Assembly (NCBI GenBank): GCA_000004985.1
Contig: GG738876.1
Length of the DNA: 64,000 nucleotides
Strand: one strand, 5' to 3'
From: Naegleria gruberi
Lineage: Eukaryota
Shown: positions 1-64,000 of the stretch, piece by piece
Position numbering within the stretch: position 1 is the stretch's first letter
Layout of the letters: each line of letters starts with the position of its first letter
Program-made: the position numbers and the translations under genes
Notes under the pieces: generated by a model
Databases searched by the model: none
Told to the model about the DNA's origin: nothing
Seen by the model: only the letters and a program-made list of their open reading frames with translations

Positions 1-24
1 GAACACAACACACATCACAAGGAA

Positions 25-909
25 ATGACTTTGATGAATGAACATACAAAGGCTGACATGTTAGAAAAAATCGCTCACAAACTTGTTGATATTGAAATGA
101 GAAAGAATGATTCTGAAATTTTGAGTGTTAAAGCTTTATACGGACAATTATTGGCTTTCAAATCTACTAAGGATTCTTTGAAGATTTTTGAATTGTTGGA
201 ATTGAAGCACGGAAGAGATGTTAAATATCATTTTAACAGAATTGTTGAAGGTTCATTCTATGAAAAGTTGAAGAGTAATCTTAAATACATTCCTGATGAA
301 GATGCTACCATTGTTGCTATTTACTTTGGAAAGCAAGTTGAAAAGGAAGAAGATGGTCAACAAGTTATGGCTGAAAAGAATGAAACTATCACCTTTGAAG
401 TTAACAAGTCAACAGGAAAGTTGGAACAAATCAAGAAGAACGAACACACTAGGAATTATTACACTTTGAACTATGTTACTCCAATAACCAAGGGACGAAC
501 AGAATTGAACGATTTCAAGATTACCATTGCTAGTTATGTTCCAAATGAAGTTGAACAAGACGAAAAGAAGGCAGAAATTGATTCATTCTTGAGTGGATGT
601 ATTAATACTTGGGATAACCAAAATAATACTCTCAATACTGAATTGTTGAAGAACCCACCAAGCCCTTACAGATTCAAGGGAACTATTGTCAAGTTCAAGA
701 AACACTACCACTCTGAAGATGGTGCTATCAAGGTTACTCTCCACGAAATTCACGATCTTGATACTAAGGCTATCAACTATGAAGTTGTTGTTGTCAGTGA
801 AGAACTTTACAGATACTTGGATGACAAGGAACTGAAGCCAGCTGACAAGAAGAAGAAGTATAAGGAAAGTCTCGAAAAGTTGACTGACTGGTTGTTCACA
901 AACCAATAA
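25..909 (+). CDS. Hypothetical K/E-rich protein (294 aa), no recognisable domain
   Basis: Long ORF from ATG at 25 with eukaryotic codon usage; no motif recognised by eye. Confidence 0.5.
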   Translation: MTLMNEHTKADMLEKIAHKLVDIEMRKNDSEILSVKALYGQLLAFKSTKDSLKIFELLELKHGRDVKYHFNRIVEGSFYEKLKSNLKYIPDEDATIVAIYFGKQVEKEEDGQQVMAEKNETITFEVNKSTGKLEQIKKNEHTRNYYTLNYVTPITKGRTELNDFKITIASYVPNEVEQDEKKAEIDSFLSGCINTWDNQNNTLNTELLKNPPSPYRFKGTIVKFKKHYHSEDGAIKVTLHEIHDLDTKAINYEVVVVSEELYRYLDDKELKPADKKKKYKESLEKLTDWLFTNQ

Positions 910-1038
910 ATTTACACAACTGCTTGAGTGTTTAATTTATTATCATTTCAATTATCCATTTTTTGTTATCCTATTTCAATTCAGTTTTCAAGTGTGGAGA
1001 ACTTGTGTTCATAGTACTCTGAACTTTAAATCAAAAAA

Positions 1039-1320
1039 ATGACTAACAAGTATAGCCTGCATAGTGACATGAAGATCTTTAGAACTCGTTTATTATTTGT
1101 TGGATGGGTGTTTGTCTTTCTATTCCCACCTGCTGTTCCTTGTCTATTGATGTATTATGAGAAGAGAAAGGTTGAGGCTGAGCACACTGAGACTGGAATT
1201 GGATGTTGTACGAATTATTATTTTGTTTGTGGAATGGTGGATGTTTGTACCATACTGTTGACAATACTAGGTTGGCTTCCTGGTTCAATATTCACAGCAG
1301 TACTATTATCTGGAATATAA
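1039..1320 (+). CDS. Pmp3/UPF0057-family plasma-membrane proteolipid with an inserted loop
   Basis: Two hydrophobic helices carrying the family motifs LFPPAVPCLL and DVCTILLTILGWLPGSIFTAV, comparable to yeast Pmp3 LFLPPVAVFL...ILTILAWFPG. Confidence 0.65.
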   Translation: MTNKYSLHSDMKIFRTRLLFVGWVFVFLFPPAVPCLLMYYEKRKVEAEHTETGIGCCTNYYFVCGMVDVCTILLTILGWLPGSIFTAVLLSGI

Positions 1321-1553
1321 TCATCTCCAACACAAAATTATACACTCACCCTATGAAAATAATTTGAAGAAAGAATAACAATTTTGAAGAGAATATTTAG
1401 AAAAGAAAATATTGCCATGGAGAACAATTCATAGCAATCATGAAAAAGTACCTTCCGATACCATTTGATCAAGTAATTAATTTGATAATAATAAATATCA
1501 TACGGCAATGATAATTTTAAAAATGATCAAGTATTGGAGATGAACTTAAAAAA

Positions 1554-2867
1554 ATGGAAAAGCAAGAAGAAATAGAAATTACAAACAATAACTTTGATTC
1601 GGAGGAGAGAATGGATCAACGAATGGATCAAGGGAAGGAAGGAATGGCTGATCATTATGGTTCTAGTGAAGATGAAGATACATTGTCTGATCAGTTGGTT
1701 GTTGAAGATGAAGAAGAATATGCTTATTATGATTGGGAAACGGTTGGATCTTCCTTACAAAATCAAGAAGAGGAACTAATTGATTTGTGGATGAGAATTA
1801 ATGATGCCTTTTCCGATAGGAAGAAATCCCTTGTCAACAAGTTTCAAGGAATTTCTAATAATTTGAAAAGAGAATTGGAAAATCAAAAGTTACAACTCAA
1901 ACAAAAGAAGGAAACATTAGTAAGGGAAATGAATCAGCCAGAGAATGTCAAGACCAAGGACAAGTATGCATTTACAATTGGTGTTTTGATTATGGTTTCT
2001 TCAACTTTCCTCTTGGCAAAATATCCCTACCTATTACCAGATTATTACATTGTAATGAGTGTAATTCTGATGGTGATTAGATTCTTTCACTATCATGGAA
2101 TGGGATTCCACTACTTTATGTTAGATTTTTGCTATTTGGCCAACTTTATCTTGATCTTTTATTTGGGATTTTATACAAACAGTCCTCACCTGTTTTTACT
2201 GAACTTTGTAAACAGCAGTGGACCTCTTGCAATTGCCATTGTAATGTGGAGAAATTCATTGGTATTTCATTCGATTGAAAAGGTAACTTCAGTCTTTATA
2301 CACATCTTCCCAGCCATTGTAACATTTGCGTTGAGGTGGTTAATGTTTAATGACAACACTCAAACACCAAAAATTATAACACCAATTGGGGAGAGCTACT
2401 CTATTTGTGTCAATGAAGATTGTTATGTATCATTGGTTGACATTTACGTACCTCACATTTGCTTATTCATATTTTGGCAATTAAGCTATACAATCAAGAC
2501 ACATTTCCTTGACAGAGAATATCTACAAAAACAAAATAATATTCAAACCAGCTACAATTACCTTATCAAGTCTAAAGCGTTCATTCAAACATTGAGTGAC
2601 AAGTTGTATGGAAAGGAACATAGACTTTTAGGATTCATTTCTTTACAATTTTTATTTCATATGTGTACTTTGATTCCTATAAAATTTATGTTTGACCATT
2701 TTTGGGTTCATGTGGCTGTGTTGACAAGTGTATTCTTGGTTTCTGTTTGGAATGGAGCCAACTTTTACTTTGAGAGATTTGCAAAGGTTTATCTTCATGA
2801 CTTGAGAAAGATGGCAGAAAAATTGGAGATGGAAAACAAAGAACAAACTTCAGCAATCACTCAATGA
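1554..2867 (+). CDS. Polytopic membrane protein, probable glycerophosphocholine acyltransferase (GPCAT/DUF2838-like)
   Basis: Acidic N-terminus then about 8 TM helices; the motif HYFMLDFCYLANFILIFYL resembles GPCAT-family proteins. Family assignment is from memory and needs an HMM check. Confidence 0.45.
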   Translation: MEKQEEIEITNNNFDSEERMDQRMDQGKEGMADHYGSSEDEDTLSDQLVVEDEEEYAYYDWETVGSSLQNQEEELIDLWMRINDAFSDRKKSLVNKFQGISNNLKRELENQKLQLKQKKETLVREMNQPENVKTKDKYAFTIGVLIMVSSTFLLAKYPYLLPDYYIVMSVILMVIRFFHYHGMGFHYFMLDFCYLANFILIFYLGFYTNSPHLFLLNFVNSSGPLAIAIVMWRNSLVFHSIEKVTSVFIHIFPAIVTFALRWLMFNDNTQTPKIITPIGESYSICVNEDCYVSLVDIYVPHICLFIFWQLSYTIKTHFLDREYLQKQNNIQTSYNYLIKSKAFIQTLSDKLYGKEHRLLGFISLQFLFHMCTLIPIKFMFDHFWVHVAVLTSVFLVSVWNGANFYFERFAKVYLHDLRKMAEKLEMENKEQTSAITQ

Positions 2868-3106
2868 TAGCGACAAGCAATTTGTAGAGATGACATAATT
2901 TTTTCCAATATTATACTTTTCTAGATAGTACGGTTAAAAAAGCCCTTACAATTTGGAGCTGAAGAACTGATTTTTCTTACTAATTCGTCTAATATTTGCC
3001 ATGGCAGGATTTTTCAGTGATTCTCAGGATGATGCGGTGAGGACACTCTGTAAACTTTTATGAATGTACTCAGGAGTTTGACAGATATTAATAATTCAAA
3101 AAGAAC

Positions 3107-4006
3107 ATGTCGACAAGGGTGACTGAAAGTATTCACAGGTTGCTCTCCTCCTTCAGATCTCTTGACTCTCTGTTGGAATCTTCAGGAGTGGAACACAAAC
3201 ACGAATCACTCAATGTTCTCAAAGGTTATCTTGTAAATAGAAGGAATAGCGAATTGATGGAGTGTATTCTCTTCATCAGAAATTGTAATAATAATGTATA
3301 TACTGTAGATAGTTTCATAGAATTTTATAGAGAGTTTATCAATGTAAATAGTAACAAGTCCTTGAATTTACCAAGCCAAGCAATTCAACAAGCTTTTGAT
3401 CTCTATCAACAATTAACCTGTACAAAAGTCATTTCAAATCATCAATTAATTTCACTCAAGATTGAATCAATTATAAAGAATATTTTCAATCTTATTGAGT
3501 ATCAGATAGATATTGAAATATTACCACAATTCAGAAAGTCAACTGAATACAAGACATATATTTTAGAGAAAGTCATCGAGTTGGGAAGTGATAATCCGCA
3601 ACAACCATCTGGTTTATCTTCTTCACAGAGGGGAAGTTGCCATGACTTGACAGCACATTTAGATGATGCACTTTCGGATTCTGATCAAGATCAGCTCGAT
3701 AAGTCAACAACTATCGAACATATGTTAAAGGAGGGTAACATGTTGGAACATCTCAAAGCATTCCAAAAGAAAAAATTAATTCATCTCTATCAGATTAAAG
3801 ACTTTACAACGCAAGATCTAAAAGACAAGATTGGTATTAAAAAGATTGGACATTTGAAAAGAATTGTACGTCTAGTTAATCAACATTTCAATAATAAACC
3901 CAACGATCTTTCATTGTATTGGTTTGGCTCATTCTCTTTTCACATTTTGTTCCTAACATTTCTCATTGAGAAAGAATGTATTCAGTCTCAATTAGATTCT
4001 GATTGA
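3107..4006 (+). CDS. Hypothetical protein with a C-terminal SAM (sterile-alpha-motif)-like segment
   Basis: ORF of 299 aa; the segment EHLKAFQKKKLIHLYQIKDFTTQDLKDKIGIKKIGHLKRIV fits the SAM consensus. Confidence 0.4.
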   Translation: MSTRVTESIHRLLSSFRSLDSLLESSGVEHKHESLNVLKGYLVNRRNSELMECILFIRNCNNNVYTVDSFIEFYREFINVNSNKSLNLPSQAIQQAFDLYQQLTCTKVISNHQLISLKIESIIKNIFNLIEYQIDIEILPQFRKSTEYKTYILEKVIELGSDNPQQPSGLSSSQRGSCHDLTAHLDDALSDSDQDQLDKSTTIEHMLKEGNMLEHLKAFQKKKLIHLYQIKDFTTQDLKDKIGIKKIGHLKRIVRLVNQHFNNKPNDLSLYWFGSFSFHILFLTFLIEKECIQSQLDSD

Positions 4007-4332
4007 TTCTCAAGGTTTTACGATAATTCCTTCCCATTGAACGTTGATATATATTTAAGTAAATAATTCAATTCAAAACTCTCCAAATATTTCATTGTAA
4101 TGGCCAGCTCATTCCAAATCTCAAATGTCTTTCCTTATAAAGGGAGATTTCTGGATGCCCCTAATTACCTTTCTCTACAAATTCAATAAAACGGTAAAAT
4201 CTATTTATTAATACATTATAGAAACTAGATGTATTTACTATTTCACTCCAAAGACCAAATACAAATTGATTCAATTCTGCCTTAAATAGTTCGATTTCCA
4301 GCAAACTATTAGAAAACAACAAAAAAAACAAA

Positions 4333-5310
4333 ATGAAAACAAGTTTAATTATTGCAGCAATTGCAATTCTACTCTTCATTGCAGTTGTACAAGCAACTGA
4401 CAGCTATGCTCCAAAGCCTGACAGTTATGCTCCAAAGCCAGACAGTTACAAGCCACCTGTTAAGAGAGTGTGCAAGAAGAAATGTGTTGCTCACAAGTAT
4501 GTCAATGGAAAGTGTTTGAAACATAAGATTGTTGGTCAAAAGAAGGTCTGTGATAAGTATGCTATTGTTGGTGCTGGAAAATGCTTGAAATACAAAAAGT
4601 TCTCCAAGTGTGACAAGTACAGTAAGCCAATTAAGAAGTGTGTTAAGCATGCATACAAGAAGACTACTTGTGCTAAGAAGAAGTACTGGAAGGTTTGCGA
4701 TTCTTATGGAAGTAAGAAGGTCTGTGCTAAGAAGGCAAGCAAGAAGTATTGTGCCAAGTATGAAAATGTCACCAAGTGTGTCAAACATGCTACCAAGAAG
4801 GTCTGTAAGAAATTCAAGAAGGTTCCAATTAAGAAGTGTGAAAAGAAGAAGGTCTGTGACAAGTACACCACTGATTCATATGCTCCAGCCAAGTGCAAAT
4901 ATGTTAAGAAGTGTAAGGTTGTCTCCTATGCTAAGAAGTGTTGTCAATATAAGAAGATTAAGTATTGTAAGCAAAAGAAGACTTTCAAGAAGTGTTGTCA
5001 ATATAAGACTAAGCATTATTGTGCCAAGCATAAGACTATCAAATTCTGTAAGCACAAGAAGACTTTGAGCAAGTGTATCAAGTACAATAAGAAGAAGTAC
5101 TGTTGTCAATATAAGACCATTCCTTCCAAGTGTATCCATAAGAAGCATTGGAAGAAGTGTGTTAAAAAGTCAAAGGGAAAGAGAATTTGTAAGAAGCACA
5201 AGTTGACTGGTGGAAAGAAGGTCTGTAAGAAGTATGCTCAAAAGAAGGTCTGTGCTAAGAGAAAGAAGGTCTGTAAGAAGGTTGACTCTTATTTTGGTAA
5301 GAAGTGGTAA
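4333..5310 (+). CDS. Secreted, extremely Lys/Cys-rich repetitive protein
   Basis: N-terminal signal peptide MKTSLIIAAIAILLFIAVVQA; DSYAPKP repeats; dozens of KKVC / KKCCQYK units. The antisense ORFs in this region are repeat artefacts. Confidence 0.7.
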   Translation: MKTSLIIAAIAILLFIAVVQATDSYAPKPDSYAPKPDSYKPPVKRVCKKKCVAHKYVNGKCLKHKIVGQKKVCDKYAIVGAGKCLKYKKFSKCDKYSKPIKKCVKHAYKKTTCAKKKYWKVCDSYGSKKVCAKKASKKYCAKYENVTKCVKHATKKVCKKFKKVPIKKCEKKKVCDKYTTDSYAPAKCKYVKKCKVVSYAKKCCQYKKIKYCKQKKTFKKCCQYKTKHYCAKHKTIKFCKHKKTLSKCIKYNKKKYCCQYKTIPSKCIHKKHWKKCVKKSKGKRICKKHKLTGGKKVCKKYAQKKVCAKRKKVCKKVDSYFGKKW

Positions 5311-5417
5311 GGTGAAGGAGATGAAACAATTTTGAAAATTTTGTAATTTTGAAATGAAATAGTGAGAATAAATGTGTTCACCTTAATATATATTCGAAAT
5401 GATCATATCATGCTTCT

Positions 5418-5913
5418 CTAATCAATAATTGATTGTAAACTTTGTAAATGAGCCTCAATTCGAGAAGATTTCTTTTTCATATCTTCAATTTCCTTATTAA
5501 ATTGTTCAGTGAGAGGTTCCACTAGCATCATTTGTGATTTTTCAAATCGGAGTCGTATTGTTTTTTTCTCATTCTCTAGTGAACTAATTACTTTTTGAAT
5601 GGTGGCATGATTTTTTTTGGATTTGATGATTTCCTCTTGTTTTAATTCGAATAGTTCGAGAAGGTTCATTTTGGCGACTGTGTAATTCTCTGCTCGAATG
5701 ATCGTGAATGATTTTAAGTGGTACTTTCACAATAATTACAATTAATTTCGAATAACCTTCCAGCAGATTCCTCCAAAATATTTCGGAATTAATTAATTGA
5801 TCGTGAGTTGATTTGTCGATAGAGAGAATACTTCCAAGATGTTTCACGGAGAGGAATGTAAATATTTCTATTAGAATTTCTGTTGGTAAAGAGATTGACA
5901 TTTTTTTAAACAT
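5418..5913 (-). CDS. F-box protein with C-terminal coiled-coil (probably two exons)
   Basis: N-terminal F-box LPTEILIEIFTFLSVKHLGSILSI...FWRNLL (ORF 5584..5913). An in-frame coiled-coil ORF 5418..5669 lies immediately downstream; a short intron near 5670-5720 probably joins them but I could not fix its borders. Confidence 0.45.
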
Positions 5914-6076
5914 GAAAACTAACCTAACACGTTCGAAACTTTAATTTTGAAGGTTTGGATGGCTTCATATCATTTTCTTGTCATGGTGATAGAACATGTA
6001 CCAATTTCTTCAAACACATAATAAACATTTCGTTTTTGTTTCATTGAAATCATAAAGATCTCAAGTACTTAGTTTT

Positions 6077-8014
6077 TTAAAGCTCCTTTTTAATGAAAAC
6101 TGAATGATAGGAACGAAATGGATTTCTAATATCTTGATTTCTTCTATAAGAAGATGATGAGGATGTTTGTTGTGATATCTGATCTACATCTTCACTATAG
6201 TCCACTTCAAATCCATATAATTTTTCACCATCTTGATATTTGAGAGAGCTAATGAGATTGGACCACTCTTCTCTAGATCTATATTCTGCATAGTATTCAG
6301 TGCAAAAATTTGGCATTTCTCTAGGAGAAGACCAAACCATAGAGTACAGTCCGTGCATAATGTCCAACACGAGTGAAATCTCTGTGGGTGTGCAATCGTG
6401 TTCTCTAATAATGAATACACCACCAGGTTCTAAAACTCTGTGAATTTCCTTGATGGTCTCCTCTACATTCTTAATGTGATGAAGAGACATAAGGGCTACC
6501 ACAAGAGAAAACGAATTAGACTCATAGGGAAGCTTATTATTATCCTCACTGATGAGTGTAAAGGTAAATCCTGTTGTGTAACTCTTTCCAATATCTCTGA
6601 CATCGCAGCCGTGAATGTTTTCCTTACTTAATCCCAATTCAGTACCAACTACAGCAGTAATGGATCCTTCTGAACATCCAATGTCTAACATGTTTCTTAT
6701 TTTTGCATTGCTTGGAAGAATTTCCTTAATCTTACTCGATCTATTGTTTGCTCTATATGACGTATCAACAGATGAATCAGATGTCATTTTGGTTAAATTC
6801 ACAGGATTTTCTTGAAGATATTCACGTGATTTGAATATTTCGTTCTGAAACAAGTTGTAAAGTTGATCATAAATTTCCTGATCCTTCTCGTATTGTTCTA
6901 TAATTTTTCCAATCTTGTTTTGTACAATTTCTTGTTGCTTGAAACATTTCCTGAGCATTTGTTTTGAAAGAATTTGAATAAATCTCTTCTTGATATCTCC
7001 AGCAGAATTGAACCAAACATAACTGAATTGTTTTTGGGAGAGTACAGTTGGAAGACCATTCTTATCCAAATCCGTTTCCTTATCTGTATCTGATTCGAGA
7101 ATTGGCAATATAGCTACCATTGTATGGCCATCTTGAATGTTTCTATTTTCAATGATTTTTCTCGTTTTGCATTTTCCCTCTATTTGTTTCACCAGAGCTT
7201 CTGATTCTTCGTCTCTACCTCTGAAAATAAGTAAGGGACATTCTAAATCTTCCAAAATCTCTCTACTCATTTCACAAAGTGAATTAGTTTTGTCCTCAGC
7301 AGATTCGAATAATTTTGTCTTTGAAAAGAGGTCAATGTCAACATATATTATAGATTTGAAATATTCTACTTTTGAGTAGGATTCCCTCATCCAATCCATG
7401 AAATCCTGATTTACACAATTTACCAAATCATTAAATTTGAAGGATTTCAAATTATCTTTCAAACATTCAAATATTTCTCTATTATTTTCTACAGCCACAA
7501 TATTATCAAAGGATCCACTCTTTCTAATTAATAATAAACTTGTAGCTCCAACTCCAGCAAAACCATCTATAAGAGTATTCTTACTTCTACTCTTCTTTGA
7601 ATAGCTGAGTAATGGACAATTTTCATCTCTTACATCCAAAATCCAATTCATCATTAAAAGTTGTGATTCTTCTGGAACGAAACTCTTATAATCCAAACCA
7701 GCCAACTTGGCTAATTTATAATCACGGAATGGAAAGGCATCCTCCAAGTCTCTACATTTACTTGCTCCAATTTTATTCCTCTTATTGTAACTTCCTCTAT
7801 CATTGTGATGAGAAGATGATGAAGAAGAGTAATTCTGTTTCTTTCCATCATGATTATATTCATCTTTATTGTATTTTCCATAATCATCATAATTTCTCTT
7901 CTTATTGTAGGAACCATATGATGATGTCGAGTAATTATTCTTGTTATTACTTCGTCCCGAGGAATTATTGTATGAAGAATTGGATGATGAATTGTGATGA
8001 TAATTTCTTCTCAT
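6077..8014 (-). CDS. Two-domain tRNA-modification-like methyltransferase: Met-10+/Trm5-TYW2-like domain plus Trm9/ALKBH8-like class I SAM MTase domain
   Basis: N/S/Y-rich low-complexity N-terminus. LIDGFAGVGATSLLL...IVAVENNREIFECLKDNL fits the Met-10+ motifs (DxFAGxG; acEwNP...L..N). The C-terminal MLDIGCSEGS...LMSLHHIKNVEETIKEIHRVLEPGGVFIIREHD fits the Trm9-type motifs (VLDVGCGNG; AVIHHL; VLRPGG). Confidence 0.55.
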   Translation of the reverse strand: MRRNYHHNSSSNSSYNNSSGRSNNKNNYSTSSYGSYNKKRNYDDYGKYNKDEYNHDGKKQNYSSSSSSHHNDRGSYNKRNKIGASKCRDLEDAFPFRDYKLAKLAGLDYKSFVPEESQLLMMNWILDVRDENCPLLSYSKKSRSKNTLIDGFAGVGATSLLLIRKSGSFDNIVAVENNREIFECLKDNLKSFKFNDLVNCVNQDFMDWMRESYSKVEYFKSIIYVDIDLFSKTKLFESAEDKTNSLCEMSREILEDLECPLLIFRGRDEESEALVKQIEGKCKTRKIIENRNIQDGHTMVAILPILESDTDKETDLDKNGLPTVLSQKQFSYVWFNSAGDIKKRFIQILSKQMLRKCFKQQEIVQNKIGKIIEQYEKDQEIYDQLYNLFQNEIFKSREYLQENPVNLTKMTSDSSVDTSYRANNRSSKIKEILPSNAKIRNMLDIGCSEGSITAVVGTELGLSKENIHGCDVRDIGKSYTTGFTFTLISEDNNKLPYESNSFSLVVALMSLHHIKNVEETIKEIHRVLEPGGVFIIREHDCTPTEISLVLDIMHGLYSMVWSSPREMPNFCTEYYAEYRSREEWSNLISSLKYQDGEKLYGFEVDYSEDVDQISQQTSSSSSYRRNQDIRNPFRSYHSVFIKKEL

Positions 8015-8089
8015 TTTTTTTAATAATTAAAAATAGAAATTATTTACAAAATTAAATAATTAAAAGTAAAATAAATATTATAAAATGTA

Positions 8090-9760
8090 TTATATCAAAT
8101 TAACGTAGGATTTCTTTCTATAAATTCTACAATAAATAGTGGTCACTGAAATGATTAGTCCAGCCACCAGTAAAGCTCCAATTATACTAAACGAAACTGA
8201 AAGAGGAACAACTAGATCATTCACTGGACTTGGAGTATAAACTTGGAATGAGAATGAACACTGCTCAGATGGATCAGTACTTGAACATTGCAAAAGGAAT
8301 GCGATATTTTTGGTGGTTTCTGAAATTGGTAAGTTGAATTTTCTCTTTTCTTGTTTTGGTAATAAGGTAAACTTTTCTGAAAAGCTAACAGGAGATGGCA
8401 ATGGAATGCTATCATAAACATCATCTTGGATATAAATTTCCAGTTTTGTTTCATCAGATTTTGAGAGGGTATTGAAATTACCTTCCATAACGAGCTTTCT
8501 TGAATTTGAGATTGGAATTGCAAAGTAAATATTTTCTCCCACCTTGATAGTACCATTGATTTGTTCGTAAACTTTGTGGATGACCGGGGATGGTTTGAAT
8601 TCTGTTTGACCCATGATTGATAGGACAGTTTGATTCTTAATTGGATTCAATTCGAATTGCAAAATTTCAGATGTGTTGGAGGCAAGTTTAGTATAGCTAG
8701 ATTCGTAAAAGACTCCTTCGAATTGTGTAGCTACCAATAAACTATCATCTAGTAAATTCACTTGTTTTCCATTAATATCTGTTCTTGTGTTGTTAATCGA
8801 TTCAAAAGTATACTTGATGGTAAGTCTTGAAATATAATCTGGAATATTTGCTGTTCCATTATCTGTTTTGAAAGTGAATGAAAATGCATCCAGGAAGATA
8901 TACTCTCGATTTCTAAAACGGTGGAATTTCATATCTTTGGAATTGTAAGGGTTAAGATTAAATTGAATTGGAATGCTTGGTTGTGAAAATAATAATCTCA
9001 TTCTTCTATCAGGAAATTGAGTGAGTGGCAATGAGAAGGAAGAATGATAGGATAAATCAACATTCTCTCCCATTTGAATTTCCTTCTCAATTGGCTTACT
9101 ATTAGACACAATTTGAATAGTAATATTTTCAATGTTCCATTTTTCAAGTGCACCCAAATCAAATTGCAAACCATCTTTGAAACTGGAAGAATCTATTATT
9201 TCCTCCTTGTTTCTTACTAGAATTCTCATAGATTTTGGATCCACATTCAATACACCAATTTTATCCCAAACAATAAAACCCATTGTCACATTGTGTGAAT
9301 TATTGAAAGATTCCCTCGGGAAGTAAAATTCATACGAATCCATCAAGTAATAAGTCGAGTTATCAATCATTGAAAAGCATCTCCCTTCACAATTCTTTGT
9401 CGCCTCAAATTCAATGATTGGTTCGGAACTGTTTCCTTCAGGAATTGGAGCTGCAAAGATCAAATTGACACCAGCCAACTCTGACAAGGCAGATGGTAAG
9501 AAGAATAATTCACTCAGTGCCGTTTCATTATTAACACGAAACCATTTTGAAACTCTGCCCAACTCGCCAATATTACACGAATCAGCCTTCACCATATTAT
9601 CCATTCCATTCACTATCATCATCAGCAGCACTATTGCAATCATCAACATGCTTGAAATCACAGAATGCTTTCCCAATCGGTGATAATCAACTAGAGCACG
9701 ATTATTTCCTCTTCTTCTTGTTACAGCAGCTGCTCCGTTAAAATCTTGAATCATTTTCAA
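8090..9760 (-). CDS. Type I membrane glycoprotein-like hypothetical protein (556 aa)
   Basis: N-terminal signal/anchor MLMIAIVLLMMIVNG, large N-glyco-sequon-rich ectodomain, single C-terminal TM IIGALLVAGLIISVTTIY plus short basic tail. Confidence 0.5.
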   Translation of the reverse strand: MKMIQDFNGAAAVTRRRGNNRALVDYHRLGKHSVISSMLMIAIVLLMMIVNGMDNMVKADSCNIGELGRVSKWFRVNNETALSELFFLPSALSELAGVNLIFAAPIPEGNSSEPIIEFEATKNCEGRCFSMIDNSTYYLMDSYEFYFPRESFNNSHNVTMGFIVWDKIGVLNVDPKSMRILVRNKEEIIDSSSFKDGLQFDLGALEKWNIENITIQIVSNSKPIEKEIQMGENVDLSYHSSFSLPLTQFPDRRMRLLFSQPSIPIQFNLNPYNSKDMKFHRFRNREYIFLDAFSFTFKTDNGTANIPDYISRLTIKYTFESINNTRTDINGKQVNLLDDSLLVATQFEGVFYESSYTKLASNTSEILQFELNPIKNQTVLSIMGQTEFKPSPVIHKVYEQINGTIKVGENIYFAIPISNSRKLVMEGNFNTLSKSDETKLEIYIQDDVYDSIPLPSPVSFSEKFTLLPKQEKRKFNLPISETTKNIAFLLQCSSTDPSEQCSFSFQVYTPSPVNDLVVPLSVSFSIIGALLVAGLIISVTTIYCRIYRKKSYVNLI

Positions 9761-10053
9761 AGATTTGGTGTGGGACTTTTTTTTTTGGTTTGAGATTTTT
9801 CAAAAATCGTTTTTCTAGAATGCTTCCAATTTGTTTTGACTGAATTTTGATGAGCCAAGCAAAGCGCGTAAAATAGTATTGTAACACAACAAAATTGTTC
9901 CATTGCACAATGAGAAGATATTGAGGGTAACCATCTAAAAGATAGGTTAGGACCTAGATATATGGTATAAGGCAGGTTGACTTGTATTGAAAATAAATAT
10001 TATTTAAATATTTACAATTTAATAAAATTTAAATTAAATATTCCTTTAAAAAA

Positions 10054-11635
10054 ATGAATCAAGATGAAACTCTAGAAAATTCATCACCATCATCATCCGC
10101 TCTACCCAATTCAACTTCCGATATTAATCCTTCAGCTCCTATTATTAACAATGGTAATAAGAGTTTCTTTGCATTTGAAAAGAGTCCCATCGACATTGAT
10201 AGAGTAAAATTAATTCCAACCCAACATGTTCTCCAATCTCAAGTTTATGAAGCCATTTCCATGATGAATGATAAGAATGATTTAAATAATAACAATAATA
10301 ATAAGGAAATATTATCATCATCATTAATGTTGAAGAATTTTCCATTGTTAGAATGTATTCCACGTGTTCCGATGACAACTTCCTCTCATCAGATGGTCTA
10401 CGTTCCGAATATGAGAAGTATTTTAGTATGGGGAGGAGCAAAGGTTGAAATTAGACCTTTGGATTATAATTTATTGAGTGGAAGATATGTTAATGATGAG
10501 AATAGTGAGAAGGAGATTGGATTGAATCATTGGATTGATTCGGATGGATTGAAGATTGATGTTTCTGAAGTGAATGATAATGTCTTGTCGAGTTATTTGG
10601 ATACTTCATTCTCATGTTTGGATTTGAAGAGTGAGAAATGGGAAACTAGGATACATTGCTCTTTTAAAGAGTTTGAATCATCTATTCAAATGGAAAGTGG
10701 AAAATGATGAAAATGTGGAGACTATTTTCAATTGTTCACCAACTTCTTCAAAGACAAGTCATTCATGTATTTACAATGATAAGGATAATTTAATTTATAT
10801 TTTGGGAGGTGTTTCACATGATGTGGAACAAACATTGAAAATATTTACTTTTTCATTACAAAATAGACAGTGGACTTGTTATAATTTCAAAGATACACTC
10901 AATCCTAATATCCCTTCTCCACATTTGAAAGGTCAAGTTGCCACCTATAGACCACAAACAAACACTATCCATGTCTATGGAGGTCAATATATAGATGACT
11001 ATGAATTAATATCAAACGATTGTATTTATGTTTACAATTGCACCACTAGTAAATGGGAAAATAGGTTGGTACCAGACTTACCTATTCTAGGTCGTTCCTT
11101 TTCCACCTGTGCATATTGCAAGAAGGCAGATTCCATGTTTGTATTTGGTGGTGTTCTAAATGTTATTGGAGAATTGACCAATGAATTGTGTCAGTACAGT
11201 TTTTCAGAAAACCAATGGACTGTCTACAAATACGCCTCCTCTAAGCCAATTAAACCAGTTTATGGACATTGTATGTGCTTAATTGACGATCGTTACATGT
11301 TCATTTATGGAGGTTGTGAACAAGCATTGACACCAATTCCTTCCTCTCAGTGTATTGTTTTTGACATTCTTGCTCAGAGATGGTACGATTTGAGTGAAGT
11401 TTTACAATTATTCAATTCAGTAGAAAATCCAGCTCAGATGCCACCTCTCAATTCTTCATCAATAATTTTCGATGAAAATAGTAGAAGAATTATCATTTAC
11501 GGAGGAAATGAAATTGAAAATGGAAACAAGACTTCCAATACCAGATTTTTATTCTTACTCAAAGATGGAAATAACAATTTAGAAAATATGATTGGAAAAC
11601 CAAAACTTTCAGATGTTCTAGTGGAGACCTTATAA
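10054..11635 (+). CDS. Kelch-repeat (galactose-oxidase-like beta-propeller) protein; unresolved frame break at about 10631-10707
   Basis: Repeated hhhGG...W kelch signatures (LIYILGG, IHVYGG, MFVFGG, MFIYGG, IIIYGG). Two overlapping ORFs (10054..10707 and 10631..11635) in frames +0/+1 both carry kelch repeats; I could not place a clean GT-AG intron, so this may be a frameshift, a sequencing error or a tiny intron. Confidence 0.55.
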
Positions 11636-11712
11636 AATGTCTATTTTCTATGTGAAATTCTTGATACTTCCAGTATCCACTCGAACTTCGTTCTCATACA
11701 CAAACCAAAAAA

Positions 11713-12213
11713 ATGCCAAAACCTGCACCGAGCAGAACTAAATTAACAACATCAATCGTATCCCATCCCTATGCAAAAAAGAAGGAAGAAATTAATCAAA
11801 TCAATTCAAAAATTCAAAAACTCACCACTTTTCAGAAAAGAGTGTATGTTGCATTAACTAGAATTCCTTCGGGTCGGGTTACAACTTATGCCGGGTTGGC
11901 CAATTACTTGGATTGTAAATCGTCACAAGCAGTTGGTCAGGCATTGAAGAGAAATCCATTTGCTCCTGAAATTCCTTGTCATCGTGTTATAAAATCCAAT
12001 ACGTTTCATATTGGAGGATTTATGGGGAAAACCGAGGGAGATGAAATTGTAAAAAAGACAAGGTTATTGAAAGAGGAAGGAGTTGAATTTGATTCTAGTG
12101 GTGTGTTGATTGATAGAAAATTGATTCATTCCTTTGCAGATGATTCTGAATTGGAGAAGGATGACAAGGAGCTTGATTCACTTCTTTGTGATTTGTTAAA
12201 TTTCAAAAAATAA
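11713..12213 (+). CDS. O6-methylguanine-DNA methyltransferase (MGMT/Ogt family)
   Basis: Conserved suicide-acceptor motif IPCHRVI plus the upstream helix-turn-helix region VYVALTRIPSGRVTTYAGLA. Confidence 0.85.
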   Translation: MPKPAPSRTKLTTSIVSHPYAKKKEEINQINSKIQKLTTFQKRVYVALTRIPSGRVTTYAGLANYLDCKSSQAVGQALKRNPFAPEIPCHRVIKSNTFHIGGFMGKTEGDEIVKKTRLLKEEGVEFDSSGVLIDRKLIHSFADDSELEKDDKELDSLLCDLLNFKK

Positions 12214-12250
12214 TATTGTAAATAGATTCCAATATTTGTAAATAATTACA

Positions 12251-13326
12251 TTATTTCATTTCCATCTTTTCTTCATACTTTTTATATTCTATAATTTCGT
12301 AGAGCTCGCTTCTAGTTTGCATTGTAGAAAGTACAGGTTCAACAGTTCCATTCTTGGAAATTGATTCGTACACATTCTTTGCAGCTTTAGCCATAGCTCT
12401 AAATGCACTCAATGGGTGGAGAACCATTGAAACACCAACACTAGCCAATTCTTCTCCAGTAAACAGAGGTGTTTTACCTAAAATTTAGATATTGAAATAT
12501 TGAAATTCAAATCTTTGAAATATTCGAAATAATACTTACCAAATTCTGTAATATTGGCCAAAATTGGAACATTTACTTGCTCTACAAAGGCTTTATACTC
12601 TTCCAGAGTTGTGCATGCTTCAGGGAACAACATATCTGCACCAGCATTCACATACTGTTTTGCTCTTTCAATTGCCTTTTCCAATCCTTCAACTGCCAAC
12701 GCATCAGTTCTAGCAATAATGACAAAATCCGAATCCACCCTAGCTTCACAAGCTGCCTTAATTTTCTCCACCATTTCCTCCGTACTAACTATTTGCTTAT
12801 TAGGTAAATGTCCACAACGTTTCACACTTTGAATTTGATCCTCAATATGAATAGCTGCTACTCCAACTCGTTCCATCTCTCTTACACACCTCATCACATT
12901 CAAAACTCCTCCAAATCCTTTTTCAAAATTAATATTTATTTCCATTCAATATAAATATAATATTAAATATAATATAATAAATATAATAATTAAAATATCA
13001 ATTCCATAAAAACACATACCAGTATCCACATCCACAAGTAATGGCAAATTAGTACATGATGTAATTCTCCTTGCATCCTCCAAAACATCACTCAAATTAG
13101 TCATTCCCATGTCTGGTAATCCAAAACTAGCTGTGGCCACACCACTTCCACTCAAATAAATTGCCTGATGACCACATTCTTCTGCTAACAAGGCTGTAAA
13201 TGCATTGATGGTTCCGACAATGTGGAGTGGTTGTTTATTGTTTTGGTTTTGGTTTTGGAGGGAAAGTTTGAATTTCTTCCCTGGAGAGAGTTTGGTAGAG
13301 GGTGATTGGCAAATTGTGTTGAGCAT
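12251..13326 (-). CDS. 2-methylisocitrate lyase, bacterial PrpB type (ICL/PEP-mutase superfamily); 3 exons
   Basis: Exons 13326..13020, 12917..12540, 12477..12251 (minus). Introns 13019..12918 (102 nt, GTATGT...AAAAAG) and 12539..12478 (62 nt, GTAAGT...TTTTAG). The spliced protein aligns end to end with PrpB: IVGTINAF...[10 protein letters not shown]...LLVDVDTG|FGG...EDQ...KRCGH...IARTDA...ANITEFGK|TPLFT...MQTR.ELY. Confidence 0.85.
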
Positions 13327-13854
13327 TTTTTTTTTGGTTTTGGAAATTTGGAATTGTTTTGAATTTCGAATAGAGGAATCGCTTAATATTTGGAGGATTA
13401 TTTGGTCAATATTCTTGAGGTTAATGAGAAGTGTTGAATTAATAAAGTTAGCTCTTAAAATTTATTCTATTTGTTTCAAGTTCTTGTTTGAACTATGTGA
13501 GGATTAGGATACGAATTTGATGTGGTGCTGTTTTAAACATAAATTCTTATTGGAAAGTTGTTTGATTTAATCAGAAAGGTCAATTGCTAAATTTTGGGTT
13601 TCCGATAGCCAAATTGTGGATTCGAATAGACTTCCTAGACCTGTAAGAACATGGCGACGAACTCTATAGAATTCCATTCCCTCTCCAAGCTCAAGTTCTG
13701 TGCGCTACATGACAACATGTGAAAGAAACTTACTGCAATAAAAACCTTCATATCTGCGTACATTTCGTACCAATAGAAAGAAAACTAAACCAATTTCCAA
13801 ACACCCAAAAAAAAACGAAACAAACTCTCAAGAACCCAACAACAAATTCTCAAA

Positions 13855-15183
13855 ATGAATCATCTTAAACGATTGATTGTTTTGGCTCTTGTAGTTGTAC
13901 TCATGTTTGTCGTCTCACTTTCACATGCTCAAGACGAACAACAGGAAAACAACAATAAGAGACCACCAAGACCTTTACCTTCAGGTAGACCACCAAGACC
14001 ACATCCAGATCATTCTGGAGGGCGACCACCTCGCCCATTCCCATCTGGAGGAAGACCACCACGTCCAGATCATTCAGGAAGAAGACCAAGACCAGATCAT
14101 TCTGGTGAGAGACCACATCCACCAGGTCCACAACCAGATCATTCAGGAAGAAGACCACCAAGACCTGGTCCACATCCTGGTCAATCAGGATTACCACCAC
14201 GTTCTGATGAACAAGATGGTCAAAGTGAAAATAGACCTCGTCCACCAAGACCTCATCCAGAACGTTCAGGTGAAAGACCACATCCAAGACCTTTCCCATC
14301 TGGAGGTAGACCACCAAGACCAGACCACTCAGGAAGAAGACCAGGTCCACATCCAGATCATTCTGGAAGACCACCTCGTCCACATCCAAGACCAGAACCA
14401 TCTTCTGAAGATGACGAACACTCTGATAGACTTGAACAAGGAAACAGACCTCGTCCACCAAGACCAGATCGTTCAGGTTTGCCACCTCGTCCATTCCCAT
14501 CTGGAGGAAGACCACCAAGACCAGATCATTCAGGAAGAAGACCACATCCAAGACCTGAACACTCTGGTGAGAGACCACATCCAAGACCAGCTCACTCTGG
14601 TGAAAGACCACCAAGACCAGATCATTCAGGAAGAAGACCAAGACCAGGTCCACAACCAGACCAATCGGGAAGACCACCTCGTCCTTATCCAGAACATTCT
14701 GGTGAAAGACCAGGCCCACGTCCTCAACCACAAGAATCAACTTCATCCTTAATAGGTGAAAGACCACCAAGACCTGATAGATCTGGAAGACCACCTCGTC
14801 CATTCCCATCTGGAGGCAGACCACCAAGACCAGGCCCATCTGGAGGAAGACCAGGTCCTGGACCAGGTCCACAACCTGATGTTTCATCTGTTGAAGATCC
14901 ACTCATTGATGCTCAAAATAATACCAAGAATGAAATTCCAAATGGACCATCCAATGGTTCTGATGCTTTGGCCATTGTCTTTGGTGTTATTGGTGCAATT
15001 GTTGTCATGGCTGCTATTGCTCTTGTCATTGGAAGTGGAATTGCTGTTTTTGTTTTGAAGAAGAAGGGTTATTCACTCTCATTGAAGAAACATCAAATGT
15101 TGAGAGATGAAGACGAATTTGAATATCCACAACAAGACCAAACTCCAATTTACTCTGTCAATCAACCAGTTGCTCAAAATTAG
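13855..15183 (+). CDS. Pro/Arg/His-rich tandem-repeat type I membrane protein (extensin/mucin-like)
   Basis: Signal peptide MNHLKRLIVLALVVVLMFVVSLSHA; about 25 degenerate units of RPPRPDHSG(R/E)RP; C-terminal TM IVFGVIGAIVVMAAIALVIGSGIAVFVL and cytoplasmic tail. Antisense ORF 13901..14902 is a repeat artefact. Confidence 0.75.
   Translation: MNHLKRLIVLALVVVLMFVVSLSHAQDEQQENNNKRPPRPLPSGRPPRPHPDHSGGRPPRPFPSGGRPPRPDHSGRRPRPDHSGERPHPPGPQPDHSGRRPPRPGPHPGQSGLPPRSDEQDGQSENRPRPPRPHPERSGERPHPRPFPSGGRPPRPDHSGRRPGPHPDHSGRPPRPHPRPEPSSEDDEHSDRLEQGNRPRPPRPDRSGLPPRPFPSGGRPPRPDHSGRRPHPRPEHSGERPHPRPAHSGERPPRPDHSGRRPRPGPQPDQSGRPPRPYPEHSGERPGPRPQPQESTSSLIGERPPRPDRSGRPPRPFPSGGRPPRPGPSGGRPGPGPGPQPDVSSVEDPLIDAQNNTKNEIPNGPSNGSDALAIVFGVIGAIVVMAAIALVIGSGIAVFVLKKKGYSLSLKKHQMLRDEDEFEYPQQDQTPIYSVNQPVAQN
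13960..14880 (+). repeat. Coding tandem repeat array (27-36 nt units encoding RPPRPDHSGRRP)
   Basis: Recurring agaccaccaagaccagatcattcaggaagaagacca-like units are visible directly in the sequence. Confidence 0.8.
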
Positions 15184-15579
15184 GTTCAATTTAAGTTTTT
15201 CAAAGATTATCGAGCGATAATAACACATTAATTTGCACTACTCTAAAGTGTGCATTCTCTCCTTGTGAGTACAAATTTACAAAATAAATACATTATTTCA
15301 TTGGTAAATTGATTGGTCTGAAAACTTAATTGTAATCTTTCCTTTATTAAAATCTCAAAGTAAAATTCCAACATCATCAATTTAAAAAATTGTCGTTAGA
15401 GCTCCTTCTCTTTGTTCATCATCATCAGTAATAATAATACTTGTGCGTTGAGAAGAATTGTTCTTTTGGTGGATCATCACAATTTGACTTGAGGAATTTA
15501 AATTATCTTTCACAAACAATTCAACGTTTTGATTAAACCTATTGCTTTTTTGTATATTTGTGGAACATTAGGTATTAGG

Positions 15580-17409
15580 ATGAAGAATAGTTATTCCACA
15601 TCAACGAGTGGTGGAATTTTATATAGTTCCGAATTTATTCAAGTTAATTTAGCTGCTGATGCAAAGGGTGATGAAGAAAATGGTTTTCAACCCAAGGCTG
15701 CATGTGTCTCTTGTAGAAAGCTACATCGTCGATGCTCAAAGGAATTTCCGAAATGCTCTGAATGTGTTACTCATCACAGAAAGTGTATTTACATGGATAC
15801 AAAAACAAAAGAAAGAAATCTAGCCTCATCATCATCAACAGATCGCACTACTAGTAGAGATAGTAGGGGTAATAACCAGAATAATAATAACAGCAAACGA
15901 TCAATGAGGAGAGCAGCGTCTACAATTGAAGAACCTCAAATTGCAATCACAGAGGGACTAATTAAGAAAAGTATCAAGAGACAAACGTTCAATGTCTATA
16001 TGGACTTGGTTTGTATGGGACTACCATTCATTACCCCTCAAAATTTTGAAAACATGCTCTTTTCTGAGAATATTCTGAATCAAAACACTAATGCAACCAG
16101 TATTAAGGCATTATTTCTATCAATACAGTCATTGTGTGATCAACGGTTTGGAAGAAGGGATGCTGCTATTGCTGCCTTCAATGAAGCAAAAAGTGAGCTA
16201 CATCAAGTTTTTGAAGATTACGATAACTATCTAAATATTTGTACATATAATAATTTAGCTTACTTTTCTGGTGCTGAGGGAGAGGATCAAATGTCACAAT
16301 GGTTCATGTCACCAGTAGAGTATTACCTATCAAAATATTCTGAATTGAATTTTAATTCCCATAACGAGCTGATAGGACTTGCCTTTGAAAATTTGAACAA
16401 AGGGAGTGGAATAACTAAATTATTTTATTTTGATAATAGATACAAATGGACAAGTCTCACTTTTGGAGATTATATAGGAATACCTTTCAAGTTATCTACT
16501 GGGAAAAGATTACCTCCTGAATTGAAGCAATTGGTGGATCGTGATTTGAATGAAAACACAGCACAAGCTGAGTCAGCAGTTCTTCAATGCATTCTTCAAT
16601 TTATGAAACAACACCATCAAAAGCTTGTGCATTCACCTGGTTTTCTCAACTTGTCTCGCATAGTGGATGTATCTAGTTTTACCAAAACAAGAATAGAATC
16701 ACTCCGAGTACTCTATTCAAAAGCAAATAGCCAAGAAAAGAGAGAGTTATTTTTCAAAGAAATGCTCAATCTTGCAAATACGACTACTGAACTAAGCAAG
16801 GATGATCTATTCCCATACATTTTACCTACCAATATTTTTGGTTTTGCTCTAGCTGCAGAAATTCATTTGGAAGCATTGTCTAATTTTTCTCATTTAGTAT
16901 CTGTTAGCGAAATTTTAGGGCATCTCAAACAAGATTTCCTAGCCCTTACTGTCCTTGCAAGGAAATATGGAAGAGTGCAGAAAGTTTATGGGTACATCTA
17001 TGATGAAATTCAGTCGGTATTGTTAAATAATGGAGTTCCTGCTGAAGAGTTATTGAACCTCATTTCTAATAATTCATTCAAAACACCATCTACCCCTAAA
17101 TTATATCCCCCTATTACTGTAAATAATCAAACCCATACAATTTCTCCCACCAACAACTCAACAGATCAAGTTATAACTTCTGAAAACTCTTCGCCCACTT
17201 CTGAAAATGTATCAAAGAAGAAGGATTTTCCATCGGCAGCTTTTCTTAATAATACGCTTCGTAATTTCAAGAAAACAATTTCCAACCAAGAAATTTGCAC
17301 GATAACTCCTCGAAGTTCTACAACATCAGATAGCCCAATTAATGAGGAAGAAATATCCTGCTTGAAAAATCAAACACTCTCAATACTGCAACAAACATTT
17401 TCAAAATAA
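15580..17409 (+). CDS. Zn(2)Cys6 (Gal4-type) transcription factor
   Basis: CVSCRKLHRRCSKEFPKCSECVTHHRKC gives the CX2CX6CX7CX2CX6C spacing. First in-frame ATG is at 15580; the track start at 15529 is non-ATG. Confidence 0.75.
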   Translation: MKNSYSTSTSGGILYSSEFIQVNLAADAKGDEENGFQPKAACVSCRKLHRRCSKEFPKCSECVTHHRKCIYMDTKTKERNLASSSSTDRTTSRDSRGNNQNNNNSKRSMRRAASTIEEPQIAITEGLIKKSIKRQTFNVYMDLVCMGLPFITPQNFENMLFSENILNQNTNATSIKALFLSIQSLCDQRFGRRDAAIAAFNEAKSELHQVFEDYDNYLNICTYNNLAYFSGAEGEDQMSQWFMSPVEYYLSKYSELNFNSHNELIGLAFENLNKGSGITKLFYFDNRYKWTSLTFGDYIGIPFKLSTGKRLPPELKQLVDRDLNENTAQAESAVLQCILQFMKQHHQKLVHSPGFLNLSRIVDVSSFTKTRIESLRVLYSKANSQEKRELFFKEMLNLANTTTELSKDDLFPYILPTNIFGFALAAEIHLEALSNFSHLVSVSEILGHLKQDFLALTVLARKYGRVQKVYGYIYDEIQSVLLNNGVPAEELLNLISNNSFKTPSTPKLYPPITVNNQTHTISPTNNSTDQVITSENSSPTSENVSKKKDFPSAAFLNNTLRNFKKTISNQEICTITPRSSTTSDSPINEEEISCLKNQTLSILQQTFSK

Positions 17410-18062
17410 TTCATGAAATAATACACCAAGTGACTTGATACATGATTGGTTTCAAGTTGGAGATTTGGAAAAGGAAAGAGAATATGATATTTAAAATAAT
17501 TCTTCCAACAAAATTCTCAGCAACTCATCCCTTCCCTTCTTGTCCAATATAACAAGAGAAAAAGTTTTTGCTGATTTCAGCAAGGAATTGAATTGGAACG
17601 CACGTTTAAAGCTAAAGAAAATTCTATTCCATAGATTATTGTAAAATGTTTTCAATTATACTCTTAATAAAACAAAACTCAAACTGGACCACCCTTTACA
17701 AAATCTTCACAACCTGTACAAAGATTCTCTCTCCTGAATTTCCCGTTGATGTCCTTCAAGCAATTTTTCAGCGATTGGCGACGGAAAATTAAAATCTAAA
17801 CATCGAAAAAAAAAATTCTCTCTCGTTGATTCTGTGTTTTCATCAATCATCACATTATCATTTTGTGCGGAGAGGATATCATCAAGAACAATAACAACAA
17901 CATCATTTCTCTCTCTGTGTGTGTAGACAAAGTAGAACAGGAGAAGATTTTATAGTAACAAAACCCGACGAGTGATTTTGATATCATCACGAAAGATTGT
18001 ATTTTCGATATTATACATCATCAATATAATTTATATAGTAGTACTACATTATTTAAATAAGA

Positions 18063-20207
18063 ATGCCTGCAACACACTCAAAAGTAGAATTGCCAACCAA
18101 GAGTGATTATTGGCTTGAACAAATGATTCTTGATATGATTCATTCGTTTGATGGACTCACCGCTAGGAAAGTACTCACAAGTAAATATACATACATTGCA
18201 ATTGCACTTGCTGTTGCTGTCAAGTTTGGTTCATCCTACTTGTTAAAAAAGAAGAAGAAGAATTTACCAGCACACAACAAACCACGTTCCTCAAATACAT
18301 CAAAAGATTCCACTTTGAAAAAGTTCTGGAGTTTGGTTAAAATTGGTCTTTTTAATCCAAATGGAGCAGGAAATTCTAGTGCAATGAAATATAAAACAGA
18401 TCCTGCCAATGGAAGAGAAATATGGATTATGGTTGGCCTTGCTTCCCTTGTTATCTTCCAAACATATATTGTTAATAGAAACAACAGTGTCAGTGGTGAC
18501 TTGATGGCTAGTTTAGTTGCCAGAGATTCTGCAACTTGTATTTATAGATTACTCCAAATTACAGGTATTTTAATCTTACAATCTCTGGTCAATCCATCCG
18601 TTACATCACTTATTGAAACACTTGCTTTGAGAATGAGAAAGAATTTGACTATGGATATTCATGATCGTTATTATACAGATATGGTTTACTATAAGATTTT
18701 GAATTTGGATAAGAGAGTTGGTGCTCCAGATCAAAGAATTACTCAAGATGTTGAAGTTTTCTGCAAACAATTCTCTGAATTATTTATGGATCTCTTGAAT
18801 CCAATTGTAGAAGTTTTATTGTATACTTACGAGCTTACTAGATTGATTGGTTCTGGTGGTCCACTCAGTATTATTTCATATGTCGTCATTGCCTTTGGTG
18901 TTTTGGGTATGGTCACACCAAACTTTACAAAGATGTCATCTGAAGTTCAAAATAAGGAAGGTAAATTCAGATCCATTCACAATAGATGTAAGAATAATGC
19001 CGAACTTGTTGCCTTCTATGCTGGTGAAGAAACTGAACGTTTGAAGATTGAAAAACAATTCGAAGAATTGACATCATACAGTGACTATGTCATTAACAAG
19101 AATTTCTTATTCGGTGTTGTTAATGATTACTTTACCAAATATTCTCCTCATGCTGTTACCTCAGTCATTGTTGGTATTCCAGTCTTCTTTGGTAGATTAC
19201 GTCCATTGCCAAAGGACAAACTTATGGGTCAATTGAGATATTTAATCTCTGTTGTTGCATTTGAATTCTTTGCTTTGGGTAAAATCATTGAACTTTTCAG
19301 AAAGATTTTGAAATTGTCAGGTATGACACAACGTGTCCACTTGTTGTATCAAGTCATGGATGAACTCAAGCATGGTAACTCTGATAATGTTAACTTTAAG
19401 TTAAAGTCTGCCAAGGCTGGTGGTTCAGGAGGTGAAATTCTTGAAAGTGATGAAATCAAATTTGACAATGTCATTATCAGAACACCAGATAATATTACAT
19501 TGGCTCGTAATTTATCTTTCAATGTTGGTAAGAATCAACACATTGTTATTACTGGTCCAAATGGAGCTGGTAAATCATCATTGTTTAGAATTTTGGGTTC
19601 TTTGTGGCCTCTTCACAGTGGTATTGTCTACAAACCACAAGCTAAGGGTTCAAATGCTCAAGGTTTGCACAAGGAAATCTTCTACTTACCTCAAAAGCCA
19701 TACAATGTTATTGGATCTCTTCGTAGTCAAATTATCTATCCTGATACGCAATTGAAGGATGGATGGAAAGATTCTAATTTGAAGGAACTTTTGGATGACT
19801 TTAGTATTGGTTATTTGGCAGGACGTCACTCAGATGGATTTGATGGTAAACAAGATTGGGACACCTTGTCAAGAGGTGAACAACAAAAATTGGCCATGGT
19901 TCGTCTTTTCTACCACAAGCCAAAGTATGCCATTTTGGACGAATGTACCTCATGTATTTCTGCCGACTCTGAACAAGAATTATACGGAAGATGTGCCAAG
20001 AATGGTATTACTTGTATCACTATTTCACACAGACCAGCCCTCGAAAAGTATCACACTCAAAGACTTGTTTTCAATGGTATGGGTGGTTGGAAATGGGAAG
20101 CCATTAAGGAATGGACTGAAGAAAGTTCTAGTTATGAAGTTAAGGGTGAAGATAATACATTCCGTGACGATAAGGAAGAGGAAGCTGTTGAAGCAACCAA
20201 AGAATAA
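18063..20207 (+). CDS. ABC transporter, subfamily D (peroxisomal-type half transporter)
   Basis: N-terminal TMD then NBD with Walker A GPNGAGKSS, ABC signature LSRGEQQKLAMVRLFYHKPKYAILDEC and ABCD-specific C-terminal region. Confidence 0.85.
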   Translation: MPATHSKVELPTKSDYWLEQMILDMIHSFDGLTARKVLTSKYTYIAIALAVAVKFGSSYLLKKKKKNLPAHNKPRSSNTSKDSTLKKFWSLVKIGLFNPNGAGNSSAMKYKTDPANGREIWIMVGLASLVIFQTYIVNRNNSVSGDLMASLVARDSATCIYRLLQITGILILQSLVNPSVTSLIETLALRMRKNLTMDIHDRYYTDMVYYKILNLDKRVGAPDQRITQDVEVFCKQFSELFMDLLNPIVEVLLYTYELTRLIGSGGPLSIISYVVIAFGVLGMVTPNFTKMSSEVQNKEGKFRSIHNRCKNNAELVAFYAGEETERLKIEKQFEELTSYSDYVINKNFLFGVVNDYFTKYSPHAVTSVIVGIPVFFGRLRPLPKDKLMGQLRYLISVVAFEFFALGKIIELFRKILKLSGMTQRVHLLYQVMDELKHGNSDNVNFKLKSAKAGGSGGEILESDEIKFDNVIIRTPDNITLARNLSFNVGKNQHIVITGPNGAGKSSLFRILGSLWPLHSGIVYKPQAKGSNAQGLHKEIFYLPQKPYNVIGSLRSQIIYPDTQLKDGWKDSNLKELLDDFSIGYLAGRHSDGFDGKQDWDTLSRGEQQKLAMVRLFYHKPKYAILDECTSCISADSEQELYGRCAKNGITCITISHRPALEKYHTQRLVFNGMGGWKWEAIKEWTEESSSYEVKGEDNTFRDDKEEEAVEATKE

Positions 20208-20235
20208 CTCGATTCAAAAAATACAATTAAATTAT

Positions 20236-21282
20236 TTATTTCAAATTCTCCAATTCATCGAGTGGGATATCCTCCTCATAAATATCTCGATTTCTCTTCT
20301 TTCCAGTTTCTTCGATTTCCAATGAAAAATCAGCATCAAGAGCAGCATTAGGTGAAGTCAATTGAGCAATTTCATCCTCATCATTTTGTTTTGGAATTGT
20401 CTTAATCTCGAGTAATTTGGTCTTTGGAGCTGCTTGTTGCTTCTTAGGTTTGTGGGTTCTATTATTGAGCTTTGTTTCAACAATCGAAAGCTTGTTTGCA
20501 GTTTCATTCATATGAGAAACAACTCCATTCTTCAAATTTTGTAAATCAGTAACACTAACATTTCTACCAAACGTTTCCTCGCAAGATTTTAACAATGCCT
20601 CTTCTGCTTCCAGACCAGAAGAAGCATTTGTTGATAAAATATTTCCAAATGAGCAAATATATGATTCTAAAACATCTGTCAGCACATTGAGGGCACCTGC
20701 TTTAGCTCCTTCAAATCCTTCATGACATAAAATCATTGATGTAATGCAACTGAGAGCAGAATGTGCATTCTCTTTGGAAAGATTTTGCTCTAACATTTCA
20801 TCTGGGCTCGAACTACTAGCTGAACCTTCAGAGCTTGCACTTACTGCTTTAAGGGGAATGAGAAGGTTCTTTTTCTTTTCTCTTAATTGAATAATCTTAT
20901 CTACATTTTGTTTAACTAGAGTATTGCTTGGCGAATAAATAAATGTGTCATCTTCATTGGAAATGGATGAGATTTGTTTCTTTCCTGGTGGTGGTGGACT
21001 TGTTGGCTCTCTACTCATTTGCAATGTTTGCAATAAATTATTACTTCCACTATTGCAAGAATTTTTGAGAATAGTTTGGGCCAAGTTCTGAAGTTTTGGT
21101 TCCTGTTGAGCTTTGTGAGATTGGCTATATATTTTCTTAATGGTTGACACATCTCGTAATCCCAATTTATATCCTAGATTGGAAATTATACTTAATTGTT
21201 GTTTTGCAAAATCTTTTGAGTTGTTTCGTGTTGCTATCGATGTTAAATGTGAATTTGAGAGACTTTCACCATAATCTGGCAA
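20236..21282 (-). CDS. Histone-fold (Bromo_TP/TAF8-like) protein with S/N-rich N-terminus
   Basis: The segment AHSALSCITSMILCHEGFEGAKAGALNVLTDVLESYICSFG resembles the TAF8/Bromo_TP histone fold (AL..LTDLLQSYI). Track start is TTG; the true N-terminus is uncertain. Confidence 0.4.
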   Translation of the reverse strand: MPDYGESLSNSHLTSIATRNNSKDFAKQQLSIISNLGYKLGLRDVSTIKKIYSQSHKAQQEPKLQNLAQTILKNSCNSGSNNLLQTLQMSREPTSPPPPGKKQISSISNEDDTFIYSPSNTLVKQNVDKIIQLREKKKNLLIPLKAVSASSEGSASSSSPDEMLEQNLSKENAHSALSCITSMILCHEGFEGAKAGALNVLTDVLESYICSFGNILSTNASSGLEAEEALLKSCEETFGRNVSVTDLQNLKNGVVSHMNETANKLSIVETKLNNRTHKPKKQQAAPKTKLLEIKTIPKQNDEDEIAQLTSPNAALDADFSLEIEETGKKRNRDIYEEDIPLDELENLK

Positions 21283-21398
21283 TGTCTCATCATATGTATA
21301 TTCTGGGAAAATACATCTACTATTACTACTTAGGTTTTCAAAATAGAATGAGCTTAGAGAGTTCTCGTGGATACATTTTTGAGTTGATTTTTCTCCTC

Positions 21399-22694
21399 TT
21401 AGTTTCTTTTTAAATTATTGTTAAAATTCAAATAAGCTATATTCAAACTTACTAATTTTGGAAGTCTAACTTGTGCTGTTGATAAATTCCATCTTTCTTC
21501 CCTGTCGAAAATATCTACATTTTTAATTTCTTTTTGATTCTCTTGTTGAATTTTTTCCTTCAAATCTAAATAAATATCCAAATCCTTTGATGGAAGTATT
21601 TCTACAGTATTTACCTTTTGAGCCATCTCTGTATCAATTATATTCCAAGAATCTGGATCTGAATCCTTATCCTGTAAAGTGCTGAGTTTTATCTTTTTTC
21701 TTGGCTTTGATGTTGATGGCACAGTTGGTGTTTGTTCAGATTCAGAATCAGACATTGGTAATACCATAGAGCTGGCATCTTGCATTTTGGAGAGAGCATC
21801 CAATTTTTCCTCGTCATAGATAGCATTTATAGATGTTGTAGGATTATATAAATTAGAAATGATCATTTGATCAATTTGATTATACTTGTAGAGATCCACA
21901 ATATTTGTATTTTCATCATTTTGCAAATGCATATTTTCTAATAAATCCCTATCTTTTTCCAATGTGTGAAATTCACTCATTTGGAAATATGGCAATAAAG
22001 AAATGTCATCATCGTACAATACATGATTTGTTACAAATGAATCGTATAAAATTGATCTCAATCTCAAAGATAATTCCATAATTAAATTATGTGACACTTC
22101 TCCAGAGGCTTGATTATTGTTCCAGAAATTACCAAATGTATCCTTATTCACAGTAACTTGTTGATACAATTTATACAATTTATCATTGCTAGCTTGTTGA
22201 AAAATGTTGGAAATCTTCTTTTTAGGAGATCGATCCAATTCTTGAACAAGTGAAAACCACTGATCAGATGATGATGTTTGTAGCATACAAGGAGAACAAC
22301 AAGAAGACGAAGTAGGTGAATAATCAGATGGTGATACAACAGCTCTCCTTCCTCCAACAACAATACCTCCCGACGATGATAACAGTGGTGTATTATTATT
22401 ACCAGGCTTTCTCTTTCTTCGTGTATTTGGTGTTTTCAATTGTGTATTATTATTATTACTAATGCTGCTACTACCACAACTCGTTGAAGATGGTGGAGTA
22501 TTATTTCCACCTCCTTGTTGTTGTTGCAATGTTGTAGTACCATGAATACCACTTGTATTGACCGTCAGTTGATGCTGTTGCTGTTGTTGCTGAAGTAAAG
22601 AAGAAGCTTCGCCAACTTCTTTGCCCGTTATTATTGTTGGTGTTGCTTCATGTAAATGGTTGGGCATTTTTTGGAAATGATAGGTTGGCGCCAA
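21399..22694 (-). CDS. Hypothetical Q/N/S-rich nuclear-type protein
   Basis: 431-aa ORF with poly-Q, poly-N and Ser tracts; no domain recognised. Confidence 0.45.
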   Translation of the reverse strand: MAPTYHFQKMPNHLHEATPTIITGKEVGEASSLLQQQQQQHQLTVNTSGIHGTTTLQQQQGGGNNTPPSSTSCGSSSISNNNNTQLKTPNTRRKRKPGNNNTPLLSSSGGIVVGGRRAVVSPSDYSPTSSSCCSPCMLQTSSSDQWFSLVQELDRSPKKKISNIFQQASNDKLYKLYQQVTVNKDTFGNFWNNNQASGEVSHNLIMELSLRLRSILYDSFVTNHVLYDDDISLLPYFQMSEFHTLEKDRDLLENMHLQNDENTNIVDLYKYNQIDQMIISNLYNPTTSINAIYDEEKLDALSKMQDASSMVLPMSDSESEQTPTVPSTSKPRKKIKLSTLQDKDSDPDSWNIIDTEMAQKVNTVEILPSKDLDIYLDLKEKIQQENQKEIKNVDIFDREERWNLSTAQVRLPKLVSLNIAYLNFNNNLKRN

Positions 22695-22989
22695 ATAATA
22701 TTTTCCTTTTCTCTTCTTGCTTCTTGTGATGGTGATGATGAATTAATTGTCATCATATTGAACAAGAGGATAGATATAATTTGATATGTATGTTAGGAAG
22801 ATGGTTGCTGAAGAAGAATTTTAATGTGAGGATTTGAATTTTGAGTTTTTTGCTTCACCTTCAAGAGAGAAGGTTCTTCATTGAAAAATTAAAGTTAAAA
22901 AAATGTATTGCAATAGTATGTAGGAGATGTTTTTGAAGATTGTTCTAATGTGTTGTGTTATTAATCCTTGTTGTTGTTTGTATTGTGTG

Positions 22990-24499
22990 ATGCGGATTCT
23001 AGTTAGTGAAACAGCACCACTTCATCCTGTAATTTCTAAAAAGACTGGACACTTGTTTGAAAAGAGTTTGATCTTAAAGTATATTGAAGAACACGGAAAG
23101 TGTCCAATTACTGGACAAGATTTAACTCCTAATGATTTAATTGATGTAATTTGTAGGTATCGGATCTTTAATTTCTCTCATCATTGATCATCTTGTATTA
23201 TTGTTCATCTGAATAATTGTTTTAATAGATAAGAAAGGCACTGAATCATCGGTGAAGCCTAGTCAAGCTATTGCCAGTATTCCAAGCATGTTACAAACAT
23301 TCCAAAATGAATGGGACTCTGTAATGTTGGAAACTTTTACTTTGAGACAACAATTGGATAAATCAAGAAAGGAACTTTCACACTCACTTTATCAACATGA
23401 TGCTGCTTGCAGAGTTATTGCAAGATTAATGAAGGATAATGATGACACAAAGAGTATTCTCAGAAAAAATCAAAATAATATGGAAGATGAAACTTCTAAT
23501 ACTCTCTCAGAGACTGTTTCAGAAAGACTTACAAATACTGCAGAAATTCTCTCATCAAATAGAAAACAAAGAACTATTTCACCATCTCTTAAATCACCAG
23601 AGGAAATGTCAAATTCCAACACTCGTTTGTTAAATAGTGAATACAGACTCCATCAAGGAAAGGGTATTCAATCCATTGACGTTTTAAATTCATTGATTTT
23701 AACTGGAGGTAGAGATGGATCAATTTCAGTTTTTGATAAGCAATATAATACTTGTATTGGAGAGTTGAATTCTAATTCTGGACCTGTAAATTGTGCCATT
23801 TTCCACAATACTCCTGAATTTGCCTTTTCAAGTCACAATAGAGATGTTAAAATATGGTCTCTTAAGGATTCTACCTGTCTTCACACTATGGAAAAACTTC
23901 ATTTGGAACGTGTTACTGGACTTGCCTTGCATCAATCTGGTCACTACTTCTTGACATCATCTCTCGATCAGACATGGTCTTTCTGTGAAATTGAAACTGG
24001 AACTAGTTTGTTAAAGAGTAGCAATGATGAATCAGGATATACTTGTATTCAATTCCATCCAGATGGTTTATTATTTGGTACTGGTCTTCAAAATAATGCT
24101 GTAAAGATTTGGGACGTCAAGTCTCAACAAGTAGCTGCTACATTACAAGGACACTCTGGAGAAGTTACCTCACTTTCATTCTCTGAAAATGGTTACTATC
24201 TCGCTTCTTCATCAAAGGATAAGACTGTTCGTATTTGGGATTTAAGAAAAGTGGTACCTCTGCACACATTGCAATTCAATTCACCAGTTAGCAATGCTTC
24301 CTTCGACTATTCTGGTATTTATCTAGGTGCAACCTGTACTGATGGTACTGTTGGAGTTTATCAAGCTAAGGTTTGGACTGAACTCATTAATACAACAGTT
24401 CCAAACACCTGTTCTCCATCAAGCATTCGCTTTGGACCTAATGCTAGTTTTATTGCTGTTTCCGGATTGGAGGACAGCACTTTGCGATTCATTGAATAA
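22990..24499 (+). CDS. PRP19: Pre-mRNA-processing factor 19 (U-box E3 ligase with WD40 repeats); 2 exons
   Basis: U-box LHPVISKKTGHLFEKSLILKYIEEHGKCPITGQDLTPNDLIDV. Intron of about 76 nt (GTAGGT at 23153 ... TTAATAG at 23228). Exon 2 begins ...KKGTESSVKPSQAIASIPSMLQTFQNEWD, follows the conserved SLYQHDAACRVIARL and ends with WD40 repeats. ATG at 22990. Confidence 0.85.
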
Positions 24500-24559
24500 A
24501 AAGAAATTGTAAAGTAAACGAATTTAACACGAACTTCGAGATCAAAAAACAAGAAAAAA

Positions 24560-25478
24560 ATGGGTGTAGACGTTACCGTGCTAATGGTCAATCTGGACCA
24601 ATTTGAAGATTTGGGTATGCATCTACTTTTTTACTTTATTATTTAATACTTTGTAAATAGCTGAGAAACTTGTCTCCGATGAAACAGAAGATCCATCTTC
24701 CTACAAACAAGATTTGTTAGAATTAGATAGCAGATTTTATATTAACAGTTTCCGCTTGAGAGCTGCCGGTGAATTAGCAAAATTTGCAGCTAAATTCGGA
24801 TTATCAGAAACTTGGTCTGATTCAACCCAATTAGATGAATTGTTGTGTAGTATTGGCACATTTAGACAAGACAGTACAATCATACTAACTCAGGAAAACT
24901 CTGATGAAGTGGAGGAATATGTTGAATTTCCTAACTTGATTGAGTTGGGAGAAGCTTACCAATCAGTTGCAGAGTACACTTTCACATTCATTCATCCACT
25001 TTTGATTGCAGAATTGAGTGCTCATTTCGAACATCAAAATAGCATTCCTATTGAATTATTGGAAAAAGTATTCGAAAATGAATATGAAGAATATGTTCGT
25101 CCAAAGAAATTGAGAAAACCAAATTCCAATGAAGAAAGCATCGATGGAATAAGAGAATGGTTAAGCCATAATGATGAATATGTATTCTTCACCAATATCC
25201 TATTGTATTACAATACACCTGAACGTGTCTTTTCTCTTTTGGAAAAACCAAAAATTGGAAAGGAAAAAGTGAAAAATATTTTACAACCACTGCTGATGAA
25301 ATTTGAAGATATTGCAGATGAATATTGGATTTTAATTATGGAATTTATTGAAGATCCATTTTCATTGACAAGATTTGGAATGGCTCATTCGAAATTCTAC
25401 AATATTCTTTGTAAGAATCGAAAAGAATGGTATGCAGAATTCAAAAGAAATATTGGATTATTCTCATACCTGAGCTAA
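24560..25478 (+). CDS. Hypothetical protein, 2 exons
   Basis: ATG at 24560; exon 1 24560..24614 (MGVDVTVLMVNLDQFEDLG). 46-nt intron 24615..24660 (GTATGC...TAAATAG) restores the frame of ORF 24714..25478. No domain recognised. Confidence 0.55.
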
Positions 25479-25603
25479 TTACCCTTCAAATGTTCTTCAC
25501 ATTGTACGAATTAGTTCTTGTTTTGCTAGATCATTAAATTTATTAAAGCATTCTCTAATAATTTGTAAGAAAGTATTCAATTAATTTAAAAAGAGTTCCA
25601 GCA

Positions 25604-26338
25604 ATGTATGTTGCTAATCAAGCTGTATTGGCATTGTATTCATCTGGAAAGACTAATGGAATGGTTATGGATTCAAGAGATGGAATTACACATGCTGTTC
25701 CAATTAATGATGGATTTGCCGTTTCAGATGCAATTGTGAGTTTAGAATTGGCAGGCAGTGACATTACTGATTGTTTAATGGAAATGTTGAAGGGGAAAGG
25801 GTTTCCTCAACTCCAATCCTTAACAAACGAAAGAAGAATCTTTAGAGATATTAAGGAGAAGCACTGTTATATTTCTCTTGATTTCAATACTGAAATGGTA
25901 AATGAAACATCTTTATCTATTCAAAGAGAATATGAACTACCAGATGGGTCTATCATTCCAATTGATAAAGAACGATTCAAATGCACAGAAGTTCTTTTCC
26001 AACCAAATTTGATGGAATTAGAATGTGCCTCCATTCATGAAACTATTCTCAGCTCAATTGGTAAATGTAATATTGAAATGAGAAAGAATTTGTTCAGTAA
26101 CATTCATATATCAGGTGGAAATACAATGTTTGAGGGAATTTCTGAACTATTGACCAAGGAACTGACTGCACTAGCTCCATCTGCAATGAATGTTAAGATT
26201 ATTGCTCCTCCTAAGAGGAAATATTCTGTTTGGATTGGTGGTTCGATTCTTGCGAGTTTTATTGAACATGATATGTGGCTTTCGAAAGAGAATTATGAAG
26301 AATTTGGATATGAAGTTGTTCATAGAAAGTGTTATTGA
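25604..26338 (+). CDS. N-terminally truncated actin-like protein (aligns to actin residues about 132-375 only)
   Basis: MYVANQAVLALYSSGKTNGMVMDSRDGITHAVPI...LAGSDITDCLM...IKEKHCYISLDF...YELPDGSIIPI..ERFKCTEVLFQP...ISGGNTMFEGI...KYSVWIGGSILAS..HRKCY is colinear with the actin C-terminal two-thirds. Only about 125 nt separate it from the upstream gene, so subdomain-1 and the phosphate-1 loop are not encoded. Confidence 0.75.
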   Translation: MYVANQAVLALYSSGKTNGMVMDSRDGITHAVPINDGFAVSDAIVSLELAGSDITDCLMEMLKGKGFPQLQSLTNERRIFRDIKEKHCYISLDFNTEMVNETSLSIQREYELPDGSIIPIDKERFKCTEVLFQPNLMELECASIHETILSSIGKCNIEMRKNLFSNIHISGGNTMFEGISELLTKELTALAPSAMNVKIIAPPKRKYSVWIGGSILASFIEHDMWLSKENYEEFGYEVVHRKCY

Positions 26339-26675
26339 GTTCAGTATTCTTCTTGCTGGAATACTATTGATCACCATTCAGAGATGTCAGATGCGAAGAA
26401 CGCAGAAGTGTTTGTTGTTTGTAAAAATTATTACGGAAATATTTACTGAAATTTGTTTTAGTTATTCGAAAGAAATGCATTTACGAATCCACAAAGATGC
26501 ATCATCATATCTTAAAGGATAATAATGCCGATCCAGTAGGGCGGCAATCCTCTTATTTCTAACAATTTGTACGAAACCAAGTTGAAATTGTAGAATCTTG
26601 TTTGTAAATGGAAAGAGATGGTATTTTACAAATTAATTTAAACTGTCCCTAGTACGTACATTTTGTTTGAAATGA

Positions 26676-28520
26676 TTGAAAGAAAGTAAGAGTAAAGGGT
26701 TTATTAATCATTCAAAAAGAATGTCAACAATACTTTCGAATAGTTTATTCATCATTACTTTACTCTTGCTTGTTGTTTCGAATAGTTACCAATCAACCAA
26801 CAACAGCAACTTGACAACCGTTACTTCATTCTACTACCCACAATACGAATGTCTCAAACACACTCCAGTCAACCAATTCTACTATCCTTTCATGTTCACT
26901 CTCGATACTCCCTTCTATGATTATTGTAAATTGCCAACGATTGGAAATGCACCACAAGATTTCTATAAGGACTCTCAATTGATCAGTTCATTATTGGATG
27001 GTTCATTCTCTTGTGTTGATTTCCTGTGTTCCAATGACAAGGAATGGAACCTTTCGAATAAGACTCAGCTCACTACACTTGGAGTCATGTGGAATTATTG
27101 TTTTTATTGTAATACTGAGGGAAGAAATTCATCATCAATTAATTCGACAAGTGAAATATTTAGAGAAAAACTAATGTTGGGTCAATGTGATGCATTTTCA
27201 ATTGCAAATTCATCGTTGAATTTCTTGGAGAATTTCAATCGAGTTTCGAATAGGCATTGTAATGGAGATAGCTATGTGGAGAGACGTCATTTACCATTCC
27301 TTGAATATTACTTTTTCCAAACAGATTACTTTATCAATTCGTTTGCTAGATATAGAAAGAATAATTTCAATGAAGTTTATTCTGATGCAAAGACTTACAT
27401 TTCCAAAGTTAAACTTCAATCCATTCTCACCTTTTATTTTAAAGATTTATTCGAAAGGTCAACACTTGATTCAGCCCCTCTCAACATTCCAGTTTCATGT
27501 TGGTGTGATTATGGATCTAGCTCCAAAACCATTGGTTTTCAATGCTACGATTATTATCAGGGATGGCAATTATTATGTACCTATAGAATATGTGTTGTGA
27601 TATTTACTCTATTATATGGCAGTTGTTCATTGTTTTATTCATTGGTTTTGGTGGTACCGAGAATTGTGGAGAGAATTTCCTCATTCAAACAGAGAAATGA
27701 TATTAGATTAATGGAAACTAATTGTAAGAAACCTCTCTATTTCATTAGACATTTTTTAGATATTGTAACACAACCTCCAATTTTCTTTACATTATCTGCA
27801 TTCTTTGGAATGTTGGAAAACTGTTTCAGATTTCTATTTAATTTTAGTGTTTTTAATGGATTTTTCAATTCTTTCTATTCGGGAATTTTTAGATCGATTT
27901 CAATTGGTTTGGCATGTTGTGGATATTCTGCATTGGTTATTTCATGGGCTCATGTGATTGATTTGGCAAAGAGAAAGACATCCTCTGCTCCCTTTTCAAG
28001 TCAATTGTCAAAATTGAATGTTGTAATCTTGACAATTTGTTACATTGGCATGTTAATATCAGGAATTGTGAGTGCAATCATTTTGATTGTTGTGAAGAAC
28101 TCATCTACTGGTTATATCTTCTTGACAGTTGCTGTACTGATCTATCTCTTTACATTTGTAGTTGGCTTTGCATTTTATGGAATCAAGATTTTACTTTCCC
28201 TCAGAAAAACCTCAGATACTAGCTCAATTATTGAGTATCGTTTCACCAAATTCATTCTATTAGAAACGGTCTTCTTCCTTATTGGTTGGATTGTTTCACT
28301 CTTCATGTTAGTTTCGTACGTGTTTGGTTTCGATTCGATGGGACTTTTCTGGGGACTCAATAGAAATATTTTCATGGATACCATGTTGAATGCAGTTTCC
28401 ATTCTCTCATGTTACATTACTTTCAATAGGAATGCATTCGAAATGGTGTATGGAAAGAAGTTTCTTTCATTGTGTTCATGTGAAAAGAATAATGATACTA
28501 CAAGTGATAATAAACAATAA
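26676..28520 (+). CDS. 7-transmembrane receptor-like protein with signal peptide and Cys-rich N-terminal ectodomain
   Basis: Signal peptide. An ectodomain of about 300 aa carries about 13 Cys and many N-glycosylation sequons. Seven hydrophobic helices follow (VVIFTLLYGSCSLFYSLVLVV ... ISIGLACCGYSALVISWAHVI ... IFMDTMLNAVSILSCYITF), then a short tail. Confidence 0.6.
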   Translation: MKESKSKGFINHSKRMSTILSNSLFIITLLLLVVSNSYQSTNNSNLTTVTSFYYPQYECLKHTPVNQFYYPFMFTLDTPFYDYCKLPTIGNAPQDFYKDSQLISSLLDGSFSCVDFLCSNDKEWNLSNKTQLTTLGVMWNYCFYCNTEGRNSSSINSTSEIFREKLMLGQCDAFSIANSSLNFLENFNRVSNRHCNGDSYVERRHLPFLEYYFFQTDYFINSFARYRKNNFNEVYSDAKTYISKVKLQSILTFYFKDLFERSTLDSAPLNIPVSCWCDYGSSSKTIGFQCYDYYQGWQLLCTYRICVVIFTLLYGSCSLFYSLVLVVPRIVERISSFKQRNDIRLMETNCKKPLYFIRHFLDIVTQPPIFFTLSAFFGMLENCFRFLFNFSVFNGFFNSFYSGIFRSISIGLACCGYSALVISWAHVIDLAKRKTSSAPFSSQLSKLNVVILTICYIGMLISGIVSAIILIVVKNSSTGYIFLTVAVLIYLFTFVVGFAFYGIKILLSLRKTSDTSSIIEYRFTKFILLETVFFLIGWIVSLFMLVSYVFGFDSMGLFWGLNRNIFMDTMLNAVSILSCYITFNRNAFEMVYGKKFLSLCSCEKNNDTTSDNKQ

Positions 28521-29047
28521 TGTGATTGGTAAAGGATTGAATATTCTTGATCTCTGTTTCAATTTTCGTTCAAACTTGCACCTCATCTCCCATTTTCCTT
28601 GAAATTCAATTGTTCGGAGATGAGTGGGAGTTATTAATTGAAAATTCCGCAGTAGTAAGCACAATCTGTTCACAAGTCCATTACTTCTCCTCATGAAATC
28701 ATCAATTAATATTGAAAATTATTTGGATGTAGATATTGCAATTTCCTTCGTGTTCTCCATCTTTATTTCTCTGTGCATTATCAAAAACTACACACAGGTG
28801 CGCCCAATGATTGATCAATATTGAACCTTTTTTCATTCCTCCCACACGTGTGTGCTCCCTATCAATCATTAAGAGCATCAACATGATCCATTCAACAAAT
28901 GCAAGAGAGGCTCTCTTGAAAATTTTGGCGCGCAACTAAAATCTATGTGATTGTGTATTTGAGACTGATGGGAAGATGCTTTGAAAAAATATCTTTTTAA
29001 AATAATTTTAAATAAATTATTGTTGAAGAAAATTGATTCTAGAAAAA

Positions 29048-32017
29048 ATGTCTTCGTACGGAACGCACGGCGATGGTGGAGATGGGTTGGAATCGAGTAA
29101 ACAACTCAATGTGCTCCAAAAGATTGCTAGAAATAGAGTGGTGAATATTGTTGGTGCGATAATATTATCAATTATTTTATTATTGAGTATTGGATGTTGT
29201 GTTGTTGTTGGTGTGCTTCATTCACATTTGCTTTTCCAATGTGGATTTGCTGAATTTATATTTATGTTACTTCTTGAAGGCGCTACATTCTTCTTCTGTA
29301 TTTATCACTTGTACAATATTTACAAGTTTTTCAAGACTAGAGCACGACACTCTGGTAAGAAGGGAATTTCCGCTATTGTTGCTGCTTTATGTTCATCAGA
29401 AGTAAATCAATACAATGCATATTCTGATTCCAGACAAGGAAATGAAGAAGATGATTTTGATGATGAAGAAGATGATGAAGATGACGAAGAAGAGGAGGAA
29501 GAAGAAAGCAAATTTTCCAAGTTTGTTGTCGGCTTTTTGAAGATTGCTGCCAATGCTATTGCTGTTTTATGTTTCATCATTTTGGTACTTTTCACAGTTG
29601 TTGTCGTTCCATTGCAACAACAAACCTACCCAACTTATAACGGTACTCTTAAACTTCCAAAGTTTACACCAAAGGGATCTTCTGCTCCTACAATTTCACG
29701 TGAAAGTAATGGTGTTGTTCACATCAAGGCTTCACACGATTATGATTTATATTTCGCACAAGGTGTAGCTGTTGCTCAAGATCGTTTGTGGCAATTGGAA
29801 TTTAATCGTAGATTGTCAAATGGTATTTTGGCTGAAGTTGCTGGTGCTGATGCTGTCAATGTTGACAGTTGGTTCAGAACTCTCGGATTTGCTCGTTCTG
29901 CTGCCAACATTTTACCAACCATTGATGCTGAAACTCTTTCATTCATTCAAGCATATTGTGATGGTATTAACTCTTATATTAATAGTAATCCACCACTTCA
30001 ACCTGAATTTGTTCTCCTCAACACTAAACCAGTTGAATGGACTCCAAGTGATGTTATTGCTTATATGAAGTTTGTTTCATTCTCTCTTTCTGATAATATG
30101 GAAAAGGAAGTTTGGAGATTCAAGATGATGCAAAGAAATATCACAAAGGACAGAGTTAACGAATTGGTTCCTTTCTACCCAACTGATATGCCAACTATTT
30201 TGAGTTTGGAAGAAATGAATTTGCAAAACGTTCCAGTTGAAGAAAGAGAAAAGATTGAAAAGGCTCAACAAGATGATTCTGCTGCTTTTATTCCAAAGGC
30301 TATTCACAATTTGACCATGTCTGTCATGGAAGAAATGTTCGCTTCATTGGAAGAATCTGGTGAATGGGGTAAACAAGCTGTCAGATCAGTTTTGAAGGGT
30401 ATGGTTGCTCCAGATATCACTGGTAACAAGGCCTCAAACAATTGGGTTCTCGGAACCAAGATTACAGCAAACAATGGATCATTGTTGGCTAACGATCCTC
30501 ATTTGGATTTGACTGCTCCAGGTATTTGGTATTTGGCTCATTTGGAAGGTCCAACTCACAATGTTATTGGTTCTACTTTTGTTGGTCTTCCAGGTATTGT
30601 TATTGGTAAGAATGATTTCATTTCATGGGGTGTTACTACTGGTCTTGTTGATGCTCAAGATTTGTACGTCATGTCCGAAGTTGAAGAAGGTAAAACTTAC
30701 AACTACAATGGTAAAGTTCTCCAATATGAAACTCGTACCGAAACTATTAATGTTAAGGGAGCTGCTGCCAAGACTATTACTGTTAAGGAATCTGTCTACG
30801 GTCCAGTTATTAATGACCACTACCAAGTTGATGGTAACGTTTTGTGTTTGAAGTCTTTGACTACCTACACTAATGATACCACACTCCAAGCTTTCCTCAA
30901 GTTGAACAGAGAAGCTAAGGATTGGAACTCATTTGTTGATGTTGTCTCCTTGTTCGTTTCCCCATCCCAAAACTTTGTCTTTGCTGACAAGAGTGGTAAC
31001 ATTGGTTACTATTTGGCTGGTTTGGTTCCAATTAGAAAGGAAGGTCACAATGGTAGATTCCCAGTTATTGGTGATGGTAGCTATGATTGGCAAGGATTTA
31101 TTCCAGCTGCTGAAAAGCCAAGCGTTTACAATCCAAAGAAGGATTACATTGCTTCTGCAAACAACAGAGTTACTCCTGTTGGTTACAAGTACAGTATTAC
31201 CCAAGATTGGTACTCTTTCTATAGAGCTAGCAGAATTGTCTCATTGATTGAAACTGCTATTGAAAAGGGAACTCCACTCAATTTTGAATACATGAAGAAG
31301 ATGCAACACGACGTTCACTCACCAGTCTTTGATCAATTCAAGTTTGTTTTTGAAGCTATTCCAAAGTTCAGAAATCTCACTGAAAATAAGGAAAAGTTGA
31401 GAGAAAAGTTGATTAATTGGGACGGTGATGAAATTTTGTACTCTCAATCTGCTTCCATCTTTGAAATGTGGTACAAGATTATGGGTAACCTCACCAAGGT
31501 TGAAACTGTCAATAGATGGTCTTTCGGTCCATATCTTTACAATGCCTTGAAGAATGGTGATAGTGCTTGTGAAAATTATCACAACACTACTTGTATGTTG
31601 TTCGCTATTGACAGCTTTGAAAATGCCATTGATGCTCTTGAAGCCACTTACGGTTCTATTCCATTGTGGGGTTCTGATATTCACGAATCTGAATTCCCTA
31701 ACCCGGTAATGGATAATACTGTTCTCAAATGTTTGGCTGGAGCTACTCGTACTACTGTTGGTGGTTCTTCAACCATTAATGTTGGTGAAACTCAATATCC
31801 TGCCCTCAATTCAAGATGGGGTGTTTCTTATAGACAAGTTGTTGATTGGCGAGGCAATCAAGCTTCATTCATCATTCCACTCGGTCAATCTGGTAACTTC
31901 TTATCTCCTCTTTACACCAACTTGTTAGAAATGTGGTCTGACCCAACTGGTCAATACTTGGACATGAAATCTGCTGGTTACACTGCAACCAATACCCTTT
32001 CTCTTTCCTCTCAATAA
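29048..32017 (+). CDS. Membrane-anchored penicillin-amidase-family Ntn hydrolase (peptidase S45; AHL-acylase/aculeacin-acylase-like)
   Basis: N-terminal TM helices, poly-acidic linker EEDDFDDEEDDEDDEEEEEEE, further TM helix, then the full amidase domain. The beta-subunit N-terminal nucleophile context is GNKASNNWVLGTKITANNGSLLANDPHLDLTAPGIWYLAHL (compare E. coli PGA SNMWVIG...VNGPQFGW). ATG at 29048. Confidence 0.8.
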   Translation: MSSYGTHGDGGDGLESSKQLNVLQKIARNRVVNIVGAIILSIILLLSIGCCVVVGVLHSHLLFQCGFAEFIFMLLLEGATFFFCIYHLYNIYKFFKTRARHSGKKGISAIVAALCSSEVNQYNAYSDSRQGNEEDDFDDEEDDEDDEEEEEEESKFSKFVVGFLKIAANAIAVLCFIILVLFTVVVVPLQQQTYPTYNGTLKLPKFTPKGSSAPTISRESNGVVHIKASHDYDLYFAQGVAVAQDRLWQLEFNRRLSNGILAEVAGADAVNVDSWFRTLGFARSAANILPTIDAETLSFIQAYCDGINSYINSNPPLQPEFVLLNTKPVEWTPSDVIAYMKFVSFSLSDNMEKEVWRFKMMQRNITKDRVNELVPFYPTDMPTILSLEEMNLQNVPVEEREKIEKAQQDDSAAFIPKAIHNLTMSVMEEMFASLEESGEWGKQAVRSVLKGMVAPDITGNKASNNWVLGTKITANNGSLLANDPHLDLTAPGIWYLAHLEGPTHNVIGSTFVGLPGIVIGKNDFISWGVTTGLVDAQDLYVMSEVEEGKTYNYNGKVLQYETRTETINVKGAAAKTITVKESVYGPVINDHYQVDGNVLCLKSLTTYTNDTTLQAFLKLNREAKDWNSFVDVVSLFVSPSQNFVFADKSGNIGYYLAGLVPIRKEGHNGRFPVIGDGSYDWQGFIPAAEKPSVYNPKKDYIASANNRVTPVGYKYSITQDWYSFYRASRIVSLIETAIEKGTPLNFEYMKKMQHDVHSPVFDQFKFVFEAIPKFRNLTENKEKLREKLINWDGDEILYSQSASIFEMWYKIMGNLTKVETVNRWSFGPYLYNALKNGDSACENYHNTTCMLFAIDSFENAIDALEATYGSIPLWGSDIHESEFPNPVMDNTVLKCLAGATRTTVGGSSTINVGETQYPALNSRWGVSYRQVVDWRGNQASFIIPLGQSGNFLSPLYTNLLEMWSDPTGQYLDMKSAGYTATNTLSLSSQ

Positions 32018-32195
32018 TTTAAAGTCATTATTAAATAAATAATCTAGTTTGTATATATTTACTGTTGTTGTTAATATGAAAGAAGCGTTTCTGTGGCGAA
32101 ATTCAACATCTTCAACTGGATTCACTGAGGTTTGATCATTGTCACTTTTCAATATCTTCCTGAAAAGGGCACAAACTAAAGTTGAAAAAAACAAA

Positions 32196-33590
32196 ATGAC
32201 CAATGCCAGTTCTTCCACAACACGAACAACAAGTGCAAGCTACAGACAGCAAAAATTGAAAAGTAAACAAATAGATAATCAACTGTACGGAAATTTATCA
32301 GCACAACTTGTCTCCACCAACAACAATCAGCTCCAACTTGAACAATTACAAAAAACAACGAGACCTCTTCGAATATTATTGATGGGACCAAGAAATTGCG
32401 GAATTAAAACCTTTCTAATGAATGCTCTTGATATGGAAGCTGATGATTTCATGATTCGAACCATGTTATCAATGTCTCATAGAGTGAATCAAATTTCGAA
32501 TAGTAATCTTGCTGGACTTGATGATACAGAACTTACACGTCCATTGACTTTTCAACAAAAGGCAGAGGGTCTCTTTTCAGAGAAGAATAGAAATCTGACG
32601 CTCAATGTGTACATGTATATTTGTAGAGGAATCAAAGTTTTTGTAAAATGGGAATGGAAATATTTTGAAAGATTGAAGAGGAAAATTCATGAAAATTATG
32701 AACATCATCATTATCATGAGGAACATTTTGATTTGGTTTATAATTGGGAAGGTGACGAAGATGGTAAATTATTGGATGAGTTGATAAATGATTGTCGAGA
32801 GCAGAAACAATTGAATTCCAAAATTATTTCAATTTATTCCAAAATTGTGAATTATGGAAAAAAGGAAGTAATGAACGAATTTTACAATTCATTATTAAGA
32901 TCGACAAATATTAGATATTTGGATAATATTCAATAGTATGTTTGTCATAAGTTCAAATTTCATTCAAAAAATTTCAGTTTTTTCACACTTGATGCTTTCA
33001 ATAGAATTACTTCCAATGATTACAAGCCACTCAACCAAGATTTGCTCAAATCTCATCATCCAGACGATAAGGGAATTATTTCAATTCGGAGGGATGAGTT
33101 TGAATTTATTGACATTACAGGTCAATTGAATGAAAGAAGAAAGTGGATTCATCAATTTTCCAACTCTATTGATGTTATAATGTTCTTCATTCCAATTTCA
33201 GATTACAATCTAATCAATCCACTGACTGGAATGAATAGACTTGATGAGGCTTTTCATTTATACAATGAAATTCAAACAACGAAACTTTTTGAGAGAGCTG
33301 ACATTTCAATCATGTTAACAAAAATGGATTTGTTTAAAAAGAAACTAGTTTTGGATCCAATTTCGAATTATTTTGAAAAGTTTCAAGCGTCGAATGGAAA
33401 TTTAAAAGAAACTATGGAAGTGATGAGAGGAATATTTAGTCAAAATTTTGGGGAAGATTCGAATTATAGGAGACTGTTTGTGCATCAGGTTGATTTGACT
33501 GATGTGAATGATTTTAAAGTGGTTTATAGAGGAATTTCCAGTTCTCTTCGATTGGGAACTTTCATTTCAATTTTTGCTAGAAGGAGATGA
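32196..33590 (+). CDS. Divergent G-protein alpha-subunit-like protein with degenerate P-loop; 2 exons
   Basis: Exon 1 32196..32935 and exon 2 32978..33590, joined by a 42-nt intron (GTATGT...TTTCAG). The splice yields ...YFFTLDAFNRITSNDYKPLNQDLL...ISIRRDEFEFIDITGQLNERRKWIHQF, colinear with G-alpha YFL.DLDRI..P.Y.PT.QD.L..R..T.GI.E..F...DVGGQRSERKKWIHCF. NKXD is TKMD and the P-loop is GPRNCGIKT instead of GAGESGKST. Confidence 0.75.
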
Positions 33591-33613
33591 AACCTTTCGA
33601 ATAATTTACAATT

Positions 33614-35056
33614 TTATTGAGAATTTTGATGTTTCATAACCAAACCATGAATCTTTTTAACTCTCATTTCCTTGAGGAATTCCATCGAAAGTTTGAACCT
33701 GTAATGAGAATCCAACATTACAATTTCAATTTCCTTCTCCAAGAAATCAAACAAATCGTCTGGAAGCGACGAAATTTGACGATTCTTATACAATTCAATT
33801 TGAAACAAAACATCATGTGTGGACTTCTTATCAATATTTACAGATTTAGGGCCATTAACATTCAGGAATTCTTCATATATTTCCTGAGCTAATTGGAATT
33901 TCTTTGCTTCAACAACTTCTAATTCAGTTTCGAGTTCTTGAGTAGTTGAAAGATTTTTCTTTCTCTTGGTTGTTGGTTGACCAACACTGAGAGAAGTATT
34001 GGATTTGGAAGACTGATCAACAACAGAGATGGTGGAAGGAGTTGCGTTATTGGAAACTTCAGATAATTCGAAAGAAACGCTACCTAAACTATTAGAACTT
34101 TCAGTTTCTTCACTCAATGTTTGAACCAATTCAATTTGATATTCACACAATCGCTTGTACTGCTGAACTTTTTCAAGGAATTCAAAGTTTTCAGAGTTAA
34201 ATTCCTTCTTACAATGATTCTTAAAGAGATTTCTCAATCTGTCATTATTCATGGTGTGTGAAATGTCAACTGCTAGTGCTTCTCTTAATTTTTGAACATT
34301 GTTGGAGTCTGATCTAATAGCCAACCCAAAAACAAAGATAATGACTGGAACTGTAACTACAACTGCCAAGCAAATAATTGATAATGAAGTTATGGACATA
34401 GCATTAGTGATTTTTGACACTTGTTCTTGAGAAGCAAGTACATAATCAAGTACAACATCTTGTGCAGTTCTAAAAGTGTTTCTTCTTGCGATATAAGTGG
34501 CGGAAGTAAGCAATCGAACAGCTTCCGTAAAGTTTCCATCTCTAATATTCGAAACAGCTTGAGAATCAGTATCAGTCAAATAATTAACAATTCCCTGCAA
34601 ATTATTTCTATACTGCTGCGAAATACTCTGAGGTATCTTTTGAAGCATATTTTCAGTCAACTCATCATTCACTTTCGAATAATTATTATAATAAGCCAAA
34701 TATCCCTCATTTCCCGAATAGGCAGCCACCAACGTATAAGCTTGAATATAGGCAGTATACGTAGATACCTTCGCTCTAGTAGCCAACAAATCAATATCCT
34801 CATTCATCTGACTATTTTCACTATAAATCAGCAAACCAAGGAGAATGAGGAAAGTAATGGTATTGAGGACCATGGCAACCATTGCAAAGATTTTAATGAA
34901 ATTCAATTCGAGTTTGAAGAAACAGCAGTGGACTGTGAAGGTTTTTGGCTGTTTTTGATGTTTACGAAAGGAATCGTCGAGAGAGGATTGCTGGCGTTTG
35001 AGAGGAGGTGAAGATTCAATGCTTGTTTCGATTGGTTTCTTTGTTTCGTTTTCCAT
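33614..35056 (-). CDS. RGS-domain protein with two TM helices flanking a roughly 150-aa ectodomain (sensor-like topology)
   Basis: RGS motifs FKNHCKKEFNSENFEFLEKVQQYK, AQEIYEEFLNVNGPKSVNID and FDFLEKEIEIVMLDSHYRFKLS, with an S/T-rich insert. N-terminal TM FIKIFAMVAMVLNTITFLILLGLLIY and second TM ITSLSIICLAVVVTVPVIIFVFGLAI lie upstream of the RGS domain. Confidence 0.8.
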   Translation of the reverse strand: MENETKKPIETSIESSPPLKRQQSSLDDSFRKHQKQPKTFTVHCCFFKLELNFIKIFAMVAMVLNTITFLILLGLLIYSENSQMNEDIDLLATRAKVSTYTAYIQAYTLVAAYSGNEGYLAYYNNYSKVNDELTENMLQKIPQSISQQYRNNLQGIVNYLTDTDSQAVSNIRDGNFTEAVRLLTSATYIARRNTFRTAQDVVLDYVLASQEQVSKITNAMSITSLSIICLAVVVTVPVIIFVFGLAIRSDSNNVQKLREALAVDISHTMNNDRLRNLFKNHCKKEFNSENFEFLEKVQQYKRLCEYQIELVQTLSEETESSNSLGSVSFELSEVSNNATPSTISVVDQSSKSNTSLSVGQPTTKRKKNLSTTQELETELEVVEAKKFQLAQEIYEEFLNVNGPKSVNIDKKSTHDVLFQIELYKNRQISSLPDDLFDFLEKEIEIVMLDSHYRFKLSMEFLKEMRVKKIHGLVMKHQNSQ

Positions 35057-35980
35057 TGTGTAAGGTGAGAAGAGATGAATTTGGAGAGAAGTAATGCAAA
35101 TGTGTTGCTTAATTTGTTATTGTTGTTGTGGAGGAGGAGTGAATTTGTTTTTTTCAATGTGGAAATTAATTTTTTAACTTTTTAACATGGAGGTATTAAT
35201 AATATGGTGAGAATGAGGATGAGGATTGTAATTTTGGATTTTATATAATCCGAGGGTCTTTCAACTTACATTCTGGTAATACTTCTCGATATCCTGATAA
35301 AAATCAAAAGATTTAAAAAGTTGACCCCGAGTATCTCTCACACGTATGGAGTCAACTAAGGACTTTCCCAAAATGGATATCAATAACGATGAAAAATTAT
35401 TATACATTCCACATTTGAAAATTGTTGAATTTTATCAGTCTGTTCATTCAGCACGTTTCTTTTATTGTGAAATCCGTTTGTTGACTTTTGGCAGCCAGTT
35501 CTGTAACCAGTATACTTGAGGAGCAGATCATGCACACATAACCATCAAGAATGCAATCTTCGTAGCCGGTGATTATATCCTCAATATTAATAAATGTCAA
35601 GTGCCAATCACAATTTCCAATTCAAGAAAATTACGACAACTAACTTATTTCAAGTATAGAACATGAACATATGGACAGTAAAGTATTGGAGGTAGAATAC
35701 CATACTGTTTAATTTGTACAGCTTTTCATATTAGGACACCTAATTGCTTTTAGTGTAAAACCACATACAATTTCATATCCATAAGTTTCCAACACTTTCA
35801 ACTGTAAATCTTTCAAAAACACATTTGTAAACTGTTTTTTTTACCATCATTCTCCTCTGTTGATTAGTCAAAATCAACTTCACCACATTCACCAATTTCA
35901 TGACAAGTTCCAATCATCACCAACACTCATTGTAATGATGATGAACTATTCTAAAATTTTACAATAATTCAAAAAAAAAA

Positions 35981-36970
35981 ATGCAAAATCATACTTCACA
36001 AGTACAGGGTGATTCTTTCTCATTGCCACCTTCTTCATCACCACCACCACCACCACAAGAAGTCTCTACACAACAGCAAACATCGTACTATTCATGGAGT
36101 CCAACTAGTCTTTCAGAAGCTGCCAAACAACAGCAAACAGAGTATTACAGTGGAGGTTCTCCAAGCTATTCACCAACTTCACCGAGCTATTCACCAACTA
36201 CACCCGTCTATGCTCCAACTTCACCAGCATATTCACCAACTTATACTCCAACCTCTCCTTGTTATTCTTATACCTCTCCATATTATAGTACGATTTTTTA
36301 TCTTCCGAGAGAGACAGTGCTGAGTTTTGATTTGGATCAAAGTGTATTGGAAAGGATTGAGAAGGAAACAAGAAATTGGGGAGTGTTGAGGTGGAGAAAT
36401 CCAGAGTTGGGTGAAAGATTTTGGGGACATGTTTATATGAGTGTTGATTCAAAGATTGTGGAAATTATTAGAGAACATTATGGACCGAAGGGATTAATTA
36501 CTAAAGTTAGGGAATTGTTGGGAGAGGTAGGAGAATCGCACTCTACGGTTGAGTATAATGCATTCTTGTTGCCAACACATTTTACTGTAATTGGGAGTAA
36601 GGAGTGGCAACAGGCATTCTTGGGATTGGAGAAGGAGGTTGAGTATTTTACAGTTAAAAATCCTGCAGAAAATGTATTCGAAAGTTCAATTGAGTTTGTG
36701 AATAGTCCATATAAGAGTTATTCAAAATTGTTTAAGGAAGAGAAAATTCAGGAATTGTGCAATTTTACCTATTTTACAAGATCTGGATTTGCAAATTCAC
36801 TTCCCAACGAAATTGTATCCCACATTAAACAATTTCTAATCATTGATCTGAAAGAAAGTGGACGAAAGGTTAAATTCTCAATCACTGGCCAAATTAGTTT
36901 AGTTCCAAGACAGTTTGGAGAAAAGCTTGGTTTCATTCTCCATGTCGATTGTCCAGAAATGAATAATTGA
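35981..36970 (+). CDS. Hypothetical protein with RNA-Pol-II-CTD-like YSPTSPS heptad repeats followed by an unknown globular domain
   Basis: The segment [44 protein letters not shown] (about 36140-36290) is followed by a well-conserved-looking, non-repetitive roughly 220-aa region. Confidence 0.55.
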
Positions 36971-37238
36971 GAGAGAATACGGATTCCAAAGTATGGACTA
37001 TTCCATTCCTTTAGGACTTGATTGGCGTGATTACAAGTATCCTCAATTACCAAAAAAGGTAGTTATTAAGAATTTTTCAAAGAAGAGAACTCGTGACACA
37101 TTTGAAGAATGCAATATTAAATAAAATCTAAAAGCTTTTTAATAATCCATTTTGGTGGAAAACAAAGCAGTATTATTGGAAACTATTTAGAATATTGATG
37201 ATAAATAACACTTGAATAGCAATTTGTAATATTTGAGT

Positions 37239-38048
37239 TTATTCGAAATTTAGATCATCATAACATTCCACAAATTCATCAGAATACCAAAGTGCTCTGA
37301 GAAGAATCTTTCTTGGAAGATTCATCATTTCAGCTTCTTTCAACATTTCCTCAACAATTTGATTCAATTCCAATAGAAATTCTCCCATTCTGTCATAGAG
37401 TGAAGAATTGACTGATAACTCCTCAAGATGATTGGATGCTCTGTTCCAAGCAACTACAGCCTTGTTGAATAATTCATCTTCTTCTCCTACTAAACTGGAA
37501 TAGGTCTGAATAACTTCACTATATTTGTCAAGAACTGATCTTTTGGCCAACTTGAAACTTCCTTTTCTGTTGATGGAATCAATTAATTGGACCAGTTTAG
37601 TTCTGTTTTGTTGAGAATGTTCTGCTGGAGAGTTCAAAACACATTCACAATAATCAATCATAAGTTGGTCAACTGGAAATTCTGGAAGTGGATGCTCTAC
37701 AAAATTGTTGATTTGTTTGTAAACTTGATTTTGTAAAGTGATGAGGGAATAATCTTTTGGAAATAGCTCTTCACTCAAGTCATTTAACATGATGAAATTC
37801 TTTCTCTTCTTTCTACTACTTTCGAATGGTTTAAAAGAAACCTTTGCATTTGGAAAGAGTAATCTAAATGCAAAAGAAATGCTTCCACACACGAAAGGAT
37901 GAGATTCAGGAGAGTGAATCAAATTAATCTGATTAATCTTGGATGGAATCTCCTGCAATGCATATTTAGCAATGTGAAATAATTTGAAACAACTTTCAGA
38001 AATGGTCAACTCTTCACAATTTGGAAACATTTTAGCAATTTGCTTCAT
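37239..38048 (-). CDS. Hypothetical protein (269 aa), possibly the C-terminal part of the upstream F-box/LRR gene
   Basis: ORF starts within ATGA, which overlaps the stop of ORF 38045..38905; the frame is +1 relative to that ORF. Confidence 0.4.
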   Translation of the reverse strand: MKQIAKMFPNCEELTISESCFKLFHIAKYALQEIPSKINQINLIHSPESHPFVCGSISFAFRLLFPNAKVSFKPFESSRKKRKNFIMLNDLSEELFPKDYSLITLQNQVYKQINNFVEHPLPEFPVDQLMIDYCECVLNSPAEHSQQNRTKLVQLIDSINRKGSFKLAKRSVLDKYSEVIQTYSSLVGEEDELFNKAVVAWNRASNHLEELSVNSSLYDRMGEFLLELNQIVEEMLKEAEMMNLPRKILLRALWYSDEFVECYDDLNFE

Positions 38049-38905
38049 TCTAACCCCTTGTCCTTGAAATCAAAATCAAAGTCACCAACTGACAATTTCT
38101 TGACACTTGGCAGTATCTTGTCAACTGAACCAAGGTAATCAACTTTCAAGGTACATGGATTGGAATGTACATGTTCAATAGATGGTACACTGATACTTTC
38201 CATATTTTTGGCACAAGGTGGTACTTTGAAATTTTGTTTTTGGTTGAGGAATTTGACATTTCTGAGATTTCCAATACTTGCTTGAACTAATTTACAATCT
38301 TCTTCAGAAATTGGAGAGTTAAAGACGAGTTTTCTATATTGGGATGATTTCATATCCAAGAATTGAACGATCGAATTGAATGGATTGTGTTCTCTTTGGT
38401 AAACATTCTTAAATGAGATGGATGATAAGGTTGGGGTAATTCTGACAGGTTGTCTCTTTGGCAGTTGACTTGTGTCACATTGGCTATTGCTGAAATGCAA
38501 TTTTCTTAAATTGCAATCATGTGGATTGAGAATGGAGAGTAAAATTCTTGGATTAATTTCACATCCTTCAAATTCGAGTTCTGTAAAACGATTGATAAGT
38601 GACACATGCTTTTCCTTCAGCTGATCAACACCTGACAGTATCAGCTTGGCATCCATTGCAAATTTCTTCAATCCCAAATAATTTCCAACACATTCAATAT
38701 CTTTAACTGTACAACAAGTCAATTCTTCCCTTTCTCTCAACATTTTCCTAATATAGGATTGTTGAGAAGTAATTCCATCACATGCTCGATGACACAAACC
38801 AACCATTCTTCTCAACATGATCAAAATTGCATCATTTGGAATGAAACTCAATATTTGACATGCAATTTCTGGAACGAATAGAATAGAATAATTAATAGAA
38901 TGCAT
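38045..38905 (-). CDS. F-box / leucine-rich-repeat-like protein
   Basis: N-terminal F-box-like VPEIACQILSFIPNDAILIMLRRM followed by LRR-like L..L..L.. segments. Confidence 0.45.
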   Translation of the reverse strand: MHSINYSILFVPEIACQILSFIPNDAILIMLRRMVGLCHRACDGITSQQSYIRKMLREREELTCCTVKDIECVGNYLGLKKFAMDAKLILSGVDQLKEKHVSLINRFTELEFEGCEINPRILLSILNPHDCNLRKLHFSNSQCDTSQLPKRQPVRITPTLSSISFKNVYQREHNPFNSIVQFLDMKSSQYRKLVFNSPISEEDCKLVQASIGNLRNVKFLNQKQNFKVPPCAKNMESISVPSIEHVHSNPCTLKVDYLGSVDKILPSVKKLSVGDFDFDFKDKGLE

Positions 38906-39483
38906 TCTTTTCTAATATTAATAATATATTAATAAATAGCAGTAGATATATTAATAAAGCAGATCACTGATTGTCTGTTTTTTTTGTGATTTGAAAATCG
39001 AGAAAGTTTGCTTGAGCAAGGTATTTAAAAGGATTTTCATTATTTGTTGTGAATTCAAACGTGATGACGCCAATTTATTTTCGGAAGAGCAAATGTTCAC
39101 GTGAACAAAGCAAAACAAGCAAGAGTGGGAAACGTGTGAATTGGCAATGTTTGAAAAACGAGATGGAAATTAGGAATACATATCAATAGAGCTTTCAAAA
39201 ATATTCATTTCTATCAATATTTGACTTTGAAATGAATCATTGGAAGGTACTGTTGATAGTTTTGTTCAAAAAAGAGCAAATTTCAAAAGAAGAAACTTTT
39301 AAGAACTTGGAACTATTTAATGTTACAAGCAGTGAATTCATTGAAAGTAATCTTAAGATTGCCACACGAGATTGTCACCCTAGATACGCCATTTGGCAAT
39401 AAAAAAGAACAAGGAACATTTCCCATATGAATAAATACCACTTTCGAATAACATTCTTCAACACAACAACAATCAAAAAAAAA

Positions 39484-40068
39484 ATGTACAATCCAATCAT
39501 GCATATCATTCTCAATAAACCAAACACGAATCAAATCTGGACCACCACAAAACTCTACGATCCTCTCTTATTAAAATCCTTGGAATCTTTCAGAGAATTG
39601 ATAATTGCGGAATTTTATAGAGAACAATTTTTACAAGAATCATCATTGAAAGAGTTTGAGATTCTTGTGGTGAAGGTAAAGATGGAAGATGGCAATTACA
39701 AGACATTGAATGATGAATTGGAATGGGAACAATTTGTTCAACAAATTGTAAAGATGGGTCAAACTTTACAATTTCAAGTAAAATTAAAACCTGCTAGAAA
39801 AGTTTACAAAAAGCAATTGAGGGAAATTGAGCAACGTTTGAAGGAATTGGAACATGAAACTCAACTATTGAAATTGAAAAAGAAGATTATAGAGTTGAGT
39901 AAGATTAAATCTGAAGAGAAACCTCAAGATCCAAGAGATACACTATTGGAAAGTATTAGAAATGGAAAGAAACTCAAGAAAACTCCAACTAGCACCAAAA
40001 TTATAACAAATCCAAGAGATTTGTTGATGAATAGCATCAAGCAGCGTTCCAATAATTCTGAAAATTGA
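39484..40068 (+). CDS. WH2-motif actin-binding protein
   Basis: C-terminal DPRDTLLESIRNGKKLKKT matches the WH2 consensus (LL..I..G..LKKV); a second partial WH2, NPRDLLMNSIKQ, is also present. First ATG in a good context (aaaaaaaaATG) is at 39484; the track start at 39427 is upstream in frame. Confidence 0.55.
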   Translation: MYNPIMHIILNKPNTNQIWTTTKLYDPLLLKSLESFRELIIAEFYREQFLQESSLKEFEILVVKVKMEDGNYKTLNDELEWEQFVQQIVKMGQTLQFQVKLKPARKVYKKQLREIEQRLKELEHETQLLKLKKKIIELSKIKSEEKPQDPRDTLLESIRNGKKLKKTPTSTKIITNPRDLLMNSIKQRSNNSEN

Positions 40069-40235
40069 AATTTCCATTCATTTTCCTCATTGTAAATATG
40101 TAAATATAAATTCTTTATTATTCGAATCATTGATTTGCAGAAATGTTTCACAAGTTGTGGAGTGTGTGCACATTATCTTATTGAGATACCTTTTTGGTCA
40201 GTTTGTGATTATAATCATCTTGTCGAAAGTCATCA

Positions 40236-41946
40236 ATGTTTAAAAAAATGAAAAAACAAGTTTCGTCCACTTTCTTACTGGTTATTTATTGTATTTTCGC
40301 TGCTTGTTTCTTGCTCAGTTCTGCTGAAGGATTAGTTCCATCCACACAACCATACTTTTTATGGCCTAATCCACAAACAGGAGAAGCAACAGTTTATTTT
40401 AAAAACGGAGGTTCGAAACCAGTCGAAACTTTGTGGGTTGGTTATGCTGCTTGGAAAGATGCCCCACAAGTTAAAAGCAAAATTTCCAATTTGATTTCAA
40501 GAGGAATTGTTCCATTCATGTAGGTTTTGATTAACTTATTTTATTGGAAATATTATTGGAAAGTCAATCTTATCATTTTGGAGATAATGGACTCAGAGGA
40601 CAATTCGAATTAGCTCTTGCTTTTGATAGAGAAATTGCTAGTGCTATTGGAAACTCTTTTGCCATTGTAAATTTGGAACCAGAATGGGATGTTGATGTTG
40701 TTTTGAATTTATTCAAATCTTCTCAAGGAACTCAATCATTATTGAATAGAATTCAAACATTTAAGAGTCTGGCTCCAAATTCAGTGGTTGTGAGTACTCC
40801 AGGATTGTGGAAATCAGCTCAGGACTATTCATTCTTTAGCTCTGTAGATTCCAAATTGAATGCTCGTGCCATGTTGATGCATGTTGTGAATTCTGGAGAT
40901 GCATCATGTGCTAAGAAACAAGATGGATCATTGTGGCCATATGGTGTAAAATCTTTGAGTGAGGGAATTTCAATGGTCAAGAGTAAGATTGATGAAAATT
41001 TGAACAAGATGACACAAGCTTGGGGTGGTTCTTTACCATTTGAGTGGATTTTGAGTGATGTTGGTGTTACTAGTTGTGGATGGGGAGCTGATGGACAAGC
41101 TGCTATTGTTAATGAATTGATTAAGGTGAGTAATTTTTTATATAACAATGAATATTCGAATTATTGAAATATTGTGGAATTATTTATAATATCAGAATTT
41201 GGATTGTTTATATGCTAGTGGATTCCGTGGATTTAATTTGAGAAATTCAGGTCCATCTGATTTATGGGAAAGAGCTATGGGTATCAACAATGAAGGAATG
41301 TTCACATTCACCACAAGTGCAGCAACCATGAATGTTATTAAAACTGGATTGACCAAGGTTAATGCATTCCTTGTCAATGGCCAAAAACCTTCATGCTCTT
41401 CAAATAATGGTGGATCAAATTCTGGTTCAACTTCCTCATACAAGGTCAATGTCATTAGTGGAAGTAATGATTGGTGGACTCAAATTGAAGTTTTGCCAAC
41501 TTCATCTGTTCAAACAGTTGTCTTGAAATGTGGATCTGCATCAACTTCATTGGAAAGACCAGCTTGGTCCCAAACTCAATTTGTCAAAGGACTTTCCGCA
41601 CAATGCCCAATGGGATCAGATATTCAAGTTATTGTCAACTCAAAATATACCTATCCTATCAAGTATACTGTTGGAGCTAGCTCTGCAAATACTCTCAGCG
41701 ATATGCCACCTCTATTCCAAAATTCTCCAACCAAATANNNNNNNNNNNNNNNNNNNNNNNNNNNNNNNNNNNNNNNNNNNNNNNNNNAGTTTGAAGCAAA
41801 TTAGTGAAAATACTTGGGAAGGTGAAATGCAAAATGGTTTTTGCCCAATTGGTGCCAATGTTCAATTGTTTGTAGTGTTGAGAAATGGACATGTTGAAAG
41901 ATATGATATTATTTATGGTTATGATAATGTTGCCAGATTGTATTAA
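40236..41946 (+). CDS. Secreted protein of unknown family (possible C-terminal beta-sandwich carbohydrate-binding-like domains); at least 3 exons; interrupted by an assembly gap
   Basis: Signal peptide MFKKMKKQVSSTFLLVIYCIFAACFLLSSA. Intron 1 is 40520..40563 (44 nt, GTAGGT...GAAAG) and intron 2 is 41125..41194 (70 nt, GTGAGT...ATATCAG); both restore frame between track ORFs. A 50-N gap at 41738..41787 breaks the last exon. Confidence 0.55.
41738..41787. other. Assembly gap (50 N)
   Basis: Run of exactly 50 n characters; placeholder of unknown true length. Confidence 0.95.
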
Positions 41947-41991
41947 TAAATATCATTAGATTTTTCAATATTCCTTTGATTTGCCAAGTCT

Positions 41992-43323
41992 CTATTGGTA
42001 TGTCTCATCAATTGGTGAAATGCATGTTTCATGTTTCTTCCCAAACAAAAAACCAATTGTTTCAAAGACAGTCGCAAGAGTAACAGGTGCAAATGTGAAA
42101 TAAGAACAATGACCACAACCAAGTATTGCCAAACTGACACCTAAAGCAAAACGAGACAGTCCAAAAAAACCTACTTTAAGTTTCTCCTTAATATATAGGG
42201 CATTCACTTCCCAACTATCGGCCAATAGTGTGACTGCTATTGGAAGAGCACTCAAACATCCACCTCCCAATTTATAACACGACACTCCCAAGAATAGGGA
42301 TATTATATAATTTGATAGTAAGCTTTGGATAGTAACTGTTGGTGGCACAATCATTTTGAAAATCTTTTTCAACTCACTGATGCTTACAACTCCCAAATAA
42401 ATCCAAATTGGGAAGGAAAGATAATAATTGATCGTATTTACAAGTATATGGGAATAGCTCATCTCAATTCCAAGTATACTATACAGTAATGACTTTACAG
42501 AATACATTCCATATCCATTAAATAGTAGAATGAGTCCAGCAAATACAGGTATTGCCAAATTGGCAACGAATAAATTGACATCCTTATGAAATTTAGTGGT
42601 AAATCTATGAATATTCAATTTTCTCAATATTCCAATCCCTCTTAATAGTGAAAATGCTGTAAATCCACACCAAACACCTCCCAATAGAGTTTGCACGACG
42701 GCAAAGCAATACGGAATCCACCAAAACACTCCATTCCAATCTTTTTCACCAACCTGGTTACTGGAATACTGTCCAACACAAACCTGAGCAGCAATACTCA
42801 TCAATGTGAGTATCACACCAAACAGTACAGTTGGATCTCTCTTTGCCACACGTGCAATCAGCTCCTGAACTTTTCTATCAAAAGCAGAAAATTTAACATC
42901 CATTCTAGCAAAATAAAAAGCATTCACCAATTTCTCCTTTGAATTCAGTGCCATTCTACATTCCTCTCTCTTCTCCTCCTCACTTTTAATTTGCCTCTCT
43001 ATTATGGTGGCAGTGGAGGAGGAGGCGGTCCAGTAATCTCTCACCAAATCATAGATGGTTCCAAATGGTCGTTTTATCAATTTTTCAAATAAGAAACCCC
43101 TTCTCAAGTATTCACTTGTTTCAATCTTGATCATCTCGAATAGATTTATCGATTGATCATCATTTGTACTACTATTACTTGTATTGGAGAGAGAATTTTC
43201 AACAAGTTTTTCAAATCTCCGACAAGTATGAGATAATATGATTAAATCTCTTGGATTCCGAGAGGTAAAATTCAATATGGTGAGGAGCATTTCATCAGGC
43301 AATTCGAGTAGTGGTTGCTTCAT
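41992..43323 (-). CDS. F-box protein fused to a polytopic (about 8 TM) membrane domain
   Basis: N-terminal F-box LLELPDEMLLTILNFTSRNPRDLIILSHTCRRFEKLV; the C-terminal 300 aa contain multiple hydrophobic helices. Confidence 0.5.
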   Translation of the reverse strand: MKQPLLELPDEMLLTILNFTSRNPRDLIILSHTCRRFEKLVENSLSNTSNSSTNDDQSINLFEMIKIETSEYLRRGFLFEKLIKRPFGTIYDLVRDYWTASSSTATIIERQIKSEEEKREECRMALNSKEKLVNAFYFARMDVKFSAFDRKVQELIARVAKRDPTVLFGVILTLMSIAAQVCVGQYSSNQVGEKDWNGVFWWIPYCFAVVQTLLGGVWCGFTAFSLLRGIGILRKLNIHRFTTKFHKDVNLFVANLAIPVFAGLILLFNGYGMYSVKSLLYSILGIEMSYSHILVNTINYYLSFPIWIYLGVVSISELKKIFKMIVPPTVTIQSLLSNYIISLFLGVSCYKLGGGCLSALPIAVTLLADSWEVNALYIKEKLKVGFFGLSRFALGVSLAILGCGHCSYFTFAPVTLATVFETIGFLFGKKHETCISPIDETYQ

Positions 43324-43444
43324 TTTTTTTTGCTATTGTATGAACTTGTAAAGTTTACAATATTTTAAATATTTATTAAATATAATTAAATTCAATTATC
43401 CATATTAATACAAAAGAAATAATTTTTTAAATTAAAAAAAAAAA

Positions 43445-44275
43445 ATGGCCACACGTTCCGTGATGAAAATATTCATGAAGAGTTATATGCAATTTGCAAA
43501 TCGATACTATGTACCTTTCATGTTCAGGTTTGCATTGAAAAAGGCTTTGAAATTTGATCCGAATGTGATGAGTGGTCGACAATTATTGAAAGATATCAAG
43601 GATGAACAGGATATTTTGCTCCGATCACAAACTACAAGGAGTTTCATGGAGAAGGAAGCTCGTGAGAGGAATATGACTGATGATAGTTGGTTGCCTTTGG
43701 TTTGTCAATATATTGCATCGAATAAGGTGTTGGCTAGGGGGTTATTTGAAGGTGATGAAGCAAAAGCCATGTTGTATATTAATGATAGAGCTATTTCACC
43801 TCCTGTGGAAAGAATGATGCAATTGGTTTTGGGAAAAAAGAATCAGAAAGGTTTACTAGGTGGAATGTTATTTAGAAAGGATGAACAGAATGAAAATTCG
43901 GATGTTTTGGGAAATATGTGGACATTGATGTGTGTTACAAATGAAATGTTGCAATGTTGGATATTATCTCACGAAATTTATAATGAAATTTCTGAGCAGG
44001 ATGGTCATGTACATAGGGTATCTTCAATTAAGGTTCACGACTGTATGCTCAATAGATTTTTCAGAGAGCATGAGGCAACTCATTTGATGCCAGTAATTTG
44101 CTCTTTTGACTCTGTGTGGGCTAGGAATGCTTTTGAGAATACTGGATACAAATACAGAAGAAATCAAACACTCAGCTTGGGAGGAAATCATTGTGCGTTT
44201 GATTTTTCGAAAGGTTTCGAAGAGAATGAGAAGGATGTAGTATTGGATGAATTGGAAAAAATAAGAAAACAATAA
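43445..44275 (+). CDS. Hypothetical protein (276 aa)
   Basis: Clean ORF with ATG in an A-rich context; no domain recognised. Confidence 0.45.
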   Translation: MATRSVMKIFMKSYMQFANRYYVPFMFRFALKKALKFDPNVMSGRQLLKDIKDEQDILLRSQTTRSFMEKEARERNMTDDSWLPLVCQYIASNKVLARGLFEGDEAKAMLYINDRAISPPVERMMQLVLGKKNQKGLLGGMLFRKDEQNENSDVLGNMWTLMCVTNEMLQCWILSHEIYNEISEQDGHVHRVSSIKVHDCMLNRFFREHEATHLMPVICSFDSVWARNAFENTGYKYRRNQTLSLGGNHCAFDFSKGFEENEKDVVLDELEKIRKQ

Positions 44276-44287
44276 TGAAAATGACAA

Positions 44288-47200
44288 TTAATTTAATTTG
44301 TTCTTTTCCATTTCACTTTTAAGGATATTGGCCAACTTGTAAATATCAGGAAGTTGGAGATTTTGCTGTATCTCTTGAGGTATGTTTAGGGAGTAGTTGT
44401 CCTCGTGATTGTAAGAGTTGTTAAATAAATTATTTGGGTGTGACTGAAATTGAATACTTTCAAATAATTGGTTAGATCTTCTTTGCTTGAACAGTTCCAT
44501 TCTTTCAATAAGATAGGCATACTTATCATTTCCGTATCTATCTTTCCATGTATTTAGCGCATTAATATCCAAATCTATCATATCCAAGAGTTGCTGCTCG
44601 AATTGTGATATAACTTGTTTGTGAGCTAATGGATTTTGAATATCTTGTGCACTGAAAGTTGAACCAAAGTAATTTGAAAGCTCCAAAGTTTCTACAATGG
44701 AAGCAAATGGAAGTTGTGAAATTTCTGAAAGTGCCTCCAACAATTCTAAATGAACCTCAGCCGCACTCGCAACTGAATTCATCAAGTTTGGTTTCAACAA
44801 TTCAAAATTCTCAATAGTGGTACATTTTGTAACAACATTGGAGAGTTTTAAAATTTCAGAATTGAGAAAATGTAAAACTCCCTTATTTGTCATTGTGGAA
44901 TTAGGGGAGGAGTTCTTTTGGGTTGCTTTGGTCTTTCTGTATACTTCCTTAACAAGGAATAACTTGGTACCAAAGACAAACAAGTTGAAAATACACAAGG
45001 CCAATGGTAGCTGTAAATCATTGAATTTTCTTCTCTTTTCATGTTCTCTGTAAATCTTGGAGAGGTTATCGATTATTTCCATGTATGAGGATAGATTGTC
45101 TAGGGTTGGTTGTACCTCTGTTAACATGTGAAGTACATGCTTAGGGATTCTGCCTGTGATATATAAATGCATATCAGCCAAAATTTTACAAAAGTAAGAA
45201 CTGAAAGAATATCTCTTGAAATTGGATGAGTCCATCTTTACAAGTCCATCAGAGAGATGAAAAGTACCCTCTGGACTGACTTTACCCAACAGTGACAAGT
45301 CATTTGATGTTTCTGGTGATTTGATAGCAAATGGTGGATCGATACGTAACATGACAGGATATTGATCCTTGCCACATGCATCAAGAGTAATTCCACACAA
45401 AATTCTAAATTTGAGCAATTTAAAATCAGCCTCCTTTGGAAGTCTCTCATAAATGTGACGAGTAGGTGATGATTGAGTATTTCGAAGTAAGAGCTCAGTT
45501 GAATTAATTCCCAAATTTTGCATAATATTCTTAATATTAGGATCGTCAGCATGTTTGGTCATTAAATCCCTCAAAGAATTATCATTTGAATCTATTACAT
45601 ATTCTTCCAGTCTATCAAAGTCAATCTTGTGTCTATTTCCAAAGTAAAAATCAACAAAGTTCAAATAAAATTTTGCTGTATCAGAATCTCCCTTGCTTGC
45701 GCAATAAACAGACAAATGACAATATGTAGTAGCAACCAAAATATTTGACCAAGAATCAAAGAAATTAGCAAGGCAATTCTTTGCCTTTTGGAATGATAAA
45801 AATCCCTGTTGATCGTGTCCCAATGCCTGACAAGTTACAGCATGAATAGAGTATAACAGAGAAAGAATTTCAGGAGAGTAGTTTGAATTACTGTCAATAC
45901 TTTCGCTCTCAAATAAAGCTTGCTCTATTAAATTAATGTCTACAAGTGAATATCCTAGAGAAATTACTCCTTCATAAAGTTCAATAGTTTTCTTCCTATA
46001 AGCAGCAATATTCAATTTTTCAGCAATTTGATTTTGGAAAAATGGTAATTGTGAAGTGTTTGATAGCATTTCAGTCCAGTTAATTCCATGTTGATCCAAA
46101 TTATTTGAAAATCCCATTTGTGAGGCAAGAATTCGTTTAAGCTCATCTGTAAACTCTAAATGAACATCATTATTCTTACTTGTTTGTGGATATGGTTGAT
46201 ATCTAGAGTTATTGCTGTTGTTTGTAGTTGCTACCACTGTTGTTGATGAACTAGCTTTGGCTGATTTAGTATTTGATTGATTATTATGTCTTCCCTTCTT
46301 TTTTGGTGACCTGTAAAGACAATCAACACCTCTTTTTGTGCATTGCGAACAAGAAGGCCACATTTTATCACACTTTAAAGTAATAAATATTAATTTGTTG
46401 TTAAATTGTTATTCACTTACCTTTTTGTGCCTACTTCTGCAGTTAACACAAGCAATTGGGAAATACATCTTCTCAGGATCTTGATTCAACTCGAGTGAAC
46501 CAGGATGTGGCACGTGTTCATCTTGATTATTATCCATAGGCTTTTCTGTCAAACTTCCATTACTGCTGCTTGTAATCATTTGGTTATCATTTAAATTGGT
46601 AACATCCAAACTAGGGTTTTGGTTATTATTATTAAACATATTGGATGAATTAGATGTCGTTACTGTTGTTGGTTGAAGAGTGTTAATGATTTGTTGTAGT
46701 ATCTCATCGTTTGAATTATTCATATTTACTGTTGATACATTGTCGTTCGGTTTCATATAATTATTTACATCAGAAAGTAATAATTGTGTCATATTATCCA
46801 TATTATTGTTGTTATTCATATTATTGTAATTGTTATTATTATTATTAGAAGGGAAATATTGATTTGTTGATTGTAACAATTGGTTTAAATCGAGATTATT
46901 CAATAAATTATTATTAGTGGAGGGGTTTGGTTGATTAATGGCTTTAGGAGTTTGTAATCCCATCATTAAATTTTGAACAATACTTGATGAATCCATAGTA
47001 CGAGAATTTAATTGACCATTTGATGTTGATGATGGAATTAAGTTATTGTTACTACTTGAATATTCTCCACCATTTTGCTGTTGTTGTTGTTGAGAGAATA
47101 ACAAATTGATGAGCATATCCTGTTGATTGTTTGTTGTATTCATCATTGATTGTCCTCCAACAGTGTTATTATTATTGCTTTGATTTGTTTTAAAGGAGGA

Positions 47201-47623
47201 AGGAGTATTGCCGATGATGTTTTCCAATGATAATGCTCTATTCATAGAAGAGGAGGTTGCTGTTGGATTGTTTAGTTGTGTGGATGGAGATAGAAATTGT
47301 TGGTGTACACTCGACGATAGATTCAAAGTATTGGTGAGTTGGCTGTTCAATCCATGTGGTGGACTATTTTGGGTGTTCGTAAATTGTTGACTATTAATTA
47401 GGTTTTGGAGTTGCTGTTCGAGCAATAAATTTTTATTATTGTTATTACTCAAAGATCCATTATTATTATTATTCAACAGTGTCGTTGTTGTTGATATGGA
47501 CGAATTGTTTGTCGTGAGCATCTGTGATGATGAGGAATGCTGCAGCGATTGTTGCTGTTGTTGTCCAGAGTTTGATGGTTGTTGGTTTGTCCTCATTTTT
47601 TTTTGATGATGTGAAACAATCAT
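44288..47623 (-). CDS. Zn(2)Cys6 transcription factor with long N/Q/S-rich N-terminal region; 2 exons
   Basis: Track ORFs 46409..47623 and 44288..46363 are joined by a 68-nt intron (46430..46363; GTAAGT...CTTTAAAG) that lies inside the zinc cluster. The splice gives PIACVNCRSRHKK|CDKMWPSCSQCTKRGVDCLY, an exact CX2CX6CX6CX2CX6C. Confidence 0.8.
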
Positions 47624-47805
47624 GGAAAGGATAAACGTATTTTTGTGGCCAAATTTTCCAGTTTCTATTTTTTTCCTAGAACATATTGGGCATTACATAC
47701 TATTTGAAAACAAGTGGACACATAAAGAAAGTAAGGAACAAAGTTTGGTAAGGATCCTTCTGTGTAATGGAAGAAGAACTAAGCTGGTTGGCCCACTCTA
47801 TGTTA

Positions 47806-50000
47806 CTAACGAGTATGTAAAAATCTGTGAGGATGATTTCTCTTGGTTTCTTCATAAACTTCCAAACAAAATCCAACATGCATTTGAAGGTGAAGATATC
47901 TTCTGTGTAAAAGTGGTGACCTCTCTGTCATTTGTTTGAGGTTTCTCAGGTCTTGATAGAGATATTGAGCGAGCTCTTCTACGTAATCATACAATAAATT
48001 AATGCTTGGATCATTTAGTAGATTGGATAACACATCATAGTGAATCTTGGCAGCAACTTCAACTGAGTAAATAACAGGGAGTTGGCAATACTTGAAAAAT
48101 GGTAATTGGGTTACCTTGGTAATTTCATTGGCGGCAGAGGTTATATCTGCCGAAGAAGATATTCTGTACTTGTGTTGTTTGAATAGAATCAAAGCTTTAA
48201 CTCCAAGACAAACAACAAGGAATGTGTAGGTACGATCAGAATTCATACTTGAAAATACCTTCACAATCATGTCCAATTTTGTCATTATTTGTTGAACTGG
48301 TTCTTCCAAGCTGAAAAGTTGTGGCCTTCCAGAGTGGGACATAATAGATGACCTAAGTTGGTTGAATGTAGGACTGCTCACAGCAGTATTGAGACACGCA
48401 ATGTGCTTCTCAACAACAAATTTAGAATACTCATCAAAATCTAAAATGTCACCAAATGTCAAATTGTTGACAATTTTCTTATTAATTGCATCAATCTCAC
48501 TTTCCACAACATCTGTTAGTGAGGATAATTAGAAAATTAATAACCAAAATTTAACAACATACCACTCAAATAGAATAATTCTGAAACACATAGACCTTGT
48601 CTAATAAAACTACAATGTTCATCCATGTCCTTTTCTCTTTCTTTCAAATACCATGTGCAAATAGAATAGAAATATTTGGATCTTGCCACACAATCCAAAT
48701 AACATTTAGAGTTGGCTGCTTTTGAACATGCTGTGGCTGAAGAACATTTGGATGGACTTTTGCATTCAGCACTCAATAGATAGTATGCCATCAACGTGTA
48801 CGTATAAATGACAGAACTGTCATTGGTTTGATCGAAACACTTGGAAATGTGATCTCTTCCCTTCTCGAAAAATATTTTAGCAAATCCCATATTACCAATC
48901 CTGAAGAATGAAATAGCATGCATTAAAAACAAGAATGCCAGCTTGGAGTTTCCTAGGGGCTCTCTAGGGTCAATCTTGTCTTCCAGCTCGCTCTCTAGGT
49001 CAGTTTTTCCTGTAATAGAAACACTGAGCCAATACATTAATTCATCTCTGTTGGATGGTGGGACCATAGAATAGGAAAGACTCTTATACACATCTAATGA
49101 AATATTGTCAAAATATTTTCTATCAAGCTCAATTTGTCGTAAGTTATTGAGATAGGCTCTTTCATTGATATACCTTGATTCTCTTTTCACTGGAATTGGA
49201 ACTGATGGAGGTGATTCCTTCCTTTTGGATATTGTTTTGCTCTTTCTCTCAGTAATTACAGATGAGTCATCAACAAATTGATACTCTACAACACCTGTCA
49301 ATGAATTATTCGAATTTAGTATGGTTTTTGGACCTCTTTTTCTTGCTTGAGCATAAACACATTGCTTTTGTGAACGTAGACAATTGGAGCAACCAGGATA
49401 AGCCACACGGTCACACTTTTTGTGATTCAACTTGCAAAAGATACAAGCATTATTCATCAATACAACATCTACATTTGTTGATTGAGCTGTTATTGAATCT
49501 ATATTTGAAGGACTTGTTTTATCACATGAATTAGAGGCTTTAGAAGATGCTGTAAATGTTGATGAACTCTCGGATGAGTTGTGTACAAGTAAACCTGTAT
49601 TCAGCATTGTGAATGGAGTATTTACCTGTGTAAGATTGAAGAAGTGATCAGTTGTATTGTTGGTAGTGTTTGTTGGTAATGTTGGAGTCTTCTTCTTCGT
49701 ACTTACAAAGGCTGGATTGAAATTGTTTTCCATTTGATTATTACTCCTCATCACATCACTTGATGAAGTGGCTGATGAGGTTGCATGATGATTAGATTGT
49801 TGCGCCATCATTTGTGTGATGTTATTGTTGGAGAACATGTTTTGTGAATTAAATAAGAGGTTTGAGCCAACATTAGGAAGAGTCACCCTTTCGCTCTGAC
49901 CAGTCCAGGAATTTGTCTGTTGGCATGTTGACGAAGAAGGCTGCTGATGCAAGTTCAAATTAAATTGCTGATGTTGTTGTTGATGATGTTGCATTATCAA
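47806..50000 (-). CDS. Zn(2)Cys6 transcription factor; 2 exons
   Basis: ACIFCKLNHKKCDRVAYPGCSNCLRSQKQC zinc cluster after a poly-Q N-terminus. A 50-nt intron (48562..48513; GTATGT...CACTAACAG) joins ORF 48537..50000 in frame to ORF 47806..48507 (...ELFYLS|DVVESEIDAINKK...). Confidence 0.7.
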
Positions 50001-50557
50001 AGGCTTCCGAAATGTGTGTTGATAACGATGAAAAATCTAATGGTGAACACCTCCTAAAAGATATATTAACAAATCGCAAGATGCAGCTGTATGCAGATTC
50101 GCTTTTTTAGAGAGAGGTACAGCTGATGAGAGCAAGAGAGCTTGGAACTTGTATTTTTTTGTTGGAAATCGCCGTTACTCTCGTGGCCAGCAACTCCATG
50201 CTTTGTGTCAGATTGTATCTGAAAATTTCACTATTTTGGAGTTTGAAAGGTGAGATTCAATTTTTTTAAGAGATAAAACAGACGCTTCGTTAGGTTGAAA
50301 TACAATACTAAAAAAGATCTTTTTTTTTTATATAAAACAAAAACTTGGTGAACCGAGTTTTTGAATTATCGACAATTGTATTCAATGTTTGAATAGGAAT
50401 TAACTTTAACGTGAGATATTCCATATTGGAATCAAAGTTATGTTATTATTGGTGATCAAGCTCATTATGAAAAGAATTCTTAATTAGCAACCATTCCAAG
50501 CTAATAAGTTGCCAAGTTGTGATCGAAATTTAGGAGTTTATTGATTTTCGATATGAA

Positions 50558-50932
50558 TTACTTGTCAACTGACTTGGACATCTTTTTGAGAGTTTTCTTG
50601 AATGCTTTTGATGATTCATCCAAACATTGATTTGCTTTCTTTTCAGTTTCTGCATGAAGAATGCATTGTGCCATTGGTAAACTCAAAGCTGATTTACAAT
50701 AATCCAAACAGCTCTGTTGCCATTTCTTCATGGAATCTCCCGATTGTTCTTGAATGGCTTGATGAGATGATTTTTTAATATTTAAAATCTCCTCTCTGAG
50801 TGTTACTTGTTTGTTCTTATCATAGAGAAGGGGAACGAGATGAGAACAAACTGTTTCGCATTGATCTTGGTTGGTTCCTGTTCTTCTCAATTGCTCCTTC
50901 ACTTCTTTGGTGTTCTTTTTGTCTTTGCCCAT
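50558..50932 (-). CDS. Small hypothetical protein with paired CX3C motifs (possible mitochondrial IMS twin-Cx3C-type)
   Basis: 124-aa ORF; QDQCETVCSHL and QQSCLDYCKSAL CX3C pairs. Confidence 0.35.
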   Translation of the reverse strand: MGKDKKNTKEVKEQLRRTGTNQDQCETVCSHLVPLLYDKNKQVTLREEILNIKKSSHQAIQEQSGDSMKKWQQSCLDYCKSALSLPMAQCILHAETEKKANQCLDESSKAFKKTLKKMSKSVDK

Positions 50933-51077
50933 TTTTTTTTTGAAAAGATTGTTGTTTGAAGGGATCGTCCATTTTGGGTTTAACTTGATTTGTGTGTTTC
51001 GTATTTGTTGATTTACTTAATGAATTAAAAACCTTACATAGCATTTTCCAACAAGTATAAAGCTAAAAAATTACAAC

Positions 51078-51150
51078 CGCCCCACGTGGGGCTCGAACCC
51101 ACGACCGTTGGATTAAAAGTCCAACGCTCTACCGACTGAGCTAGCGGGGC
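51078..51150 (-). tRNA. tRNA-Lys (anticodon UUU), intronless
   Basis: Minus-strand read GCCCCGCTAGCTCAGTCGGTAGAGCGTTGGACTTTTAATCCAACGGTCGTGGGTTCGAGCCCCACGTGGGGCG. It has a 7-bp acceptor stem with one G-U pair, D-loop AGTCGGTAGA, anticodon loop CTTTTAA and T-loop GGTTCGAGCC. Confidence 0.9.
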
Positions 51151-51292
51151 TGCTCATGAGTAATGAAAATTAATGTTTCTTGAGGCTAATAACGAAACTA
51201 ACTCTGAATTATTACGTTGCAATTGGTTTGTTATGTCTGAAATTACAAATTATTGCTATTTGGTATCTTCATATGAATAATAGTTTGAAAAA

Positions 51293-51847
51293 ATGATGCG
51301 TAAAGCCACCGTGGAAACGGAACAACCTCTTCATGTACAAACTTTTGATAAAATAATAGAAGATGTGATGAGCAAGGAAGAAATTACTCTCCCAATCGGA
51401 TTGTGTATTGAAGATTTGGAAATTTTGTGTGAGGCAATTAGTAATGTTTCTACTCTCCGAAAATTGACCTTCATCGGAGAACTTTCTGGCATACAACAAC
51501 AAGAATCTAGTTTTGTTGATGAGGAACAATTTGAATTAATTTCAAAATCAATTTTAGGAGGAGCCAGTAGCTTGCAATCCATCGGGTTCTTGGCAATGCA
51601 CTTGAGAGATGATCATTTAAATTTCTTCTTGAATATTGCTAAAAGTTTGTCAGAAACTAGCTTGCCTGTTTCTTCATTGGAATCGATTGTTTTTTGTGGA
51701 AATGAATTTACTGCTGAAATGACAACAACAGCCACTTTGCAAATTAAAGAAATCTTTAAGAATGTTAAGGAAATACATATGGATGAAACAACAAGAGTGG
51801 ATGAATCTGCCTCTATTTCTCAACAAGTTTCAAACTTGGAGCTCTAA
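51293..51847 (+). CDS. Hypothetical protein (184 aa), weak LRR-like periodicity
   Basis: ORF only; no confident domain. Confidence 0.35.
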   Translation: MMRKATVETEQPLHVQTFDKIIEDVMSKEEITLPIGLCIEDLEILCEAISNVSTLRKLTFIGELSGIQQQESSFVDEEQFELISKSILGGASSLQSIGFLAMHLRDDHLNFFLNIAKSLSETSLPVSSLESIVFCGNEFTAEMTTTATLQIKEIFKNVKEIHMDETTRVDESASISQQVSNLEL

Positions 51848-52324
51848 TACATTTATATTCTTTAGTTCAAATTATAATACATGTTTCAAAAATTATGCAG
51901 ATTCTATTCCAACATGTTATGGAAATAACTCTTATTCTTGCTTCCTATCTATCTCTTTTCAAGGAGCTGGAAAGTTTTCATCTTTTGGATTACGATACAA
52001 CTCAAAGTTTAATCCATTCTAATTGGAATAATTCTAATCCTCACCAATAATCTGTAAAGACATTTTAAAGTGGTGTAAATAATTATTTGAAAAACTGATA
52101 ATACAATCACTTTCCAAAAACATCCTTACAATTCTTCCTTCCTTTCATGGCTTTCTTTTTAAATTACGAATGTTGACAACAGCAAACCCAAAAAAAACAA
52201 TCGTTCATTACGACGACAATTAATCATCTGTTTTCGTTCTGTGGAAGTGACATTGTTTTCCATCTTACCACACAATCCATTATTCAACAATTGTGTTCGA
52301 GGTGTCAACCACAAGTGTTGTTAG

Positions 52325-55300
52325 TTGACCATCATCATCAAAAGCATGGGCAACAAGGCCACAAAATTCGAACCAACTCCTAACAACAATCATCATGAGG
52401 AAACTCCACTATCTTCCCTAAGAAAATCCTCCACTACTACTAATAACAACAACAACTCAACCCGATCCTTTCGTTCCAACTTATCGAGAGCAAACACCAA
52501 TTCACTCTCAAGACCAGGAGGACTCACTTCAAGTCGTTCTCAGCCTACATTGGTTCGTTTCAGAGAGAATACTACTGATGATGAAGATAGCAGTGATGAG
52601 GATGAAGACAAAAACCGCCAAAATTCTGAAACTCTAAAAAGAAAAACACCAACAGGTTCATCGCCAGCGGCTGTTACTGATAATTCTTCTTCCTCTTCAC
52701 CATCAAGATCTTCCGTGTCTTCGCCAGCAGCTAGGAACAAACGACGTTCAATTTTATTGTTTTTAGGAAGGAATAATGAAGATGAACAACAACAGGAACA
52801 ACAACAAAATGGGATGCAATATTTGGGGAATGATATAGTGATGAGTGATAAGGTGATGGATAGGAGTACGGAATTGAATGAATCGTTTCTGAGGCAAATG
52901 AAGAGAAGAACATTGAATTTGGGTTCTGCATTGTTTAATAGAAAATTAGTTTCTAATAACTCACCATCTTCGAGCAGTGGTAGGTTACAATCACCTCTCA
53001 CAGCATTGAATAGTTCTACCGTTAGTGTGCTTGCACAAATGCCACTTTCGGATGATGATTCGGATATGGAGGAAGAAACTCCAAAAACACCAACAAATAA
53101 CAGATTATCACTTGTGATAGAGAATGTTCCTACAGTTTCAAGCCCAAATTCTTCTCCTACAACAAATACAATGAATTACAGTGGTGAACAATCAGTCATT
53201 TCCTCTCCTCTTAGTGGTCCAAATAACAAACAACTCAATTCACCTGGTAACAGAAAGAGTCAACTCTTACTCAACCTAGTTATGATGGGCAGAAAGAATG
53301 TGAAAAATGTGGAATCAGCATCTGAAAGTAGTGGAAATTTGAATCAGAAAACAGTTGTGGAGCTAATTCAAATGGAAAATGAAAACCTGTCAAGGACTCC
53401 ACCTTCTCCTTCTGGATCTTCAACAAATTCATCCACATCAATGAACTCTATCCAGATGACATTTAGTCAAGCACAATCGAACAACAAACTTCCATCTCCC
53501 ACTCCTTTGCATGCTACAACATCTAGCTCAAACCTTACAAGACAACATTCCCAGTTGTCCTCTCGAAGAAAGAGTATTGGTGCTTTTGTTTTTGAGCCAT
53601 TAAGATTCAACAAAATTTCCAATCATTCTATATCACCAAATACCAACAGTATCACTTCCTCTCCTAATATTAATAACAGTAATTCTAAAACTACAATTAC
53701 AAATGATGTATCCACTACTAACAGTCCTTTTAGTAATTCTTTACATACCTTACCAACAAGTACTACTCGTAACACTAGTCCTTCAACCTCTACATCTATC
53801 ATTTCTTCACCTAACATTGTCAAGAATACAAGTGCTAACAATCTATTGACAATCAATTTTCCAAGTCATGCAACATTGACACCTACAACATCTCAAAACT
53901 CTATTTCACCTTTATCTCCTAGGTCACCAAGATCACCAATCGATAGAACTCTTGGTGAATCAAGAATAGAGCTTAGAAAGAAAGTCTTCTCAGTTCGTCT
54001 TGAAAATAAGGAAGGATCCAATAATTCTCTCGTTTCACTTGCATTCAATGGAAAGGCAATAGACGAAACCAACCATTCGCATCATCATGAAGGTGTATCA
54101 GATCAGGAGGCTGCAGAAATTGATCATGCCAACCTGATAGATTACAAGTTCCACTTTTTATTTTCAATGAGTACAACTGAAGGACTAATTGATAAACAGT
54201 TGGACTTGGAGGATTTGGAAAATTCATCACTCTCTGGAACTATAGAGACCGACTCACACCGATTGAATCAGAGTATGATATTTCTCTCATCTGCCAGTAA
54301 CTTCCACGATAGGAATAGTAGAAAGGCCTCATACATCAAGGGATTGCAAACCATATTCGAGAAATTATACAAAACCCAAATGAATTTGAACGAGAGCCAT
54401 GTGGAAGATTATGAAATTCACCAACAAGACAGAGATACATTCAAGATGACTCTCATGTTAGGTATTCCTCACCTTGCCGACAAGATGATCAAATCAGAAT
54501 TGGATCAAGTTCTTCAATTTAATGGAGAATATGAAACCTATGTGGAGAAAAAGAGAAAGGAGAAGAGAGACCTAACTATTGCTTTACAAAAAATGGTGCC
54601 CAACACAACAGAATACGAGTTTACAAAGGGTAAAATTGATAACTTTTTAATTTTGAAGAGGGAAGAATTTTTCCTTGCTGGAAGTGATGTTGAATCTTCC
54701 AAGGTTTCTTCAAAAGACAACTCATCCAACAACTTACTAATTGACACTTCAAATGTTTTCAGAATTGATAGAATCGATTCGACATCTAACTTTATTTCTG
54801 AGAAGGAACGAGTTTTAATTGAGCAAGACCAAATCAAGCTCAAACATCCAATCAAATTATTTATCCTCTTTACAACTAACAATAACCAAATTACAAATGC
54901 TCCTAATGTTCCAGGAACATTTGTAAATTCTAAATTTTTCATCAAGTTGTTATCCAAGATTGGTAAGATTACTGGTCTTTTGCCACAGTTTGGATTTTTG
55001 CACATGTCTTTGATAGTATCATCAATGAGATTTGATTGGCTAGATAGTGAGCTGTGTGTTCCAAAGACCAAACTCAAGTCCATGAGGGCTATTGCTTGTG
55101 TGGAGGTTGGATCTGTTGACAACTTTTCAGATTTAAAGAAGGTGACCAAAATTATGGGCAGCAAAATTAGTTTCTGGAATAGAAATATTCACTATTGCAG
55201 AGGAATTGGATATCACTATAACACTAGTACAGTGGAAGAGAAGGCCAATCATCAAGGTAGTTGTCATCAATTTGTATTTGATCTGTTGGATTCTCTCAGT

Positions 55301-56251
55301 TCTGATATTACACTAGTATCAGAAAAACCATCTATTATTGGTATGCACGATTTGTTGAAAGACGATTTGCTGCTGGGAAAGAAAGGATGTATTGGGTCAT
55401 ATCTCGATTGGTGTGCCAATAATCTGGTTAGAGATTCACCTCAACCAGACAATTCAGAATGGTGCAGAATAGAATTGGGTGAAGCAAGGAGAAAGCAATT
55501 TGCCCCTCTACTTAGAAACAAGATTAACCAACTCTCCTCTCAGATGATTATTGATGAAGAGGAAGATGATTCTAGAGAAATCCAACTCACGAGCTATAAC
55601 AAGACTCTCAACTTGATTCTATTTGGTAATTCGTTTATTTCCAGTCAAAAGAGGAGAAAATCCAGAGCTCTTTCGATTGGCATAGTTAGATCTCCAACCT
55701 CCTCTCCATCAACACCATTATCTGAGGATTCTCCACGTAAAAAGAAGAAGAGTGATTCTGTTTCGAGTGGAACTGTTGTTATTTGTTTCCCAACTCATTC
55801 CTCTTTGGATGAATTTGTACGGGATATGGTTGAAGTTTCCAAAGATGAGCAAAAACCATTCAGTATTACTCCAGAATTTTACTTGTTGAAGAGTTTTGAT
55901 AGAGCTCTTTGGTTGAGAAATAATTTTGACAAGAATAAGATTTGTAGAGATTTGGACAATTCTAAACTCCCAACTCATGAATTTCTTGTTGGTGACAATA
56001 GAAAACGAATCATTCAAGGCAAAGACCCTCTTACCTCTCTAGATTATTTAGATGAATTATTGTACAATGATGAGGAAGATTCTGCTCTGGAATTGATTAA
56101 ATCACTCAAGAATGAACCAGCTAAAATCAGAATTTCAAATTCCAAGAACAATGGAAAGGCCAGTTTACCGACTATGAAATGTTTGTGCCCATTCGGTGAC
56201 CCTAGAAGAGAACTTCCCTTCATAGAAAATGCCACAATTCCAACTGATTAA
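52325..56251 (+). CDS. Large (1308 aa) S/T/N-rich low-complexity protein with a more ordered C-terminal half
   Basis: Single uninterrupted ORF; the N-terminal 600 aa are dominated by Ser/Asn/Thr/Pro tracts, the C-terminal roughly 600 aa are non-repetitive. No domain recognised. Confidence 0.55.
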   Translation: MTIIIKSMGNKATKFEPTPNNNHHEETPLSSLRKSSTTTNNNNNSTRSFRSNLSRANTNSLSRPGGLTSSRSQPTLVRFRENTTDDEDSSDEDEDKNRQNSETLKRKTPTGSSPAAVTDNSSSSSPSRSSVSSPAARNKRRSILLFLGRNNEDEQQQEQQQNGMQYLGNDIVMSDKVMDRSTELNESFLRQMKRRTLNLGSALFNRKLVSNNSPSSSSGRLQSPLTALNSSTVSVLAQMPLSDDDSDMEEETPKTPTNNRLSLVIENVPTVSSPNSSPTTNTMNYSGEQSVISSPLSGPNNKQLNSPGNRKSQLLLNLVMMGRKNVKNVESASESSGNLNQKTVVELIQMENENLSRTPPSPSGSSTNSSTSMNSIQMTFSQAQSNNKLPSPTPLHATTSSSNLTRQHSQLSSRRKSIGAFVFEPLRFNKISNHSISPNTNSITSSPNINNSNSKTTITNDVSTTNSPFSNSLHTLPTSTTRNTSPSTSTSIISSPNIVKNTSANNLLTINFPSHATLTPTTSQNSISPLSPRSPRSPIDRTLGESRIELRKKVFSVRLENKEGSNNSLVSLAFNGKAIDETNHSHHHEGVSDQEAAEIDHANLIDYKFHFLFSMSTTEGLIDKQLDLEDLENSSLSGTIETDSHRLNQSMIFLSSASNFHDRNSRKASYIKGLQTIFEKLYKTQMNLNESHVEDYEIHQQDRDTFKMTLMLGIPHLADKMIKSELDQVLQFNGEYETYVEKKRKEKRDLTIALQKMVPNTTEYEFTKGKIDNFLILKREEFFLAGSDVESSKVSSKDNSSNNLLIDTSNVFRIDRIDSTSNFISEKERVLIEQDQIKLKHPIKLFILFTTNNNQITNAPNVPGTFVNSKFFIKLLSKIGKITGLLPQFGFLHMSLIVSSMRFDWLDSELCVPKTKLKSMRAIACVEVGSVDNFSDLKKVTKIMGSKISFWNRNIHYCRGIGYHYNTSTVEEKANHQGSCHQFVFDLLDSLSSDITLVSEKPSIIGMHDLLKDDLLLGKKGCIGSYLDWCANNLVRDSPQPDNSEWCRIELGEARRKQFAPLLRNKINQLSSQMIIDEEEDDSREIQLTSYNKTLNLILFGNSFISSQKRRKSRALSIGIVRSPTSSPSTPLSEDSPRKKKKSDSVSSGTVVICFPTHSSLDEFVRDMVEVSKDEQKPFSITPEFYLLKSFDRALWLRNNFDKNKICRDLDNSKLPTHEFLVGDNRKRIIQGKDPLTSLDYLDELLYNDEEDSALELIKSLKNEPAKIRISNSKNNGKASLPTMKCLCPFGDPRRELPFIENATIPTD

Positions 56252-56306
56252 TAATTTAGTCTAAAATTTACAAGTAATGATCCAATAAAATAGAAAGCTC
56301 TAAAAT

Positions 56307-57611
56307 TTATACTCTACTAAGCCAAATATCACTCTTACCAACTCCATTGATAATAAATCTGGCTATTTGATCGTAGGTTGGATTGATAAAGGTTTGGGAA
56401 GGAGCTCTCTTAACGAAAAATCCCCAAACATAACGAGGCTCTTCCAAAACTGTTATTTTGTTAAAACCTGCTTTCATCAAAGCTCCCAAAACATTCAAAG
56501 TATATCTGGTAATTTCCACAACAGTATTATCAACGAGTGGGAGTAATTGTTTACCACCTTCAATCACAGATCCTTCATTTCCTTCAACATCAATTTTAAG
56601 AATTGTAATTCTCTTCTGTTTTTTAATGTGCTCACTGAATGCATCATCCAAGGATACTGATAATATTTGATCATTTGAAACTGTAGTACTCTCAAATGCA
56701 TAGGCAGATCCCTTATTTTGATCATCTCCATATCCAAATGAGAATGATTTACCAGAAACCTATATTACATCCAAAATTTAATTTCCACATTGCAAAATGT
56801 TAAATAATTGTGAATAAATAGATGAATTATTGCTAAAACTTACACTAGTTACAGCATTATTATGGACTTGAATATTCTTAAATCCATTAATTGTAGCAGA
56901 AGCTTTAATTCTCTCAACCATTTCAGGTTGAACTTCAAAAGTAGAAACTTGACATCCATAAGCTGCACTCAACAAGGAGAAGAATCCTAAATTTCCACCC
57001 ACATCAATCATATTACACTCAACATTTGGTTTCTTGAATACGTCATCCAACACTTCCTCAAATGTTTTTTCAATAGCACTTTCCCACCATCCTCTACGAA
57101 CTAATTGATTAGAAATCCAAACATCACTCTTCGGAGATAGTGTCAAAATCAAGAATGAAGGATTTGTATTCGTCTTGACCAAATACAAACTCTCCTTATT
57201 CTTATTAGCATAGACTGGACCTGCCATCTCTACGGCCCAATCAGGTCCATTATACACATAAATAAACCATCTCAATATGAACAAAATTATAAAAACAATT
57301 AATAGGAGAATGAATAATCCCTTTCGAGTACAGAGCAAACTTCTCAACATGCCTCCAATCCTACGCGGAAGTGTTGATGTTTTAATTTGATCGTATTGTC
57401 TTGTTGATGATGATGATACTGATGAAAAACTCTCGGAACGTTGTGTTGATGATGACGGCATATTCTTTTCAATATCGAAAAGTTCATCACCGACATGTTG
57501 TTGTTGTTGTTTGGAGTGATTCTCATCATCCGTATTGGTGTAATTATTCTGATGAGGAGGGTTGTTGTTGGATGATGATGGGGTGATGGTAGAGTTTCGT
57601 TGTTGCAACAT
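56307..57611 (-). CDS. FkbM-family methyltransferase with N-terminal membrane anchor; 2 exons
   Basis: IDVGGNLGFFSLLSAAYGCQVSTFEVQP and ILKIDVEGNEGSVIEGG are characteristic FkbM motifs. An 84-nt intron (56843..56760; GTAAGT...ATATAG) joins ...HNNAVTS|VSGKSFSFGYGDDQ... in frame. N-terminal TM LFILLLIVFIILFILRWFIYVY. Confidence 0.75.
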
Positions 57612-57746
57612 TTTTTTGTCTTTTGAAATGTTGGTGGATTACAAAATTGATCAGTGATTTGAAAAAGAAAAGAATGTTTTAAATCAGGATAGGTTGATCA
57701 GTTTTCATAAAATTGGTTTAAGGGAGATAAGTGAAAAAACAATGTT

Positions 57747-57819
57747 TGGAGATGCGGGGTATCGATCCCCGTACCTCTTCCATGCTAAAGAAGCGCTCTA
57801 CCATGTGAGCTACATCCCC
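57747..57819 (-). tRNA. tRNA-Ala (anticodon AGC), intronless, with G3:U70 identity pair
   Basis: Minus-strand read GGGGATGTAGCTCACATGGTAGAGCGCTTCTTTAGCATGGAAGAGGTACGGGGATCGATACCCCGCATCTCCA. Acceptor GGGGATG/CATCTCC gives G3-T70; anticodon loop TTAGCAT. Confidence 0.9.
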
Positions 57820-57887
57820 TTACATTCATTTTGCAAAAAAAGAACAAAATAGACTTGTTGCCTTAATAAATTACCTTTTGTTTTTTA

Positions 57888-58987
57888 TTAATATACACTG
57901 ATGGAGTTGATAATTTCAATGATTAGATTCTCAATTTTATAACCTAGTTGAGAAATGTCAGATGAGCTGCTCAATCTCTTTCTATATTCAATAATACACA
58001 TTCTATTACTCTTTCTTGGATCAATTCTGAATGAAGCCATTGAAATAAACATGTGCAAACCTTCTCTAGAGGTGAATGTCCACTTATCAATTGTACTTCT
58101 ATCAGAGAGACACTCATTCGATATCTGACTCTGAATATCTTTAGAGCGAGCAATGTTTTTGCAAGATCCATTCGAATCCTCATCCATTTCTCTTTTCAAT
58201 TCAACCACTTTACTATCTTCATTCACAATCATGATATTGAAAATGTCATACTCCAATGAGGCATCTTTCTTTGAGATAACCTCAAATGTGTTGGAGCATC
58301 CAGATGCTGTTGCACAATGTTCCAACATGTGAAAATTGGAAGGAAGCATAAAGTTGTATCCACTAATGGCATGCATTTCCATGGATGCTTGGTTTCTCTT
58401 TCGAAGTGATTTAGTTGGAGCTGATGTTTCATTGAGTGAGAGAGTGAAATGTACTTGGCATGCATTCAATGGTGCTGATGTTGATGCTTTCCTATTACAT
58501 GATGTAGATGGAGTGAGACCTAATAATTGGTCAAGAACAATTCCCTTATCACTTGATGCAGATGGAAATAAATCATTCATGGAGAATGTCATCATTCCCT
58601 CAAACATGTTCTCATTCTAATGCATCATCAAATTTTGAAACGAATTAACACATGTGAAAAACTATTTTTGAAATAACTACTTACTTTTTTGATAAACATT
58701 TTGGTGCATTCCTTGTAAAGTGCAATTGATATGGAATGTGAATGATTTCCTTTGAGAAAGACTTGATATTTAGTCTGAATAGGAACCTTCTCTTCATGAA
58801 CAGGCGAATTGACCAAGTTCATCTTTCCAAACTGTTCCAACGAATAGTTCCACACATGAATCGAGTCCACACAAATCTCCAACTGATACGGTTTCATATC
58901 AAAACTCCAATTCCTACCCTTGAACATTCTCTTATCCATGAATTGCAACACCAATGAATGAACATTAATATTCAACATGTTGTTCAA
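57888..58987 (-). CDS. Hypothetical protein(s); two adjacent ORFs (58628..58987, 57888..58607) possibly one spliced gene
   Basis: Both ORFs share the strand and are separated by about 20 nt. No domain recognised and the splice was not resolved. Confidence 0.3.
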
Positions 58988-59194
58988 TTATTATTCAGTT
59001 GTTGCTTTCTTTTTTTTTGAAAAGATAACTGAATGAATGGAATGCACATGTGTTCCAATGGATAACACATTTTGCTAGCATGGGAATACATCATTTTGGC
59101 AGATTGTCCAAATGTGGAAGTTGCATTTTTCAATACAATGACCAAATATTCACAGACATGGACAAATGGTGGCGTTGAGAGATACTGCTTCCAT

Positions 59195-60130
59195 TCATGG
59201 AAATTTGAATTTCTTCAAGTGAATTTTCAAGCCATGGATGCATGTTACATCAATATCTTCTTCCTTAAACTCCTCTTCTTTCTGTATTAAGGTTTCATGT
59301 TGTTTTGTTTTCTCCTCCGCATTGCCATCCCTATTACTCACATGATGTTGTAATTGATGATGTTCATGATGATGAGTATTCACCATTGGATTGATAGAGT
59401 ATTTTCTCCTATGAAAATCAATGCTATTACTTGTAAATATGTTAGTGGATTGAAAGTTGACATAACTTGCATGCAATAAACCTTCCTCTGATGCTGATAT
59501 GAATGGTAAAGATGAGGAAGGTATCTCCTCTCGTACTGGTTCTTGTACAGTAGAAGCAGCAGTTGCAGTAGCTGAAGATGCCTCAACATCCTCTGTACTA
59601 CTACAGGAGTATAGCAGAGGAGAGGATCCATCATACTGACTCTCACTGAGTGTATTGGTGGAAGAGTATTTGCTGTTTGATGTGGAGGATGAGGTCTTGG
59701 TGGCTATAGATGCATCCTCTATGGAAATAGATTCGGATGATGTCTGAACATGTGGTTCATTCACAACTTGGACTCCAGGAGATGCACTATGAAACCCTAG
59801 GACCATTTGTTTCTTGGAAGAGGATGCTTGTTCAACATTCTCTAAAGTAGCATTCATCTCGTAATGATTAGTGGAATCATCATCTTGTTGGTCTGTAATG
59901 TCTTTTTGAATAACATTCTCTTGATGTTCAGGAGTATTAATTGATGCAATTGTTTCAAACATAAGGAAGGATGAGAATCGACTGACCACTTGTCTGCCGA
60001 AACTCGATAAACCAAACACCAAGAGCAGCATGATTGAGCAAACTCCCTTAATAAACCTCTCTATCCAAACTATCATGTAAATATGTAAAAAATTGATGTG
60101 ATGATTGTTATAAGTGAAGATATTGAACAA
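59195..60130 (-). CDS. Hypothetical Ser-rich protein with N-terminal TM/signal anchor
   Basis: 311-aa ORF; N-terminal hydrophobic segment LLLVFGLSSFG, S/T-rich middle region. Confidence 0.4.
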   Translation of the reverse strand: MFNIFTYNNHHINFLHIYMIVWIERFIKGVCSIMLLLVFGLSSFGRQVVSRFSSFLMFETIASINTPEHQENVIQKDITDQQDDDSTNHYEMNATLENVEQASSSKKQMVLGFHSASPGVQVVNEPHVQTSSESISIEDASIATKTSSSTSNSKYSSTNTLSESQYDGSSPLLYSCSSTEDVEASSATATAASTVQEPVREEIPSSSLPFISASEEGLLHASYVNFQSTNIFTSNSIDFHRRKYSINPMVNTHHHEHHQLQHHVSNRDGNAEEKTKQHETLIQKEEEFKEEDIDVTCIHGLKIHLKKFKFP

Positions 60131-60966
60131 TCAAGTTGAAGAAAAGAGAGAGTGCGTTGATACTTTTTTAAATACACACTTGTGTGTGAAACAGAATATT
60201 GCGTGTCGTTGTTGATAATCTCGTTTTGTGTCTGTGTGTTGTGGTGTGAGAATTTAACAACCAACAACAACAACCAACTGTTTATGTACAATATGAGACT
60301 GTAAATGCATCATCTTATCAGCATCACACGAAATGGAGACCTTTGAGGGATTATTTGTTAATCATCCTCAAAGTGAAAATACGAATGGCGAAAGCATGAA
60401 TTAATTGGATTCAAAGAAAACATGCAGGGATCATGGCAAGTATATTTGGCAAGTCAAACGCCTTAAAATGTATAAAACAACTTTCCAAAAAAGCATCCCC
60501 TTACTTGCCTTAATAAATTATCTGACCTATCTAACACACTCGGGCTAATAAATTGTATCACCCTTCGCATTCCAATTTGTTATAGCATACATGAAATCCA
60601 TATTGAAACAACAAGCTTATATTTGATGACGAGATTCGGTCATTCGTTTACTTTATACTTTATAGGCGGGTGTTTGATTTTGGATCATGAAATTATCTAA
60701 TAAAGGTTGAATAATTTCCCAATTCATCAATTCATTCATTTCAATAATTATTTGTAGACCTGAAGAAGAATCTACAGCAAGAGAGTGTGATCTTTGACAT
60801 TTTCACATGTAGAGCAATTGGTATTCCTTAAATTTTCTCACATTTGTGAAATTAGAAGAAGAAGATTAACCTATTTCTTTAATCAATTCTATCAATTTAA
60901 TCAGTAATAATCTCAAAGATTATCAATTTCAAATTTTCTAAATTTTGATTAAAGTGTTTAAAAAAA

Positions 60967-62418
60967 ATGGAAATTGCTCATCAAGAAGCGCTCAATGTTG
61001 CTAATTTTCTCGTCATTGATGATATTATTTATGAGGTAATGACCTTTTTACATTCGGAATTTATCATTCGGAATTGTTTGATGGTTTCTAGGCAGTGGTA
61101 TGGTGTGGTGAGGAGAGTTTCTTTAGAATTGAATATTAAAAATTCTGATCAATTAAATTTATTAATTGATGGCTATGATGATGGACTGAATCCAAGAATG
61201 GGTCGATTAAATATTCTGCCACAAGTGAATAGGTTTATTTATGAGTATTATTCAAAACTTGGAAAGGATTTGGTGAGGAAAATAACAAATTCGATGAAGA
61301 ATTTGAGAGAATTGGTACTTGTTGGAGTTGAGTTAGAAATTGATGATGTTAAATGCTTGGTAAATAGTCAATTGACCAGTTTGGATGTTTGCGACAATAG
61401 TATTGGAGATGAAGGGGTTACTCTAATAGCTAATTCATTAAAGCAATTAACAAAATTAGGAATTGGACAAGTAGGAGTTGGAGATGAAGGTGTTAGACAG
61501 TTAGAAAAATTAACTCAACTTACAGAACTCGATGCTAGTTGTAACGATTTCACAATATCTGTTCTTGTACAGGTTATAGATAACTCTCTGAAGCAATTGA
61601 AAACACTTTCAGTTTATTCATGTAACATAGAAGATGAGCATATGAAAGATATTACCACTCTCTCCCAGTTGACATCCCTCTCGGTCGGTATCAATAGAAT
61701 AACCGGAAATTCATTGAAACTTATAGGATATTCAATGAAGGACTTAACATATTTGGAAGTTGCAAATAATGAAATTGGAGATGCAGGTACTGAATACCTT
61801 TGTAATTTGAAAAAATTGAAGGAGCTCAGTATTTCCTCAAACAAGATTAGCCAGTTAGGATTTGAACATATAAAATCCATGGACCAGTTGAGAATACTTC
61901 AATGCAATAACACCAACATAATGAACCAAGTATCTACAATGTCTCATTTGGAAACACTAGTCGTTATTAGCGATTGCAAAATTAATATTGAAATATTTGA
62001 AAGCATGAGCAAGAATATGAAAAGCTTGACGAAATTAAATCTATACAAAAATGCTATCAATGACATGGACTTTGTGAGGTTTATTGCTTCTATTCAGCAT
62101 TTACGTGAGCTGCACCTCGAAAGCTGTTCTATTAACGATAATTCAGTAGAAATTATTAGCTCAATCCAAAATTTAAGAGGTTTATTTGTCCCTTCAAATG
62201 ACATTACAGATGGCGGTGTAAAGCATTTAACAAAATTGACCAGTCTCAGAGAGCTGGACATTTACTGTAATCCTATTGGCCTTGAAGGTGTGAAAATTAT
62301 TAGTTCAGGATTAAAAGGATTGACCTCACTAACCATTAGCAAGAAAGATATTGGAGAAAGGGGACAATATTTGATTCGTTTAATGAATTTGGATACACTT
62401 ACTTATGTGGATAAATGA
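60967..62418 (+). CDS. F-box-like / RNI-type leucine-rich-repeat protein
   Basis: N-terminal F-box-like DIIYEVMTFLHSEFIIRNCLMVSRQWY followed by about 14 RNI-like LRRs (L..L.L..N.IGDEG...L). Confidence 0.65.
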   Translation: MEIAHQEALNVANFLVIDDIIYEVMTFLHSEFIIRNCLMVSRQWYGVVRRVSLELNIKNSDQLNLLIDGYDDGLNPRMGRLNILPQVNRFIYEYYSKLGKDLVRKITNSMKNLRELVLVGVELEIDDVKCLVNSQLTSLDVCDNSIGDEGVTLIANSLKQLTKLGIGQVGVGDEGVRQLEKLTQLTELDASCNDFTISVLVQVIDNSLKQLKTLSVYSCNIEDEHMKDITTLSQLTSLSVGINRITGNSLKLIGYSMKDLTYLEVANNEIGDAGTEYLCNLKKLKELSISSNKISQLGFEHIKSMDQLRILQCNNTNIMNQVSTMSHLETLVVISDCKINIEIFESMSKNMKSLTKLNLYKNAINDMDFVRFIASIQHLRELHLESCSINDNSVEIISSIQNLRGLFVPSNDITDGGVKHLTKLTSLRELDIYCNPIGLEGVKIISSGLKGLTSLTISKKDIGERGQYLIRLMNLDTLTYVDK

Positions 62419-62980
62419 AAAACAAATTGTAAGATGTAGTTTAATGAGCTGGACTAGTGGCAAAACTATTTATTTTGGAAACATTTCACAAAAAATGGGA
62501 AACAATTCTCAAATCTTGAAGTGAGGTATAGCAAACATTTTGATGAATCAGATGATGATTATGAAACCTCTCTTAAATATTAGTAAGAACCAACTTTTAA
62601 TTTTCCTTGCCATTGGTGAATAGAAAGTTCTTGAAGATTCTTCTAACTTTCTTTGAAACATAGTAAATAGTTGAATTGGTAGCATGTTTTATCCAATACA
62701 GCATTCTCTTAATGTTGCACTTTTCTGCAATGGTAGCATACAGCATGAGATTGTGGCATAGCTCATTTGTGCAAGGAGATTCATCCATGATTTTAAGGTC
62801 TGCCCTTCATTGAATCTTCCCAAATCTATGCCAGCAAAATGACACAAATAGTCCAACATGAATGTTTTGACATTATTTTCAACTCAAAGTTTGGCGAAAC
62901 ATTTGTCGAATAATTTTTGAAAGATGTATGTTTTAATTCGGAAAATTTTAAATCTACATGTGTCCAGTTTACAAAAGATT

Positions 62981-63250
62981 TCAAGTACCAACTCTATAAA
63001 TTTCACTACTCATCAATTTCTTCCGCTGTTTTGCTTTCTTTTCCTGCAAATCTTCAGCAAATTCAAAAAAATCGGAACGAGTGCAAATAATTAGCAAATC
63101 AGAAAATTTCCCAAATTTGAAATTTTCTTCTTCCTCTTCTTGAACTTGCTGAAATAATTTGGTTTTAAATTGAAATTTGGAGTACATTTCCAACATTTCG
63201 GTGAAATAAATTGGTGCACTTCCTATGCAAATATGAACAATTGGTCTCAT
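62981..63250 (-). CDS. Small hypothetical ORF; weak resemblance to the sedlin/longin-fold N-terminus, possibly first exon of a spliced gene
   Basis: MRPIVHICIGSAPIYFTEMLEM loosely resembles the sedlin motif FVIVGHHDNPVFEMEF. Unresolved and low confidence. Confidence 0.25.
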   Translation of the reverse strand: MRPIVHICIGSAPIYFTEMLEMYSKFQFKTKLFQQVQEEEEENFKFGKFSDLLIICTRSDFFEFAEDLQEKKAKQRKKLMSSEIYRVGT

Positions 63251-63440
63251 TTTTTTTTAATATTTAATTAAATTAAATATTTAAGTAGTATAATTTTGTT
63301 GTAAAGTATTGCTGCTTCAATTTAGCTCAACACATGTCCAAGCGCGTATTAATTCATTTTCATAAAATTCTATTACAATAAAATAATTAATACGTACTTC
63401 AAATTCTTAAAATGTAAGATCAACAACATTTCAAAAAAAA

Positions 63441-64000
63441 ATGAAAGCACAAGTCATTAATGATTATCTACAACCTTCTGAATTTAAATCTGATTGGGAA
63501 TTGCCAACATTCGATCCAAAGAGTGACCAAGTGATGGTTCGAATGAAATCATCTTCCATGAATCGTGGCGATTACACAATTAGAAGTGGAGCAGTCAAGA
63601 CTTTTGTTTCCTTAAAGTTTCCATATATTTTGGGAAAGGAAGGCAGTGGTATTGTGGAGAGAGTTGGAGAGAAGGTAAAATCAATTCAGATTGGTGAGCA
63701 AGTTGCTGGAATTTTTGGTGAGGTCACTAAAAATGGAACATTTGCAGAGTTTGCAGTTTTTAAAGAGAAGGAATTGGTTAGAAAACCTGATTGTCTGGAT
63801 TTTGATCAAGCTTCGATAATGCCTGCTATTGGAATGGCTATTGTGGAAATGTGTCGATCACATGATTGGATTTTACCAATTATTGAAAGAGAGGCAGATA
63901 GAATTGCCAATGGTCAAGGGCTGACACCAGAATATGATGAATCTGAAAAGAAATCCATGACCATTGTTGTGATTGGAGCTAGTTCAGGAACTGGATGTAT
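63441..64000 (+). CDS. Medium-chain dehydrogenase/reductase (quinone-oxidoreductase/zeta-crystallin-like), 3'-truncated by the window end
   Basis: ATG at 63441. VMVRMKSSSMNRGDYTIRSG...FPYILGKEGSGIVERVGEKV..IQIGEQVAG...GTFAEFAVFKEKELVRKPDCLDFDQASIMPAIGMAI match the MDR GroES-like and nucleotide-binding signatures. The ORF runs off the end and is not in the supplied track. Confidence 0.75.
   Translation, partial: MKAQVINDYLQPSEFKSDWELPTFDPKSDQVMVRMKSSSMNRGDYTIRSGAVKTFVSLKFPYILGKEGSGIVERVGEKVKSIQIGEQVAGIFGEVTKNGTFAEFAVFKEKELVRKPDCLDFDQASIMPAIGMAIVEMCRSHDWILPIIEREADRIANGQGLTPEYDESEKKSMTIVVIGASSGTGC

What the first reader, a model, noticed from the sequence alone, without database searches (positions are those of the whole stretch)
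29048..32017. Bacterial-type penicillin-amidase/AHL-acylase (Ntn hydrolase S45) in a eukaryotic gene, with TM anchors and a poly-acidic linker
The peptidase S45 family (penicillin G acylase, aculeacin A acylase, PvdQ/QuiP AHL acylases) is overwhelmingly bacterial. This ORF has the autoproteolytic Ser nucleophile context G-N-K-A-S|NNWVLG...NDPHLD and a full-length beta-subunit. It has also acquired eukaryotic features: N-terminal TM helices, a 20-residue Glu/Asp tract, AT-rich codon usage and native-looking flanking genes. It is a candidate horizontal gene transfer that has been domesticated as a membrane ecto-enzyme, possibly acting on N-acyl homoserine lactones or lipopeptides from bacteria.
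Basis: partly seen in the sequence, partly recalled or inferred. Interest (0 to 1): 0.75.

Follow-up and report, generated by a model that had tools for sequence, protein, structure and literature searches.

The report
Membrane-anchored penicillin-amidase-family gene in Naegleria
This is a real but already annotated Naegleria gruberi gene for a membrane-anchored enzyme of the bacterial penicillin-amidase (S45) family; it belongs to an old eukaryote-only branch of that family rather than being a recent bacterial import, and its substrate is unknown.

Summary
Window 29048-32017 (+) is one intronless 989-codon ORF. It has a full-length peptidase-S45 / penicillin-amidase domain (Pfam E=8.6e-180), an intact catalytic set (Ser463, His485, Asn705, Arg729), three N-terminal hydrophobic helices and a 21-residue tract with 20 Asp/Glu.

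The window is Naegleria gruberi. The gene is already annotated there as 'penicillin amidase', although that model starts 72 residues too late. Homologues in N. fowleri and Willaertia magna are already mentioned in the literature.

- **Age:** the gene is not a recent or Naegleria-specific transfer. It has orthologues at 73% (N. fowleri) and 55% (Willaertia) identity, and at 43-47% on unidentified contigs, one of them shown to be eukaryotic. It also has an old paralogue and host-like codon usage.
- **Phylogeny:** it sits in a group of about 35 long proteins, most with the same three-helix anchor. The nearest bacterial relatives are Thermaceae, Rubrobacter and cyanobacterial enzymes (38-42% identity).
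- **Anchor:** the third helix matches the bacterial N-terminal membrane anchor. Only the two-helix hairpin and the acidic loop are eukaryotic additions.
- **Substrate:** the Thermus thermophilus enzyme, the one characterised enzyme from the closest-matching bacterial family (its own sequence was not placed here), prefers octanoyl-penicillin and shows no acyl-homoserine-lactone activity. The quorum-quenching idea therefore has no support.

Ordinary to moderately interesting.

The parts
29048..32017 (+). Complete intronless coding sequence (989 codons plus stop) of the N. gruberi S45 / penicillin-amidase-family precursor
   Evidence: ORF list. Pfam PF01804 E=8.6e-180. 100% identical to the annotated N. 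gruberi protein over its 917 residues. The start at ATG 29048 is supported by the conserved MSSYGTH... N-terminus in N. fowleri and W. magna.
29048..29137 (+). Residues 1-30: predicted cytosolic N-terminal tail (low-confidence, probably disordered for residues 1-18)
   Evidence: 4 Lys/Arg in the 15 residues before TM1. pLDDT below 50 for residues 1-18.
29138..29218 (+). TM1, residues 31-57
   Evidence: Kyte-Doolittle maximum 3.01. AlphaFold helix 30-57. Conserved in orthologues. Missing from the NCBI gene model, which starts at Met73.
29219..29314 (+). Short outside loop (HSHLLFQC, residues 58-65) plus TM2 (residues 66-89), with conserved polar residues H58, H60, C65, E69, E77, C84, Y86 and H87
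   Evidence: Invariant or nearly invariant columns of alignment A1 across 10 relatives. A profile of this hairpin finds only 7 proteins among 1.84 billion representatives; five carry S45-domain sequence and two are fragments too short to reach it.
29315..29542 (+). Predicted cytosolic loop, residues 90-165, with a basic cluster (residues 93-105) at its start
   Evidence: 5 and 3 Lys/Arg flank the loop ends, against 0 in the TM1-TM2 loop and 1 after TM3. This positive-inside pattern gives an N-in, C-out topology (inference).
29444..29506 (+). Acidic tract, residues 133-153 (20 of 21 Asp/Glu), predicted disordered
   Evidence: pLDDT below 50 for residues 119-152. A tract with 13-19 Asp/Glu per 20 residues occurs in all nine other members of the Naegleria/Willaertia-type orthologue group; the next relative (P0010) has 11, and the paralogue (8) and other long relatives (4-12) have less.
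29543..29614 (+). TM3, residues 166-189: the anchor that tethers the catalytic domain, positionally equivalent to the bacterial N-terminal anchor
   Evidence: Kyte-Doolittle maximum 3.24. It aligns with the single N-terminal hydrophobic segment of the Xanthomonas homologues; the Thermus and Meiothermus homologues show the same N-terminal segment followed by the same conserved motifs. 182 of 205 proteins outside the group have exactly one such segment.
29615..30313 (+). Alpha-subunit-like region, residues 190-422
   Evidence: Matches alpha chains of solved penicillin G and glutaryl acylases at E=1e-20 to 1e-16. High pLDDT.
30314..30433 (+). Spacer (pro-peptide-like) segment, residues 423-462, immediately before the nucleophile
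   Evidence: pLDDT below 50 for residues 423-458. This stretch does not align with the solved acylases (alpha-chain matches end by about residue 368 and beta-chain matches begin at about 455-463). By analogy with the spacer of S45 precursors (PMC3461476 background) it is cleaved or displaced; this is an inference.
30434..32014 (+). Beta-subunit region, residues 463-989. Ser463 (30434-30436) is the nucleophile. His485 is at 30500-30502, Asp535/Asp538 at 30650-30652 and 30659-30661, Asn705 at 31160-31162 and Arg729 at 31232-31234.
   Evidence: Residue-by-residue alignment to E. coli penicillin G acylase beta chain: positions 1, 23, 73, 76, 241 and 263. Invariant columns S463, N464, D483, P484, H485, D535, D538, N705, R726 and R729 across 43 eukaryotic and bacterial relatives.
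32139..33590 (+). Context only: downstream G-protein alpha-subunit gene in two ORFs, joined by a putative 42-nt GT..AG intron (32936-32977)
   Evidence: Pfam G-alpha 5e-31 for the second ORF. The intron was read from the sequence and restores the frame into the second ORF; the splice is inferred.
33614..35056 (-). Context only: RGS-domain gene
   Evidence: Pfam RGS 2.1e-08.

Best explanation
The ORF is a genuine nuclear gene of Naegleria gruberi. It encodes the precursor of a membrane-anchored N-terminal-nucleophile amidohydrolase of peptidase family S45.

Proposed mechanism:
1. The protein inserts into the ER membrane with three helices: N-terminus in the cytosol, a TM1-TM2 hairpin, a cytosolic loop carrying a basic cluster and a disordered poly-Asp/Glu tract, then TM3.
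2. The roughly 800-residue catalytic domain therefore faces the lumen of the secretory/endolysosomal system or the cell surface.
3. There it cuts itself between Ala462 and Ser463. The new N-terminal Ser463 becomes the nucleophile, with His485 beside the nucleophile (the position of Gln b23 in E. coli penicillin G acylase), Asn705 and a backbone NH forming the oxyanion hole, and Arg729 in support.
4. The membrane-bound alpha chain and the beta chain stay together.
5. The enzyme removes an acyl group, most likely a medium-chain aliphatic one, from an N-acylated small molecule. A plausible source is bacteria that the amoeba eats.

Evolution: the gene belongs to an old group of eukaryotic S45 proteins in which most complete members have the hairpin + loop + anchor + S45 architecture. 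Its closest bacterial relatives are the membrane-anchored acylases of Thermaceae, Rubrobacter and cyanobacteria. A bacterial gene with its anchor was taken up long ago, before the Naegleria/Willaertia split and probably much earlier, and then gained the N-terminal hairpin.

Shown here: domain identity, conserved catalytic residues, predicted fold, conserved architecture, eukaryotic context and tree position. Inferred: topology, self-cleavage, compartment, substrate class and direction of transfer.
For: Identity:
- Pfam E=8.6e-180.
- Solved beta chains start at Ser463.
- Catalytic and calcium-site positions are conserved in this protein, its orthologues, its paralogue and the Thermaceae homologues.
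- AlphaFold model has mean pLDDT 87 and pTM 0.84. It matches D-succinylase (target TM 0.82, E=3.5e-45) and cephalosporin, penicillin G, MacQ and PvdQ acylases.

Topology:
- Three hydrophobic helices and a positive-inside pattern.
- Cys841 and Cys849 are nearly invariant across 43 eukaryotic and bacterial relatives; a disulfide between them, which would fit an extracytosolic domain, is only a guess.
- TM3 aligns with the bacterial anchor. In Thermus thermophilus that anchor was shown experimentally to hold the enzyme on the outer face of the cytoplasmic membrane (PMC3461476).

Spacer: the low-confidence segment 423-458 lies directly before Ser463.

Substrate class: positions b24 = Leu and b57 = Ile. 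The Thermus paper links Ile at b57 to a preference for aliphatic acyl chains.

Evolution:
- NJ bootstraps: Naegleria + Willaertia 100%; a 14-member group including the paralogues 100%; a 16-member group of long proteins 100% in the first tree; a 35-member group 61-65%; that group plus the Thermaceae/Rubrobacter/cyanobacterial group 88-95%.
- The best bacterial genome matches are Meiothermus 40%, Thermaceae 39% and Thermus 38%. Deinococcus follows at 33-35%, Chloroflexota at 33-34% and most named Proteobacteria at 30-33% (compare).
- Members of the group lie on contigs with cohesin STAG and synaptobrevin, DOT1, or CENP-C and IFT57 neighbours.
- 27 of the 32 members that appear complete have two or more hydrophobic segments upstream of the anchor, whereas 182 of 205 proteins outside the group have exactly one segment in all.
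- Codon usage is like the host's.

Expression of relatives: the N. fowleri protein was found in extracellular-vesicle and immunogenic-band proteomes (PMC9312180, PMC7350353). A W. magna transcript was detected (PMC7285305).
Against: - No experiment on any member of the eukaryotic group was found, so self-cleavage, topology, compartment and substrate are all inferred.
- The trees are neighbour-joining on corrected p-distances, not maximum likelihood. Support for the full 35-member group is only 61-65%.
- Apart from Naegleria and Willaertia, the members are from unidentified organisms. One attempt to name one failed, so I cannot tell how many major eukaryotic lineages are involved.
- A few members of the 35 were not shown to be eukaryotic, and P0199, P0200 and P0240 lack a clear hairpin or are partial.
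- The Thermus thermophilus enzyme sequence itself was not available. Linking it to the sister group rests on a Thermus sp. genome hit.
- The N. fowleri protein was identified from a '100' band. If that is the mass in kDa, it would suit an uncleaved precursor rather than separated chains.
Confidence: 0.7

Rival explanations
1. One reading: a fairly recent bacterium-to-Naegleria transfer, domesticated as a surface enzyme that destroys bacterial acyl-homoserine-lactone signals (quorum quenching) or lipopeptides.
For: Family S45 includes proven acyl-homoserine-lactone acylases. The model matches MacQ and PvdQ structures, and a PvdQ model gives a weak hit. The catalytic domain is predicted to face outside the cytosol. 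Naegleria feeds on bacteria (general knowledge).
Against: - The gene has orthologues through Willaertia, on an unidentified eukaryotic contig, and an old paralogue.
- It is only 38-42% identical to the best bacterial match.
- Its codon usage is host-like.
- The PvdQ equivalog score is 47.7 against a cut-off of 950.
- The one characterised enzyme from the closest-matching bacterial family showed no activity on C4- or C8-homoserine lactone.
- Lipopeptide deacylation is not excluded; it falls under the best explanation.
Confidence: 0.1
2. The gene was never transferred. It was inherited vertically from the last eukaryotic common ancestor (or came in with an endosymbiont) and was lost in most lineages.
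For: The long three-helix proteins form a group of their own that does not nest inside any one bacterial genus. Most share an architecture found in none of the 205 other proteins sampled. The sampled bacterial neighbours form a separate cluster of their own in the unrooted tree (65% bootstrap), so the eukaryotic proteins are not nested within them.
Against: - The named relatives and solved structures found here are overwhelmingly bacterial. The only named eukaryotes among the listed relatives are Naegleria and Willaertia.
- The nearest bacteria are Deinococcota, Actinomycetota and Cyanobacteria rather than the Alphaproteobacteria expected for a mitochondrial origin.
- The taxonomic breadth of the group is unknown.
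- Separate bacterial-origin S45 genes have been reported in a ctenophore and in diplonemids (PMC6005172; preprint). This shows that such transfers do occur.
Confidence: 0.15
3. The protein is a catalytically dead S45 relic that has been reused as a membrane receptor or scaffold.
For: The conserved His/Cys/Glu pattern in the TM hairpin and the long cytosolic loop suggest functions beyond anchoring. The N. fowleri protein was found in a '100' band, which might mean an uncleaved chain.
Against: Every residue needed for self-cleavage and catalysis is conserved in this protein, its orthologues, its paralogue and more distant members. The active-site region is modelled with pLDDT above 90.
Confidence: 0.04
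4. Bacterial contamination of the assembly.
For: None beyond the bacterial family name.
Against: - The gene lies between eukaryotic genes (G-alpha with an intron, RGS) in the same window.
- Its GC3 and codon usage match its neighbours.
- Orthologues lie in eukaryotic contexts in N. fowleri and W. magna.
- The N-terminal extension is seen in none of the 205 other sampled proteins.
Confidence: 0.01

Closest known systems
Thermus thermophilus HB27 penicillin acylase (TthPAC, TTC1972; a 'penicillin K acylase')
   Same: - Thermaceae homologues are the best bacterial matches (38-40% identity over about 780-790 of the 800 ectodomain residues). They belong to the bacterial group that joins the eukaryotic group at 88-95% bootstrap.
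- The catalytic set is the same, with Leu at b24 and Ile at b57.
- An N-terminal hydrophobic anchor sits directly before the conserved start of the alpha chain. In Thermus this anchor was shown to hold the enzyme on the outer face of the membrane.
   Different: - The Naegleria protein has about 165 extra N-terminal residues: a TM hairpin, a basic cluster and an acidic tract.
- It is eukaryotic and from a mesophile.
- Its activity is untested. The TthPAC properties (best on octanoyl-penicillin, none on C4/C8 homoserine lactones, pH optimum about 4) cannot simply be carried over at 40% identity.
- I compared a Thermus sp. genome sequence, not TTC1972 itself.
D-succinylase of Cupriavidus sp. P4-10-C (PDB 7EBY/7EA4)
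   Same: It is the best solved-structure match by sequence (E=3.6e-57) and by fold (target TM 0.82). It is a single-chain S45 precursor of similar length, with the same SNNW / NDPH motifs.
   Different: Only about 24% identical. Its substrate (N-succinyl-D-amino acids, as its name says) has a polar acyl group. No polytopic anchor appears in the crystallised chain.
Escherichia coli / Kluyvera penicillin G acylase
   Same: Same family and fold. Its Ser b1, Asn b241, Arg b263, Asp b73 and Asp b76 all align with residues of this protein.
   Different: At b23 it has Gln rather than His. At b24, b57 and b71 it has the aromatic pocket residues Phe, Phe, Phe, where this protein has Leu, Ile, Leu. It is a soluble periplasmic enzyme. 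Identity is about 22%.
Acyl-homoserine-lactone acylases PvdQ and MacQ
   Same: Same family and fold, with His at b23-type chemistry.
   Different: They are remote: PvdQ chains match at E=2e-08, and the NCBIfam PvdQ equivalog scores 47.7 bits against a cut-off of 950. The fold matches are at 15-19% identity.
S45 genes already reported in other eukaryotes: Mnemiopsis leidyi ML02771a and Rhynchopus (diplonemid) penicillin amidase
   Same: Both are penicillin-amidase-family genes in eukaryotic genomes that their authors attribute to horizontal transfer, from bacteria in the Mnemiopsis case (PMC6005172; bioRxiv 10.64898/2026.01.29.702485). The preprint also notes the gene in several protists.
   Different: I could not obtain those sequences. 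It is therefore untested whether they belong to the same three-helix group or represent separate acquisitions.

Membership tests
Peptidase family S45 (penicillin amidase, Pfam PF01804) | Full-length match to the family profile above the curated cut-off | tested here: met
   600.5 bits against a cut-off of 21.3; profile positions 3-667 of 675.
Peptidase family S45 (penicillin amidase, Pfam PF01804) | Nucleophilic Ser that becomes residue 1 of the beta chain, preceded by a small residue | tested here: met
   Ala462|Ser463. Solved beta chains start at query residue 463. The column is invariant in 43 relatives.
Peptidase family S45 (penicillin amidase, Pfam PF01804) | Oxyanion-hole Asn (b241) and supporting Arg (b263); Asp b73 and Asp b76 of the calcium site | tested here: met
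   Asn705, Arg729, Asp535 and Asp538 align with the E. coli residues and are invariant in 43 relatives.
Peptidase family S45 (penicillin amidase, Pfam PF01804) | The fold of the solved S45 acylases | tested here: met
   Predicted only. The AlphaFold model (pLDDT 87) matches S45 structures with target TM 0.7-0.86.
Peptidase family S45 (penicillin amidase, Pfam PF01804) | Autoproteolytic maturation into alpha and beta chains, and amidase activity | not testable with these tools
   Needs protein expression, SDS-PAGE or mass spectrometry, and activity assays.
Thermaceae-type membrane-anchored aliphatic ('penicillin K') acylases | Closest bacterial relatives by identity and tree position | tested here: met
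   38-40% identity to Meiothermus, Thermaceae and Thermus genome hits, the best of 80 loci. The eukaryotic group joins the group containing them at 88-95% NJ bootstrap. It branches beside that group, not inside it.
Thermaceae-type membrane-anchored aliphatic ('penicillin K') acylases | Aliphatic instead of aromatic pocket residues (Ile at b57, as stated in PMC3461476) | tested here: met
   b57 = Ile and b24 = Leu in this protein and in the Thermus and Meiothermus homologues. The alpha-chain pocket position was not mapped.
Thermaceae-type membrane-anchored aliphatic ('penicillin K') acylases | Preference for octanoyl/hexanoyl substrates | not testable with these tools
   Needs enzyme kinetics. 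Literature values exist only for the Thermus enzyme.
Acyl-homoserine-lactone acylases (PvdQ equivalog) | Score above the curated equivalog cut-off | tested here: not met
   NF051460 scores 47.7 bits against a cut-off of 950, and only residues 460-661 match.
Acyl-homoserine-lactone acylases (PvdQ equivalog) | Hydrolysis of acyl-homoserine lactones | not testable with these tools
The one characterised enzyme from the closest-matching bacterial family was inactive on C4- and C8-HSL.
Recent horizontal gene transfer into Naegleria | Absent from sister taxa | tested here: not met
   Orthologues occur in N. fowleri, W. magna and on an unidentified eukaryotic contig. Paralogues occur in both Naegleria species.
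Recent horizontal gene transfer into Naegleria | Atypical composition or codon usage | tested here: not met
   GC3 0.31 against a window mean of 0.32; RSCU correlation 0.84.
Recent horizontal gene transfer into Naegleria | Nested within a specific bacterial lineage at high identity | tested here: not met
   The best bacterial identity is about 40%. The eukaryotic sequences group together rather than scattering among bacteria.

The most novel reading that the evidence does not exclude
The long three-helix proteins are a so far undescribed eukaryotic family of polytopic-membrane S45 acylases spread over several lineages. In this family the added TM hairpin is a working part of the enzyme rather than a passive anchor. 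In the Naegleria-type subgroup the hairpin carries conserved His58/His60/Cys65/Glu69/Glu77/Cys84/His87. It might bind a metal or protons, or hand membrane-embedded N-acylated lipids or bacterial lipopeptides to the catalytic domain in the phagolysosome. The acidic loop would act as a sorting signal.
Probability: 0.15. Interest if true: 0.55.

Novelty: new member of a known kind. Interest (0 to 1): 0.3.

Why it matters
The practical value is modest.

- **Gene model:** the result corrects the N. gruberi gene model, which lacks TM1 and half of TM2.
- **Reinterpretation:** a gene that several papers treat as a 'penicillin biosynthesis' or 'antibiotic' enzyme is better described as an uncharacterised, membrane-anchored, probably endolysosomal or surface N-acyl amidase of ancient bacterial ancestry.
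- **A defined family:** the work defines a eukaryotic S45 group with a shared architecture that has no characterised member.
- **Medical angle:** the N. fowleri orthologue is found in extracellular vesicles and among immunogenic antigens. Knowing that it is a membrane protein with a large exposed domain may help people working on diagnostics or vaccines for that pathogen.
- **What it does not do:** it does not open a long-standing question, and specialists would not be very surprised by it.

Tried and rejected
- **First homology search.** It suggested Xanthomonas-type Proteobacteria as the nearest bacteria. This was an effect of the word-based candidate filter. A profile of divergent eukaryotic members and a genome scan showed Thermaceae and Rubrobacter to be closer (38-42% against 30-34%).
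- **N-terminal hairpin in other proteins.** I asked whether the hairpin was borrowed from another protein family. A profile search of 1.84 billion representatives found only 7 proteins; five carry S45-domain sequence and two are fragments too short to tell. No donor family was found.
- **Synteny.** The neighbours in N. gruberi, N. fowleri and W. magna are all eukaryotic but not conserved, so they say nothing about vertical descent.
- **Gene neighbourhood of the Thermus homologue.** It holds pilin-like genes, an aldo-keto reductase, a Lon-like protease and a response regulator. None gives a clue to the substrate.
- **Naming one unidentified eukaryote.** I used a linked amino-acid permease. The best named hits were animal transporters at only 36-47% identity, so the organism stays unassigned.
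- **Cluster look-ups.** They gave no organism names for the metagenomic members.
- **Giant-virus vector.** The viral structure library gave no match at E<=0.001.
- **AlphaFold-database fold search.** It might have named more eukaryotic members, but the library was not available.
- **Genome scan with a 16-sequence alignment.** It failed because no stretch was conserved enough. I repeated it with 5 sequences.
- **N-glycosylation sites.** There are eight, about what chance would give, so I did not use them as evidence.
- **Literature.** I found no study of the Naegleria enzyme's function or origin.

Full report
**1. What is in the sequence**

Window 29048-32017 (+) is one uninterrupted ORF of 989 codons.
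- Pfam assigns residues 215-974 to PF01804 (penicillin amidase, peptidase S45) at E=8.6e-180, covering almost the whole profile.
- The only curated NCBI family hit is a weak partial match to the PvdQ model: 47.7 bits against a cut-off of 950.
- Among solved structures the best sequence matches are D-succinylase (E=3.6e-57) and penicillin G acylases. The beta chains of the latter start exactly at query Ser463.
- Residue mapping onto the E. coli beta chain gives Ser b1 = Ser463, b23 = His485, b24 = Leu, b57 = Ile, Asp b73/b76 = Asp535/Asp538, Asn b241 = Asn705 and Arg b263 = Arg729.
- Ser463, His485, Asp535, Asp538, Asn705 and Arg729 fall in invariant columns in an alignment of 43 eukaryotic and bacterial relatives.

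**2. The N-terminal region**

Hydropathy and the AlphaFold model agree on three helices: TM1 at about residues 31-57, TM2 at about 66-89 and TM3 at about 166-189. An Asp/Glu tract (20 of 21 residues, 133-153) lies in the TM2-TM3 loop.

Lys/Arg counts are 4 before TM1, 0 in the TM1-TM2 loop, 5 and 3 at the two ends of the long loop, and 1 after TM3. This fits an N-in, C-out topology with the catalytic domain outside the cytosol.

The model has mean pLDDT 87 and pTM 0.84. It is confident everywhere except residues 1-18, 119-152 (the acidic loop) and 423-458, the stretch directly before Ser463. The last behaves like the spacer peptide of S45 precursors. The model matches S45 structures only and no viral protein.

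**3. Source and context**

- The protein is 100% identical to 'penicillin amidase [Naegleria gruberi]', so the window is N. gruberi.
- That database model has 917 residues and starts at Met73, inside TM2.
- The upstream 72 residues are conserved from the first Met (MSSYGTH...) in N. fowleri and W. magna, so the longer ORF is the better model.
- Downstream lie a G-alpha gene and an RGS gene. The two ORFs of the G-alpha gene are joined by a 42-nt GT..AG intron that I read at 32936-32977.
- GC3 (0.31) and codon usage (r=0.84) match the other ORFs of the window.
- Contamination is excluded.

**4. Relatives**

- N. fowleri is 73% identical and W. magna 55%. Further full-length proteins on unidentified contigs are 43-47% identical.
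- All of these share the N-terminal module, including a motif H-x-H-L-L-F-x-C-G-x-x-E-F in the TM1-TM2 turn and conserved Glu, Cys and His residues in TM2.
- A profile of that hairpin, run against 1.84 billion representative proteins, found only seven proteins: five carry S45-domain sequence and two are fragments too short to tell.
- A second, more divergent copy exists in N. fowleri (P0013) and N. gruberi (XP_002671819, P0138). It has the same architecture and intact catalytic residues.
- More distant long proteins (945-1193 residues) have an unrelated-looking TM hairpin, a loop and an anchor helix before the S45 domain.
- Contigs carrying three such proteins have eukaryotic neighbours: cohesin STAG and synaptobrevin; DOT1 and split genes; CENP-C, IFT57 and protein kinases. 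Another member comes from a eukaryotic transcriptome collection.
- Of 205 other relatives sampled, 182 have exactly one hydrophobic segment before the conserved alpha-chain start. TM3 aligns with that segment.

**5. Phylogeny**

These are neighbour-joining trees on 721-749 trimmed columns, with Kimura or gamma-corrected distances and 100-200 bootstraps.

| Group | Bootstrap support |
|---|---|
| Naegleria + Willaertia | 100% |
| Ten-member orthologue group | 90% (Kimura tree) |
| 14-member group including the paralogues | 100% |
| 16 long proteins in the first data set | 100% |
| All 35 long proteins in the larger data set | 61-65% |
| The 35 plus a 47-member bacterial group | 88-95% |

The named members of the 47-member bacterial group are Meiothermus, Oceanithermus, a Deinococcota bacterium, Rubrobacter and cyanobacteria. 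That combined group excludes the proteobacterial enzymes.

A scan of one genome per bacterial species ranks Meiothermus (40%), a Thermaceae bacterium (39%) and Thermus (38%) first. Deinococcus follows at 33-35%, Chloroflexota at 33-34% and most named Proteobacteria at 30-33%.

The first search had missed these because of its word filter.

The gene therefore has bacterial affinities but sits in an old eukaryotic group. Nothing points to a recent Naegleria-specific event.

**6. Function**

The T. thermophilus penicillin acylase is the one characterised enzyme from the closest-matching bacterial family (PMC3461476). I could not place its own sequence.
- It is held by its N-terminus on the outer face of the cytoplasmic membrane.
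- It matures by self-cleavage.
- It prefers octanoyl-penicillin.
- It has a pH optimum near 4.
- It shows no detectable activity on C4- or C8-homoserine lactone.

The same paper links Ile at b57 to a preference for aliphatic acyl chains. The Naegleria protein and its relatives have Ile or Leu there, and mostly Leu at b24.

I therefore propose a membrane-tethered, self-processing amidase that removes a medium-chain aliphatic acyl group from an N-acylated compound on the luminal or outer side of the membrane. An acidic phagolysosome would suit an enzyme with such a pH optimum, but that is inference. The quorum-quenching reading has no specific support, though it is not excluded.

**7. What is already known**

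- A 'penicillin amidase homolog' of N. fowleri (UniProt Q25548) appears in an extracellular-vesicle proteome (PMC9312180).
- It also appears among the proteins of a '100' immunogenic band (PMC7350353).
- W. magna papers list the gene and a low-level transcript, and read it as a penicillin-biosynthesis enzyme (PMC6892926, PMC7285305).
- A diplonemid preprint reports a transferred penicillin amidase and notes the gene in several protists.
- A ctenophore study confirms a bacterial-origin penicillin acylase (PMC6005172).
- I found no analysis of the Naegleria enzyme's architecture, origin or activity.

**8. Verdict**

The gene is an ordinary, already annotated member of family S45. It belongs to an uncharacterised eukaryotic subgroup with a distinctive polytopic anchor.

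The main limits are distance-based trees, unidentified organisms for most members of the group, and no experimental data on any eukaryotic member.

Noticed in passing
window 29048-29266: The public N. gruberi protein model (917 aa) starts at Met73, inside TM2. It therefore lacks the conserved N-terminus, TM1 and half of TM2. Orthologues in N. fowleri and W. magna support the start at 29048.
   Followed up: yes
window 13855-15183 (+): This 442-codon ORF has odd composition (GC 0.47 but GC3 0.13). It encodes a signal peptide, a long run of Pro/Arg/Gly-rich repeats (GGRPPRPDHSGRRPRP-like), one TM helix and a short tail. It looks like an extensin- or mucin-like type I surface protein.
   Followed up: partly
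window 26676-28520 (+): This 599-614-residue ORF just upstream has no Pfam match. It has an N-terminal signal-like segment, a Cys-rich region of about 270 residues and at least five strongly hydrophobic segments. It may be a receptor-like membrane protein, and it sits close to the G-alpha and RGS genes.
   Followed up: partly
window 32139-35056: A divergent G-alpha gene (with a putative 42-nt intron at 32936-32977) and an RGS-domain gene lie tail to tail, only about 25 bases apart. They form a possible functional pair.
   Followed up: partly
elsewhere in N. gruberi (protein P0138 = XP_002671819, NAEGRDRAFT_73089): A second, divergent S45 paralogue has the same hairpin-loop-anchor architecture, and its N. 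fowleri counterpart (P0013) has intact catalytic residues. It is annotated only as 'predicted protein'. The N. fowleri counterpart has an N-terminal extension about 210 residues longer.
   Followed up: partly
L004 10001-19753 and the 110,447-bp contig carrying P0264 and P0281: In two related unidentified eukaryotes the S45 gene and a cationic-amino-acid-transporter gene appear to lie on the same contig (about 5 kb apart in L004). The best named relatives of the transporter are animal proteins at only 36-47% identity.
   Followed up: partly
cluster of P0012: Members of one group of S45 proteins were called as fragments of 116-232 residues on contigs of more than 400 kb. This suggests that in that organism the gene is interrupted by introns, unlike the intronless Naegleria and Willaertia genes.
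   Followed up: no

What the first reader, a model, noticed from the sequence alone, without database searches (positions are those of the whole stretch)
32196..33590. G-alpha-like protein with rearranged nucleotide-binding motifs (candidate pseudo-GTPase)
The protein aligns along the whole G-alpha fold (switch II DITGQ..ERRKWIHQF; TKMD for NKXD; C-terminal TDV..F region). The Walker-A is GPRNCGIKT, with an extra residue before the Lys, where canonical G-alpha has GAGESGKST. The switch-I Arg position appears not to be conserved (..KSHHPDDKGII.. versus ..RTRVKTTGI..), and DVGGQ is DITGQ. This looks like a G-alpha that may bind nucleotide atypically or act as a scaffold. Its position next to an RGS gene is notable because RGS proteins act on the switch regions.
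Basis: seen in the sequence. Interest (0 to 1): 0.7.

Follow-up and report, generated by a model that had tools for sequence, protein, structure and literature searches.

The report
Divergent Naegleria G-alpha with broken GTPase motifs
This Naegleria gruberi gene encodes a real but very divergent G-protein alpha subunit whose GTP-binding and GTP-cutting residues are largely replaced, so it probably acts as a non-switching "decoy" or scaffold, and the public annotation has it cut in half and unnamed.

Summary
Window 32196-33590 (+) is a two-exon gene in Naegleria gruberi NEG-M. The spliced 450-aa product matches Pfam G-alpha at 143 bits (E 1.4e-41).

The 42-nt GT..AG intron is supported by comparison. 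A 38%-identical metagenomic homolog has a 40-nt intron at the same codon and phase. The public model, EFC42980.1 "predicted protein" (246 aa), stops at the TAG inside this intron and misses the recognisable G-alpha half.

Many nucleotide-pocket residues are replaced:
- P-loop GPRNCGIKT: G42R, K46I, S47K (Gαi1 numbering)
- Arg finger to His
- switch-I Thr to Asp
- G202T, the known Gαo G203T dominant-negative change
- A326L

DxxGQ, the switch-II Trp, and the K and D of TKMD are retained.

It belongs to a small Naegleria-type subfamily that shares most of these losses and two indels. Its closest relatives are under purifying selection (dN/dS 0.2). The other members with a visible P-loop keep the Walker lysine.

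The best reading is a GTPase-dead G-alpha-like protein, analogous to plant XLGs. Whether it binds nucleotide is untested. The RGS neighbour is probably coincidental. I class it as a new variant of a known kind, of moderate interest.

The parts
32196..32935 (+). Exon 1. It encodes the N-terminal helix, strand β1, the degenerate P-loop, helix α1 and an enlarged all-helical domain with a His-rich insert. It equals the whole of the public model EFC42980.1 apart from the last partial codon.
   Evidence: The exact 246-aa product is NCBI EFC42980.1 / XP_002675724.1 / D2VJM7, named 'predicted protein'.
32936..32977 (+). Phase-2 spliceosomal intron of 42 nt, GTATGT...TTTCAG, containing an in-frame TAG.
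   Evidence: The homolog on L003 has a 40-nt GTAAGT..AG intron at the identical codon position and phase. The Pfam and PDB alignments are colinear across the junction. The intron and TAG are kept in a 99.5%-identical strain contig, L004.
32978..33590 (+). Exon 2 including the TGA stop. [quoted passage not shown]
   Evidence: The spliced 450-aa protein is not in the 15-billion-protein collection.
32262..32285 (+). N-terminal helix motif SKQIDNQL, residues 23-30. It matches the G-alpha consensus SKxIDxxL.
32385..32411 (+). Degenerate P-loop / Walker A, G64-P-R-N-C-G-I-K-T72, against canonical GAGESGKST. The changes are G42->R, E43->N, K46->I and S47->K.
   Evidence: K46 is invariant and S47 is S or T in all 65 reference G-alphas, but that reference set was selected for an intact G....GK[ST] motif.
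33036..33080 (+). Switch I / G2, QDLLKSHHPDDKGII. The Arg finger R178 is His273 and the Mg-binding T181 is Asp276, with one extra residue.
   Evidence: The relative on L003 has QDILGSYHQD at the same place.
33111..33158 (+). G3 / switch II, D292-I-T-G-Q296 then LNERRKW303IHQF. D200, G203, Q204 and W211 are kept. G202 is Thr294 and R205 is Leu.
33318..33329 (+). G4, T361-K-M-D364 in place of NKxD. The Lys and the guanine-specificity Asp are kept.
33489..33503 (+). G5, V418-D-L-T-D422 in place of TCATD. A326 is Leu420.
33546..33587 (+). Non-canonical basic C-terminal tail, LRLGTFISIFARRR. The relatives end LKLGNLYTMFAKQRQ.
33614..35056 (-). Convergent neighbour with 23 bp between the stop codons. 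It is a 480-aa protein with two transmembrane segments and a C-terminal RGS box (EFC43058.1). It is listed as context; no functional link is shown.
   Evidence: Pfam RGS at 2.1e-08. The RGS-box motifs EFNSENFEF and PKSVNID align to RGS5/RGS1/RGS8.

Best explanation
[quoted passage not shown] It has lost the machinery for the normal GTP switch.

Shown:
- The fold-level homology to G-alpha.
- The gene structure.
- Replacement of eight key pocket residues.
- Membership in a small divergent subfamily that shares most of these replacements.
- Purifying selection in the closest relatives.

Inferred:
- There is no Lys or Ser at the Walker positions.
- There is an Arg at the Ras-G12-equivalent position.
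- There is no arginine finger and no Mg-binding Thr.
- A Thr sits where Gαo G203T is dominant-negative.
- A Leu sits where even A326S weakens guanine binding.
- From these, the protein should bind guanine nucleotide weakly or not at all and should not hydrolyse GTP at a useful rate.

The N-terminal-helix motif (SKxIDxxL) and the switch-II helix (ERRKWIHxF) are the best-conserved parts. The most likely mode of action is therefore nucleotide-independent binding of normal G-alpha partners, most plausibly Gβγ. It would then work as a buffer, decoy or scaffold, as proposed for plant XLG proteins.
For: - Family membership: Pfam G-alpha at 143 bits, PDB G-alpha matches at about 1e-21, and a custom profile of 65 G-alphas at 147 bits.
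- Gene model: the intron position and phase are conserved in the L003 homolog. No other Walker-A-coding exon lies on the + strand in 31900-33700.
- Residue map against 65 G-alphas: K46 is 65/65 K (the set was selected for the Walker motif) and is Ile here. S47 is 65/65 S or T and is Lys here. R178 is 61/65 R and is His here. T181 is 62/65 T and is Asp here. G202 is 59/65 G and is Thr here. A326 is 60/65 A and is Leu here. G42 is 51/65 G and is Arg here.
- Published effects of the same positions: K46 contacts the β/γ phosphates and is lost in the low-affinity XLG2 (10.1101/795088). R178C abolishes hydrolysis. Gαi1 G42R cannot reach the active state (PMC9283941). Gαo G203T, the P-loop Ser mutants and A326S are dominant-negative or lower nucleotide affinity (PMC5022103).
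- Not a dead gene: the relatives L001 and L003 differ by 13 synonymous and 12 non-synonymous changes, giving dN/dS 0.20 and binomial p 2.5e-4. The altered switch I (S-x-H-x-D) and the DI[TS]GQ, TK[ML]D and LTD motifs are conserved between NgGa and L003 at 38% overall identity.
- Subfamily: two shared indels plus Thr at N269, Leu or Ile at A326, and no R178 or T181, in NgGa, L003, P0012, P0073 and N. lovaniensis P0055.
Against: - No biochemical or structural test was possible.
- The residues that matter only for nucleotide binding are conserved in NgGa and its relatives: D292, G295, Q296, K362 and D364, plus the switch-II Trp. That is not expected for a fully nucleotide-free protein. XLG2, by contrast, has RLNP for DVGG.
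- Three subfamily members keep a canonical GK[ST]-type Walker A: P0012 GMHGSGKTT, P0073 GSSGSGKTS and P0055 GSANSGKKT. The subfamily as a whole may therefore still bind nucleotide.
- K71-T72 could act as a shifted Lys-Thr pair.
- The P-loop of the closest relative could not be recovered, so conservation of GIKT is unknown.
- Expression and splicing are not shown by RNA data.
- Gβγ binding is pure inference.
Confidence: 0.55

Rival explanations
1. It is an atypical but still nucleotide-binding G-alpha. It loads GTP, possibly without Mg2+ and with K71/T72 acting as a shifted Walker pair. Lacking the Arg finger and having Arg at the G12-like position, it stays locked in a GTP-like 'on' state. It would then be a constitutive signaller rather than an empty decoy.
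For: - DxxGQ, the switch-II Trp, and the Lys and Asp of TKMD are kept in NgGa and in all or most subfamily members.
- Three relatives keep GK[ST]-type P-loops.
- TKxD is used by working GTPases such as Rac1 (established knowledge).
- Naegleria G-alphas tolerate P-loop variation that slows hydrolysis. The Nf Gα1 TAQ P-loop is an example (PMC9283941).
Against: - Lys46 and Ser47 are both out of register in NgGa.
- Leu at A326 should clash with the guanine ring, given that A326S already lowers affinity (PMC5022103).
- Thr at G202 mimics the dominant-negative Gαo G203T.
- The Mg-binding Thr181 is Asp.
Confidence: 0.3
2. It is a decaying pseudogene, or only the truncated 246-aa product of the public model is made. 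The in-frame TAG would be a real stop and exon 2 a relic.
For: - The public annotation ends at the TAG.
- No RNA evidence is available.
- No relative of the N-terminal half was found by word-based search.
- Within-species comparison is uninformative, with 3 non-synonymous and 2 synonymous differences.
Against: - A 203-codon open frame follows the intron in 34% GC DNA. My rough estimate of the chance of that is about 2e-7.
- The intron has GT..AG ends, and its position and phase are shared with L003.
- Exon 2 is the most conserved part, at 38-44% identity to relatives that are themselves under purifying selection.
- The G-alpha alignment is colinear across the junction with canonical spacing.
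Confidence: 0.08
3. It is a gene-model artefact. A different splice or start would supply a canonical GxxxxGKS exon, making the protein an ordinary G-alpha.
Against: - The P-loop lies in the middle of a 246-codon uninterrupted exon that starts at the annotated ATG.
- It is preceded by a recognisable N-terminal-helix motif and a β1 strand (RILLMG).
- A scan of all three + frames over 31900-33700 finds no [AG]xxxxGK[ST].
- Switch I, G202 and G5 are also aberrant and lie in exon 2.
Confidence: 0.03
4. The G-alpha-like gene and the convergent RGS gene form a functional pair, with the RGS protein binding or regulating this particular G-alpha. This is compatible with any of the readings above and is scored on its own.
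For: - The genes lie tail to tail, 23 bp apart.
- The RGS box keeps the Asn-thumb motif VNID.
- XLG2 still binds AtRGS1 without nucleotide (10.1101/795088).
Against: - RGS genes are very abundant in Naegleria: 28 7TM-RGS, 79 other RGS proteins and 1 RGS-RhoGEF in N. fowleri.
- There is no RGS neighbour at L002, L003, L006 or L007.
- Thr182 is not conserved and the Gly183 region carries an insertion.
- A GTPase-dead G-alpha has nothing for a GAP to accelerate.
Confidence: 0.1

Closest known systems
Plant extra-large G proteins (XLG1-3), e.g. Arabidopsis XLG2, the 'decoy Gα'
   Same: Both have a G-alpha fold with the P-loop Lys replaced, no arginine finger and an altered G5 Ala. XLG2 is proposed to act without nucleotide by binding Gβγ and RGS (10.1101/795088).
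   Different: - XLGs carry a long N-terminal extension ahead of the C-terminal Gα domain and are restricted to plants. NgGa has only about 60 residues before the P-loop.
- XLG2 has also lost DVGG (RLNP) and the catalytic Gln. NgGa keeps D, G and Q.
- There is no evidence of common descent, so the resemblance would be convergent.
Engineered or disease dominant-negative mammalian Gα mutants (Gαo G203T, Gαi1 G42R, Gαo S47C / Gαs S54N, Gαi1 A326S, R178C)
   Same: NgGa naturally carries a change at each of these positions: T294, R66, K71, L420 and H273.
   Different: The mutants are single substitutions in otherwise canonical proteins. NgGa combines all of them in a protein only about 28% identical to Gαi1. 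The combined effect has not been measured.
Canonical Naegleria Gα subunits (13 in N. fowleri), including Nf Gα1 with its variant P-loop
   Same: They come from the same genus and family. P-loop variation there is known to slow hydrolysis and to abolish RGS sensitivity (PMC9283941).
   Different: - The variation that paper highlights in Nf Gα1 is confined to three P-loop residues (TAQ), and it calls the rest of the loop highly conserved.
- The Nf Gα subunits it assayed respond to GppNHp or AlF4-, and it refers to a conserved arginine finger.
- NgGa lacks the Walker Lys/Ser and the Arg finger.
- No N. fowleri ortholog could be identified here. The published cloning primers do not match the N. 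lovaniensis subfamily gene.
PseudoGTPases in general (GTPase fold with lost nucleotide binding and/or hydrolysis)
   Same: The sequence signature of degenerate G1, G2 and G5 motifs within a conserved fold.
   Different: The class is defined by biochemistry, which was not tested. NgGa keeps G3 and most of G4.

Membership tests
Heterotrimeric G-protein alpha subunit (Pfam PF00503) | Significant match to the family profile above the curated threshold | tested here: met
   143.2 bits against a cut-off of 48.8, E 1.4e-41, residues 127-433. A custom profile gives 147 bits.
Heterotrimeric G-protein alpha subunit (Pfam PF00503) | Ras-like domain with an all-helical domain inserted between G1 and switch I, plus an N-terminal helix | tested here: met
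   The alignment is colinear with Gαi1 from SKxIDxxL through the P-loop, a helical region of about 190 residues with insertions, switch I-III, G4 and G5. No 3-D model could be made.
Heterotrimeric G-protein alpha subunit (Pfam PF00503) | G1 Walker A GxxxxGK[ST] | tested here: not met
   The sequence is GPRNCGIKT. Ile is at K46 and Lys at S47. No alternative exon supplies the motif.
Heterotrimeric G-protein alpha subunit (Pfam PF00503) | G2 / switch I arginine finger and Mg-binding Thr (RxxT) | tested here: not met
   His273 and Asp276 occupy positions where 61/65 and 62/65 references have R and T.
Heterotrimeric G-protein alpha subunit (Pfam PF00503) | G3 DxxGQ with the catalytic Gln and the switch-II Trp | tested here: met
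   D292-I-T-G295-Q296 and W303 are present. The first Gly (G202) is Thr.
Heterotrimeric G-protein alpha subunit (Pfam PF00503) | G4 NKxD | tested here: inconclusive
   The sequence is TKMD. Asn is replaced (62/65 references have N), while Lys and Asp are kept. TKxD is functional in Rac1 (established knowledge).
Heterotrimeric G-protein alpha subunit (Pfam PF00503) | G5 T-C-A-T with a small residue (Ala) against the guanine | tested here: not met
   The sequence is V-D-L-T. Leu420 sits at A326, where 60/65 references have A.
Heterotrimeric G-protein alpha subunit (Pfam PF00503) | N-terminal lipidation signal (Met-Gly, and/or an early Cys) | tested here: not met
   The protein starts MTNASSSTTRTT, with no Gly2 and no Cys in the first 20 residues.
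Heterotrimeric G-protein alpha subunit (Pfam PF00503) | GTP binding and hydrolysis, and Gβγ binding | not testable with these tools
   This needs recombinant protein.
PseudoGTPase | GTPase fold that does not bind and/or does not hydrolyse nucleotide | not testable with these tools
   Only the sequence proxies (G1, G2 and G5 lost) were assessed.
Plant XLG family | Long N-terminal extension fused to a C-terminal Gα-like domain; plant lineage | tested here: not met
   Only about 60 residues precede the P-loop, and Pfam finds no other domain. The organism is the heterolobosean N. gruberi.
Divergent Naegleria-type Gα-like subfamily (defined here) | A one-residue insertion after the switch-II helix (FSNSID against FEG-VT) and a one-residue deletion in switch III. 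Also Thr at N269, Leu or Ile at A326, and no R178 or T181. | tested here: met
   These are shared by NgGa, L003/P0007/P0156, P0012, P0073 and N. lovaniensis P0055. Monophyly was not recovered by a crude NJ bootstrap: 0/100 for the four tested members (NgGa, L003, P0012, P0055) and 88/100 for NgGa + L003.

The most novel reading that the evidence does not exclude
Heterolobosean amoebae possess their own clade of G-alpha-derived pseudo-switches, evolved independently of plant XLGs, that tune G-protein signalling by holding Gβγ or other partners without cycling nucleotide. The N. gruberi member is the extreme case and has lost even the Walker lysine. Previous G-alpha censuses would have missed it, because the reference gene model is truncated before the recognisable domain.
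Probability: 0.25. Interest if true: 0.6.

Novelty: new variant of a known kind. Interest (0 to 1): 0.4.

Why it matters
Decoy G-alpha proteins that work without nucleotide are so far described for plants (XLGs). A second, independent origin in Naegleria would show that switching off the switch is a recurrent way to regulate heterotrimeric G-protein signalling. Naegleria is a deep-branching eukaryote with an unusually large G-protein and RGS toolkit.

It would also give a natural protein that combines the textbook dominant-negative substitutions.

Practically, the reference annotation of N. gruberi (EFC42980.1 / NAEGRDRAFT_50090) is truncated and unnamed. It should be extended by a second exon and labelled G-alpha-like. 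Censuses of Naegleria G-alpha genes based on that proteome are likely to have missed it.

Tried and rejected
- Word-indexed homolog search with the full spliced protein returned nothing at E<=1e-5. With exon 1 alone it returned only itself. With a subfamily alignment it added no new members beyond P0006, P0007 and P0012.
- The exhaustive representative search would not accept the spliced or the unspliced protein, so it was run with exon 2 only.
I did not model single exons, because the Ras-like domain is split between them.
- I tried to recover the P-loop of the closest relative. Contigs L001, L003 and L005 all end within about 130 nt upstream of the shared intron. Two metagenome scans, one by protein alignment and one by an exact 45-mer, found nothing.
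- A neighbour-joining bootstrap supported NgGa + L003 (88/100) but not a four-member clade (0/100). The subfamily therefore rests on shared indels and residues, not on a tree.
- There is no synteny with the N. lovaniensis subfamily gene apart from the gene itself.
- I tried to link the N. lovaniensis member (P0055) and NgGa to a named N. fowleri Gα through the published cloning primers. None matched at the expected positions.
- The Anantharaman et al. 2011 survey (PMC3396428) is not held, so I could not check whether it lists inactive Naegleria G-alphas.
- No paper mentions the locus tag or accessions.
- ORF 3107-4003 looked RGS-like by eye. Pfam finds only a SAM domain, so I rejected that idea.
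Full report
**What the window is.** Exact look-ups of neighbouring ORFs identify the window as part of a 396,977-bp scaffold of Naegleria gruberi NEG-M. The RGS ORF on the minus strand at 33614-35056 is EFC43058.1. The ORF at 35981-36967 is EFC42981.1. The window has 34% GC and is gene-dense.

**The gene and its model.**
- An ATG at 32196 opens a 246-codon frame that ends at a TAG at 32934-32936.
- A GTATGT...TTTCAG segment of 42 nt (32936-32977) can be removed in phase 2. This joins the frame to a 203-codon frame ending at TGA 33588-33590 and gives 450 aa.
- The public record contains only the first half. EFC42980.1 / XP_002675724.1 / D2VJM7 (NAEGRDRAFT_50090) is a 246-aa 'predicted protein' with no Pfam domain on record. 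The spliced 450-aa protein is absent from the 15-billion-protein collection.

**Evidence for the splice.** There are three independent lines.
1. The Pfam G-alpha alignment (E 1.4e-41, 143 bits, residues 127-433) and the PDB alignments run colinearly across residue 246/247. The spacing is within two residues of Gαi1.
2. A homolog on a JGI metagenome contig (L003) is 38% identical over 226 residues (E 4e-53). It has a 40-nt GTAAGT..AG intron at exactly the same codon and phase (..ENCR|H-FFSP against ..DNIQ|Y-FFTL). It also has a second 37-nt intron that N. gruberi lacks.
3. A metagenomic contig 99.5% identical to the window (L004) keeps the intron and both frames.

No RNA evidence was available.

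**Checking the motifs.** I aligned the protein to human Gαi1 and 64 full-length G-alphas recovered by the exhaustive search.

Replaced positions (Gαi1 numbering):

| Position | Usual role | Residue here |
|---|---|---|
| G42 | P-loop, Ras-G12 equivalent | R66 |
| E43 | P-loop | N67 |
| K46 | Walker Lys | I70 |
| S47 | Walker Ser | K71 |
| R178 | arginine finger | H273 |
| T181 | Mg2+ ligand | D276 |
| G202 | first Gly of DVGGQ | T294 |
| R205 | switch II | L297 |
| N269 | G4 | T361 |
| C325 | G5 | D419 |
| A326 | G5, against the guanine | L420 |

Retained positions: G40, G45, T48, D200, G203, Q204, E207, R208, K210, W211, H213, F215, K270, D272, T327 and D328.

In the reference set the replaced positions are 78-100% conserved. 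The set was chosen for having a Walker motif, so K46 is uninformative there. Separately, 64 of 70 full-length-sized hits had the motif.

A profile test favours a gapless P-loop alignment over a one-residue insertion. The wild-type segment scores 6.9 bits. The substitution repair scores 17.7 bits and the deletion repair 10.8 bits. The N. lovaniensis relative's GSANSGKKTF also lines up without a gap against GPRNCGIKTF. No alternative exon encoding [AG]xxxxGK[ST] exists on the + strand between 31900 and 33700.

The protein also lacks the Met-Gly or Cys lipidation signals, and it has a basic, non-canonical C-terminal tail.

**What the substitutions mean.** This part rests on the literature and is inference.
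- K46 contacts the β/γ-phosphates, and its loss in XLG2 accompanies 100-1000-fold weaker GTPγS binding (10.1101/795088).
- R178 and Q204 are the catalytic pair, and R178C abolishes hydrolysis.
- Gαi1 G42R cannot adopt the active conformation (PMC9283941).
- Gαo G203T, P-loop Ser mutants and D273N are dominant-negative. A326S lowers nucleotide affinity by a steric clash with the guanine. T181 helps to bind Mg2+ (PMC5022103).
- Gαo G203 is the first Gly of DVGGQ, because Q205 is the catalytic Gln of Gαo (established knowledge). T294 is therefore its natural equivalent.
- TKMD is not disabling in itself, since Rac1 uses TKLD (established knowledge).

**Relatives.** The exhaustive search with exon 2 found 3,916 G-alphas. 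Only two were closer than generic family level: P0006 (99%, a strain variant) and P0007 (44%).

Looking at which hits share the aberrant positions uncovered a small subfamily:
- NgGa;
- P0007/P0156/P0157 (loci L001, L003, L005);
- P0012 and P0073, from the same ENA metagenome;
- P0055 from Naegleria lovaniensis (PYSW02000040.1).

All members lack R178 and T181. All have Thr at N269, Leu or Ile at A326 and a non-Gly at G202. They share a one-residue insertion after the switch-II helix and a one-residue deletion in switch III. In the other 64 sequences, Thr at N269 occurs once and Leu or Ile at A326 never.

A crude NJ bootstrap supports only NgGa + L003 (88/100). I therefore treat the subfamily as probable, not proven.

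Three members keep the Walker lysine: GMHGSGKTT, GSSGSGKTS and GSANSGKKT. NgGa is the only one seen without it. The P-loop of its closest relative could not be recovered.

The two metagenomic alleles of the closest relative differ by 13 synonymous and 12 non-synonymous changes, giving dN/dS 0.20 and p 2.5e-4. That lineage is under purifying selection.

**The RGS neighbour.** The convergent gene ends 23 bp away and encodes a protein with two transmembrane segments and a genuine RGS box. The motifs EFNSENFEF and PKSVNID align to RGS1/5/8, including the Asn-thumb position.

Several points weigh against a functional link:
- N. fowleri has 28 7TM-RGS, 79 other RGS proteins and 1 RGS-RhoGEF (PMC9283941). 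An RGS neighbour is therefore expected for roughly 2% of genes by chance.
- None of the related loci has an RGS neighbour.
- The switch-I Thr182 used by RGS boxes is not conserved.

I regard the adjacency as probably coincidental.

**Interpretation.**
- Most likely (about 0.55): a selected, GTPase-dead G-alpha-like protein that works mainly through protein-protein contacts. Gβγ is the most plausible partner, given the conserved N-terminal-helix and switch-II motifs. This is analogous to plant XLGs but of independent origin.
- Main rival (about 0.3): it still binds GTP in an unusual way and is locked on. The conserved D, G, Q, K and D of G3 and G4, and the intact Walker lysine of its relatives, keep this open.
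- Pseudogene (about 0.08) and gene-model artefact (about 0.03) are unlikely.

**Novelty.** The sequence is public but mis-modelled and unnamed. No paper in the library mentions it. G-alpha-like decoys are known in plants, and variant P-loops are known in N. fowleri. I rate it a new variant of a known kind, with moderate interest.

Noticed in passing
window 32196-33590: The reference annotation (EFC42980.1 / XP_002675724.1 / NAEGRDRAFT_50090, 'predicted protein', 246 aa) stops at the TAG inside the 42-nt intron. The second exon, which carries the recognisable G-alpha half, is unannotated.
   Followed up: yes
window 33614-35056 (-): The RGS protein has a receptor-like layout. By eye there is one hydrophobic segment near residues 56-80 and a second near 223-248, separated by about 140 mostly polar residues. 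These are followed by an RGS box split by a Ser/Thr-rich insert of about 80 residues. It differs from the 7TM-RGS class described for Naegleria.
   Followed up: partly
window 32076-32135 (+): A 19-codon upstream ORF (MKEAFLWRNSTSSTGFTEV*) lies about 60 nt before the G-alpha-like start codon, in the 178-bp gap after the amidase gene.
   Followed up: no
window 29033-32017 (+): A 994-aa protein has a full-length bacterial-type penicillin amidase domain (Pfam E 8.7e-180). It is preceded by hydrophobic segments and a run of acidic residues. The exact ORF translations tried from the TTG at 29033 and from 29045 are not in the protein collection, so the public model may differ.
   Followed up: partly
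window 15529-17406 (+), 48537-50000 (-), and by eye 44288-46363 (-) and 46409-47623 (-): Several genes carry fungal-type Zn(2)-Cys(6) binuclear-cluster motifs. Pfam confirms two. The other two show CxxCxxxxxxC-like starts or ends split across ORFs. Three of the genes lie in tandem at 44-50 kb.
   Followed up: partly
window about 41.75-41.80 kb: A run of N (an assembly gap) interrupts the ORF at 41199-41804.
   Followed up: no
window 13855-15183 (+): The protein is made almost entirely of Pro/Arg-rich repeats (…GRPPRPDHSGRRP…), with a signal-like start and a C-terminal hydrophobic segment. Long ORFs on other frames and on the opposite strand of the same repeat are artefacts of the repeat.
   Followed up: no
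window 25604-26338 (+) and 24714-25478 (+): An actin-family ORF matches only positions 126-409 of the Pfam actin model. Its N-terminal part must lie in an upstream exon or be missing. The upstream ORF has no Pfam match.
   Followed up: no
window 23100-23260 (+): The Prp19 gene has its U-box on a separate upstream exon. The joining intron appears to be about 87 nt (GTAATT...ATAAG), so intron sizes in this window are not uniform.
   Followed up: partly
L003 1-3 and L005 1: Two independent contigs from the same JGI metagenome (3300002220) that carry the closest relative start within 3 nt of each other. This suggests a repeat or hard-to-assemble stretch in the helical-domain region of that gene.
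   Followed up: no
The word-indexed protein search with the full 450-aa query returned no hit. This was despite the identical 246-aa protein P0159 being a cluster representative in that database. The same tool found P0159 when exon 1 alone was the query.
   Followed up: partly

What the first reader, a model, noticed from the sequence alone, without database searches (positions are those of the whole stretch)
35981..36970. Non-polymerase protein carrying RNA-Pol-II CTD-like YSPTSPS heptads
Residues about 55-105 read [43 protein letters not shown]. This is a near-consensus run of CTD heptads. It is fused to an unrelated, apparently globular C-terminal region of about 220 aa (...[25 protein letters not shown]...). 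Such a protein could act as a CTD mimic or decoy for CTD kinases, phosphatases or capping enzymes, or be the product of exon capture from RPB1.
Basis: seen in the sequence. Interest (0 to 1): 0.55.

Follow-up and report, generated by a model that had tools for sequence, protein, structure and literature searches.

The report
Pol-II-tail heptads on an amoeba enzyme
A small protein family found only in Naegleria-type amoebae carries, in front of a probable RNA-end-processing (2H phosphoesterase-like) domain, a conserved short copy of the YSPTSPS repeat otherwise known as the tail of RNA polymerase II; this looks like a built-in 'polymerase-tail mimic' not previously described.

Summary
Window 35981-36970 (+) is a 329-aa Naegleria gruberi 'predicted protein' whose residues 56-104 form about seven YSPTSPS-type heptads. 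Lag-7 autocorrelation is 25 against 7.7±2.4 (0 of 100,000 shuffles). The tract alone passes Pfam's Rpb1 CTD-repeat cut-off (25.1 vs 20.3 bits).

It is not a chance low-complexity tract. Searches of 1.8-5.8 billion proteins found ten relatives, all Heterolobosea (N. gruberi x2, N. lovaniensis, N. fowleri, Willaertia magna x3) or environmental. Nine of the ten carry 1-7 such heptads directly N-terminal to the same ~240-aa domain. Y1, P3 and P6 are nearly invariant, position 7 is free, and conserved residues often use different synonymous codons.

Best reading: a CTD-mimic tag that docks a nuclear RNA-end-processing enzyme onto CTD readers, writers or Pol II hubs. This is inferred, not shown. Recent exon capture from RPB1 is not supported.

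The window copy carries a 1-nt frameshift at 36968. The family-conserved C-terminal strand and a KKRTR cluster continue in the +1 frame to 37124. Published work says N. gruberi Rpb1 lacks heptad repeats; I could not verify that.

The parts
35981..36970 (+). Annotated ORF, 329 aa; N. gruberi 'predicted protein' (P0001, 100% identical)
35981..36145 (+). N-terminal Q/S/P-rich extension (aa 1-55, includes SSSPPPPP and YYSWSPTS); not conserved in the family apart from a similar start (MQNHTSQ vs MNQTSSS in L001)
36146..36292 (+). CTD-type heptad array, aa 56-104: [48 protein letters not shown]
   Evidence: periodicity statistics; Pfam PF05001 25.1 bits against cut-off 20.3
36164..36242 (+). 21-nt DNA tandem repeat (3.8 copies, 80% matches) underlying the four most regular heptads; a signature of local expansion
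   Evidence: 32-aa length difference from paralog P0002 at this site
36293..36967 (+). In-frame part of the conserved 2H-phosphoesterase-like domain (aa 105-329)
36422..36445 (+). Motif A, WGHVYMSV (predicted beta-strand; His conserved in 9 of 10 members, Asn in heptad-less P0008)
36572..36592 (+). Motif B, PTHFTVI; an H-x-[TS]-x motif of 2H type, invariant in all 10 members
   Evidence: (P0008 residues 104-127 match 2H-SAK profile positions 24-50)
36935..36952 (+). Motif C, ILHVDC (predicted beta-strand; His present in 8 of the 9 members that reach this region, Pro in P0008; the L001 contig ends before it)
36965..36970 (+). Frameshift site AAT|TGA. Skipping T36968 restores ...PEMNN-EREYGF..., collinear with paralog ...PEMNELRMKYGF...
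36969..37124 (+). Family-conserved C-terminal helix and strand ([17 protein letters not shown]) and tail, encoded in the +1 frame; stop TAA at 37122-37124
   Evidence: tblastn to P0002 tail, E=2.9e-14, 58% identity; ELRxKYGF...G conserved in all full-length members; predicted helix and strand in the model
37080..37094 (+). Basic cluster KKRTR in the +1-frame tail; a candidate nuclear localisation signal. Similar clusters (KKRK, RKRK, KRLKR) occur in 6 other members
   Evidence: the NLS reading is an inference from the classical K-K/R-x-K/R consensus

Best explanation
The gene belongs to a small, fast-evolving, Heterolobosea-specific family. Each member has (i) a disordered N-terminal tag of 1-7 RNA-polymerase-II-CTD-type heptads (consensus Y-S-P-T-S-P-x), (ii) a ~240-aa divergent 2H-phosphoesterase-like domain of the 'Swiss Army Knife' (SAK) type with conserved His-containing strands, and (iii) a C-terminal tail that usually has a basic NLS-like cluster. 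Proposed mechanism: the protein is nuclear, and the heptad tag behaves like a short piece of Pol II CTD. CTD kinases would phosphorylate it, CTD readers (CID, WW or capping-enzyme-type domains) would bind it, or it would co-partition with CTD-rich transcription hubs. This would bring the 2H-like domain to sites of transcription and RNA processing. There it would act on RNA ends (2',3'-cyclic phosphate or 3'-end trimming, as other 2H enzymes such as USB1 or CPDase do) or bind them. Shown here: the heptads, their periodicity, their family-wide conservation under purifying selection, the position of the tag, the disorder of the tag in the model, the weak but concordant 2H/SAK similarity, and the conserved His motifs. 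Inferred: nuclear location, recognition by CTD machinery, and any catalytic activity or substrate. The window copy itself has a 1-nt frameshift that removes the last conserved helix, strand and basic cluster. It is either a sequencing error or a very recent disabling mutation.
Confidence: 0.4

Rival explanations
1. Convergent Tyr/Ser/Pro-rich disordered region with a role unrelated to CTD machinery. Examples would be a generic proline-directed-kinase phospho-switch, a degron, a flexible spacer, or a self-association or condensation tract. On this reading the resemblance to YSPTSPS reflects the same physico-chemical solution (SP turns plus Tyr) rather than shared partners.
For: Copy number is very labile at 0-7. 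Several arrays are degenerate (P0009 YEPTSPI-YYHP-YSPAYTP; P0005 YLPSSPP-YGPPHSP), and three short tracts do not hit PF05001. The C-terminal tails also carry scattered YSP/YxP motifs. Rpb1 of N. gruberi is reported to lack repeats, which weakens the need for canonical-heptad readers.
Against: Conservation is position-specific and follows the CTD consensus Y-S-P-T-S-P-x, with Y1, P3 and P6 nearly invariant and position 7 free. Exact YSPTSPS units occur in window, L001 and P0007, and YSPTSP in N. fowleri. Three tracts pass the curated Rpb1-repeat threshold. A generic linker would not hold a 7-residue register under saturated synonymous divergence.
Confidence: 0.27
2. Decoy or sponge: the tag competes with Pol II CTD for kinases, phosphatases or capping enzyme and so titrates them, while the C-terminal domain is incidental.
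For: Canonical heptads are by definition potential substrates and ligands. The window and L001 copies have about 7 units.
Against: One to three heptads, as in most members, would be a poor competitor. The tag is always joined to the same conserved domain with invariant motifs, and tag loss goes together with loss of two conserved His residues in P0008. This argues that the tag serves the domain.
Confidence: 0.06
3. Intramolecular regulation: the heptad tag, phosphorylated or not, folds back onto the 2H-like domain as a pseudo-substrate or autoinhibitory element. Alternatively, the domain is itself a reader of the tag.
For: The tag always abuts the first strand of the domain with almost no linker. 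Sen1's CTD mimic was reported to take part in intramolecular interactions (PMC7110113). Loss of the tag and loss of two conserved His residues coincide in P0008.
Against: No known 2H domain binds peptides. Nothing in the model shows the N-terminus docked; it has pLDDT<50.
Confidence: 0.1
4. Recent capture of RPB1 CTD-coding DNA (exon shuffling or retro-insertion) into an unrelated gene.
For: The heptads are near-consensus and the DNA is tandemly repeated.
Against: Heptads are present at the same position in Naegleria spp., Willaertia and environmental relatives with 25-55% domain identity. Orthologous heptads differ at most synonymous sites. The paralog has a short array at the same site, which indicates in-situ expansion or contraction. 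N. gruberi Rpb1 is reported to have no repeats. An ancient capture at the origin of the family cannot be excluded.
Confidence: 0.03
5. The window copy is a decaying pseudogene, so its long array has no present function. This bears on this copy only, not on the family.
For: A 1-nt frameshift removes a family-conserved helix, strand and basic cluster. Its closest environmental relative, L001, carries an in-frame TGA.
Against: The remaining 329 + 51 codons are intact. The +1-frame tail has no stop over 51 codons (P about 0.05 by chance) and is 58% identical to the paralog. The array keeps its register. A single-base error in the draft assembly or the metagenome contig is an equally simple explanation. 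Independent reads could not be consulted.
Confidence: 0.25

Closest known systems
RNA polymerase II Rpb1 C-terminal domain (Pfam PF05001 heptad repeat)
   Same: Same heptad consensus Y-S-P-T-S-P-x with 7-residue register. Y1, P3 and P6 are nearly invariant and position 7 is free. The tract passes the curated Pfam repeat threshold and is disordered.
   Different: It is not on a polymerase, and no RNA-polymerase domains are present. It is N-terminal rather than C-terminal. It has only 1-7 units, against the 26 in yeast and 52 in mammals stated in PMC6548728. It is attached to a 2H-like domain.
CTD mimics of yeast Trf4, Mpp6 and Sen1 (Nrd1-interaction motifs, NIMs)
   Same: Both are a short disordered segment on an RNA-metabolism protein that resembles the CTD. 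In yeast such a segment is bound by a CTD-interaction domain to hand RNA-processing factors onto the transcription machinery (PMC7110113, PMC4186968).
   Different: NIMs are single ~12-residue motifs in which an acidic run stands in for the phosphates, followed by Tyr. They are not canonical or tandem heptads and are confined to close relatives of S. cerevisiae. Here the units are canonical, tandem, presumably phosphorylation-dependent, and there is no acidic run.
2H phosphoesterase superfamily, 'Swiss Army Knife' subgroup (Pfam PF22547 2H-SAK); structural relatives USB1, CPDase/LigT, CNPase, Acb1
   Different: The window protein itself does not match the model. A canonical second HxT motif is present in only 2 of 10 members. 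There is a ~70-residue partly disordered helical insertion. Fold scores are weak and shared with hot-dog folds. From the Pfam names only (my recollection, not checked here), SAK proteins are multidomain predicted RNA-repair proteins with HAD or PTP domains, whereas here the partner is a CTD-type tag.
Non-polymerase substrates of CTD kinases with CTD-like sites (e.g. human CDK12-dependent phosphosites)
   Same: This shows that CTD kinases can act on CTD-resembling sequences outside Rpb1 (PMC6844070).
   Different: Those are isolated sites in otherwise unrelated proteins, not conserved tandem heptad arrays.

Membership tests
Rpb1 CTD heptad repeat (PF05001) | Tandem heptads matching YSPTSPS with 7-residue period | tested here: met
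   Lag-7 autocorrelation 25 against 7.7±2.4, 0 of 100,000 shuffles. PF05001 scores 25.1 bits against cut-off 20.3 on the isolated tract.
Rpb1 CTD heptad repeat (PF05001) | Located at the C-terminus of the largest RNA polymerase II subunit | tested here: not met
   No polymerase domain by Pfam. The tract is N-terminal to a 2H-like domain. The protein is therefore not an Rpb1.
Rpb1 CTD heptad repeat (PF05001) | Phosphorylated by CTD kinases and bound by CTD readers | not testable with these tools
   Needs phosphoproteomics, kinase assays and pull-downs.
CTD mimic (NIM type: Trf4, Mpp6, Sen1) | Lies in an intrinsically disordered, accessible region | tested here: met
   The N-terminal 34 residues of paralog P0002 have pLDDT<50 and no secondary structure. 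The window tract is low-complexity.
CTD mimic (NIM type: Trf4, Mpp6, Sen1) | Acidic stretch followed by Tyr and a hydrophobic or beta-turn segment (phospho-independent mimicry) | tested here: not met
   No acidic run precedes the heptads in any member. The units are canonical heptads. NIM features are as listed in PMC7110113.
CTD mimic (NIM type: Trf4, Mpp6, Sen1) | Binds a CTD-interaction domain; nuclear | not testable with these tools
   Only an NLS-like basic cluster in the tails of 7 members, which is an inference.
2H phosphoesterase, SAK subgroup (PF22547) | Sequence match to the family model above the curated cut-off | tested here: inconclusive
   Window protein: no hit. P0007 30.4 bits (cut-off 27). 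P0009 23.7, P0008 17.8, P0005 16.4 and P0002 13.5 bits.
2H phosphoesterase, SAK subgroup (PF22547) | Two H-x-[TS]-x motifs | tested here: inconclusive
   One canonical motif (PTHFTVI) is invariant. A second canonical one (FHYTIG) is found only in P0007 and P0009, and the window has SIPLG there. Two further conserved His strands (WGHVY, ILHVD) could substitute. The N-half against C-half profile comparison was not significant.
2H phosphoesterase, SAK subgroup (PF22547) | Bilobed alpha+beta 2H fold | tested here: inconclusive
2H phosphoesterase, SAK subgroup (PF22547) | Hydrolysis of 2',3'-cyclic or 2',5' phosphodiester bonds | not testable with these tools
   Needs an enzyme assay.

The most novel reading that the evidence does not exclude
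In Heterolobosea, whose own Rpb1 tail is reported to lack heptad repeats, the canonical CTD heptad and its code survive on a separate protein family. That would make this a 'CTD in trans': a free-standing landing pad that couples CTD readers and writers to an RNA-end-processing enzyme. It would imply that the heptad-reading machinery has clients other than Pol II, and that a canonical heptad can be maintained by selection independently of the polymerase.
Probability: 0.12. Interest if true: 0.85.

Novelty: new variant of a known kind. Interest (0 to 1): 0.6.

Why it matters
The YSPTSPS heptad is treated as the signature of RNA polymerase II. The known 'CTD mimics' retrieved here are single, non-canonical motifs. 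A protein family that has kept canonical tandem heptads under purifying selection across genera, on a non-polymerase enzyme-like scaffold, would be a natural experiment on what the heptad does by itself. It could address which kinases, phosphatases, isomerases and readers recognise it, and how few repeats suffice (1-7 here). It could also show whether the CTD code can address other proteins. The question is sharper if Naegleria's own Rpb1 lacks repeats, as one paper reports. The family also includes a protein of the pathogen N. fowleri with no relatives outside Heterolobosea. Finally, it adds a new domain partner to the poorly characterised SAK-type 2H phosphoesterases.

Tried and rejected
1. 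I suspected TGA read-through in frame 0, but frame 0 has several stops after 36970. The conserved tail is in the +1 frame.
2. AlphaFold with a 3-sequence alignment failed (pLDDT 37). It was repeated with 8 sequences, giving pLDDT 66 and pTM 0.63.
3. Sequence search of the PDB with the family profile gave nothing at E<=10. NCBIfam gave nothing meaningful. Foldseek against the PDB was not significant. The afdb50 library was unavailable.
4. A JGI metagenome scan with the family alignment found no relatives.
5. Internal-duplication test by hhalign, motif-A half against motif-C half: probability 1.3% and the His residues did not align. It is uninformative about the catalytic pair.
6. Checking the frameshift in independent assemblies failed, because P0001 and P0002 are not on record in the gene-position index.
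7. Selection test with the two environmental contigs L001 and L005: their heptad DNA is identical, so it is uninformative. I used window/L001 and N. fowleri/N. lovaniensis instead.
8. Synteny: L001, the N. fowleri locus and the N. lovaniensis locus share no neighbours with the window. The window's neighbours are functionally unrelated.
9. N. gruberi RPB1 could not be retrieved with the available tools. Yang & Stiller 2014 and the paper I recalled as the SAK source (Burroughs & Aravind 2016) were not held.
10. An extensin-like or cell-wall reading (SSSPPPPP plus Tyr-rich repeats) was rejected. By eye there is no N-terminal hydrophobic signal sequence in any member, and most tails have NLS-like clusters.
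11. An antizyme-like programmed +1 frameshift at AAU-UGA-G was considered only as a curiosity, since the paralog has no frameshift there.

Full report
**1.

- Window 35981-36970 (+) is an uninterrupted ATG-to-TGA ORF of 329 aa.
- It is 100% identical to a 'predicted protein' of Naegleria gruberi.
- The window looks like a gene-dense eukaryotic genome: 33% GC, a tRNA-Ala(AGC), and RGS, G-alpha, F-box and WH2 neighbours.
- Residues 56-104 parse as YSGGSPS / YSPTSPS / YSPTTPV / YAPTSPA / YSPT / YTPTSPC / YSYTSPY / YS.
- Lag-7 autocorrelation is 25 against 7.7±2.4 in shuffles of the same 49 residues (0 of 100,000 reach it). Thirty of 49 residues match YSPTSPS in register, against a shuffle maximum of 25.
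- The DNA shows a 21-nt tandem repeat of 3.8 copies at 36164-36242.
- Scanned alone, the tract passes Pfam's curated threshold for the Rpb1 C-terminal repeat (PF05001, 25.1 against 20.3 bits). In the whole protein the hit is not reported.
- No other Y[STA]Px[ST]P occurs in any frame of the 64-kb window.

**2. It is a family feature, not a chance tract**

I ran four searches:
- the C-terminal domain against 5.8 billion clusters;
- an exhaustive HMMER profile search of 1.84 billion representatives;
- a profile search;
- a search with the N. lovaniensis member.

Together they found ten relatives in total:
- N. gruberi P0001 (this gene) and its paralog P0002 (78% identity);
- N. lovaniensis P0005 and N. 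fowleri P0010;
- Willaertia magna P0007, P0008 and P0009;
- three environmental sequences (L001/P0003, P0006 and P0004).

No relative was found outside Heterolobosea. Nine of the ten begin with CTD-type heptads placed directly before the first strand of the domain:

| Member | N-terminal heptads |
|---|---|
| L001 | [49 protein letters not shown] |
| P0004 | YSPTFPY YSPTSPR YTPTSPN |
| P0005 | YSPTTPY YLPSSPP YGPPHSP |
| P0007 | [17 protein letters not shown] |
| P0009 | YEPTSPI ... YSPAYTP VSPSYPP |
| P0002 | TPS-YSPSSPA YAPS |
| N. fowleri P0010 | MSCF-YSPTSPY-Y |

For L001 the gene caller had missed the heptads, but they lie in frame upstream of the called start.

Over 26 heptads the counts are Y1 25, S2 17, P3 24, T4 15, S5 18 (+4 T) and P6 23, with position 7 free. 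That is the CTD consensus.

The conservation is at the peptide level:
- Between window and L001, 17 of 21 aligned heptad residues are identical, but 10 of those use different synonymous codons.
- Between N. fowleri and N. lovaniensis, the shared YSPT(S/T)PYY carries five synonymous changes and one conservative change in eight codons.

That criterion is not met.

**3. Origin**

The paralog P0002 aligns through the tract and is 32 residues shorter at exactly this site. Together with the 21-nt DNA repeat, this indicates in-situ expansion or contraction of an ancestral short array. Copy number ranges from 0 to 7 across the family. The tag predates the Naegleria/Willaertia split and its synonymous sites are diverged, so recent capture of RPB1 DNA is not supported. 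An ancient capture cannot be excluded.

**4. The globular domain**

- Pfam finds nothing in the window protein.
- Five relatives hit PF22547 ('Swiss Army Knife, 2H phosphoesterase domain'). P0007 is above the curated cut-off (30.4 against 27 bits, E=5e-7) and P0009 has E=6e-5.
- An 8-sequence AlphaFold model of the intact paralog reached pTM 0.63, with the core mostly at pLDDT 70-94 and the tag and extreme C-terminus disordered.
- Foldseek against the PDB is not significant.
- Against viral models the top hit is a 'Swiss Army Knife 2H phosphoesterase domain-containing protein' (prob 0.85). A multidomain phosphatase of Bodo saltans virus and further 2H enzymes follow.
- Three His-bearing predicted strands are conserved:

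| Motif | Sequence in the window | Conservation |
|---|---|---|
| A | WGHVY | His in 9 of 10 |
| B | PTHFTVI, a canonical H-x-T-x | all 10 |
| C | ILHVD | His in 8 of the 9 members that reach it |

- A second canonical HxT (FHYTIG) exists only in the two Willaertia paralogs that score best against 2H-SAK.
- P0008, the one member without heptads, has also lost the His of motifs A and C.

I conclude with moderate confidence that the domain is a divergent 2H-like fold. Whether most members are active, and which His residues form the catalytic pair, is open. A profile test for internal symmetry was not significant.

**5. The gene model is broken**

The family-wide C-terminal element ELRxKYGF...F...G forms a predicted helix and final strand. 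In the window it is encoded after the TGA in the +1 frame. Skipping T36968 gives ...[22 protein letters not shown]...KKRTRDTFEECNIK*, ending at 37124. This matches the paralog tail at E=2.9e-14 and 58% identity.

The annotated product would lack this strand and the KKRTR cluster. This is either a single-base error or a very recent frameshift. I could not consult independent reads. The nearest relative, L001, has an in-frame TGA with homology continuing beyond it. I therefore give about 25% to real decay of this ortholog group.

**6. How it most likely works**

Basic clusters (KKRTR, KKRK, RKRK, KRLKR) in seven tails suggest a nuclear protein (inference). In six of the ten members the tag contains at least one YxPxxPxYxP pair. 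This is the form of the yeast minimal functional CTD unit, [11 protein letters not shown] (PMC6548728).

Yeast provides a precedent. Disordered CTD mimics on Trf4, Mpp6 and Sen1 are bound by the Nrd1 CID and coordinate RNA processing with transcription (PMC7110113 and PMC4186968). CTD kinases also act on CTD-like sites outside Rpb1 (PMC6844070).

I therefore favour a targeting tag. CTD kinases, CTD readers or CTD-rich hubs would recognise the heptads and so place the 2H-like domain near nascent or small RNAs. I put this at about 0.4.

Rivals:
- convergent disordered phospho-region, 0.27;
- intramolecular regulation, 0.10;
- decoy, 0.06;
- recent RPB1 capture, 0.03.

**7. What is known, and novelty**

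The protein is not an Rpb1, because a defining feature fails. It is not a NIM-type mimic, because it has no acidic run and its units are canonical and tandem. It is only a tentative member of the 2H-SAK group.

Within the held literature I found no description of tandem canonical heptads conserved in a non-Rpb1 family. The search was by phrase and is not exhaustive.

One paper states that the N. gruberi Rpb1 C-terminal extension is Ser/Pro-rich but 'lacks repeat structure' (PMC3646058). I could not verify this. If true, it makes the conserved canonical heptads on another protein considerably more surprising.

**Verdict:** a real, conserved feature. It is a new variant of known kinds (CTD mimicry and 2H/SAK proteins), its function is untested, and I score its interest at 0.6.

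Noticed in passing
window 36965-37124: A 1-nt frameshift (extra T at 36968) truncates the annotated ORF. The family-conserved C-terminal helix, strand and KKRTR cluster continue in the +1 frame to a TAA at 37122-37124. The site AAU-UGA-G formally resembles antizyme-type +1 sites, but the paralog has no shift there.
   Followed up: partly
L001 1855-1857: The closest environmental relative has an in-frame TGA, aligned to a Lys of the window protein, with homology continuing after it. The gene caller had also missed its heptad-bearing N-terminus. The contig end reads ...GRASCRERV, which looks like an assembly or adaptor artefact.
   Followed up: partly
window 29033-32017: A 994-aa ORF gives a very strong penicillin-amidase match (PF01804, E=9e-180) in a eukaryotic genome. 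It coincides with a local GC rise (0.388 against ~0.33), so it is a candidate bacterial horizontal transfer.
   Followed up: no
window 32139-35056: A G-alpha gene lies convergent with, and 24 bp from, a gene for a protein with a hydrophobic N-terminal segment and an RGS domain (33614-35056, minus strand). The G-alpha C-terminal half is at 33042-33590; the upstream ORF 32139-32936 is probably its 5' exon. A G protein and a potential regulator are thus immediate neighbours.
   Followed up: no
window 37239-38905 (minus strand): Two ORFs of 269 and 286 aa overlap by 4 nt (ATGA) and have no Pfam match. They may be two tightly packed genes or one gene split by another frameshift.
   Followed up: no
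window 13855-15183: GC jumps to 0.41, and long ORFs overlap on both strands and in two frames (13855-15183 +, 13895-14752 +, 13901-14902 -). This suggests a low-complexity or repeat-rich coding region.
   Followed up: no
C-terminal tails of P0004, P0005, P0007, P0009 and P0010: Besides the N-terminal tag, several members carry isolated YSP/YxP motifs after the domain: HYPSYSYTPSFTP, CRYSPC, GVYSPRYDPFY and CYSPYYS. The domain is therefore flanked on both sides by CTD-like elements.
   Followed up: partly
window 51078-51150 and 57747-57819 (minus strand): tRNA-Lys(TTT) and tRNA-Ala(AGC) genes. The AGC anticodon fits a eukaryotic genome.
   Followed up: no
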